Source: Pocillopora damicornis
Taxonomy: Eukaryota
Length of the DNA: 64,000 nucleotides
Direction: 5' to 3'
Assembly (NCBI RefSeq): GCF_003704095.1
Contig: NW_020846595.1
Location: 124,001-188,000, forward strand
The notes below the pieces were generated by a model, which worked only from the letters and a program-made list of their open reading frames with translations, was not told where the DNA came from and made no database searches. Shown here one piece after another: positions 1 to 64,000 of this stretch. Each line of letters starts with the position of its first letter. Within the stretch, counting starts at the first letter, position 1. A program made the position numbers and the translations under genes.

Positions 1-2691
1 GGTTACTGACATGCTCAGTATTCCCAGCGAAGTCAGAGCGGGATTTGGCTAAGAAATAAATTCGTAAGTTGCTAATGCATCTCCCATGAAAAATCGCATT
101 ACAGTAAACGTACTATCACAGCGGAAAAGGAAATTAAAACAGTAGTGCGATGATGTATGTTTTCACAGGTCAGTAAATGGAAAGTATAATAAAGGAAAGG
201 AAAATATTGATCATAGTAAGTGACAGACTAATTCTTGAAGAGGAAACATGTAAAGAACTCTCGATGATAAATATTGTGAGAGATAAATAGTCATTAGCGA
301 GCTACGGATGGCGATTTTTTTCCGCTGGGAGAAAATTCAATCTCGTATTAATGCAATATTTGAAATTTTGCTGAAGCGATAAAACGACAGAAAACATTCG
401 AAATGAAAAGAATTCTGCGAATGCTCGATCAAAGCTGCTAGACTTACAATAACAGTAAAATTCTCCATATTGTTTAAACAAACTATAATCGCGAGTGGAT
501 TTCTGTGTTTGAAAAAGCTTACGCATTATGTACATATGTTTTTATCTGGCAAACAGACTTGTACGGCCCTGGTGACTTACATGACAACATCAAGTTGTGC
601 TGCAGGCAGATAAAATCGATCGATACAGACCAGAAATTTATTGTGACGCCGCAAGAGGTATTTTACAACAAAAGCCCGTTACTCTGCGAATTATTTACCA
701 GGTATACGAAGAAAACTCCAGGGAAATAACTTAAACGAACAGCAGTACGTTTGATTAAGGCCTTGTTCTCCAAATAAATGGAGCAAACTCGCCTATAAGC
801 TGGATAATGCGAAATAAACACGACCATTCCGTAATTTTCCCAAGCTTTCGCATTGTCATGCAAAATTACTCTTCACAACTAACCTTGTCACACTTGAATT
901 TCAAGAATGCTTGCCCTTCTTGCGACATAAAACAGAGATATAATTTATATCTTACCTTCAGTACTTTTCCCTTGTGTATTTCCCATTTGCCCACAAGTAA
1001 AATCAACACTATAAAACAGATGAGGGCATCCAACTACCGCATCTTAACACTGACGTTGGTCTGTCTCTCACTAGTCCTGAGTCCCAACCTGTCAAACGCT
1101 ACCCATGCTGTTTATGCGCAAACAATGAGTCCCAATATAAATAATTAATGTGTCGGATTACCTAAAAGTATGTAAATACAACAAGGGAACAATTCTTATA
1201 AAAATCTTGTAAATATTTCGTTTTTTGAGGATGAAATGAAGAATTTTCATCAGTCCATCGAGTACGAACGAGTTTCGTTTCGTGATGGGATATCATGCGC
1301 ACGAGTGTTACGATATTGACAGCCTGCGGTTAAGTGAGTTCTTAAGAAAGTTATTTCTTGCAAACTTGCTTCCAGATCAATATCCTGCAAACATAACTCC
1401 CCAGTGACGCAGTGAGGCTGTTGGGATAAATTAAAGGGTTTTTATTTTCCAACTCCAAGAGGTGCGTGTTTCCACTCCTCTAGCGTGTTATCACAGCGAT
1501 AACAGGATAACATAATCGTTCTGACCTCAAATGGTATAAACTACTCATGCACTAACTCGTTCTTAAAATAAAATTAATTATTGTGAGACATTTCTTCATA
1601 AAATATGGCATATCGTTGTTCAATCTTGGTATTTTAATTGCCTGCATATTTAGCTTCTTGAAACATAAGTTTTTTACTGACTCCATCTTAACCTTGCTGT
1701 GGAATCGATTTTTTTCCGAGAGTTTCTATTTTTAGTATCGACGAAACAAAAGTCGATTTTCAGCGCAAAAAGATCATTTTTGACTCCACAATTCTTAGTC
1801 AAACATGCAATTTAAGTAACTTCGAACTTAGCAAATAGTTTGCCAATACAGAGCAATTTTGCAAAGATGCACAAAGTTCAAATATTTCAGACCAAGAGTA
1901 ACATTTTATTTTATTGGACTGAAGTTACGGAAGCAGTCAACCGCATCAACAATATTGGTACACATCCGTTTCTTTTTTTCCAACTTCACTTTTCCACACC
2001 AGTTTCTCTAATTTGTCATTTCCATGTCTCGTTAATGTTTCGTAGATGCTGGTTGATCAATATTTGTGACGAGAATCAGGAAAGGTGGACTAAGGTACTA
2101 TGTGAATTAGGCGTGGCAAACAATAAACCATTTTATAAAACAGTGAACCTTTGATCAGTTTCGTATTGATTAACTTTCTATAACTTTGTGTATAAATATC
2201 GATACAAAGCAATATCGCGGTATTGCCGATTTCCGTAATTCTACAAATATTGTACCGAAGCCTAAAAATTTGCAACGGTGGACAGAATTACATGAACAAT
2301 TGATATTAATACGACAACTACAGAAAAATTCATTCACATGGCAATTATGCTTAAGACTTCACTCTCTACCGGTTTGCCGGTGTCGGTAATAACCCACGCA
2401 GGATGTTGGAAGAACACGAAAAATGTTTGCAAATCACAGGCTTGAGGGTAGCGATTTGCACAATTTTCGAACGCTTTTATAAAAATAAACTGTAGGCTCA
2501 CTTAACAGGTACATTGAACGATAGGTTTTTTTTGGCCCAAAAAAAAAAAAAAAAGGAGTTGGTCGTATCTCTGTTGTTTTAAAGAATTTTGTCGTTTGTG
2601 GTTGATTGCAATAAAGCTTTACCCCTTCAGCTGTCGTCTAACAATCGTATCTCTTGTGTCTCTTAGACTGGTATAGCCGTAGTCGAACTTG

Positions 2692-2899
2692 GTATTAAGT
2701 GAATAAAGGGGTTAACTGAGTTTCTAAAGAAACTATGATGCTGGGTCGGTGGGTGAGTATAACTGGGTAATTTAGTGTTATCAACTGACAATCGCTCTGA
2801 CGAAGGGCTAACGCTCGAAACGTCAGCTTTTAAGCTCTTCACGCTGGCCAATTTACGCTTTCAACTCGGTCGATAATAGAAAATTACCCTCGTATTAAG
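2692..2899 (+). mobile_element. Penelope-type short element with hammerhead motif, flanked by an 8-bp direct repeat
   Basis: GTATTAAG occurs at 2692-2699 and 2892-2899. An internal imperfect inverted repeat (2765-2788 / 2866-2889) brackets the hammerhead core. Confidence 0.65.
2794..2827 (+). ncRNA. Minimal type I hammerhead ribozyme motif
   Basis: GCT-CTGACGA-A-GGGC(TAAC)GCTC-GAAA-CGTC-AGC: CUGANGA and GAAA core, stem II GGGC/GCUC, short stem I GCU/AGC, and a palindromic ACGT stem III as in Penelope-associated dimeric hammerheads. Confidence 0.7.
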
Positions 2900-3845
2900 C
2901 GGTTACCGACGGAGAATGGCGAGGTGACCGCTGAATACAGGTTGTCCGCTAAATACGTATTCCACAGAATAGGGGTATGGTATTGTAAAAAATTTCATTT
3001 TATGCCATAACTAACCACTTAATTTACAAATTCCTCGCTCAAAAATACTACAAGCTTGATTTCAGAAGATAAACATGGGTTAAATATACTTGAAAGCTTG
3101 TGCTTAGTTTTATTTGAGTGGTGGCGCTTCAAAAGACCGTTCAATACAGGCAGAAGGTATTTAGAAACAAGCCTTGGAATAAAGGATGACCACAACCACT
3201 TAACAGAGGTGAAAAGCACAGAGTTTAAGGGGAAAGAATTTCGGGACATTGACGATTGACCGCTTGGTGTAGGGGTTAAAAATTTGAATTAGCACCCCTT
3301 ACTTTCCTTCCATATGGGATTCGTCACAAGCGGGACGGCTCGACTGTTCTACGCATGTCACTTGTCATCCGCAGTCACTCAATAATTGATTTGTATGAGG
3401 TTTGAATAACTGAACTTGGCCGCGGAATTAATGAGTCAAACCAGAAAGAGCTCGAGGTTTGACCGTATTTGTCAGTTGAACGAATAACCTTTTAATCAGT
3501 GGTTACTTCTCGTTAGACAAATTTGAGGGGAAAATTGATCGATCTGTGGCCTGTTTCTCGAAGGCTCGGAAACTTAGCGGGCAGAATGTCATTTTAAAAA
3601 AACTAAATGTTAGGAAAACTAATGAAGTTCTCTGATCTAAAACCCGTCTACTCTCTTTAATTTCCTGATATTTTTTATTGCTTTAATTCCAAAAATATTC
3701 ATATTTCTATCTGCAATGTACGGCAAACAAAAGACATCTTTAGTTTCCGGGACCGGTAATAGTTGAGAATCTCGTAAAACGGGCCTAAGGGACTGATAAA
3801 TGGCAAAATCGGATTTAAAAACATTCATTTTAGTATACAATACAC

Positions 3846-4085
3846 NNNNNNNNNNNNNNNNNNNNNNNNNNNNNNNNNNNNNNNNNNNNNNNNNNNNNNN
3901 NNNNNNNNNNNNNNNNNNNNNNNNNNNNNNNNNNNNNNNNNNNNNNNNNNNNNNNNNNNNNNNNNNNNNNNNNNNNNNNNNNNNNNNNNNNNNNNNNNNN
4001 NNNNNNNNNNNNNNNNNNNNNNNNNNNNNNNNNNNNNNNNNNNNNNNNNNNNNNNNNNNNNNNNNNNNNNNNNNNNNNNNNNNNN
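3846..4085. other. Assembly gap (others at 9529-9628 and 14128-14172)
   Basis: Runs of N. Confidence 1.
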
Positions 4086-4256
4086 GATAATAGTCACTTC
4101 GAAGAGAGCTTTGGTGTAAGGCAGTTTTATTCACCCCTAAGAAGAATTTTTCTGAATAAATAAAATAGATTCAACTACTGATGTAAACAGGAGGGTTTCG
4201 CGCGAAATATCTAGAAAAAGGTTCTAGAAATAGTCAACATTTCAAATGCGACAAAT

Positions 4257-6295
4257 CTATCCAATGATAGCTGGCTCAATTTCAGTTATACTTGCACATT
4301 TCCACTTGGCAGTCAACACGGTAAGTTGTTCATCTTCTTCGGTGTCTCCCTCTTGGATCTTTTCCTCCAAAACGTATTCCCCGTGTTGTTCACAACCGAT
4401 ATCAAACCGATATTTGCCCACGCCCTGGAGGTTATCATCCAAGAAATTTCCCATGTATCTGTGATTGGAGTGAACGAGTTCTCCCGTGCCGTCACGCTTG
4501 CCGTGTACCCACGATCCTTTGTACTTGGTCCCAGTCGCTGAGTACGTGTACACGCCCTGGCCGTGCCTCTGATGCTCGTACCAGTCACCCTCGTAAGTGT
4601 CCCCATTCACGTAGTAGTAAATCCCGTGGCCATTTCTCCGATCTTCCACAAAGCCACCCTCGTATCGCGAGCCGTCTGGGTACCAAAACGTGCCCTGGCC
4701 GTGCTTTTTGCCTTTGACATACTCGCCGACATATTTGGCACCGTTCTTGAAGCGGTACGTACCATTGCCGTGTCTTTTTCCGTGTTCGTACTGCCCTTCG
4801 TACGTATCTCCGTTTGGCAGGGTGGCTTTACCGTAGCCATGGCGTTCTTCATTCTCGTTTCGATCACCATCGTACTCCTACAGAAATGAATTAAGAAAAT
4901 AAAACGTAATACAGTAATCAGATTCGTCGAATGACCTTTGAACTGTATGTGGCGCTCATTTTTAGAAGCTCTGAGGGAAGGGTGGTCTGGAAAGTTTATG
5001 TCATAAAACTCCCCATGGGATATCCTGCTCACAGCGAGAGGAAGACCCTTTCGGGGAGCAGGATATTTGAACCGGCCGGGAGCCGGATATCTGAACCGTG
5101 GGGTCCCTTAACTAGAGTTCCAAGTTCATCACGTTAGTGAAGGCCTGACTTAATTTCGCTCCGTAAGAAACCAAAAGATTACGTAACATGTCGTTAAGCT
5201 TAAATGTCCTTCTTCAATCTCAAAGGGGTAACCACAAGCGTCAAACAGTAAGCAATCATGCGTAGAAACAAACCACTTCACAAGCTACAAGAGATATTTC
5301 ATGATAAACTTGAGATGCTGAATCGGCTGAAATGTATCCTCATTCATTCACATGCTCCGCTCTTATCTGTCGATTATCGTTTTAATCATCGCGAGAGAAA
5401 GATCACATACAGTTTCTTAGAAAAGCTTATAAGTCAATTGACAATTTTAATAGTTTTATAAAATATTAGCCATAATTATGTGCCTCTACGAGCAACAAGA
5501 AAAATGTACTTTACAAAAAGTGTCATCGGTAAAAATCACTTGAAAATCCCTTGTACATCGATCACTTTAACATGAAAGCGAGTAAAAGCATAGCAGTGTA
5601 ATTTGAAAAGCTTTCAGTTCGAGCGTCTCAACTAAGTTGACGCTTGGTACAGATTAACATCCGCTGAGGAGGGCAAAGCTATTGAGAGAGTTTAGTGGGT
5701 GGCTGTATTTGTTTATCAACATCGCTGTGGTATGTTGACTTTGACTGAAGCCAATTACTTTGCAAATTAAGTATGCACAAATCGCTGTTCCCTGCCGGGA
5801 TATTTTTTTTGCATATTTAGTTATGACTGAAGAATGGCTAACTCGGCTGTGAAATAGTCTTTCGTCAAAGTTTTCTTCCTTTGATTAAAAGAGAGACTGA
5901 AAATTGCACAGAACTAAATGATACTTTCTTAGCTTAGATTGTCAGTCGACAATGAAAACCATAAGCTGTCAAATACTTATAATTTAGCGATCGATGCTGT
6001 CATTTCGATAAAATTGAAATGAAAGTTCAAAGACTTGACAGTTGACATTCGCAAGGTTTGCGTCGATTAAAGTTTATCAGTTTCAACACATTACGAAATT
6101 TCGGAGATTTAAGAACGAAAAGAGAGAAAGAAGACTGATAAAGGACGGAGCAAATTTTAGGCAAATAGAGTGACAGCTTTTGACAATTCAATTTTCGCAT
6201 ATTAACCGAAAAAATTGCCGTTTAAACCCGCTCTTACTTACCCCAAGATTGATGCCTTCATCTTCTTCGAATTCTTCCGATCCAATATCAGACAT
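4257..6295 (-). CDS. RSPH1: Radial spoke head 1 homolog (MORN-repeat ciliary protein), 2 coding exons, about 224 aa
   Basis: Exon 1 is 6295-6242 ([18 protein letters not shown], donor GGG|GTAAGT). Exon 2 is 4877-4257 (acceptor ttctgtag|GAG; [28 protein letters not shown]...YPDGSRYEG...[11 protein letters not shown]...[15 protein letters not shown]...PAIIG*). Tandem MORN repeats; the N-terminus and GCEQHGEY motif match vertebrate RSPH1 as I recall it. Confidence 0.95.
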
Positions 6296-6396
6296 GTTGA
6301 TCTATGTGAGGAAAGTAAACGGCAAGGTCTTGTTCGTGTTAAAAGCACGGCAAATATTAGTTCGATTTGTGTTTGCAGCGGCTCATTGTATCTTGA

Positions 6397-6410
6397 GTTG
6401 CCCTAGCAAC
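6397..6410. promoter_or_regulatory. RFX X-box upstream of RSPH1
   Basis: GTTGCCCTAGCAAC is a near-perfect palindromic X-box about 100 bp upstream of the RSPH1 ATG. A degenerate second site (TAACCGATGGTTAC) lies at about 6485-6498. RFX control of ciliary genes is well established. Confidence 0.8.
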
Positions 6411-7726
6411 CATTTGAATAAAGTCGAATTTGAAAGTCAAATGCGGTTCTTTGCCTCCAATAGGGAGGCGGTCTAAGTCCAAACTAACCGATGGTTACCT
6501 TTTGTACGTGACAATTCGAAAGATTGCAAACCTGTTGTGGAATCGAAACAGCAGGCTCAAGGAACTGGTATTACTGGCATTGACCATTTTATCGAACTTC
6601 GCTTTCACAAAAAAAGGTACTTTCAAATTCTGCTCATTTTGAAATATTCATATATGTACAGGAAACCAAGAGAAAGTAATGTCCCATAATTCTCTCTTGG
6701 GGAAACCTGATCATTCTCTCCTCCGGCGTCAGGCATTTACCATACATTTATAAAAGAAGGAAGAAAGGATTACCGTTTCCAGAGACGGAGGTTGGAAATA
6801 AGGGAGTTTGTAGATAGAAGTTTGGCTGGTATGGGTTGTATGACTTCTTTATTTACTCACTAGCTAATACCTTAAAAAAAATTGTGATGATCCGTGAGTA
6901 GAGGGCATATATTCACTAGGGAAAGAGGGGGAGGTGATCGTGGTAGGGGAAGTTACATCGACGAGGGGGCTCATCACATACCAAGCGAGGTTTGTTTCGC
7001 TTTGTTTCTCTTTTGGAATCGGAGTAACTGAATCCGCAAGATTAGGCAACGTTTCAAAACCATCTCGAGATGTTTTGCTTTCATATGTAAAACAAAAGTG
7101 TCACAACTTTCACAAATAAACCGTGACATGTTGTTCATGACCACGAGAAAAAAAAAAGGTTATGGAATTTCACAATTTTTCGTCATGCCTAGGGTGTCTT
7201 TGTTGACTTGAAGGGTTTTAACCGCCAATAACTGTCTGTAGAAACATAACCGCAAGTTTTTCAGCTTAAGTTTGTTAACAATAGGTCCATGAAGTCGATC
7301 TGAAACAGTTTACCTATGTTTTTTGGCCTTGCACGGAGCAGGAAAACAAACGGATTTTGTCTGAGTGGATCAGTCATGGCTTAAAAGCCTTGGCAGCACA
7401 CCCTTAGAAACCCCTGCCGCTCCGCCTTGCCCCTCCCCCAGGTCCGTAGACTTCGCTCTTTACTTTCTTTCCCGCTAAGTTTGTGCGATATCAGAATATT
7501 ATTGTTTTACTCATTAGAACCTTCTAAACGTTGTGATACAACTGTAGTCCAAAGAGCACGAGTACTGCAGTCGCCTTCTTATGAGCTTCCGCTCCTATGT
7601 TTTTATTTGCTTTTTAATCGCATATTTCATCAAAGTAAATATCACTTTTCATTCCGTAGATACGTCATATCAACCGCTCACGAGAGACGACTTTTCTGTG
7701 GGTTGCCGTTACGCGTGAAATACACG

Positions 7727-10700
7727 ATGCTTCCTAAATGGCTGTTTCTGCTCCTTTCACTTTATTTCGCTGTGCAGATGGAAGCTGGATCGAGTTTGGG
7801 TAAGAGTCTTTATCAGTGCTTTAAGATCAAGCTCTTATGATGCGTGCGACACAAATATATTATAAAAGAAGACAGCCTTGACACCAACGTCATGCCAATT
7901 CTCGGCCAATCTTTTCCTCAAGATTCGACTTAAACTTCCCCTAATTAAGTTTTTCAGTGTTCCTATTGAGCAAATGGCTGTGTCATTCCCTTTTCATTCG
8001 CTCTAACTGAAGTTCATCGCAGAAAATTTGCCATCTCCTTTGATTTTTTCGGATGTCTTCAATCGACCAATAGCCTGCGTGTCGGCGTTAAGGATTCAAG
8101 TCCGAGGAATGTTTTGATTTCGCTTATGGTTTGTATGTTTGATTTCAACATTTTGATCTTAAACTGAATGTTTCATCGTCTTCGAAGCAATTTCATGTCA
8201 CTCTGGGCAATTTTCCGCTTTCATCGTTTCCTTAGCATTTTTTTTATGCGCACGCCTTTTGCGTCGCACAGCTAAAGCTGTGTTGTGTTCTTTTCCCTGT
8301 GAACGGCCACGAAAATTCAGACTTAATTTCTTGACCCTTACGACACCACAAACGATTATCGCCTTTTTCCGAAAAGCTTCGATCAGATACTGATTAACGA
8401 TATGCAGTAAAATGATCACAGGCTGTACACCGCCGCGAAAATTAAAACCTGTTTTCTTGACCTTCTCAGCGCCGTCCAATTCCCAAATGAGAAGGGATTG
8501 ACGAGATTCAGGAAAATAATCACAACCTCGTTAATTTGGTTAGTTCTAGTTTTTAAATTATAAATCAACGAATAAATCGATTTCGAAGAATTATTTTTAT
8601 TAATATCGTGTCGAAATGGGATGTGTTCGTTGTATGGTTTTAAAGAAACCTCGAAGACAAGATACTTGAGGTAATTTCATTTTCGTTGCCATTGTGGGAA
8701 CTGTCGCTGGGGTCAGAAAAATTATAGTCACTCAATCACGCCGTGTAAGTGTCACATAATCATAGCGTCACGGGATAAGAAAGTTCAAATTAATAGACAG
8801 GAAACTACCTAGGAATTAGCCATTTATCATCTTTAGACGTACATTCTTTATACTGTCTTGGAGAAAAAGAAAATCACTGCGTCAATATGCTATTCTTCAA
8901 AGGTCAGCGTGGGTATGATTGATGATGGCTAATTTTTAGAGGGGAGGGGAAGGGGGAGGGGCACTTGAATAAAGTGTGGGTGGGGTACCAGTGTGTCATG
9001 GAAGACCTTAGAACTTTGATCATCCGTTCATTTTGCCATTCTGTTTAAGACATTAAGTTTTATAAATTGTGGCATATCGACCTTAGGCAGCTAAGGCGAG
9101 CACATTGATCGAAGAATAATTTTTATAGCTAAATGTAAAAACAATTCCGTAAGGACCACACACCGTCAAGTTGACAAGCAGTTCAGAGCTTCCGATCCTT
9201 CAAGAGGGTAATAGTAAATTGATCACGTGCTCTTAGATCGAATATGGCATTTTATCATCGCAATATCCCCTACTCGACCGGCCTTCGAGCAGGCCCCTGA
9301 TATTTTTAGCGCTGCAGCACCTGCGGTTCTTCACCTGCGGCCTTGAGCAAGAGGGTCTTAATAGGTTTAACCAATAACCGTAAAACGACCAAAAAATTTA
9401 TACGGTAGGCGTAAAAATTGACAAATTTTAACCTTTAGTCGTAAACAATGTTAACCGTTAAAAACAAAATCTAGTACAAAAATGGCACGCGTTAGCCGTA
9501 CAATGGCCACAATTCTAACCGTTAGCCGNNNNNNNNNNNNNNNNNNNNNNNNNNNNNNNNNNNNNNNNNNNNNNNNNNNNNNNNNNNNNNNNNNNNNNNN
9601 NNNNNNNNNNNNNNNNNNNNNNNNNNNNAATGATAACGGCGCCTATGACACTTGACTACAGTGTTCCATAAAATTGTGTCTGAGGTATTTTTTTTCTTTA
9701 CGCTTCTACGTTGCCATCGATTTTCGCATCGCCATACCTAAGTTATCGCAGTAATCAGGTAAGAAAGCGCTCACTGGATTCTAGCAAAAATTCGACGTCA
9801 ATCTTAAGTTAGCACTGTAACTTATAGAGTTTATCAACCATTTGTTTGACCCAATATGTCCTAAACCTTAGCCTTGGCACTTGTGATGTACTTTTAACCT
9901 TTCTTGACGAAGCGCAAGGACAAATAGAAGCTGTTTAATAACAATTTATGTTTGAAAAATGTTGCCATATCTCTGTATGATCACTAAAGCCATCATGACT
10001 AGCTCATTTTTTAAACACTTTGAAGTAGCAGAGGAGAGATCTACTTTGGAAAGCGATAAAAAGTTTTAAGAAGTCTTCCTGCCATTAGATATCTCGTATC
10101 CTCCTTAACTGTTATGATGTAAGATTTCAGTGGCTTATAAATTTGATTAGAATAGATTTTAGAATACAACTTATCACTGATCTCTTCGCTGAAATTCCAG
10201 GGGTCATTGGTTCAATTCAACTTCTCAGTTGGCTGTTTAATCATTTTTTCTCCTCTGTTCGCAACCATGTTGATTTTAAGCATTGATCTCGTAGTACTAA
10301 ATGACCTCATGCGACTGTTCACAATCATTACAAACTTCTCGTGTGATTTATTATTTATATTCAGGTTCCCCAGGTCCCACGCAAACCAGTACGACTCGGC
10401 CACGTCAGACCGCTAAAGGGAAAACTATCGGGCCATTGGAGGTAGTAGGATTCTGTATCCTTGCAGTACTTGTTGCCGTTGTTGCTATTTTTGCCATTTA
10501 TTACGTAGCCTGTCGAAAGCGGGAGGAAGACGAAGGCTCGAACGAGCCGATGGTTGAAGTACCTGCACGTAATTCAGCTAAACCAAAAGAAACGGAAATT
10601 GGAATAACTCACGACGCATTTGTGGGAGACTCAAATAGTCCAACGGAAGCTTCTGTTTTTAAACCGGAAGCCATGGCTCCAGTACCGGAAGTTAAAGTTC

Positions 10701-10798
10701 AAGAACCAGCAGCAAATGCTTCGGAGGTAAAACCAGATAATATGGAAAGTAAAGAAACTGAGGCCGACGTCGATGGCACTCATGACAGTGCGTTGTAA
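7727..10798 (+). CDS. Gene A: small type I membrane protein (signal peptide, short T/S/P ectodomain, TM, acidic tail ending DSAL), about 168 aa
   Basis: Exon 7727-7799 (MLPKWLFLLLSLYFAVQMEAGSSL, phase-1 donor G|GTAAGA) plus exon 10365-10798 (attcag|; GSPGPTQTSTTRP...VVGFCILAVLVAVVAIFAIYYVAC-RKR...EIGITHDAF...HDSAL*). An exon could be hidden in the gap at 9529-9628. Confidence 0.8.
9351..9528. mobile_element. MITE-like repeat with internal TAACCGTA/TAGCCGTA motifs, truncated by the gap; related copy at about 13060-13251
   Basis: GAGGGTCTTAATAGG at the start here is roughly the inverse of CCCTACTGAGGCCCTCT ending the 13.2 kb copy, and both share tagccgta repeats. Confidence 0.5.
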
Positions 10799-11460
10799 GA
10801 ACAAGAAGAAATATTTTGAAATTATTTTGAAACCAACTAGAAAATTCCCTCGACTGGTATCAAAATGTCTCTTTCATCACGAGTTTGCTACAAGGCTACC
10901 GCTCTACATGATGCATAACTTTTTCTGAACATTCCTAGACTTATAAAAGTTTACAACACTAAACCTTTTAACGCTTAAACACCAGGAAGTGATCAATTTG
11001 TACCTTCTTCTTACAATATCTATACATTATTCAACCGACGCGTAATGAAAAGAGACAAACGAACCAGCTAAAGGGTGTTTTCTTGATAAAATACCATATT
11101 CTCTGAACTAGTTCCTTTGGGAAATGTAAGGCAGCTAGAAACGAGAAATACAAATCAAATTTTGGGACGGTAGCCTGCATTACCTGTTGTATTATCCATT
11201 ATATTACTCAGAGTTGTCCTTAGTTCATATAAGGCTGCCACTTTTGGACCCCTGGATGTATTGTTTCAGCATAACTATTGGCATAAATTGAATAAACGAT
11301 CATAATTTTTGCTCTTATGATAACCTGTAATTGGGAATTCTCCTTTTTTCGGGCAGTGCGAAAGCATAGTGTGTTGCGCTGCTAAACTTTTATTCTCTTT
11401 CGAAAAAGAGAGCGGTTAATCACACATATTTAGTCCTTTCAAATGAACCATTATCAGGTT

Positions 11461-11671
11461 TTAACCTTTAACTCCCATGAGTGACCACTTCATAATTTCT
11501 CCTTACAATATCAATACGATATCAAGCAGAAAAGTGACGAGAATAGAGAAATAAATCAATTTAGGGATTATTGTTTGATCCAATACTAAATTCTCCAAAC
11601 TAACATCATGAGAATTGTATAACAGACAGTAAGGAGAATTTTAAATGGCATCTTGAGAGTGGAAGGGTTAA
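11461..11671. mobile_element. MITE with TTAA flanks (piggyBac-like ends)
   Basis: TTAA-CCTTTAACTCCCA...TGAGAGTGGAAGGG-TTAA. Related copies at about 10963-11168, about 11976-12180 (reverse orientation) and about 36806-36956. Confidence 0.75.
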
Positions 11672-12743
11672 AATAGCTGTACCTTGTTTGATCTTTAAAA
11701 GATCGATCGAGTTCATGTGTAGATGTATACTTTGTTTTTTATATATTTTAGCCGTGTAACAATTTTACCTTTTAACCTTTTGTATTTTTACTCATGTACT
11801 CTAATAACGGGACCCCCTTTGATACCAGCGCTTATCACACTGACGGGGTTATCCTTTATAATATTATCATTATCATCATTATTTTCGTTCGCCTTGTGGA
11901 GGGAGAGGGTTTTCACATTACTGCCTCTTACGTTGCCAAGAGGAAAGGTGCCGACAGACTTATATTAGTTCACAATAACCCCTAGCTGACGCCCTAACAT
12001 CAGTATGCATATTCCCCATACATTTCCTTAGGTGCTGACAAGGAGAATTTGTTTAAAGATCAAGAGTTTCTTTAGTTGGTGATCATTTCCTTTATTCTCG
12101 TGATCTTGGTATATGAATCAGGGGTGATGTTGTGAGGAGAAGTTAGATGTTAGTCACTCTTACTGGCGGTACGAAGGGTTCATTGTTATACTATTTACAT
12201 CCTCACGTTTTTTTGCCCATTAAGTCACGTCTTCTATTCTGGTGTGAAGTCCAGTAGTTAAAAATATTTTGTAAGAGCAAATGTGTAAATTGTTAGCAAT
12301 AGATATATGATTTTGGAGTTGTTTTCTGTGTATTTTTTATCAGCATCCTAAACAAAAATAGTTCCAGCATAGTTGTAAGCATATGACTGTGCAAAATTGG
12401 GCAATGGTAGCAGCGTAATATGCAATTTTTCTAAGCCTGCTTTCGTTAGAGGCTCATTCCATCGAATACAACCTCATAAAATGCCAAATAGGTTGCGCAG
12501 ACTTCTAATTTATTTAGTATTATTTTTTCTCTTCTATAAACATCTGCGCTTGGAAGGTCGGCGATTGTTAATTGTGTCTACATATGAAATAGCTGATTCA
12601 GGACTCGGTCTGTCTCGTCCCAACCTTTTCTCGTACAGAAAGATGTAGCTTCCTGTCAAAAGAAAAACAAACTGGGTCATGTAGATCATGGCTAACAACA
12701 TGCAGACGGCCGAATTACCGGATTCGCCAATGTATGATGTAAA

Positions 12744-12816
12744 ATGAACTATGAACATTGTTTGACGTCTCTGTTCGTCTCTTTCCTACTGGGAAATCTC
12801 AGTTTTGTTGCGAAAG
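12744..12816 (+). CDS. Gene B distal alternative signal-peptide exon (SP1)
   Basis: MNYEHCLTSLFVSFLLGNLSFVAK, 73 nt, phase-1 donor AAG|GTAAGA. Homologous to 18750-18822. Confidence 0.65.
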
Positions 12817-13934
12817 GTAAGAAAAGCTAGTTCAAGTCAGGAAGGTCAAAATTTACCACCCACTATGCCCCCGTACCCAGACAAAATGTTTAATGTTCCG
12901 ATAATTAAGATGAGCTCATGGTAAGTTTCATTGGGCATGATCGACCTCAGAACATGCTGTTGCTGTTGCCGTTGTTGTATATTTGTTCTTCTTTCTTTAA
13001 GATGAAGGAAGATTTGTCGCGAAGTGACATGTAAACAAACAGAGCAATAAGATTAATAATGAGGTTAACCACTAGCCGTAATATGGCAAAAATGTGAAGC
13101 CGCTAGAAGTGAATATTGATTAGTCGTAACAAAAAGTAACCGTCTAAACTTTTTCTGGTAGACTTAGAGGAAAGAAATTAAACCTCAGCCGTAATATATA
13201 CAACATTTTAACTACTAGGCTGGAAAAGCTATCACCCTACTGAGGCCCTCTAATAAGGCAACATAAGAACAACCTTGGCGGGTAACAGTTACTCTCTGGC
13301 CGGCTGGTTCAGTTGGAGTCTTGTTCAGTAACATGGTATGGGCATTTTTGTTCGTTGTCCCAACACTGAGCAGTTAAGTTTTGATAAAGATGGCCTGTTG
13401 GCGTCAATATCAACACCGCAATTTACAGTGAACGGCTATAATTATCGCACTCCACTCATCAGTTATCATCGAAAATCAAACTGTGACCTCGCTTGCTGAT
13501 ATATACTATCTGCGATCCTCATTGGTTCTCGCTATGAGAGTTTATCTTTTACAACTATGGTCGTTAGCTTTCACTGGGATCGTTAGAATTTCATAGAAAT
13601 AAGTTATTCTAACCCACTAACGCGTAACAGAGGTTGGCATACCACTTACGATTACTTACAGTTTTTTATCATCATTAAGAGGATTTCAGCCAACACCGGA
13701 AACTTACCGTAGCTGTTTCTAATAACTTAAATATTAGTAATGTTTGCTGATATTTTGGTGGAAATTTATTGACAAGCTCTAGAGATATTAAGGGAGATGT
13801 GACCCACAATCTGGTATCCAAAACTCAACAGACAAATCGAGATGTTGGCACTCATCCAATGATTTGAGATATAGTATGAGGCAAACGTATTTTTATCTAA
13901 TCAGCTGCAAATGAGGTTTAGAAGTCCATAGTAG

Positions 13935-14127
13935 TTTAGCAGAGCAGAAACACAGTAAATGGTTTGAATCCAGGGGTAGATAATGAAGTCTGATCGTCCG
14001 GGTGAGTGTAGTCCAGAGAAGGAATGTTGTCACCAGTGGTGACTGACGTTTCGACAACTTGAGTGGAAGGCAAAGGCAAGACAACTTGCTTGGCCCTGAT
14101 GATATGCCTTCCGCTAAGGTTGTCGAA
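13935..14127. mobile_element. Penelope-type repeat fragment with inverted partial hammerhead copies
   Basis: The minus strand reads ...GTTGTCGAAACGTCAGTC (14041-14058). The plus strand has CTGATGA...GGTTGTCGAA running into the gap (14096-14127). 14050-14072 and 14105-14127 form an inverted repeat. Confidence 0.55.
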
Positions 14128-14429
14128 NNNNNNNNNNNNNNNNNNNNNNNNNNNNNNNNNNNNNNNNNNNNNTATTGGTCGACGTGGATTCCCGAACTGC
14201 CTTGTGTTGGTACCAACATTATTACATTATCACTATGGCTTTGCCAATTTCCTTGCCTGGGGTCCTCCTCCTCCCCCTCGAAGCAGATATGCACCGTTGA
14301 TGATAACGTGACCTTTAAGATTTGGGTACTTGTCATTTTAATATTAGACATTAGAAGCAGACTTACAGTGTTACTATTAAGGTGGAATTCATCAGCTCTC
14401 GATCTGAAGGAAACTTTCTCGGGTATAAA

Positions 14430-17269
14430 ATGTCTCAGAATTTTCTGTGTTTAGGTCTGTGCCTTTGTTACGTTCTATTTATGAACATTCAGACCGCTGA
14501 TTCCTCTGCCCCAACAGGTAAGATAAAATAATCTCCTATTAAATTACTAAGTTAAATAATCCTAATCCTGGATTAGGGTTTTCTTACATTTCTAGTCTCT
14601 AAGTGTAGAACTCGAAAAAGTTAAAAAAATGTCCCCCTTTCCCACACTTATTGTTGAGAATTTCCGCTCTTTCACAGACCGTGTAACTTTTTATTTCACC
14701 TACCATGTAAGATACGTGCGGAAATTTCCTAAATTGCAAAGTAGCTGACCACTCTAAGCTTCATAAATGTATCCAAGCTTGAAATCTTAACTTGGAGGCT
14801 TGATAGACTGGATAATTCATAGAAACAACCAGGTGGTTGTTTCTTCATTTCTCGTTGTATTTTTAATCTGCATACTGACCCGGAAACTTCGTTGAGATTT
14901 CGATACTACAAAGTTATTTGGGATATATACACTCACACCTAATAGTACGTGTTTGCTCTGATCCTCGAGTTAAGTTTTTAAGTCTGCTATCTTTAAAAAT
15001 ATTTTCCATCTTTTGTGTTTTGACTTATAACAGTAATTTAAAAAATCCTTACAGGCTAATATATTATGCAAAATTGATCACATTCTTGAAATTAGGTTCC
15101 GCTACTTGTCAGTGTAAACAGTTTCTGCATTGATTATAGCAAGTGCTCTATTGTTCGAGAGAACTTCGATTCTCACTTTTATTTTAACTCGATATGATTT
15201 TCCTCCTCTGCAATGGTTAGGCACTAACATGTTAAATTCGTTTTAGGAATAATCTTCGTTCATTATTCTGTTACAGTTCATTCCTGTTCTCATAAATACT
15301 TATCTGATCTTGCGAGATTTCCGCAATTCATTTTAGTGCGTCCTGTTTCAGTTTCCATCATGGTCTTTTAGATTGTTTTGAACTTTTTAAACGAGAGAGT
15401 AAGATCGGAAATTTACAGGCGTTCAGTTTTCACACAGTCATGTTTAAAGTTATACGTCTCCAATTAAACAAATGAAAAAGAATCCGTGTGGACGTTACTT
15501 AAATTCAATACTGCATCGGAAAGCTTAAAAATCATCAGAGAAAATCGATATTTATCAATAATAGATAGAGTATTTGGCCACTTGATTCCTTTGGACCTGT
15601 TCCTCGCGAGTGAAAACATTTGGTCGCTCATAACATCCACTACCTGCATTGTCCTCATGAGGGTGATGCTACAAAACATTAATTGCAATACAAAATTATA
15701 ATGTCGATTCTTAGACAAATCAGGCTCGAAATTTATAATTATAACTTCTAGCTACACAACACTTCATTCAGGGAAAAGGTCTGACTAGTACTTCGTGTTT
15801 TATACAATTTAATTTAATACGTTTTATATATTAAGTGATATTGCAGGAATTTACGTTTCTGAATGTTATAATGGAAGTTAGGGGTAAAGAGCTGTTATCC
15901 ATAACCTTGATCTCTAAATTTACATTTCCTCTTTCGCTTATCAAACAGAAAATTCCTCAAGAGAGTCAACACTTTCTGCGCCAGAGAGAGGTAAGCGTGT
16001 AATCAAACATGTCTAAGCTAACTAGAATGAGAATAAAGGGTTAATTTTTTTGAAAATTTCAACAAATTTCAGATGATCCAACTGGGGCAATGCTACCCAC
16101 ATCTACCCGCGCACCTGACCAAAAAACTCCTCGCGTTTTTTTTTTCACTCCTCCGCTACTATCACACAATTTCTGTTCCGCTCCGTTTTGCACTCTGAAT
16201 GCCTGGTACAGGCTAGATTCATTGACACACGCACTACTTGTAAAAGACTGAACACTTTAATACAGACATATTTTCCGTATATTTTCATCGAAGAGTAAGT
16301 ATAAAAGCATAATCTGTAAGAGGGTCTGAACAAAATAAACCGACTAGCAACAACTGACTACTGACAAAACGCAAAAATAATTACCAATTAGCGACAAGAA
16401 AATATTAAGCGACAAACTGGACATGGTTCAAAATTATCGATGTTTATGTATTCAGAAAGAAGAGCATTCTGCTTAAGAGGTAGACAACTCAAATTTAAGA
16501 ATTTTTCAAACTTTTTAATGGCAGTGAAGGAGCGCGGGCTCATTCTGAGAACAACGTCCGCCTACAACGTATATGAATAATTAACTTGCATTTTGAATCA
16601 TTATTCAGATTTACTGACTACCATTAGAAATACAAAAATTTAACCAACTACCCACAAAGTGATGAAATTCTAACCGACAATCGACATGAGGACTCCCGGC
16701 CCCATTCCGACTTTGCTGCAAGTCTTCCACCTATCGAAACAAATGATTAGCAGATCAGCAGAGTCTTGTCGGTAGAAAAACGTTTTTTGCGCTTACTCAA
16801 AAGTATGAGATTCAAGTACACCTGACGTACAAATCGATATAAGTCTTAGATCACTCGAAAATTATTCATGGTCGCCTTTTATTTGTTACGGATATCAATT
16901 TCTCATGCCCTGGAAGGGAGTAAAGCTTAAGTTTGTTAGGGGACATTTTCCCCAATTATTGAATATCAATAGTATTGCGCTGCTAAATTTAAATTAAATT
17001 TCGTTTTGAACTAGAAACTAAGACATACTTTTTCTTTCTCAGCTTGGCGTTTAAGCGGGTTTGTTATCGCCTATTTCGTCACCTTGGCAGTAGTTGCAGC
17101 CATGCTTTACTGGTTGTCACGCCAAACGAAAAAGGATACGACAAATGGAGATGAGTTACAGATGAACACGTCACCGCTGGAAGTTGGCATAACTCACCAA
17201 GCAGTTGCTGAAGACTCCGAGAGTCCAGAGAATGTTACAGTTCTCTTTAATAACAACACAAAGTTTTAA
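14430..17269 (+). CDS. Gene B: small type I membrane protein ending NTKF, about 118 aa
   Basis: Exons 14430-14517 (MSQNFLCLGLCLCYVLFMNIQTADSSAPT, CAG|GTAAGA), 15949-15990 (ENSSRESTLSAPER, phase 1-1) and 17043-17269 (AWRLSGFVIAYFVTLAVVAAMLYWLSRQTKK...EVGITHQAVAEDSESP...NTKF*). Confidence 0.78.
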
Positions 17270-18749
17270 GTTGAGGACAAAAAAAAATACATAAACTTCA
17301 TTTACATTGTAAATTCTTGTAGATTTATCTACTAAACACCATTCTACTTCAGTACCACCGTAGTGGTTTGCTATGCGGGCCTTAGTATCTTAGAATAGCT
17401 GACTCGCTTTATATCATCGATCGAGTAACGTCGAGTAAGAAAATTGATCAGAAAAACGGGTTTTAGAATCAGCAAGATTGTTGTAGAGTCTTATCCATAG
17501 CAGCTCCACGGCTAAGGAACAGTCGGCCAACTTAAATGCGTCTCTCTCTTACTCATTTTGATTAGAAGAGTATTTCTTGAAAACATCGATGCTATGATGC
17601 CCGTTTACATTACCTGGATAATCTTAAACACGGCGTTTTTATTAGTAAAAAGCTACAAAATCCTTCGTCCACACTAGGAAATGGATGATAGTTTTTAGTC
17701 CACAGCAAGAAAATTGAACAAGAAGATCATCTCCAGCTACTACAGTTGACTGCATCCTCGGGCATGCGTAAAACAAGTTTTTTTTTTCTATCACGGCAAA
17801 AAACTTATTGCAAAAGACTTATCTGTGGCACCTTCAAGACTGTGGAATAGTGCGTCGACTTCACTGCGTGTCAGCGAAATTCTGAAATTTTTATAAGGAA
17901 ATAACGTCCCGAAACTGAATAAAAAAATATTTAATTCTTAACGCTACTTGCGCGATTATAAAGAAGAAACTACCCGTTCGAAAACTTCCTTCAAAGGTGC
18001 TGAAAACTCGATTTTAGACGACGTCATTTAAATCGATTCGGAGAGCTGTCTGCGCACGTAAGACCCACGGTTTTCAAACACCTGCAGCTCAAGTTATTGC
18101 TAGAAATGAGTCAAGGACGCCTTTTCTTGTGGCGTCAAATCTTCAATCAGATCTCAAAGAGATAAAGAAAGTAGTACGAGACTTTGTTTCATTCGACTCG
18201 AGTAATCACGGAGTTAGCTAGCTAGGCAAGATTAAAAATGGCGGCTCCCTGCAACCTCAAAACGCATTCAACTTTTTATGATTCCGGCGATACGCAAAAT
18301 TCACAGTTAGGAGCAAATGCATTTGAAAAACGTGATCGATATTGCCATTGTAATCAATCACAAAGCGCAGTAAGGACCGGTAAGTTAGTATGATTCCGCA
18401 CTCATCTTTTCCGGCCTTTTTCGACACTCATTTGAAAATTGCCCTACAATGGATATTATTGGATCGGATACGACATAAAATAAAAAGAAAAAAACTGGCT
18501 GACGGTCGATTGGAATACTTTTTGGTCGTATTGTGTCTCTTACAATCGAGCATAGAGGGAAAGCGATTCGCAGATTGTGGTTCGTACGGGAACTGGCTGG
18601 GTCGAGACGCAGTGTGTCTCGTTCCAATCTCCTCTCTTCTGAGGTTTCAGCGTCATATCATAAGGAAACAAAATGGCTCACTATTGAAGCCCACCCGGCT
18701 TACTGACGTCTGACGGTGAACCGGTGGAATTGGAAATATATGTTTTAAG

Positions 18750-18822
18750 ATGACCTCAGGACACTGTTTGACGCTTCTATTCATTTCTCTCTTGATTGGA
18801 AATTCCAATTTTGTTGTTAAAG
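18750..18822 (+). CDS. Gene C distal alternative signal-peptide exon (SP1)
   Basis: MTSGHCLTLLFISLLIGNSNFVVK, 73 nt, phase-1 donor AAG|GTGAGA. Same length and phase as 12744-12816 and similar in sequence. Confidence 0.65.
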
Positions 18823-19208
18823 GTGAGAAAAATTAGTTTAACTCGGAGAGCTCCAAATGAAGTATGGATGGTGCCCTATATCCAGAAGGAATGTTGAGTT
18901 TACCATCATGGTTACGAGTTCTTAACAACTGCATGGGGTATCGGATCGATCTTGAGTCATGTTCTTGATGTAGTAGCTTAAGTTTTTCCTTAGGTTACTG
19001 TTTTTCATTTCTCTTTTCTTACTGGAATGCTGCAGATATTTTTGATATCCAACATTTTGACAAACGTAGCAACATACCCTCCAACAGCCATGGAAACAGT
19101 TGCTCTTGAGATAGTTATTTCATGTACTTCAATTCATTTTCAATTTCAGTATGCCACAACATCATAACCTGCCACAGAAAATTTTGTTCATATTTCCTAC
19201 CCAAAGCA

Positions 19209-19468
19209 GTTCATCCTTGTCAAATCTGTTAGTCAATATCAACACCGCGCTTCAACCGCTGCGAACAGAAATAATTATTAAACCACAGTAACGCGTTCAT
19301 CTTTGTCAAATCTGTTAGTCAATATCAACACCGCGCTTCAACCGCCGCAAACAGAAATGATTATTAAACCGCAGTAACGCGTTCATCTTCGTCAAATCTG
19401 TCGGTCAATATCAACACCGCGCTTCAAACGCTGCGAACTGAAATAATCATTAAACCGCAGCAACGCGC
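19209..19468. repeat. 3 x 86-bp tandem repeat
   Basis: Units start at 19209, 19295 and 19381 (gttcatc.t.gtcaaatctgt..gtcaatatcaacaccgcgcttcaa...). Confidence 0.95.
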
Positions 19469-20341
19469 TCAATCACGAACCTGACCTCGCTTGCTACCTA
19501 CGATATTGTGTTGTTTCCGCTTTATATCATAATGAGAGTACATTTTCATTTGATTGCTAACAGTTACAAAGATCGCTGAAATTTCTTAAAAAGAAGCTGA
19601 GTTAGGCCATTAGGGTTAAATAGCATCTACTGATCTAAGAATTTCAACATTTGATTTTTGATGATAAATGGGATTTTAGTCTAATACCGGAAATTGATTC
19701 GTTTTGCCAGCTGGACTCTGGCGGAAACTCGATCGATGAGTCGCAGTGATCCATGGTATTGGATTTCTGCAGGACGAAGGGTGTCGAAGATCTGTCATTT
19801 TAGAAAAAAATCAGTGAGCAGATAATAGGGATTGAAAGGTCCAGACAAGAGAAATAATTGATTTAAAAAAGGAAAAAGAAGAAGGAAAAAACCATACGCT
19901 TAGAATCTTAAGAAAAAAGCGGAAACAGGTGTGCAAGTCTGTTGCTAATATCGCTTTTCAGAGAGCTAAAGTTCGATTTAATTCAATACGTAAATTTTTG
20001 GGTAAGTATCGAATCGACGTTTTCGCTGTATCGTTATTGTGATTTAAAAAATGAAATAGCAAACTGGATTTACTGATGTAGCAAACACAATGTTCGGTGA
20101 AGCGAACAAGTAGCGAATTCGAACCGTAGAAAACCGGAAACGTAACGAAACCGGCTACTGGAAGACGATTTCCTTACCCAAGGTCCCCTCTCTCCTCAAT
20201 GGTAGATTTGCATCGGCGCTGATAAACAGATCACTCGGTTCAGGGTCTATGATTATCGGTTGGTTGAATCAGACTGACGGTGCAACTCTTCACGCACAGC
20301 CCATCGGTGTTTGATCCGAAGACTCATCTCTCAAGCATAAA

Positions 20342-22899
20342 ATGTCTCAGAATTATATGTACCTTGGTCTCTTCCTCGGTTTCGTTTTATTTTTGGCCAT
20401 TCCGACCTTTGCCTCTGGCTCATCAGGTAAGATAAAATAATCTCAAACTGATTTGTACAACCCTATCTGAGGGATTTTGCTAAATTTGTAGTTTCTTGAT
20501 TAAAAAAAAAAACCTCAGTGTTGAAAGCAAAAACGTCACACATGCACGTACGGATTCAGTTTTTTTTTTTGTTGATTGATGAAAGTTTCCGCGCCTACAC
20601 AAACGACCGCTTAAATTTCCTTCACTGAAGTAAAACGTTTAACCGATTTTAATTTTCGATCGAGACGGAAATCGCGTTAATTGCTGAGTAGCAGGCCATT
20701 ATAGGGTTCATATAGTTAGCTAAGCTTGAATTTATAATGTGGAGTCTTGCCAGACTGCCCAACTGATAGACTGATCGATGGCCGGATTTTCTTTTCTACG
20801 TTTTTGACAGAATTTTCGTAAGGACCCGGAAACTTTGTCCCGTTTTGATTTTTAAGGTTATTTGGGATACATACACTATACCCTAAATAATAAATTTTGG
20901 GTGATGATCCTTGCGTCAAGACCATTATCTTCTAGCACATCTTTACAGTCGATTTTTGTGTTTCGAGTAAATCAGCTAAACATTATTAGTTTCCGGGGCT
21001 ATCAATCACTTAATATTGTGATTAACTTCCATCAGTGTTAACTGTTGTAAGAGGATTCATATTTTAGCCATCACTTTCGCTTCCTATCACTCTGAAAAGT
21101 GTAAACAGTTTCTACATGAGTTACATCAAATGCTCTTTCAAAAAACCTAAGATACTTGGGTTTTTTTTTAGTTTAACTTGACATTGACATGTTTCCTCCA
21201 CCTCGGGAGTTTCCTATACATTTCTTTCCAATAAATATCTTTTTTCAGTTTTTCTGTTTGTAATTTATAAATGGACATGCTCTTCTTGTCCACCGTTTCC
21301 AGTTCGAATTTGGAATGAGGTTTTTAGTGGAGGGACGAAAACCTGAGGACCTGGAGGAAAACCCTCGGAGACTCGGAGCCAGGGCGAGAACCTTCAAGAA
21401 ACTCAAACCACAAGTGACGCCAACTCCGGGAATCGAACCCAGGCCACAGCGGTGGGAGGCGAGCACTCTCATCACTGCCCCATCCTTGCTCCCAGTAATA
21501 TTTACCCAGGGATCACGGATCTCTTCATAGCAAAACCGAATTGTTTTTTTTTTTTCATTTGAGACTCAAGATCCCGAATACCGAAGCCAGTGCCGCTCTT
21601 AAATTCTTTGTGCATCTTCCGAAGGGTCACTCCAAACATTGAGTGATATTGTAAGAATATAGCACTCTAAATACTTTCAAGAAAGGCAACGTTGATGTTT
21701 TGGTCATTTTTCATTATCATATTTATATTCCATATTCCTCTTTTTTAAACAGGATGTTGCACAACAAATTCCACCTGGCGATCAGAAAGTACGCCTTGTC
21801 CATCATCAACAGTTTCGACTACAGCCCATCAAGCATCTACTTCGCCTACACCTTTGTCTTCATCTAAATCCTTCCCATCAGCCCCACCAGCGTCACCTAC
21901 ACCTACAGCTTGGTCTTCAGCTCAATCCTCCCAATCAGCCCCTCCAACGTCACTTACAGCTTGGTCTTCATATCAATCCTTCCCATCAGCCCCATCAGCG
22001 TCACCTACACCTACAGCTTGGTCTTCAGCTCAATCCTCCTCATCGACCTCTCCAGCGTCACCTACACCTACAGCTTTGTCTCCTACAGGCGGCCCGTCAA
22101 CTGCCCAAGAGAAAGGTATAGGTGTTAACATGTGACATTAAACACATTTACTCTGACTTTGAAGTTCTCAGGATTAAGGCAGTGGGGACACTTCCGTATT
22201 TACTAAAAAAGATTTCCTTATTTCTGCGTATGTTATCATCGTTTCTCATTTCACCATGGCATAAATAGAGATAAATTATTCGTTGGAAAGTGCGAACGAA
22301 CGATTTTTGTTCACAAGTTGCGATGCATCAAGTAACTCACTCAGGAAAAGCTTTTAATGTAAAATCTTTTTTCGATCGGTCTGTATTCATGACGTCGAGC
22401 CAAATATTCTCCGTTTAGGCCTCTCACTCAGTCAATAATATAAGTTCATGGTAGTTTCCCTTTCAGCGTTTCTCAAAAAGCGAACCTAACTGAAATCCAA
22501 GAAAAACTTTGCGTTCTCATGACAAATTTCTTCTCCAAACAACTATTTTTTTTCTTAACTCTAGACACAGGTGAGAAGACCACTGAAGCCCCGAGTCGGT
22601 CTGAAAAGAAATTATTAATCGGGTTAGTTATTGCTTATTTCACCGTCCTAGTACTCATCGCGGTCACCTTCCACTGGATATCCCGCCGGGAGAAAATGAA
22701 AGCAGCAAAAGGAACTGAGTTCGAGATGGACGCGTCAGTGCTGTGTGGATCAGCGGCAACAAGGTTGGGGAACATCAGTGAACCGGAAGTTGGCATAACT
22801 CACCAGGCATTTGCTGAAGACTCTGAGAATCCAGCGAATGCAACAGTCCCTGAATCACAGGAAGTTACTGTTCAGGTTTCGGAAGATACAAAGTTTTAA
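20342..22899 (+). CDS. Gene C: mucin-like type I membrane protein ending DTKF, about 260 aa
   Basis: Exons 20342-20426 (MSQNYMYLGLFLGFVLFLAIPTFASGSS), 21753-22115 (GCCTTNSTW...S/P/T/A repeats...AQEK, phase 1-1) and 22565-22899 (DTGEK...LLIGLVIAYFTVLVLIAVTFHWISRREK...EVGITHQAFAEDSENP...EDTKF*). An in-frame alternative acceptor would start the last exon at 22571. Confidence 0.85.
21260..21493 (-). mobile_element. tRNA-derived SINE in intron of gene C
   Basis: The minus strand shows GGGAGCAAGGATGGGGCAGTGATGAGAGTGCTCGCCTCCCACC...GGGTTCGATTCCCGG (Pol III A- and B-box-like), followed by a GGTTTTCCTCCAGGTCCTCAGGTTTTCGTCCCTCC core typical of cnidarian SINEs. Confidence 0.8.
21840..22085 (+). repeat. 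Coding tandem repeat (units of about 54-60 bp, about 4 copies) forming the mucin stalk of gene C
   Basis: Repeated tcacctacacctacagcttggtcttcagctcaatcc, encoding SPTPTAWSSAQS-type units. Confidence 0.9.
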
Positions 22900-25800
22900 A
22901 TGTTGGACAATTTATTAGTAAACTTTCAAGCCGCATTCCTTTAAAAATTCTTGTAGATTTAAACTAACAGTCTCGTAACATCATTTTTTCATTCTTGGTA
23001 ACAGTTGGATGGCGAGCCATGATTTGCAAGAGTAGCTAAGTTCCTCAAAGAAGTAGTATGTAGCAGAAGCTGACGCTAACTAATTTTTTTCACCGCCATT
23101 GAAATAGAATCCCTGAAGTTATTACATTGGACGCTATTCATTAGTTCAAAGAATAGCCCAGGTCTTCGAGAATTCTCTTTGAATGTGATTTATAAAATAC
23201 GTATATATTTGAATCTTGCTTTACCAATCACCCGAAACGAAGAAAAGCCTCGCTCCACTTTAGTACAACTTTCAGTGTTCTTCGTAAAAATTTGAAGTTA
23301 CGCGAAAAGGCATATATGATTCCAACTACAATTTATAATAGCAGAAGCTGCATTTCCACTACACGCTGTCGTTGCACGTGTTATCATCGACCCAAATCTT
23401 GTCTGCATACTCGAGCATGCGCACAACAGGTTTTTCTTTTCTTTTTTTTTCTCTGCTATCATAACCTCCAACCAAAATTTCTAAAGTCAGCAAGTTCATT
23501 CTACATAAGAGGACGCATGGCCGGTGTTTTCAAAATTATTTTCGGTGGACAATTAGACTACATTAGCTTGGACCGTAGAAATACAGTTGGGTTTTTTGAA
23601 ATCTTGATCCTCGTGGTGTGGAAGGGTGCCGTTGATTGTTAATGCTCTCCAAAACAAACAAACTTGTACAAGTGGGATGAAGGTAGAGAGAAGTTTAGTT
23701 AAGACCACGAATGGAAAAATAAATTAGAATGGTCGCAACCTTCTGTCCAAGTAACTATTGGTTTCACAATTTAATTTTATCAGAAGGCTGAAGTGAGGAT
23801 TTGTTAACTTAACACGCGTAAATTCTATTGCAGTGAGTTTTTTTTTTTATCGTCTTTTGTCATTACTGCTGTAATAGTGCTAATTGGTGATATGTCCTCG
23901 AAATTCTCTTTGCTGAGAAAGTTTTTATCAGACTATCCCAGAAAAAAAAAGAGGAAAATCTTAATGCCTACGTGAATGTCCGACTTCTATATAGAATGTA
24001 GATCTGAGCAATTTTAGCTTTGCTCAACTCGCTCTCGTATCTATCTTTGTTTTCAGTACAATATCTTTCAATTTGGAAGCGGACACTTTGATATGATCGA
24101 ACATCCTTTTACTAATTAAAGAGATTTCGGCAAGTTTTAATTGTACTTGATATCTCCTATCTCGTTCAAAATTGATTTCAAAAGAGCAATTTTTTTCTTG
24201 ACAAATAACGCTTCGAAAAAAAATTTTGGACTGAAAACTCAGACACTTTTCATGAACCAGTACATGACATTCAGACTGCATTTCAATTGTCTGCCCTTGC
24301 CATAAAAGACAGACGTTACAAACAAGGGCTATTAAGAGTCTCAATAAATGCCAGTTTTTGGCCCTCAAAGGAAAGTTTAGAAATACATCCTCCTCGTGTC
24401 TTTTGTGCGTATATTGGCCCGAGCATATCTATCAGAATATTTTGAAATATTTCCAACTGATAAAATTTCAATGTTTGCCCAACCGATAAGAACTTTTACT
24501 AGCCTGCAAGTTGTTCCCGGCTTTTCTTATTTTTTTCGAGAAAAAATTTCAGTCATGTTCTAACAGAAATTTCAAGCCACAGATGCGGGTTAAACAAAAC
24601 TTCTTATCAATAACAAATGATGGCTTTGTTATTCACTCGAGTGAGACAAAACAGTTCCAACAAATTCATAACCAAGAGCTAAAAGCCGTCGAAAATAAAG
24701 CAATTTACATAAACTTGGGTTTTGTTTGGCACGGGGTGTTTCACGAAGTGGTAATTTATAATTTTCCTATTATGTGATATGAGTACAATGAGAAATTACC
24801 ATAAGGACATGACCAAGATGTTTTTGAGAAAAATTGCCGAGTCCGGCTAATATTGATTATGTCATATTGAATCTCTCTCTATTCTGAGAATAGGATCTGG
24901 CAAAGCACATACGAGCTGATTCTCTCAAAACTACGGCTAGTAAGTATTACGTGTATCAAGACCTAGACGAATTTATCACTTTCTAACACCTTATTGGATC
25001 GACAAAAGATGTATATTCTACCTACTTGGAAATAATATTGTGAGCTGGCAATTAATTATCTATTGTAGTTTGTAAATAAGCGCTTCTTGTTTTGACAGAT
25101 ATTCCTTCGGTTGTTAAGAATAATCCAATCAAGAGAGAAACAATGATAGCCTGTTATAAATACGATGTTCAAATGTTTTCTTGAAAAGCGAAAATAAGGA
25201 CATCACATTTTCATATAGGACGAAGCGGAACAAAGCAAACATTCAGGTAAGGATTATGGCCTACAGAATTAAAAAAATCAGGTTAATGACAGTTTTTGGT
25301 AGAAATCCTCACGAAGAACAAATTACTCTTTGAAAAATAACGAGAAGTTATGAATTGTCTTTTCATAACACAGCTGAATGAACTCTTAGTTTTACTGGCT
25401 TGCTTAAAAAAACTTTCTATATACAATTTTAAAGCACACCTAAATCAAAGTGTTTATGGAATTTTTTGTAGAAATCCATTTGGGATACCAACTTCTCTTT
25501 GAAAATTAAGGAAAGCAACTAGAACCTGCATACTTCTGCTTAATAGATTACAGTATAAAATGACAAAACTAAATTCTCTTTCATCTTAAACTCATAACTT
25601 AACCCTTTAACTCTAAATAGTATATATCTTCGGTGCAAGCCCGAATCAAGGTCTTAATGTATTGGACTATTCCTTAGTAAGGATGTGGAATTAACTTTAA
25701 GATCTTTGATATAAAGATGAAAACTTTGGGTAAAGCACGATGGTGCTTTTATTTTTTCTTCCTTCGGGATAAACTAGCATCTACATTCGTGTAGCAACGG

Positions 25801-26992
25801 TTTTCAAAAAAATAAACATTTTCTGATCATGTTTTCATGCGCAAATTTTTTATTTTGTCAAGTAACTAAGGAGTTATATTAAACATATAAAATGAAAGCT
25901 GCATCTGAACATTAAGAATCTTTCATCCACTCCGATTAGCAGTTAGATATTGGTAAATGGAAAACTCAAGTTCTCGGTCCGGGTGCTGAATATGCCAAGA
26001 GGAAGAAAAAAAAAATGAGAAAAAGAAACGATGGAGAGGGGTAATGGAAAAAGAAGGGATATGAAAGCAGCTTATATCTTATAACATGCTACAATAAACT
26101 TTCTTGTGATCAGCAACTGACCCACCAAGTAGTCGGGAATAGAGTGTTGCCAGTAGCGTTAATTCATTCAGTGGCTATTAACTATCACGCAACATGATGT
26201 CGAAGCACTCTAAGCACTCGGTTAGTCAACACATGCATGGATTACTGTCATACGTGGAATAAACACAAGCGCCATATGAGTTTAAAATAACTTCTCACAT
26301 GAGATTTTTAACTGTTTAAAATCTTTTGCTACTCAGCCATAGTCAGTCTATTAACCCTTCGATCAATTTGAGTCCTAGGTTCGAATTTAATTTTTCTTCG
26401 TTCGAATTTGTTACCTTGTCGTACGTAAAGAAAATGCGAAATTGGTAACCATAGATAAAATTAAACCTCAGCAAATGGTTACATTATAATTTCCGACTCA
26501 GACCCGATATTAAGTTATTCTTTTAAGCCATATTGTACACTTACACACCTTAAGTAAGTTACTGAAAAGTTAGATGAAGTAACCTGTTAAAGTCTCTCGT
26601 TTAAGTTGCTGGCGTTATTATTTCGAATTAGTTGGTAGTGACGAAGAAGAAGAGACAAGAAGACAATTCTCACGGTCCTCTTCAAAATATGAATGATGTG
26701 GAAAAAAATAGAAAAGATTCAGTTGATTGCACGTAGATTTGAAGCATTTCGGTCCATAAAAGTACCTAATAGGTGATATTTTATCGCACAAATGTTCTTC
26801 CTTGTTCCAACCAATCCACTGAAAGATCGTTCCTTCTCACTTAATTATTTTTGTCAGTGTTTTTGTTTTGTTCCAACCTTTTGTCTGTTTGATCGATGTT
26901 TTAATATAAGGCCATTTGAAATCATGCAGTTGCATATTTCTATTACCCATGCAAACTGTCGATTGATTTCACAAGGTAATTTAGAATTATCT

Positions 26993-27056
26993 ACTGAGTT
27001 CAGTGATAACGTAAATTGGCCACCGTAAAGAGTTTCAGATCTGACGTTCCGAGCGT
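26993..27056 (-). mobile_element. Degenerate second copy of the 2692-2899 element (hammerhead core broken)
   Basis: The reverse complement reads acgctcggaacgtcagatctgaaactctttacggtggccaatttacgttatca, matching 2811-2862. GAAA is mutated and the CUGANGA half is absent. Confidence 0.6.
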
Positions 27057-29036
27057 CGGTTGATTTGGGCTGGAATGATCATGTTCACCGCGAGAAAGAC
27101 TGCGGTTGGTAATACAGTCGAAGCTGTATTTAGCAGTCACTCCGTCTAAGCGTTCGGTTTTCAAATTTCCGAATTTTTTTCCCCGTAGTACTGTAATTTT
27201 CAACTCTAGTAAGCGGTACGTCGTGCTCACCCCTTACTGAGTCCCGACGGCCTGATTGTATCGCTCAGGACCTGTATTGAACAATCAACTATAGTGGAAC
27301 CACTCAAATAAAATTGGGGATAATCTTTAAAATAAAATCTAATCCATGTTTAACTCCCGAAATCAATGTTAACAGTATTTTTGAGCGATATTTTGTACAT
27401 GAGGGGTCAATTAGGCATAAAATGGCGTTTTTCATCGTTCTTTTAGGATACCCCTATTCTTTGGAACCTGCATTAAGCGATCACCTCGCTATTCCCCATG
27501 AAATGCTCCTCCTGGACACGAAGTTGAGAAAGAAACTCGTTTCTGTTTTCCTCTTTAGCTTATCAACTCGAAATTCGAGATCAGTATAGCGCAGGTCCAC
27601 TTCAAATTAATCTCTGGTAATGACCGTATAGAAACTTACATTTCTTTATTCCATGACAATATCTACCTTTAGCAAAAGGGATATATGATCGATTTAAAAA
27701 TAAATAGAAAAATAAAACTTAGTAGATTGACTACAAAAAGGCAGAAAAAGAGTTCAACCTTTTTCGCTTTGGAAACTTCAGTCAGTGTTAATTCAATGAA
27801 AAACTTAAGTTTACTATGTATAAATTTGTTCATGACGGCCATCCAGCGACCAAACACACAAAATTTAATTTGACTCATTGTTAAATGGGATTATTAAGAC
27901 AGGAATACGTCAAGTCTTCTTCTAAAGTGCCAGTTTCATAACAATATCATAATTTGGTTAAAAGTGGGATTAAAGCTTTATATTTCGTTTTGATTAAAGT
28001 GTCAATAATTTGGCACTTTTCTTTTATGAGTTTAAAGCAGCGACTAATATTATCTAGTTTTTCTTTTCAAGATATGTGATCAATTTGTGATGCGTCTCTT
28101 AAGATTTTCAAAAAAGACTTTTATAGTATTTAATGAAGTTCCATGAAGGTAAATCTTGCTCGAATTTCAGCATAGAAGAACGATTTTCACTAATTGAAGA
28201 CTAAATGGATTTTCGACCTTGTATACCGTCTTTTCGTTTCCATAGAGTCTCTAAGACTCTTTACGCTCTCGGGAAGAATTTTCTACCTCATAAGGATTAA
28301 ATATCTAATTTGAAAGGGTCTCTAGATTTCCAGTTCCTAATCTGCGTGAATGCAGCTGTAAACGAAGGTAAAGTAAAGCTAAAAATGGTATCTCACAAGT
28401 GCCCGTTGTTTTACTCTAATCGTTAGTTTACCGATAGCCACAAAATCACATTTTACGAGGTTTGTAAATGGATTTTGGTGGTTAATAATAACGATTTTTT
28501 GCTGTGCTAATTGCTTATTTTGATAGCCTTATCTGTTCGCTGAGAAGTAAAGGAAGGTGTTTGACGAAATGCAATTATAAAGAGGAACGAGAAAAGAATC
28601 AAAATAAGGCGAGGAATTCAAACAACAAGATTCTCTGCCGGTTTAATGACACTTTCAAACACATGGGAGTGAAATTATTGTCGGAGCACGTTTGGAAATC
28701 GTAAATCGGCGATTCACCTGACAATATTTGATTAGTTTTAACTGCCAAACATAGCAATGAGGAAATCAAATTGAGGTATTGCACGAAAAACTTCTTTACC
28801 AATGAAAGTAACGTAGATCAAAAGCAAAAAAGAGAAAAAAAAGAGAAGATGTCGAAAAGCGTCCGAGAAACAAAGGCATAGCACTCAACATGTTTCTTTC
28901 CGGCAGTATTGTATGTTGCTCGTCAGTGAATTAACATATGCCCTGGAAATCTTAATTTTCTTCCACAATTCTAGGTTTCGTTCTGAGATTAGCAAAAAGA
29001 GACGAAGCAGAACTTCTCCAACAACCAAGAAAAGTG

Positions 29037-32000
29037 ATGAACGTAAGTAGGAACTTAATTTCGCTTTTTAAACTGTCAAGCACCAAGTTAAAAAGCTAAG
29101 AAAATATTTTGTTAGTAGGTTACCTTTTTTGATTTTTGCCACCAGAGCAAAATTTCATTACTGATTAAAGGAGCCACGCATACACACCTGTTTTGATATC
29201 ATCTCGGTGTTATGCCTTATTTCATTACAATAGGTAACAGGTAATGAGGGCTCGATTCTACCTCAACTTTTCGTATTTTTCATCAAATATTTCATGGAAA
29301 CACAGTTATTACAGCACAGTTATTACCTGACAAGTTGGGATCATTTTTGTTCTTTTAAAAAAAAGACAGGTTAAACACTATTGATGATTTTTGTAGAAAT
29401 GCTTCAATTTTGGCGTCATGTGTTTAACTCAAAAGCTATGACCCTTATTTTTTCATTGTTGATTAAAGTCAACGTATCGAAGTTTTATAAATGTTAAGTA
29501 ACAGGCTGTGACGTACCTTGACCTTTTTTTTTATTTACAGGTGATTTTACTCGCCAGCCTTGTCTTAATGACAGCATTCGTAGTGAATGGCAATCCTGTT
29601 AAGGTTTGTAAAATAGTTTTTTTTTTCATTGTCAAAACGCACAACTAGTCAGAATTCAGGCAGCTTTTAATCGCAGTGCTCATCGATAGAAATTTTAGCC
29701 GATCAAGCACAAGTCCTTAATTCACTTAGATCTTTCTTCGTCTTCATTCCCGACAATTTCTATGGTGCATCCGGTTCAAACCCACAATCCTTTGTGGACT
29801 TGTCATTCTGGCCGCGCTCACCATCTCTGTTTTCTTTACTCCGTAATCTTTTTTGTATTTCCAAATTAGAAATTCGCCGATCAACAAGTGAACTGACATT
29901 TTCTTATTTTCAGGGATCGAGGGACTTAAACGACTTACGTCGGTACAAAAGAGCAGGTACAATTATCAGTTTCTAATGTTCTTCGCACCTCGACATTAGA
30001 ATTTGTTGTTGCGTTCTTTCAAGAGAACCTCAGGCGTTCCCTATATTTCGTCTATTAACTAGCACCTTTTGTGCAGTCTTAACTCGCTCTTTTTTTTTTT
30101 TTTTTAACGAAATTCAAGGTCCTTCAAATTATGAACCAGTGGGTTGCTACAGTTCTGGGAAACTGAAAAAGGCGAAAGTATTCGGCAAGAAGTCATACAA
30201 GAAGATTAAAGCCGGAGCAGAGAGACCCATTGATCAGTGCAGTGAAGGCCAGGATTATGCCATCATTGGAATCCAGGGGATAAAGAAAGACATTTCGTGT
30301 TTAAATGGAAACGAAGCAAAATGGGACCCAAATGATTTCAAAATGGAAAAAGAAAGCAAATGTCCCGGTGGAGCAGGATCGAAGAAGACAATCTTCATCT
30401 ACAAAAAAAGCGTGAATCCAGGTAGAGGAAATTATAAAGCAATTTGCGTTTCTCAAACTTTTAATTTTCGCTAAAATTAAAATTTTTAAAGAGTCAGGTA
30501 TCCAACCTGCACGCAAATCGATTGTCCCATCATAAGTGGGCTAAGCGCTCCCATTTTCGCTCCCTCACTTTCTCTATATCCTGCCAAGATAACCTTCATT
30601 TGCATCCGTGTTTTTTTCTGTTTCCTTAACTGGGCTGCGGAAAATACTGTGTCTGAGTGAACTTCTGCCACTCGGTTTTGCCTAACCTTTTTTTTTTTTT
30701 ACCTAACTCTTTGAAAATGCATTATCGCTAAAACCTAAAAGAGTTTGAGGGTAGCTAAAGGAAGGGTCATAGTCTACGGCTTTGGGATTTTCATTCACAC
30801 TTAAAGTTATTAAGTTACAGACAGTCTCCCGAAATTCTCTTCTGAGACCACCACAAATCCCTTTCAATTCCTTGACTGTCCCTAGCCTCTCAATACTCGA
30901 AATTGTGGCCTTCTACATGGCTGATCTTTGCAGTATATGCGCGCACATCGCCTGTCATATTTGAACCTGTAATTTCTTACCTCACAGAGTCTTCTGTTGC
31001 TCTGTGGTGTAGCATCGGTAGAATACTTCAGGGGACTCAGAATTTTTCCTTAGACCCACGCCCGAAACCATACGAAGACACGTCTTTCCTTAACCACATC
31101 TGTGTTCCGTAATGTCTTTTTAGGGATCGTAGCTGACGGGAAGTGCAGATACGGCGACAAAGTATTCAATGACGGAGAAGAAGCCCCAATATATCACAAG
31201 ACAGGCGACGTGTTTAACGACTATTGTGAATTGTGTGAGTGTATTAAAGGAAACCTGACTGACTGTATGCACATCAAATGTGACACTGGGTTGATGGGCT
31301 GTAAAGAAATTGTTTATCCATCAGAAAGTGGGGAGTGTTGTCCGAAATGCAAATCAGAACCTTTAAGGAGGAGTAAGTATACTTCAAATACATTTTCAAT
31401 GAAAAACTCCGACTATTATAATGGTAATATTAACAATGATTATAATAAGGAATATGATGATAAAATCCGAATTCCGAGGTAGTAAGGCCTGGAGGAGACA
31501 GTAGTCACTGTAGAGAACTACATCTCCTGAGAACCAAAACTGCAATGAGTCAATCCGCTTTTTAATGCGCTGCTAGAGAGGATTAGAACGAAATTCCAGA
31601 TGAAAATCTTCAAAAATTGTAAACTTTTAAATTCTCACTCGATTTAGATAAGACTCAATACAAATGTATTACTGAAAGATATAGGTTAAAATCAGTAATT
31701 TGATCCTGTCCTGAATAAACAATTTTGATTTGTCTTTAATTTGGTGGTTTCAGAGTGCGACGGCAGGCGATCTTGGTTGAGTTACGAAGATGACGTATGT
31801 TTATTTTGCGAATGCCACGGGCAAGTTTCCGCAACGTGCCGCGTTGTCAAACCTGCTTGCCAAGCTGTAAGTTGCAAAGATCCGGTTATCCCCGTCGGAG
31901 AGTGCTGCCCATATTGCGGTATTTACGAATTATTTTTTCATCATAAGACTGCACATGATAACGGTGGTCCTTTTTTCCTTTTGCCACGGATTAAAAATTA

Positions 32001-32276
32001 AACTGGAATTATGAGTGTCATATTGACGATATTTACCATAAAAATTTTAAATAAAGAGAAAGAAAATTGTGGCCAGGGACAACAAAGGTTAAAGAAGGAA
32101 AAACGGCGCTATATCTGTTGGTAAAATGAACGATGACGCATCAAGCTGTTTTGTTTTTCGTTGATCATAATGTTTCTTTCTTTTCTTAATCAGAACCACA
32201 AACAACTCCTCCGCCAGTGTTTACAATCAAACCAACGGAGGATAGACCAGAACCACCCTTCCCATTTCCTTTCTGA
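29037..32276 (+). CDS. Gene D: secreted prepro-protein with Lys-rich WSC-like domain, 2 VWC domains and FTI/PFPFPF tail, about 303 aa
   Basis: Exons 29037-29042 (MN), 29541-29603 (VILLASLVLMTAFVVNGNPVK), 29914-29956 (GSRDLNDLRRYKRA), 30119-30421 (YEPVGCY...IFIYKK), 31124-31372 (VWC, 10 Cys, CCPKC), 31754-31918 (VWC, CCPYC) and 32194-32276 (EPQTTPPPVFTIKPTEDRPEPPFPFPF*). All introns are GT-AG with consistent phases. Confidence 0.88.
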
Positions 32277-35200
32277 AGTGAAATCAAGAAGTAAAGATGG
32301 TAAACCGTTGCTTAGTTCGTAATCAGGAATACGTCGTTGTTTTTATCTAGTTTTTTTCCTGTTGATCGTCTTCTTTCAGCTTCCAGTGAGCATTTCAGTT
32401 CTTTCTTTTCGACCTCTATCAGTATTTCACTTTCAATTTTTGTCAGACTACAATTTTTTCCAATAAGATCTCGTTTTGTTTTAATCTTCCGTGACTCTCT
32501 TTAGTGCTGCACTTTGAAAAAAAAAAGCATATATTCCTTCTGAATCGATAAGCGTCAATCTCTGTTCAATTCATTGGTCTTTGAAAACCAGCAGCACAGA
32601 ACTTAACTAACTTTTCTGTAACTTATTTTCAGTTGCAGATAATCTATGAAATTTACAGTCTTATGGTGACTTCTCATCCTTCGTTAACTGTTGTATTCTG
32701 CAAATGTCATGTTGTTTTATAGAAATTACAACCAGAAATATTAAAAATGTTAAAAAGCAAGGAATTGGTTTAATTTATTAACTGTTATTTTATCTGGTGA
32801 GCTCCACATGCTTTTTGCATCAGTGTTCTTTGATAGCGTTATTGCAATTAGATGTAAGCGAGCCTTGAAATCGTAGAAATATTAATCGTCTGTTCATAGT
32901 TGCTATTTTCTAAAACAGACTTCTCGCGCTAATTATTCAGGCTAAATCATTATTGCAAATTTGTCAAGATTCTCTCTTGTGATGGCCATGCGGCGCCTTT
33001 TACGAACATACAAAGAGAAAAAGAAAAAAAGCCACTCGTTTTAAATAGAGCGACGTGGCTTGAAATCTGCAAGTCTAAAGCCGATTTAACAAGAAACCTT
33101 GATGTGGAGGCGGTGAAATTGTGAAAAGTTTGTTGAGGGTTTTAATCGCCTCTGTAAAGTGGCCTTTATCCGCACAGAGTTCCTCTATCTGGGAGGCGAT
33201 ATAAATTAGTGCGCGCGTGTTAACTAAAATTCAATTCTGTGGCCAAGAAAGTGAAAGATGACTCTGATTTGCAATTATATCTGGGGAAATTATGGGTGAT
33301 TGTTTACCTCGAGGGATTAATTACTCACGAATGAATAATATCAATAATTAATTTTATGGCCGAGATACCGCTGGTACTTAAATGCCCAAGAAACAATGCA
33401 TGAATGATTTTCATTTCTTATGGATTTAATTTCAATGATGATTTATCACCTCTGATACAAGTCGATTCAATTTTGCAAATTTGTTATATTTCACTCTGGT
33501 TATTATCTACGTGGGATCTCCTACCGACAAACAAAGAACTGAAAATCAACACAAACTTTGACCACACCGCCATATAATTTCCTTTGAGGTTAGCAATTGT
33601 AAAACTAGAAAAAATTTGGTTTTAGGCTCGTTCAATGAATTCTTTAAAACTGAACAGTTAGCTTTCTTGACCAAACGTAGAGCAGGTGACATCAGCGCTG
33701 TCACAATCTATCGTTACCTGTTTGCACAGCGTAGATAGAAAAAAAAAGCGCGTTCTTGTTTATTTTATTAGATTCAAAACATCAAAACTAGTGCCCCATG
33801 AAATGGAATGAAAGCCGAACATAAATTAAACAATGAAAACATATCTAAACTGTACCACGGCGCTAAACAAAAGCTTCTAATCATTATAATCTGCCCAGCT
33901 GGAGATCAATTTAAGTTTGCATATTTATCTAAACGTAGATTTAGACAATCTGCAGAGCCTTCACTTCGTTGTTATAGTGCGTAGGATCTGTTTCCACAAG
34001 TACACCGTTCAAGGTAGGTTCAGTTCCTCTAGAAGGTATAACCAAAACTCCTACTGTAAGATTCATCTTAGAATGTCCTTTCAAAAAAGATATCCCTTTT
34101 AACTGAGCAAGGGTTTTCTGTCCGCCTCACACTCAAAGAGGTTCCTTCCTCAAGGTATTTTGCGAAACTTCACTCTGAGATAATATTGGTTGCGACACTT
34201 CCCAAAAACAACGTTTATGATGTTCTATCGCCCCTCTCCTCTTCCTTACAATGTTTTAAAGTACTGATGCGTCCATACCATCTTGTAGACCAACATTGAG
34301 AGGGGCAGGGATTTCAGTAAGCGTACCAAGAAATGTGTCTGGGAGTATATCTCGCATGATACAATAATCCAACAAGCGGATCAATTTACTAGTTGTTAAA
34401 GTAAACTGTTTTTTCGCTAAAATGAAACTGTAGTGGCAAAATTTCTAAATTTTGTCATCAAATCTATCAAAAAAGCAAAGAAGGTATCCCAGAGTTTTTT
34501 ATACAAGGAGCACAAAGCCAAAATCTTAATTAGTTTCTTGGAAGGGTGCACTTAGACATTACACAACAAGTGTTGTCTTTAGCATGTTTTGCCTGTGCGA
34601 AGTTTGTGGCTTCTTGATTTTCATAGACAATGAAGTAAGCAAACCGTAGCTGAAAACAAATGGAAATCATAAATGCCATTTTCTGATAAACGAAGAACTT
34701 AGCATCTTTTGTTAACTCCAGAGATTCTTCAAATGTCAAGGATCACGTAAGCAAGACTTGCAGTTAAGAAGTCCTGATGCAATTAATACAGTGCAATCCT
34801 ATCAAGGTTCTTTCGATACAGTCAGTACAACATAATACTCAAACCAAGTTGAATGTTCCTTGAATTTAGCATTGTTTATCTAGCTTAAAAAGCTTTAGCC
34901 CACAAGCGAATACAAAACAGAAATCCCGTAATTTATTGATGAATTCGCCATTGACCAATCAGGAAAGACATTTTTTGTAGAGTAAAAAAATGCTTGATAC
35001 TTGTTTGGTTTCACATATCATTTGCACCTAGTAACGACTGCTACGTCTGCACGATAGTGTTACCAGTTTGTAAATGTTCCGGTAAATATTCAATATATCA
35101 AGTATATATCCAGAATAATGACAACGAGATTGAAAAATAGTTTTTACTGCTGTACAATATAGGTTAAGCGTTAATCACTTAAAAGTTTAAGAAATTTCTC

Positions 35201-35422
35201 GTCGTATGATTTCCCTTGAGGCCAGATTACTTCCTTTATAAACTTAAAGGCGATAAGGATTAAATCTCCACCGGCCGGTGAATTCTTTATCACGTTCTAT
35301 CTTAACCACTTATGATATGGACTCATGGTGCCGGTTATAACACGAAGTCTACAACCTAAACCACGGTTTTACGCAATCAGTGGGCCTTGGGCTTTCTCTA
35401 TGAGAAGGTGAATTTAATTAAA

Positions 35423-35720
35423 CTAGTAATAATCAAATATTAGTAAAGTGCATTCGATCTCTAGCAAAAGGTTTTTTTTAATCGTACTGATTGTGCTGAT
35501 CTGTGTGTTTTCAGCTCAAGGCGGTCAAGAAAACATTTGCACATGAGATCGAGGCTATTTGTGCCACATAACAAGCCAGCCGGTCCAAAATGGTGCCCAA
35601 TACCTGAAATCGTATGGTATCCCGATCGATCCCCTTGGGACTGGTCCATAAAACCCTCGAGAGTAATTTCCGTAAAAACGACACGATTAGTACGCGTTCT
35701 CCTTCGTCGAACGCAATAGA
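35423..35720 (-). mobile_element. Non-autonomous Helitron-like insertion (298 bp) specific to duplication copy 1
   Basis: Absent from copy 2 (empty site tttaataaa|tgttcgtcca at about 40692-40710). The minus strand starts TC and ends CTAG, inserted between A and T with no target-site duplication. A GCGTTC/GAACGC hairpin lies at about 35694-35714. Confidence 0.7.
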
Positions 35721-35862
35721 TGTCCGTCCACTCTTAACACTCTTCACAAAAATAAATATACAGATAAGACCGTGAGAGACCGACACAGTTTCGTTAAACA
35801 GTGGCTAAACTTTGTTTAAATAAACAGCCCATGAAGATTTTTACACTTTTTCTTTTCCACAG

Positions 35863-47398: not shown

Positions 47399-50119
47399 AT
47401 GGTCGTCAAATTCAACGTGGTGCTTATCATCTTCGTTTGTATTTTAATTTCTATCGAGGGTCGTTCGGTTAAAGAGGTAAGTGATTCATGCAAAATACGG
47501 AATCGTTCTCTTACTTTAGATAGTTTGGCTTGGGCTGTTTACATAGATAACATTATTGTCTCTTGGGGAGGAACTTGCCGGGCTGAATAGAATAAGTATT
47601 GTTGCGGTAATTAGTTCCCTTCAACAATTGACTTTATCGTTTCCGTATAGCTGTACGCTTGCACCTAAATCGATAACTCAGGTTGTCATGAATAAAGGCA
47701 AGGGAAGAGATGGACCAAATTAATGTTCACTTATTTGGTTTTTTTTCAGGACAGTTTTGATATTGAGACCCATAACAAGTCTGTGGTGATGGAAGAACGA
47801 GGTACACGAAGAAAAATCGTTATATTGAAAACAGTTCATGAATTTCATGTCAATGTTTCAACCATTCTACTACAAAGGCAAGCGCGGTAAGCTGCAAGAC
47901 CAAAACGCAGTGCTTAGGAAATGACCACACGGTGACCGTCAGTCTTTTGTTGCGTAAACAGTGAACGGATGACATCTGCAAAACTCGTCAATGCTGGATT
48001 ATCGCTAGTATCCATTGCTAAATGATTCGAAACGAGATGCACCTTGAAAATAACCTGACCAAGAAACACCTTTTAGGAAAGTTGCCAAGTATGACTAAAA
48101 CTGGGTATCTTACAGATACTGGAGATCTTACAGATACTGCCTCTTACCTAGAACCGCAATGACTCATTATAAGTCTCTTGAAATGGAACATAATTCCCAC
48201 ATGAGGGAAATTAAAAAAATGCACAAAGTTATACAGTTGTCACGTAACTAATCAGTGTAAGATGGAAGACTATGTATGGCGTCCAGATAGTTGCTGCCCT
48301 GAATGCAAACAAAAAGGCGAGCCCTGTATTATTTTTCTCTTTCTATCGACATATGTCTCTAATGTGCCTAACATTTATTAACCTGTGAACAGTTTGTCTT
48401 TCTGTTCTTGTTATTAGTTTCTGAATTCTTTTCTTCAGCACGTACTCATGTTATAGGAGACTTTTAATTTACCCATTTATCTTCGATCTCCACATCACCT
48501 GTGTTTCTTTCATTTTGAGTTCTAACTCAGGTGCTCCGTGGTAGGGCCTAAATTCAAAATTTGTGGTTAGTCCAGCCGTGACAGCTATCGAAACTCTTAA
48601 GCGTAAAGAGAACGTCCAAGTTTATTACATCAAGGCCTAAAAAGGAAAAAAAAAACAACAAAAACAACATTACATGAGAGGGACAATATTTTCACATGCT
48701 TTTCACAGCTTCTCACGTTCCTTTATTTCACATGAAGTAAGTTTAGACTGTGAAAACCTCATAAAGAATTTGCTCTTTGCATTGATTTAACAATATTTCT
48801 GTTAGAGTTCCTTACTTATAGATTGTCAATCAGTAAAAATGTCCGCCTTATCCACTTTTATTTTCTTTTAGACCTTCAAACTCTTAATAACAAATACCCC
48901 AGATGGTTTTTTACTTTCCCGTTATGCACCAAATTCTTTCCCCCTCGATTCTTCAGTTACAAAGAGAAAATAACTTTCAAATCTCCAAATTCCTTGTTCT
49001 CATTCCTGTTTTGTATTTCGTCCTCCGATTAATTGTTTTCTGCAGGGACTGCAGATTCCCATTTTACATTTATTCTTGATCTACTTTATCTAAAGAATAA
49101 ACCCATGGCGATCCATGATCATTGACCATCATTGACGTTTTTGATTTACAGGTTGTTCCGATGACAGAAAAGTTGGCGAAAAATGGGAGAGGTTAGTGCG
49201 TTTGCCGGAGGGTGAGAAGGAAGGAATCTGTTCTTTATGCGAATGCAGCGCAGACGGTACAGAGTTTTGTAAAGAAAATCTTTTGTTATGCTTCAAACCA
49301 GAAGGATGCATAGAGACTGAAATGAAGCCGGATCACTGCTGTCCTCAGTGCAGTAAGTATCGGCAAAACAACAGATCCACTGGAAGTCCAGGCTCATGAT
49401 ACGAAACGAACGTGAAGGCGATTCTTTCTTCATTGCGTCAACAAGGGTCTAGTTTACGTTCGGTACAGGTCTTGAGCTTGGGATATCACTGGTGGGCCCC
49501 TCACACACACAAAAAAAACTTGCTAGTCAATCTAACACGTTATTGTGGCCAGAATTGTGGTAGCCCATAAAATATTACTTTTGAAAAGTTTTCAGCCTGG
49601 CTGGGTTAACATGATACTCCATGATGTAAAACAATTTCATTGCTTCGTTTGAGTTAAGATCACAACTAAATGGCGAACTCAGAGCCAGTTAATCTTTGCC
49701 TTTCTTCGTTCCCCCCCCCCATCCCCAGAACTTCTGTAGGAGAGGACCGAAGTGGATCAGGATAGCCATTGTTCAAGCCGAATGTTTAGTGACCCGTGTG
49801 GCTTGGCGACCGAAAACAAAATTGAAATTTCTAATCATTAAGTCTTCTTTCAAAAGAGATTGTGGGAACGTGAATGTAAGTGTTCTCTAGATCTGCAAGA
49901 AGAATAAAAAGTAGTCCATCCATAGTTAAACAAAGAAGCAACCACCTCAACCCCTGCGCAAGTGCATTTGTTTATTTTTCCTCTCGAACAAACCTTACAG
50001 AAACATGGGCAACAGCGGTTACTACACCACCACCCATCTTTACAATAGAGGAAGGTACAGAAGAATCCTCACTTCCGTTTCCATTTGGTTTCGATGCCAA
50101 TACGGATCAAGACCGATAA
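47399..50119 (+). CDS. Gene F: secreted single-VWC protein (first VWC exon decayed), about 149 aa; possibly a pseudogene
   Basis: Exons 47399-47476 (MVVKFNVVLIIFVCILISIEGRSVKE), 47750-47801 (DSFDIETHNKSVVMEER, phase 1), 49152-49352 (GCSDDRKVGEKWER...CCPQC) and 50001-50119 (KTWATAVTTPPPIFTIEEGTEESSLPFPFGFDANTDQDR*). The frame is open if 48205-48316 is skipped. Confidence 0.72.
48205..48316 (+). pseudogene. Truncated VWC1 pseudo-exon of gene F
   Basis: GKLKKCTKLYSCHVTNQCKMEDYVWRPDSCCPECKQK aligns to the 3' half of gene E VWC1 (GKFRKCTKLYYCEVGFLKCKVEDYEWLPGKCCPECKRK). It is preceded by an in-frame TGA at 48202-48204, the 5' half is not recognisable, and the donor is GC. Confidence 0.8.
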
Positions 50120-53100
50120 CAACAGGTACTGACAAAATATATATCTATAAGATTCCTTCTTTTCATGTCTGCGATAAAAGACATAATGGAGACGTTTCGT
50201 TTGTTGTTTTCCTTTTCTTTTTACTTATCACAGGATTTCTTTTTTAACGAGGAGGGTGGGTGGAATTTTGAGAGGGTACAACTGGAATAAAGACAACAGT
50301 AGCCTACCGTTGAAATCGATGATAACCTAGGTTATCTGTAACAGAACCTTACATATGTCTAGAATTACGAAGGAACAAAAATGCTCTGTTCGAGCTAAAC
50401 TTGCGAGATACATTGCCCTTGTTGGTTACCAATCTATGAGGCTTTTAATCTTATAAGTGACGAACTTCTCCAGTCTTATGCTTGTAAACGATCGATTTGG
50501 TGTAAGTCTTATCTCAGAACATCTTTTTTCTTTTTGCAGGTAATGCTTTTCTTCGGCCATTTACTTACAGGTGTGCATGATGTCGTGAAAAATTTTATTC
50601 CGCATTTTGTGGAAGAATCGTGATGATGAATCGAGCTTAAACAAGTCACTTTTGTGAGAACTGTATAGAATATGGAAATAAAGAGTAACCAGAAATGGAA
50701 ATACGGAAATACATTGTTATTCTCTACGGCAGTAATTGATATAAAGTCCATTGGTAATTGGCCGGTAATCGCGTTTGAGTTTGATTCAAATTGAATCAAT
50801 ACAATCCCTACAGTCAGGAAGTAAATCTTGCATCATATAAAATACAGAAAAACTTAGAAAAGAAAAATAAATTTTACAATAACTAGTGAGAAGATATCAT
50901 CACTCGACAACTCTTTCCTCTGCTCTCCTAAGCCTCTTTTTATTTTCTTTTATTTCCCTGTTCATCGTCTATTTTGAAAAGTGATTTAGAAAAAACGAAC
51001 TTAGATGGAATGGTTTATAATTTGTTTTTTCATTTATTTTTCTGTCACGAGTCATTTACTGACAGTTGAACAAATATCAGACAGCTCTCATTTTGGACGT
51101 AAGTTATTACTTTTACACTGGACCTGACCTGGCATCCATGAAAATTAATCATAGTGTAAATGGACGTTTAACACAACACGTTAGTAGCTTTAATTTAAAA
51201 ATGTTTAAATTTGTTAGCAGGAAATGAAGAAGCATAATTTTGATTAAAAAGTTAAGATCAGTTGCTTTCTTTAGTAAAATTTAATCCAAACAACTCATTT
51301 AACTCCAGGCCGTTTGATCGATAGCGGAGCCTTATCTCCAGCGGAGCCTCATCGCATACAGTCAGTTCTGAATGCCTTTTAAAACAAAGGTCGTCATTAA
51401 TATCTATTGCCTTCCGTAAACCGTTTGATTAAAATTTAGATAACAAATTGAATGATATATTAGGTCCAATCATTTACTTTTTCATTTCTACTCTTGAGTT
51501 TTATATACCGCTGTAGACGCCCAAATGTTGGACATACTGATGAATCAAAAAGCGAAAATTCCTAAGCGCTTAAGTTAAACTCATCTTTTCATCTCAGGTT
51601 GTCAATGAAAATATTGCCATATTCATGGAACCAGTCGCATGACCGTAAACAAACTGAGCCTAAATTAAAGTCCCAAACTCCATATAAACATACTTGCAAG
51701 GCGCAATTTAAGTGTCTAGACACTCATTCCACAAATTATCACAGGTGCGTTCTCAGTCGTATTTATTAAGATAAGGGTAAAAAACAATAAAGCTTTTGTA
51801 ATCAGTTATGGCATTGAAAAATATGACTTTAATCCAATCTCCACTGTGGCGTTAAAAAGGAGATTTAAATGAGGTTTCTGGTGTAATATTTCTGGTTTAA
51901 CAATCTGTTCATCTCGTGTAATAATCTTCTCGATTAATTGATCGGTTTTTAGTTTCCACGAATCAAGATAACGACTATGTCAGGAAGGTATAAACAATGA
52001 GACTGTGATTTAGGGAAAATTTGCAAAATAATTGCACGATTTATTTGCCACAAAAAAGTTGATATCAGAATTATCTTCTCTTAAGATAACATCTCTTCCT
52101 TACCATGAGTTCTTAAAGAAAGTTCCATAATTGATTGTTTTGTTCTATCTTTGCTATTAGTTGCTGCAAATTTGTCACCTGGTCAGTGAAATAAAGTAAT
52201 TTTTTAGTTTTCTCTCCTTTTTATTCTGTTGTGGCCAAAAAATTGAATGCCGATATTTACAGCCTGAAATATCAAGTCGTCACCACGCATTGTAAATCTC
52301 TTTCAGACATGAAGATTCGTTGAAACGAGCTCAATCAGTTGATAGACAGAAATTAAAACGAAGCTGTAAAATTCCCACAATTTATAGCCTTAAATGACAA
52401 AGGTAAAGAGATTTCCTTCTTTTGAAATTACAGTAACACGCAAAGTACTCAGTCATTCATAAAACTATTCGATGATTAAAAAACTGCTACCCTGTTTAAG
52501 TTGACCGTGTTCTCGCACGTGGAATAAATTCCCTTTGTAGTTACAATAGTAACGTGTCATTATCAGTAATTCATTTTTTCTCAGTTGTCCCACGCTCCTG
52601 TCCAATGTTTAACTTCTGTCTCCTACTCATGACAGCGCTCATGACTTAACGTCTTTCCTCACCTTCTCTAACACTACTCAAGACACTTTCATTCAACACT
52701 ACCAGTTGTATGTACCCAAGGAATTGGTATACGACCCAGCTCAGTTGGTGAAACTTCCCACCCTGGCCTAAAATCAAAAGGTTTGAGACGCAAGTTCTTA
52801 TTACAGCGGACCCCGTCATACTTTTCAATTTTTCTTGCACTCTGGAGAAAAATATTATAAAGAACCCTTCATTCTTGACATACCTAAAATTTTCTCTTTC
52901 CGTTCAAGTCATCGTGTTTTTTCAATTTATTATAGTTACATTTTCATGGTCGAATGGCTTGTGCGAAATTTTTCCATTAACAGTTCCAAGAAAACAAACG
53001 AATTTCCTCACCTTTTAAAGGGTTTTCTACTTAAAAAATTATCATAAACTCAGATTTATGACCCTATCCTATTCGAAAGAAATTTTCTACTTCAAAAGAA

Positions 53101-54747
53101 AGCAACTCAACATTTTATCATGAACGACGGACCTTTATGAGAAAAGATGAATCATAATAATAACTGCGGTATTGTGATAGAACAATACTAAACAGCTTTC
53201 CATGATTACTGATCTAGTTGCTCGTTATGCATTGGATTGACAAAGAGTATAAGATAGATGTTATCGCTATGTGCAGGAGATATTCTGTAAATGTGGCTAC
53301 AGACTTTCCTATCTCCCATTTCATAAATTTCTAATTTCTCTCATCGAGGTCTCTTCGATAGACAAGGAAATTGTTTTATTCTTGATGACTTTGAATTGGA
53401 AACAAAGCCAAATTTTAAATTACACCTTCAAAGTTTAATCATTTCAGCACTTATCCTTTTTTGATGGACAGTTTGAAAACTCGTTAAAAACCGATTGCCG
53501 AAACAAAAGGATAAAACAGGGGTGAGTTACGTTTCGCTTCATCCACATTAAGTTCCTGTTAATAAGATTAAGGGTGGTCATGGTTGTAAGGATCGTGATA
53601 ACTTAGGTAAAGTCTTTTACTAGTAGTATAAGTTGATTTTCATGCATCAATCCTCGCTTGAAATAACAAACTTAAATTTATCATGTTACTTTACAATTTG
53701 AATAAATGAGACAAGTTTTGATATGACAGCAGTGAATATAAATATTAGTTTTCTCTATTGACAAAGACGTTCTGCAATTTGTCTGATGAAAGTTCAGTTT
53801 TATACATTTTACCTCCAAAGCTGTTTTGACATTCAGTATTGCGAAAATGTCACCACAAAGCTATTCGTGTGTCGTTTAGTGTATTCTTTCGATACATCGC
53901 ACACTGCACGAGTCTTAGAACAAGTCAGTCAGACCATTGACCTCTTAAACTACTAAAATTTGTCAAACCATATGGCTATCGAGAATTAATTGAGGTCATT
54001 TCAATTAATTATTATCATTAATTTTGGTCATTCTGCTTAGCAAATTTTACCCTTATTGCCTGCTTAGTAGGTCGTTAAGTTCACTTATCGTTGGACAGGG
54101 ATACGCTACAGACCGTTGGATTAGTAATTGTTCCAAGCTAACAGTCGAAGGTAAGAAAATTGGTCTGTTGAAGTTAGGAATGACACTCGGTTAGTATTAT
54201 TTGAAATTCGCTCAAGCTTACAGTAATGTAGCTAAAAGAGACCACTTTTATAAATGAAGACACAGGTTCAACGCGTTTAACAATCCCTAAAATTTTCAAT
54301 GGTTCCGAAAAGCGGAACAAATTCAATTCCAACGAGAGTTTCTTTACACGTGGCTTTGTTTAAGGGGAAGAAAGTTGTTACGGATCTCAAACTGATATTT
54401 ATAAAAAGAATGGACCATAGAAACTTGTCCAGATAATCGAAGATTCCGTATAACTGAAGGTCCGGATAGTAGAGGTTTGTACCAAAATTCAGTATTTTAT
54501 GTCCGCGCCACAGCCAGGTAAACGATATGCATTCTTCTCGGCTAGTACACAACCGCTGCGACACAAAACTTCAATTTAAGCTAAACCCAGTTACTTATTC
54601 GTGGACAAAATTACCAGTCGTCTAGGGCTGTGCTGGTTTTTGATACCAAGATCTTGTAAAAGGCAACCTTAGTCAAAAAAATGAAATGACCACAACCACT
54701 CAACAGAATGTGAACTGCTCCTTTCAGACTGCACACGAGGTTCAAAA

Positions 54748-57293
54748 ATGGCTGTCAAATTCATCATAGCGGTTGTTTTCTTTATCTGTCTGTTTATGAC
54801 TTTAGAGAGTCGCTCCGTCAGTAAGGTAAGTAGTTGAGTACGATGCTGTTCTTGTATCTCCTTTAGTAATTGAAAACGCATAACTTTGACTGCTGTTGAA
54901 AATATTCGGAATAAATGCTATTTTTTATTACTAAGTATACCTCCGTTACTGACTAAACAACTCTCACAATCGTTGGGTTTGTTCTCAATTGCCATGGCAC
55001 GCCTTTATGGGTGTTTCTATCAGAGCACTATAGACACTGGAATTTCAGTGCCTTTACTCAGCCAAACGAGAGTCTTTGTACCGGAAGAAACGCTTCGGAA
55101 CAGCAAAAGCGAACGCTTAGAAGCAATAATTCGGTTAACAGCACTCTTGAAGCAGAAAGTTGGTTAGATAATCTCACTCCTCCACGAAAAGTAAAGCTAA
55201 CTTTTTCAGGAGTTCGTGCCCTTTTTTCCCTCCTACTTTCCATGCCACAATAAAGCAGCTACTTCCGGGATTGGTTCATGACATCAATGTTATTTTTCAC
55301 TTAAACGTGTATTTTGTTAATTTTCAACATGTGTCAACACAGGGATCCGTTGCACGAAGGTCTGGTAAGTAGGCATGCACAGTTACAAACAAGATTCCGA
55401 GCTGTAAGAACTGTAGGGAGAGGAAAGATAAAATATGTTTGAAAGTATGAAAAAGAGGGTTTTTTTAAAGGGTGAGATGATCAGTCTCATTTAGATTTGT
55501 CATTCGGAAATTGCCCCCACACGGCCCAAACATTGGCCAGTGGCCGTCGCCATTTTGAAAATCGCTTTTTTCATCTAACAGCAATCTGTTTGAACAATCA
55601 GCAACTACAAAAAAAGAGATCTTGAGTCAAACTGAACTTTTACCTATGACCAGACTAAAAGCCTTTCGAGAATCGTGCGTTCTGGTCGCGCGTGTGGGCC
55701 CAGGTTGATAAGCTGTTTTCAAAATGTTGGTTGTTGAGTCTAGAGTTAGCACATTTGAAGAAGATTTTCGAACACGTAAGCCACTCTTTGGGATCTCAAG
55801 ATGCAGTTACGAGAGTATGTTTCTTTTTTAATACATGTTCTGAAACTTGACTGAGTTTTATCAAAGGGTATTTCACCATGATTTGGGTTTAGAGTTTGGA
55901 TGAATTCCTCGCCTATACGCCACTCGCTTGCGCACCGCCCATCTCGGCTTTTGATCAAATTTGAAACTCGTCTTAAAAAAACGTTTCGTTGTGGACAGAT
56001 TATAAGCTGTTACATATTTTTCCTGTAGCACTTAACTCTATATTGTGACTGTTCATTACAGCCCCGTGCCATGGAGATGAAATCGTTTATCACAACATCA
56101 CTCACCCAATAGAGAGCGCTAGTTGCACATCCTGTATCTGTTCCCATGGATCTATAGGTGAATGTCATTACCACCATTGCGACATAGGACTGGGTATGCC
56201 AATAGAGGCATGCGACAACTGGATGACCGGAGAGGAAGGAATATGCTGTCCTCGATGCCGTAAGAGACGAAAATTTTATTTTAAGTAGATCAGAGTAACA
56301 GAGGTTTGTAATAAAGTTTGCCCTTAAAAACTAGAGGAGTGACTAAAACGAAAACTTGACTGTAAGCAAACCACAGAAATGATACGACAAAAACCGGTTT
56401 GTTATACATGAATGTCTGGCAGGCTATACCGAGAGAGAGCTACTGTGGAAATTTGTTCCTTTCAAGAAGATTTGGAGACAACTTTGTGTTAGCATCGGTG
56501 GTGAGCTAATTTATAGTTAATAGTGGGTTTAATTGAGTTTACTAGGGACAATTACTGTGTTTTCTATGGGAGTCGCTCCTTAGCAAGAATATTACACGTT
56601 GTTTAAGAAAAGTAGGTGGGTTTATAGGAGTATAGTGTTCTTCCTGTCGGTTAAACTATCCCCCTAACTATAATCAAAGCTAGAAGTCTTACTTCGTAAA
56701 AGTGGCATGGAATTTAATATATTTTCCTCCTAATTTTATTAGCTTGTGATAATGATGGTGATACCTGGGCCAAGCGCGTGAATTCCGAAACCTGCTATGA
56801 TTGTACCTGTAAAGATTCGTCAGCTCATTGCAATTTAGTCTATTGCCCAGAGTGTGATGGAATCGCTGAACCAATTCCCGGAAGATGTTGCCCCAAGTGC
56901 ACTCCAAGTTAGTTTCGGTATTAAGGCCTTGACACACTCCATACTTCATATTTTTTATTCGTTTCTCTCTCTCCTCGCGTCCTATTTTTGACATGCCTCG
57001 ATCATTCCTCTATTTAAACGCCTTTGCTTTTATGTTCTACTTGCTTTCCTTTGTTCCTTTTGTTTGTCTCACATTCTATTATTTTTGGTTGATTGAGTTG
57101 TAAAAAAGAAAGTATTTTCTCCCTGTCACTACCCCATACAGCGGTTCAACCGTCGACCGAGCCTTTGTTCTTCACGATCCCGCTGACCACAACAAGGCCT
57201 GAGCCAGAATTTCCATTCCCATTCCCATTTCGTAAGAAGCGCGTCATGATGTCACATGATAATAATGACGCACGTGCTGAGAAGTTGGTTTAA
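54748..57293 (+). CDS. Gene G: secreted protein with 2 VWC domains and FTI/FPFPFPF tail followed by RKKR, about 204 aa
   Basis: Exons 54748-54825 (MAVKFIIAVVFFICLFMTLESRSVSK), 55343-55364 (GSVARRS, 22-nt microexon), 56062-56259 (VWC, CCPRC), 56743-56907 (VWC, CCPKC) and 57142-57293 (TVQPSTEPLFFTIPLTTTRPEPEFPFPFPFRKKRVMM...KLV*). Confidence 0.87.
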
Positions 57294-60200
57294 GATTCAC
57301 CACGTGAGAAGAAAGGTGAGAACAAACGTCATTTTATTGACACATGCCAGTTATTTTAAAATACAGAGATTAAGCAGGGACAACGCAAAGCTTTGAAAAC
57401 GGTGCATACACTAGGCTGAAAACGCGTGATGCACACGACGTGAACATTCACGAAACGACACCTTGTGCATAGGAGTTTGAAAAAAATTCATTCCATTCCA
57501 GCGCTCCATTGCTCATTTTGTATTACGTTTTGTTAGCCCCATCTGCTAATTAATATCAAAGAAAAATTGGCACAAATCCATGATGACTAAAAGGACGATT
57601 CTTCTCGGCCGGAATCGCTTTATCACTTCCTCTTTTGCTTTTTGTATTTGCAGAATTTTCAAGATCTATCAAGACGAAAAAACTTGGAAAAAGTCACAAG
57701 CAATATTGGAAAGAAAATGAATCGAATCCGGACTTTTGATCGTGTAGTTGTATAATGGTGATTCTTTATTAAGTTAGCATGATGCAATAAACGAAACTGA
57801 TTTTAACTGAAATTAAAGAAACCTTATAATGCAATACAGGTACTTACATTTTTCGAGCTTTTTTAGAATATATATCATCCACGCTTATATACTTTCCAGG
57901 TCAAAGGTGTATCATGCTTTCAATACGACAAAATAACCGACGATGATTCGATTTTAGCTTGCAACGGTAGTCAAAATTTCAAGTTAAGTGGCTATTTATC
58001 GGCTAATTAATCTTCTAGTTTTAGAGATGGCAAGATTACCCAAACGACAGACGAGAATACAAATAATGGACGACACCTTACATCTTAACACAATAGCTAG
58101 GTAGTTTTTTGTGACACCGAGAACCAATTTTTCCTTTCTATTCAATTTTTGCACAGCTGTTGAAATAATTACATCTTTGTTTCACCAAAAATATACGAAT
58201 ATTCCTTTCAAACAACTCTCAACCTAAAAGCTAGGGAGGAAATCTGCGTCACCCATTTCATTTAGATGCTATCTCCTTGCTCCAGTACTTCCTTTTTTTT
58301 TTCCTTGGGTAAGTATTCTGGAATAAGATATGATTTTCCAATTGAAACAAAATAAGGTAAAATACTAAACTTGAAAACAAATTAGGAAAAAAAAGGCGTG
58401 TTAGACAAGGTAAGCCACACGCAATGTTAGTTACGAAATTAGCCGGAACTCAAAAGAAAGGAAACATTTGCTGTCGCCGGAGGGTAACATCACTGCTGAC
58501 GGATCTTTCAGATCTGACCTTTTTAACTTTGTTCTAAGCACGAGTAATTTTTTAAGTCTAAAAGAGTAAATCACACTTTTAGACAAAAAGTCTAAAAACC
58601 TTCATGGCATACATATGCATGGTAAAGGCGCAATTGATACTAACTCGTTTCGACTTAGGTTTTAAGTACATCTTCTGCGTCATTGATCCCTTCTTTAAGT
58701 TTCATGTTGTTTTTGAATTAAGAATCCTTCCGTTCAGGGAACAATTTTCTGTCAAAAGAAAACCAATTTCCTTTCTTGTTTAACCAGTTTCATTTACTTA
58801 GAAAAGGAGCAGATAACCATAACATCCGATATTCCAATTAACTTCTGTGAGGATTGCAGTGAATCTTTATCCTCTAGCAACAATTTTATCAAGATTCAGT
58901 CTCATAGCATTCTTTGTGGGTTTCATTTTAAGCTTCAACGCTAAAAAAATATCTTAATACTTAAGGATTTTCATTGAGTTAAAAAATTTAGGTACAATTC
59001 TGCAACCGGATTTTTGTCTAATTTGTTTTCTTTGCTATTCGTATTGAACAAACAATTATTGCCCACTCAGTATGCTTTTCAAAGTATCAATCTGATCATT
59101 TATACCATCATTAAACTAAACCAAACGCCTTTTCTTTCACTGGCGGTGGCAAAATTGAGCTTATAAGCCTAAAAATTGCTCAAATCCTGTTTTTCAAGTG
59201 TCGCTATTTTGAAAATGAAAATTTGAGTTGGATTTTTCGATCTTTCCTCAAGCGAAGTAACCAATTCATAATAACGAATTTGTTGTAAAGAACAAGTGTT
59301 TTAATATTTACCTTACAAAGCTGATGATAGCAACTGTTTGGTTTGGAAGAAAATATGTATTAAAATTCAAATTTCCTGCAACTTTAGGTTTTGAACGTGC
59401 TTGACATAAGAATTAGTCTACTTTAACAGCTCTACTAAAGGCTGGTGCCAAGACAAGATTCGGCCTGAATCCGTCCCCTGTAGCGCTTTCAACTTTGCAC
59501 GCACTTGAATGAAGAAATTTACTTTCCAGCACCAATAATTTTGAATTCCGGTAAGTGAGACCTACTTTCTCTTAACTGTCCATTCAACATACAAAAAAAA
59601 AGGGTTCACTGAACACGTTACAGCAACTTTATAACAATTCTCGGGGTTATTTGCTACTCTGAGCGGCGAGTCGAATTTTGGCTGCCCCTTTTTTTCGTTA
59701 TCTTTATAAGACAATTTTATTTGCCCACTTTTCTGTTTAAGATGTCTTAACTTATTCATATAAATTGGTGCTGAGATAGAAATTTTGGAAGCTGTTCAGT
59801 TATTAGCATTGATCCAAATGTAAGTTTGCGAGATGGAGAGGATTTTTTCTTTAAATTCTGACTCAAGGTATCAATATGGTAAAAGCTGGATCAGCTCTTG
59901 AGGCTATTTGCAAAAGCCTCAACAGAATGTCTTTTTCAGGGCAGCCAAATCTTTGAAATTAAGAGCCTTCACTTATTTTAGAGAGCTTTTGCGAGCGCGA
60001 AAATAAGAATATTAGGAAGCTTCCGTTGACATAGGTTTCAACAGCTGCAGGTTTTTTTTAAAAAATTAGAAAATGACCCGAAGTATCCTCCTGCCGAAAG
60101 GCTCTGACGCTGCTAAACACAAAGGGAATATCTCAAGACTGATCCTCCAAATTGAGGCCATTTGAAATACTTATTGATCAACCAACGACGACCAAAGCAT

Positions 60201-60299
60201 TTTTTTTCTTGGTGTCTCAAGGACACATTCTACTCAATCTAAATGGACATTGTACATTCTATTTTTTTCTGTGTGCTTATTTTTGTTTTCCCTGAAGGT

Positions 60300-63200
60300 A
60301 TGGACATAAGACGGTCTTTTCAAACATTTCTGGTCGTATTCTTCGTGGTTTTAACAATAGAAGGAAAGAAACATGACACTCTGGTAATTATTACGCTAAC
60401 AAAAACTTCATAAATCATCACAAACTCAGTGGAATCACTATGATCAAAGATCAGTTTATAATCTCATGATATGATGAGATTGTAAATCAATAAATATGAT
60501 AAAGGAGTTGCACCTACGGTGAGATGCGATGAAAATACGCAGCGTCGTTAAAAATCTATTACATATACTTCCTAAAAAATTAATCTCTGGTAATCTTTTT
60601 AATTAGTGGTGCTAAGGCAGCAGCTTTGCTGCGGTTAACAATCCGGCATTCAAAACACCTGATGTTCTTACAAGACTCGGCCATCTGCAAGACCCCTTAG
60701 CTTCTCCAACCCACCCTATTAACCTCTACTCTATTCATAAATCGTCTCTAAAGACTCACAAAGCTTTCATTGATTGTATTAGCAAATTTGCATTCGTTCG
60801 TTATTTGAAAATACTGCTAATAATATTTTGACTAATACCCTCAGGAGGCACGGGAAGAAAAGATCAGAACTGTCAGAGATGTTGAGGGTAAGAATTTATA
60901 AATAAATATTAAAGTATCCGACATTATTTACCGCCTGGGGAGGAGCTAAAAGAATCTCGTTGTGTTATTGAATTTACCTGATCCCCCTACGAGGCTTTTT
61001 AATATTCCTTCCCCTCCTCCTTCCCTCATCAGCAGTCAATTGGCAGTCAATTTTCAATAGTCCCTCCTTTATACTCTATCGGCGATAACTGATCCTCCCC
61101 CTTCATTTCCCTCTTAAAACACGCAAATCAGTCCGCCACACACACCCTTCAAGCGATAAATAACGACTGTTCCTTAGAAAGAAGACAGGCAATTGCGATG
61201 AAATGTTTCGTCATTTATTTCGCTTTTCAACATTTCGTTATTCGACCACTCCATTCTGTTGAACTCGCTGCGATTCTATTTTTTTCCAAAAGGTACACCT
61301 CTATGACGTTACCATACTTGATCCATTAGTTATGGTTCGCATCAGTATTACATATTTTGTGAAAAAAAAATGTTGTATTCAAAAAAAAAGAGGACTTTAC
61401 TTGGAAGAATTTGAAATTAATTAAATTTGAGGTTTGGGAAATTTCATAAGCTTGCGTAGTTGAAATTAGTTATTTTCCTATTTCTAGTTGAAATAGAGTA
61501 CGAACCAGTTGGATGTTTCAGAGACCAAAACAGCAAAAATCAACCTAGATTGTTAGATAAGTTGGTTAAAAACTTCAGAAAAAAAGGAAATTTGCCAGAC
61601 GGAAAAAATATCTGGGACTTTTGGGAAGATATGAGTGAAGTCATACAGCTTTGTGCCGAAAGTGCTTTTAAGGACGGATACACGGCCGTGTTTGGAATTC
61701 AGTACTTTGGAGAGTGCTGGTCTGGGAAAAACGCTGCGTTGAATTACGATAAATATGGAAAATCCGGCAACTGTATCAATGGCGTCGGAAAAGCAAGCAC
61801 CAATTATATTTATCGCATCAAAGGTGAGCTACATCAAATCACTCTTATGGGTTTTGATTTACTCATTCATTAATCCATCCATCCAACTGATTATGCTACT
61901 ACAGACATGAACTTGGTTTTAATAAAATAGTGTTTCTCAAAATTAATTTTTTTGCACTTGCATTGGCTCTTGCGTTTGCATTTCAAACCACACCATCTCG
62001 CGCGGCTGACTTTAGAAACAGGTACCATTTTCCACAGTTATATCTAACAACAGTTTTGGAAACTGTTGTCCACTTTGAGACACTAATGTCCGATTTTTGA
62101 TTTGGCCACCAAAGTCTGATTTTTTATTTTGGACACTAGATTCCGATTTTTTATTTTGGACAACCGTGACCGATTTTTCATTTTGGACTCAAGTGTCCGA
62201 ATTTTGTTTTGGACGCTAGTGACTCATTTTTGACTTAAGAAGCTTGAACACCAATGTCTGATTTTTGATTTTTGACAATAGTGTCCAATTCTTGAATTTG
62301 CGTTGAACAGGAAAGTAGTTATTACATTATCTATGTCTATGGAAGTCTTGTAGTCGAGACCGAAGCGTTATCTGCCATCTTTGAAAAGTACTTCAAATAC
62401 GATTGAATATCGTGCATTCCTGGTAAGTTGCGTTTGACATTTGAATACCTGTCTTACCCTAACAGTTGTCAACGTTTTTCCTCAGCGCATCCACTCCCAG
62501 TAAAATCTTCGCCGGCTTGTAATGTCGAAGGACAAACGTATGATGAGGGAGACAGCATGGAAGTGTACAATGGAGATCATAAAAACGGTCAATGTGATCA
62601 GTGTACCTGTGCGAACGGAAAAATAGACGACTGCCATTTCCTCTTCGACTGTGTCATGAACGATTCCAGTTGTAACGGCTATGTCAAGACATCAGCACAA
62701 TGCTGTCCTAAGTGCCAAAAAGGTATTACATAGAGGATATGGCAAGGTGACGAGAATATATAGATTTTATGTTCGAGTGCCAAGAACGATATCTTACGAG
62801 TCACGCAGCGAACGAGTGAGATACTGTTATTGTCACGAGAACATAAAATACATATATTCGAGGTGACGTGTAATTTTTATTTTTATTATATGGACAATAA
62901 ACATATATGATAGAGATTGAAAAGCAGGTTTAATTATGTTTATAAATGAACTTTGAATCGACCATACATCGTAGTATGAAGAGTTAGTATCAACAGGAGA
63001 TTCTAGGCTATCAACTGAGGACTAGGACGTTGAGAGATCACTCACAGACATGTGACTTGGTTGACAACTTAACCGTACAGTGAATAGCGACCGCAAATCA
63101 TGATCGTGAAATAAGCAAGAAAATATTCAAAAATTGGTTGATACACTGGTAAAATTTATCTTTTTATTTATTTCATTGCCTTGAATCATCCACAGATGTT

Positions 63201-64000
63201 CCCAGTAATGCACCTGTTTGTAAAGTCGACGACCAAACCTACAAACAAGGCGATAGCTTGGAACTTCTTAGAGACTTCCACGGCAAACAACTAGGCGAGT
63301 GTCATCAGTGTACTTGCATGGCAGGAAAATTGGAGAAGTGCCACAGAATCTACTACTGCGAGAAGAACAAAGCCGGGTGTAATAGCCATATAAAAATTCC
63401 AGGCCAATGTTGCCCGGCTTGTGCACGCGGTACGTAATTGTTTGATTGACTGGGTGTTTGGATGGAAGATAAAATAACCGACTCGCTAATCACGAGTGGA
63501 TGAGTGAATGACTGACTCACTGGTTAGCTAACTGGCTCGCAAACTCACCAACTGTTTGACTGACTCACTCATCAATTCACTTGCTCAGTGATTCAACTAA
63601 CTTGCTTAGTGACCCACTGCCTGACTGACGGACTGATTGACAAACTGACTGACTAGCAGGCTAGCAGGCTGGCTGGCTGGCTATCTAGCTGACTAACAAA
63701 CAGACAGACCCAAAGAAAAAAAAAAACAGACTGACCCAAGAACGACGCAAGGACTGACTGTCTGGAAATGACTGACTGAATTTCCCAATTGCATTCAGTG
63801 ATCATTCTCTAATTGCTCAACCAGTAAGAAATTATTAAAGTATTATATACAACCGCTTTTTTTTCAGTCGTACCCAAACCCTCCCCGCCTTACTGCAAGG
63901 TTGGAGCACGACATTACAAAGACGGAGAAAGTATGGAGGTGTTTTACATGTCCGCCGATAAGAAGACTGCGGCATGCGATCAGTGCTCTTGTCAGGGAGG
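60300..64000 (+). CDS. Gene H (3' incomplete): secreted prepro-protein with WSC-like domain and at least 3 VWC domains
   Basis: Exons 60300-60383 (MDIRRSFQTFLVVFFVVLTIEGKKHDTL), 60845-60887 (EAREEKIRTVRDVE), 61488-61823 (YEPVGCFRD...CAE...FGIQYFGECWSG...C.NGVG...NYIYR), 62486-62722 (VWC), 63196-63429 (VWC) and 63868 to window end (third VWC, truncated). Confidence 0.88.
62075..62295. repeat. Degenerate minisatellite (about 26-bp unit) in intron of gene H
   Basis: Recurrent tccgattttt(g/t)attttggacac-like unit. Confidence 0.75.
63445..63780. repeat. Degenerate tetranucleotide microsatellite (GACT/CACT/GGCT)
   Basis: Runs of tgactgac, ctcactca and ggctggct. Confidence 0.8.

What the first reader, a model, noticed from the sequence alone, without database searches (positions are those of the whole stretch)
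29037..64000. Tandem array of modular secreted VWC prepro-proteins diversified by phase-1 exon gain and loss
Seen: at least six same-strand units share one layout: signal exon (phase 0), short propeptide exon (phase 0 to 1), then symmetric phase 1-1 domain exons. Domain content differs: D WSC-like plus 2 VWC; chimera none; E 2 VWC; F 1 VWC; G 2 VWC; H WSC-like plus at least 3 VWC. Every complete VWC has 10 Cys with CxxCxC and CCPxC. Established: VWC modules bind BMP/TGF-beta ligands in chordin, BMPER and kielin, and occur in matrix proteins. Inference: a lineage-specific expanded family of BMP modulators or matrix/defence proteins.
Basis: partly seen in the sequence, partly recalled or inferred. 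Interest (0 to 1): 0.7.

Follow-up and report, generated by a model that had tools for sequence, protein, structure and literature searches.

The report
Ancient coral–anemone WSC–VWC gene cluster
A stony coral carries a row of six related genes for small, likely secreted cysteine-rich proteins, a family shared with sea anemones and labelled with other proteins' names in databases, which likely bind growth factors or matrix outside the cell.

Summary
The array is real. All exon models translate openly, and RNA contigs from four studies splice D, E, G and H. A further gene (I) lies just past the window. Hit labels name the coral Pocillopora damicornis. The story of diversification by exon gain and loss needs correcting. 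The VWC-less chimera X is the junction of one 4.6-kb tandem duplication. F has two VWCs in P. verrucosa and Stylophora; here a deletion removed half of its first VWC exon. The other differences are old: orthologs keep their layouts in Stylophora, Oculina, Orbicella and Montipora, and relatives sit together on one scaffold or chromosome in Actinia and Nematostella. The WSC fold is supported by a predicted structure (Z 11). Databases label members kielin-, chordin-, BMPER-, CRIM1- or NELL-like, but they lack those architectures. Function is untested: most likely a Brorin-like extracellular growth-factor binder (about 0.4), otherwise a matrix or mucus adaptor. An undescribed family of a known kind; moderate interest.

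The parts
29037..32276 (+). Gene D, 303 aa: signal, pro (dibasic site), WSC-fold exon 30119-30421, VWC exons 31124-31372 and 31754-31918, Pro/Thr tail exon 32194-32276 ending in PFPFPF
   Evidence: Model; RNA joints; RefSeq protein P0108 and Stylophora ortholog P0150, 84% identical
31905..36527 (+). First copy of a 4.6-kb tandem duplication (D last intron and tail exon, spacer, X-type signal and pro exons)
   Evidence: Self-BLAST; alignment, 15% substitutions overall, 9-16% in 10 of 12 bins
35863..37225 (+). Unit X: E-like signal exon 35863-35955 and pro exon 36188-36245 next to a D-like tail exon 37140-37225; junction product without VWC, probably an alternative 5' end of E and not its own gene
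   Evidence: RefSeq models P0016 (P. damicornis) and P0076/P0078 (P. verrucosa isoform X2) join X-type 5' exons to E's VWC exons
36528..41521 (+). Second copy of the duplication; the duplicated VWC donor site is lost at the junction
40819..43307 (+). Gene E, 232 aa: signal, pro (GC donor), VWC exons 41725-41949 and 42263-42460, tail exon 43186-43307
   Evidence: three joints in 4 of 4 runs; Stylophora ortholog P0151, 77% identical to P. verrucosa E
47399..50119 (+). Gene F: signal, pro, broken first VWC exon, VWC exon 49152-49352, tail exon 50001-50119; paralog of E
   Evidence: two-VWC orthologs P0093-P0096, P0022, P0138
48203..48317 (+). 3' half of F's first VWC exon; acceptor and 5' half are missing in this assembly
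   Evidence: 37 of 38 residues identical to intact P. verrucosa exon; an X12 contig leaves the window at 48202 with acceptor-like letters
54748..57293 (+). Gene G, 204 aa: signal, pro, VWC exons 56062-56259 and 56743-56907, tail exon with FPFPFPF then a basic site
   Evidence: four coding joints each in 3 of 4 runs; relatives in Stylophora, Oculina, Acropora
60300..64000 (+). Gene H, 512 aa, runs past the window end to 65526 (extended coordinates): signal, pro, WSC exon 61488-61823, VWC exons 62486-62722, 63196-63429, 63868-64098, about 64600-64832, half-VWC 64952-65086; no Pro/Thr tail. A sixth gene, I (308 aa: signal, pro, WSC, 2 VWC, Pro/Thr tail, KR), follows wholly outside the window at L001 6080-9316 (extended 68080-71316)
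   Evidence: five coding joints of H in 4 of 4 runs; H orthologs 55-77% identical; I matches RefSeq protein P0120

Best explanation
This is a tandem cluster of six genes (D, E, F, G, H, I) of an old coral-and-anemone family whose products are predicted to be secreted and likely act as Brorin-like extracellular binders of BMP/TGF-beta-type growth factors. Shown: separate spliced genes, signal-type N-termini, chordin-type 10-Cys VWC pairs, a conserved Pro/Thr stalk with an aromatic-proline end, and old orthologs with fixed layouts. Predicted: the N-terminal domain has a WSC fold. Inferred: the ancestral gene was signal-pro-WSC-VWC-VWC-tail; the symmetric WSC exon was dropped several times; H grew by duplicating the first VWC exon and lost the tail. 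Inferred mechanism: convertases trim the short propeptide and the C-terminal extension, the VWC pair holds a cystine-knot ligand, and the WSC head (where kept) and the stalk tether the protein to glycans in matrix or mucus. X and the one-VWC form of F are recent structural accidents, not designed variants. The genomic and evolutionary part deserves about 0.85; the ligand-binding role about 0.4.
For: Gene structure and splicing. Orthologs. Oculina locus tags I=G026602, G=G026604, EF=G026606/7 and H lie on one 33.3-Mb sequence, the tagged ones in matching order; three Nematostella and two Actinia members share a sequence of the same length. WSC fold: model pLDDT 77.8, Z 11.3 (rmsd 2.6, 88 aligned) to yeast Wsc1 and Z 11.0 (rmsd 2.0, 88 aligned) to Kremen1. 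WSC in 17 of 31 family rows, at least 5 changes. H VWCs group with first-position VWCs, SH-aLRT 89. Brorin has two 10-Cys domains and antagonises BMP (PMC5407822, start of abstract). The genome has 20 TGF-beta domain matches.
Against: No direct evidence of ligand binding or of where the proteins sit. The VWCs are divergent: 3 of 13 cluster exons appeared over the Pfam cut-off in the genome search (a lower bound), and the closest solved sequence is collagen II VWC at only E 0.007. VWC domains differ in function and binding mode (PMC10326224, passage). Family monophyly is only 81/79 and unstarred. Long branches in D/E/F and deletion alleles of F fit a dispensable or defence role as well. Cleavage, amidation and glycosylation are inferred from motifs only. 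Losses of WSC in transcript-derived rows may be exon skipping.
Confidence: 0.45

Rival explanations
1. The proteins are structural adaptors of mesoglea, mucus or the surface coat: WSC binds glycan, VWC binds collagen or other matrix proteins, and the hydrophobic proline tail drives self-association; no growth factor is involved.
For: Nearest solved VWC by sequence is collagen II; fold searches return NELL2, fibronectin type I, mucin and VWF modules; Pro/Thr/Ser make up 34-60% of the first 30 tail residues in 30 of 31 family rows; other WSC proteins are in the Nematostella matrisome lists (PMC12549020 supplement rows).
Against: A Nematostella row described as cnidarian-specific with Brorin as best hit (NV2.3424) has no proteome values in the mesoglea table, but I could not show that it is a family member. 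No VWD, collagen or cystine-knot polymerising domain is present.
Confidence: 0.3
2. The proteins are secreted defence or venom-associated factors: WSC recognises microbial glucan or chitin and the VWC pair acts as a cytokine-like or opsonic module.
For: Tandem family with long branches in D/E/F, presence/absence-like variation in F, dibasic and Gly-dibasic ends typical of granule products (14 and 5 of 31 rows). Fungal WSC domains binding carbohydrate and arthropod single-VWC immune proteins are recalled, not from a call.
Against: H and I are well conserved (H 57% and I 52% identity to Montipora); copy number is small and order is stable.
Confidence: 0.17
3. One reading: seven or so genes of a recent lineage-specific expansion, diversified by ongoing gain and loss of phase-1 exons, with X a VWC-less gene and F a one-VWC gene.
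For: X is in frame with only in-frame indels; RefSeq lists one-VWC F products for this genome (P0089, P0090) and an unnamed protein matches a Stylophora F that skips VWC1 (P0171); E/F split within pocilloporids.
Against: One duplication junction explains X; no joint from X's 5' exons to X's tail was among those listed (17 joints not shown); F is two-VWC elsewhere; layouts are conserved across robust and complex corals and anemones.
Confidence: 0.07
4. The exons belong to one or two long kielin- or CRIM1-like genes.
For: Some gene models fuse neighbours (P0091 E+F, P0122 H+I, P0149 D+E).
Against: Each unit has its own signal exon and stop; separate transcript-derived proteins exist for D, E, F, H, I; UTR introns flank D, G and H; no inter-unit joint among those listed.
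Confidence: 0.01

Closest known systems
Brorin (VWC2) and VWC2-like
   Same: Small secreted protein built on two tandem 10-Cys chordin-type VWCs; same layout as E, F, G.
   Different: No WSC head or Pro/Thr aromatic-proline tail seen in the shark VWC2-like row P0258; it falls with the outgroup in the tree, though a clade with I is not rejected (p-AU 0.17).
Kielin/chordin-like protein (KCP) and BMPER/Crossveinless-2
   Same: Tandem VWC repeats; these are the automatic names given to several members.
   Different: KCP hits are mostly 1300-2000 aa and many carry a VWD domain (PF00094); family members are 200-520 aa with 2-4 VWCs and no VWD.
Chordin / chordin-like, CRIM1, NELL1
   Same: Share the VWC module and lend their names to some members.
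   Different: No CHRD, IGFBP, antistasin, EGF, laminin G or transmembrane part in the models (domain content of those families recalled; Pfam columns show PF00093 and PF23334 on family hits, one row also a DUF).
Kremen1 and fungal Wsc1 WSC domains
   Same: Predicted fold match, Z about 11.
   Different: The cnidarian module has 4 Cys, scores below the Pfam cut-off, and is a mobile exon with at least 118 matches in this genome; here it is soluble and fused to VWCs.
CCN matricellular proteins
   Same: Modular secreted adaptors containing a VWC.
   Different: Different partner domains; analogy only.

Membership tests
VWC (chordin-type) domain | Ten Cys with CxxCxC and CCxxC | tested here: met
   13 of 13 aligned exons; regex count
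VWC (chordin-type) domain | Pfam PF00093 above curated cut-off | tested here: inconclusive
   1 of 10 exons; 3 cluster exons in the genome search; the rest weak or no hit
WSC domain | WSC fold | tested here: met
   Predicted model of I: top four matches at Z 10.4-11.3 (Wsc1, Kremen1 twice, a glyoxal oxidase), next Z 6.8; D and H by homology
WSC domain | Pfam PF01822 above cut-off | tested here: not met
   16.9 and 19.3 bits against 27.8
WSC domain | Carbohydrate binding | not testable with these tools
   Needs a glycan array
KCP / BMPER | Many VWCs followed by a VWD domain | tested here: not met
   Complete models end after 2-4.5 VWCs; no PF00094 on family hits
Brorin / VWC2 | Signal peptide plus two VWCs | tested here: met
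   E, G and intact F; signal peptides judged by eye from the hydrophobic N-terminus, no predictor run
Brorin / VWC2 | Orthology in a tree | tested here: inconclusive
   Family on one side at 81/79; clade of I with VWC2-like not rejected, p-AU 0.169; only one named VWC2-like row was available
BMP-binding VWC proteins | Binds BMP/TGF-beta ligand | not testable with these tools
   Needs a binding assay
Coral skeleton-specific matrix proteins | Restricted to calcifying corals | tested here: not met
   Members in Nematostella, Actinia, Exaiptasia, Actinostola; presence in the skeleton itself was not tested

The most novel reading that the evidence does not exclude
A hexacorallian-specific family of WSC-VWC-VWC proteins, clustered since before corals and anemones split, is an overlooked set of glycan-tethered BMP/TGF-beta modulators whose aromatic-proline C-terminus, freed and sometimes amidated by convertases, is a new docking or assembly signal; loss of the WSC exon would switch paralogs from tethered to diffusible.
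Probability: 0.2. Interest if true: 0.7.

Novelty: new variant of a known kind. Interest (0 to 1): 0.38.

Why it matters
BMP signalling patterns the second body axis of corals and anemones and is linked to calcifying tissue, so an unrecognised, conserved family of soluble VWC proteins would add candidate regulators that can be tested in Nematostella. It also matters for annotation: coral expression studies cite 'kielin/chordin-like' genes as BMP components, and that name sits on members of this different family in the databases. If the role is structural, it is a modest addition to the cnidarian matrisome.

Tried and rejected
Complex prediction of I's VWC pair with a coral BMP2/4 dimer gave no answer; it is no evidence either way. 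The model of H was poor (pLDDT 60.9) and its fold search gave only low-TM matches. The atlas search gave only leads under 0.9, all WSC. A scan of metagenome contigs for the F deletion junction found nothing, so allele versus assembly error is open. X's tail exon had no listed RNA cover, which proves nothing. False haplotype duplication for X was considered: 9-16% substitution in most bins and X-type exons in P. verrucosa models argue against it. Contig depths were not used to rank genes. Three look-ups in earlier scan findings returned nothing. Literature searches found no description of this family; the accession search hit only an unrelated receptor gene. 'Kielin-like' mentions in PMC8086859, PMC4320547 and PMC5015328 (passages) give no accession I could match. 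Supplements of PMC8086859 and of the Stylophora cell atlas PMC8162421 were not seen; they may hold skeletal or cell-type data for these genes. The third named homolog search returned only 7 proteins, so the range outside Hexacorallia is not settled; P0202 and P0256 are divergent and unnamed.

Full report
Observation. I rebuilt the exon models by coordinates. Stretches fetched from the same contig show H ending at 65526 with four complete VWCs and a six-Cys half domain, and a further gene I at 68080-71316 (extended coordinates). No other CCPxC exon was found in the 182 kb read. Of 32 introns, 30 are GT-AG and 2 GC-AG; nine complete VWC exons lie in the finding, none in the first 29 kb, none in 100 shuffles. 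The ten cysteines are invariant in 13 of 13 exons. Pfam support is weak but consistent: 7 of 10 VWC-type exons hit VWC, one above cut-off; both WSC-like exons hit WSC below cut-off.

Separate, expressed genes. RNA contigs of four runs from four studies were laid on the region. They bridge five of D's six coding introns among the joints listed, three of E's four, all four of G's and all five of H's in the window, plus UTR introns after D and around G and before H. No listed joint links one unit to the next (17 and 8 weaker joints were not shown). Full-length proteins for D, E, F, H and I exist as separate records, and those on a contig of the same length are labelled Pocillopora damicornis. A few gene models fuse neighbours (P0091, P0122, P0149).

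Unit X. The stretch 31905-36527 is repeated head to tail at 36528-41521, with 15% substitutions overall and 9-16% in 10 of 12 bins. The junction joins E's second intron to the end of D's last VWC exon, whose donor is lost in the copy. X is therefore E's 5' exons beside D's tail exon, made by one event. RefSeq models in this species (P0016) and in P. verrucosa (isoform X2, P0076/P0078) splice X-type 5' exons onto E's VWC exons, so the duplication is probably shared between species and X probably serves as an alternative start of E. I saw no RNA joint for either splice of X.

Unit F. P. verrucosa, Stylophora and the full-length transcript-derived orthologs listed have two VWCs. Here the 3' half of the first VWC exon remains at 48203-48317, identical at 37 of 38 residues to the intact exon, and a contig of run X12 leaves the window at 48202 with acceptor-like letters. 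Runs X1 and X10 splice F's signal exon to 50569, past all coding exons, and an X1 contig jumps from 47745 with 11 letters that match near 50222, which hints at a larger deletion allele. F looks like a gene with deletion alleles; an assembly error is not excluded (one search found nothing).

Age and range. H orthologs with the same layout occur in Orbicella, Oculina and Montipora; the eight other rows aligned are 55-77% identical to it. D, E, F have Stylophora orthologs at 77-84%. Oculina tags run I 602, G 604, EF 606/607 with H on the same sequence. The profile search of representatives gave 59 proteins at E up to 1e-10; among its hits are WSC-VWC-VWC proteins named from Nematostella, Actinia and Actinostola and a WSC-less one from Exaiptasia. 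Three Nematostella members share a 22.0-Mb sequence and two Actinia members a 312-kb scaffold. The family is thus at least hexacorallian and not tied to a skeleton. I looked up names for 20 of the new hits among the 150 listed; range beyond Hexacorallia is open.

Evolution of the layout. In a tree of VWC1+VWC2 (31 family rows, 10 outgroup rows; H, single-VWC rows and seven outgroup proteins left out) the family is one side of a branch at 81/79, D is sister to E/F at 98/96, and a WSC-bearing row nests among G-type rows. WSC is present in 17 of 31 rows, including the deepest-branching ones, with at least 5 changes; repeated loss is my inference, and some absences may be skipped exons. The WSC exon is a mobile module with at least 118 matches in this genome. 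In a single-domain tree (85 rows, 67 columns, many open forks) all H VWCs fall with first-position VWCs at SH-aLRT 89, so H likely grew by exon duplication. A clade of I-type rows with a shark VWC2-like protein is not rejected (p-AU 0.169), so distant orthology to Brorin stays possible.

The tail. After the last Cys comes a Pro/Thr-rich stretch and an aromatic-proline motif such as PFPFPF, matched in 25 of 31 family rows; 14 of 31 have a dibasic site late in the tail (one lies before the motif) and 5 of 31 have Gly before it. The pattern was written after seeing the data and has no control. In D the motif is the C-terminus; in others cleavage would expose it. That, and amidation, are inferences.

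Structure. A model of I from 24 sequences has mean pLDDT 77.8. Its N-terminal domain matches Wsc1 (Z 11.3), Kremen1 (11.0, 10.9) and a glyoxal oxidase chain (10.4), well above the next row (6.8); the VWC parts give weak matches to fibronectin type I, collagen II, CCN3 and NELL2 modules (similar).

How it likely works. The closest functional model is Brorin, a secreted BMP antagonist with two 10-Cys domains (PMC5407822, start of abstract). A review passage says Crossveinless-2 binds BMP2 through subdomain 1 and an N-terminal clip, and that VWC domains differ in function (PMC10326224). The genome offers 20 TGF-beta domain matches. I therefore commit to a tethered growth-factor binder at about 0.4, with a purely structural matrix or mucus role (0.3) and a defence role (0.17) as rivals. 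Nothing here shows binding or location.

Literature. Eight searches found no description of the family; most subscription papers and most supplements are not covered. I saw term counts or passages of 10.64898/2026.03.24.713908, PMC8086859, PMC10838073, PMC9080433, PMC12549020 (plus supplement rows), PMC13581030, PMC4320547, PMC5015328 and PMC10326224, and only listings of the rest. PMC12549020 lists three Nematostella 'Kcp-like' genes, one marked cnidarian-specific with Brorin as best hit; I could not match it to a family member.

Verdict. A real and apparently undescribed family of known modules in a conserved cluster. The exon-shuffling story holds only for old events; the two most striking variants are a duplication junction and a deletion. 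New variant of a known kind, interest 0.38.

Noticed in passing
L001 6080-9316 (just beyond the window end): Gene I, a sixth family member (WSC + 2 VWC + tail) and the one closest to the anemone relatives.
   Followed up: yes
window 10301-10795, 17015-17266, 22444-22896 (+); Ser/Thr/Pro-rich frame 21749-22132: Three exons with a single transmembrane stretch and a shared cytoplasmic motif (GITH..A..DS) suggest a separate tandem family of mucin-like membrane proteins just upstream of D.
   Followed up: no
window 4260-4877 (-): Long open frame of MORN-type repeats, resembling radial spoke head protein 1 by recall.
   Followed up: no
G000:C2706:20541-65243 (-): About two dozen WSC-like exon matches in one 45-kb stretch, possibly one very long WSC-repeat gene; other clusters on C4317, C1390, C4228, C3577.
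   Followed up: no
window 36800-36950 and 40250-40760: High-copy repeat elements: many unrelated RNA contigs lie here with loose ends.
   Followed up: no
L001 2952-3086: H ends in a six-Cys half VWC that is kept in the orthologs printed; it likely corresponds to the first subdomain only.
   Followed up: partly
window 43747-44119: A 186-base direct repeat, 94% identical, between E and F.
   Followed up: no
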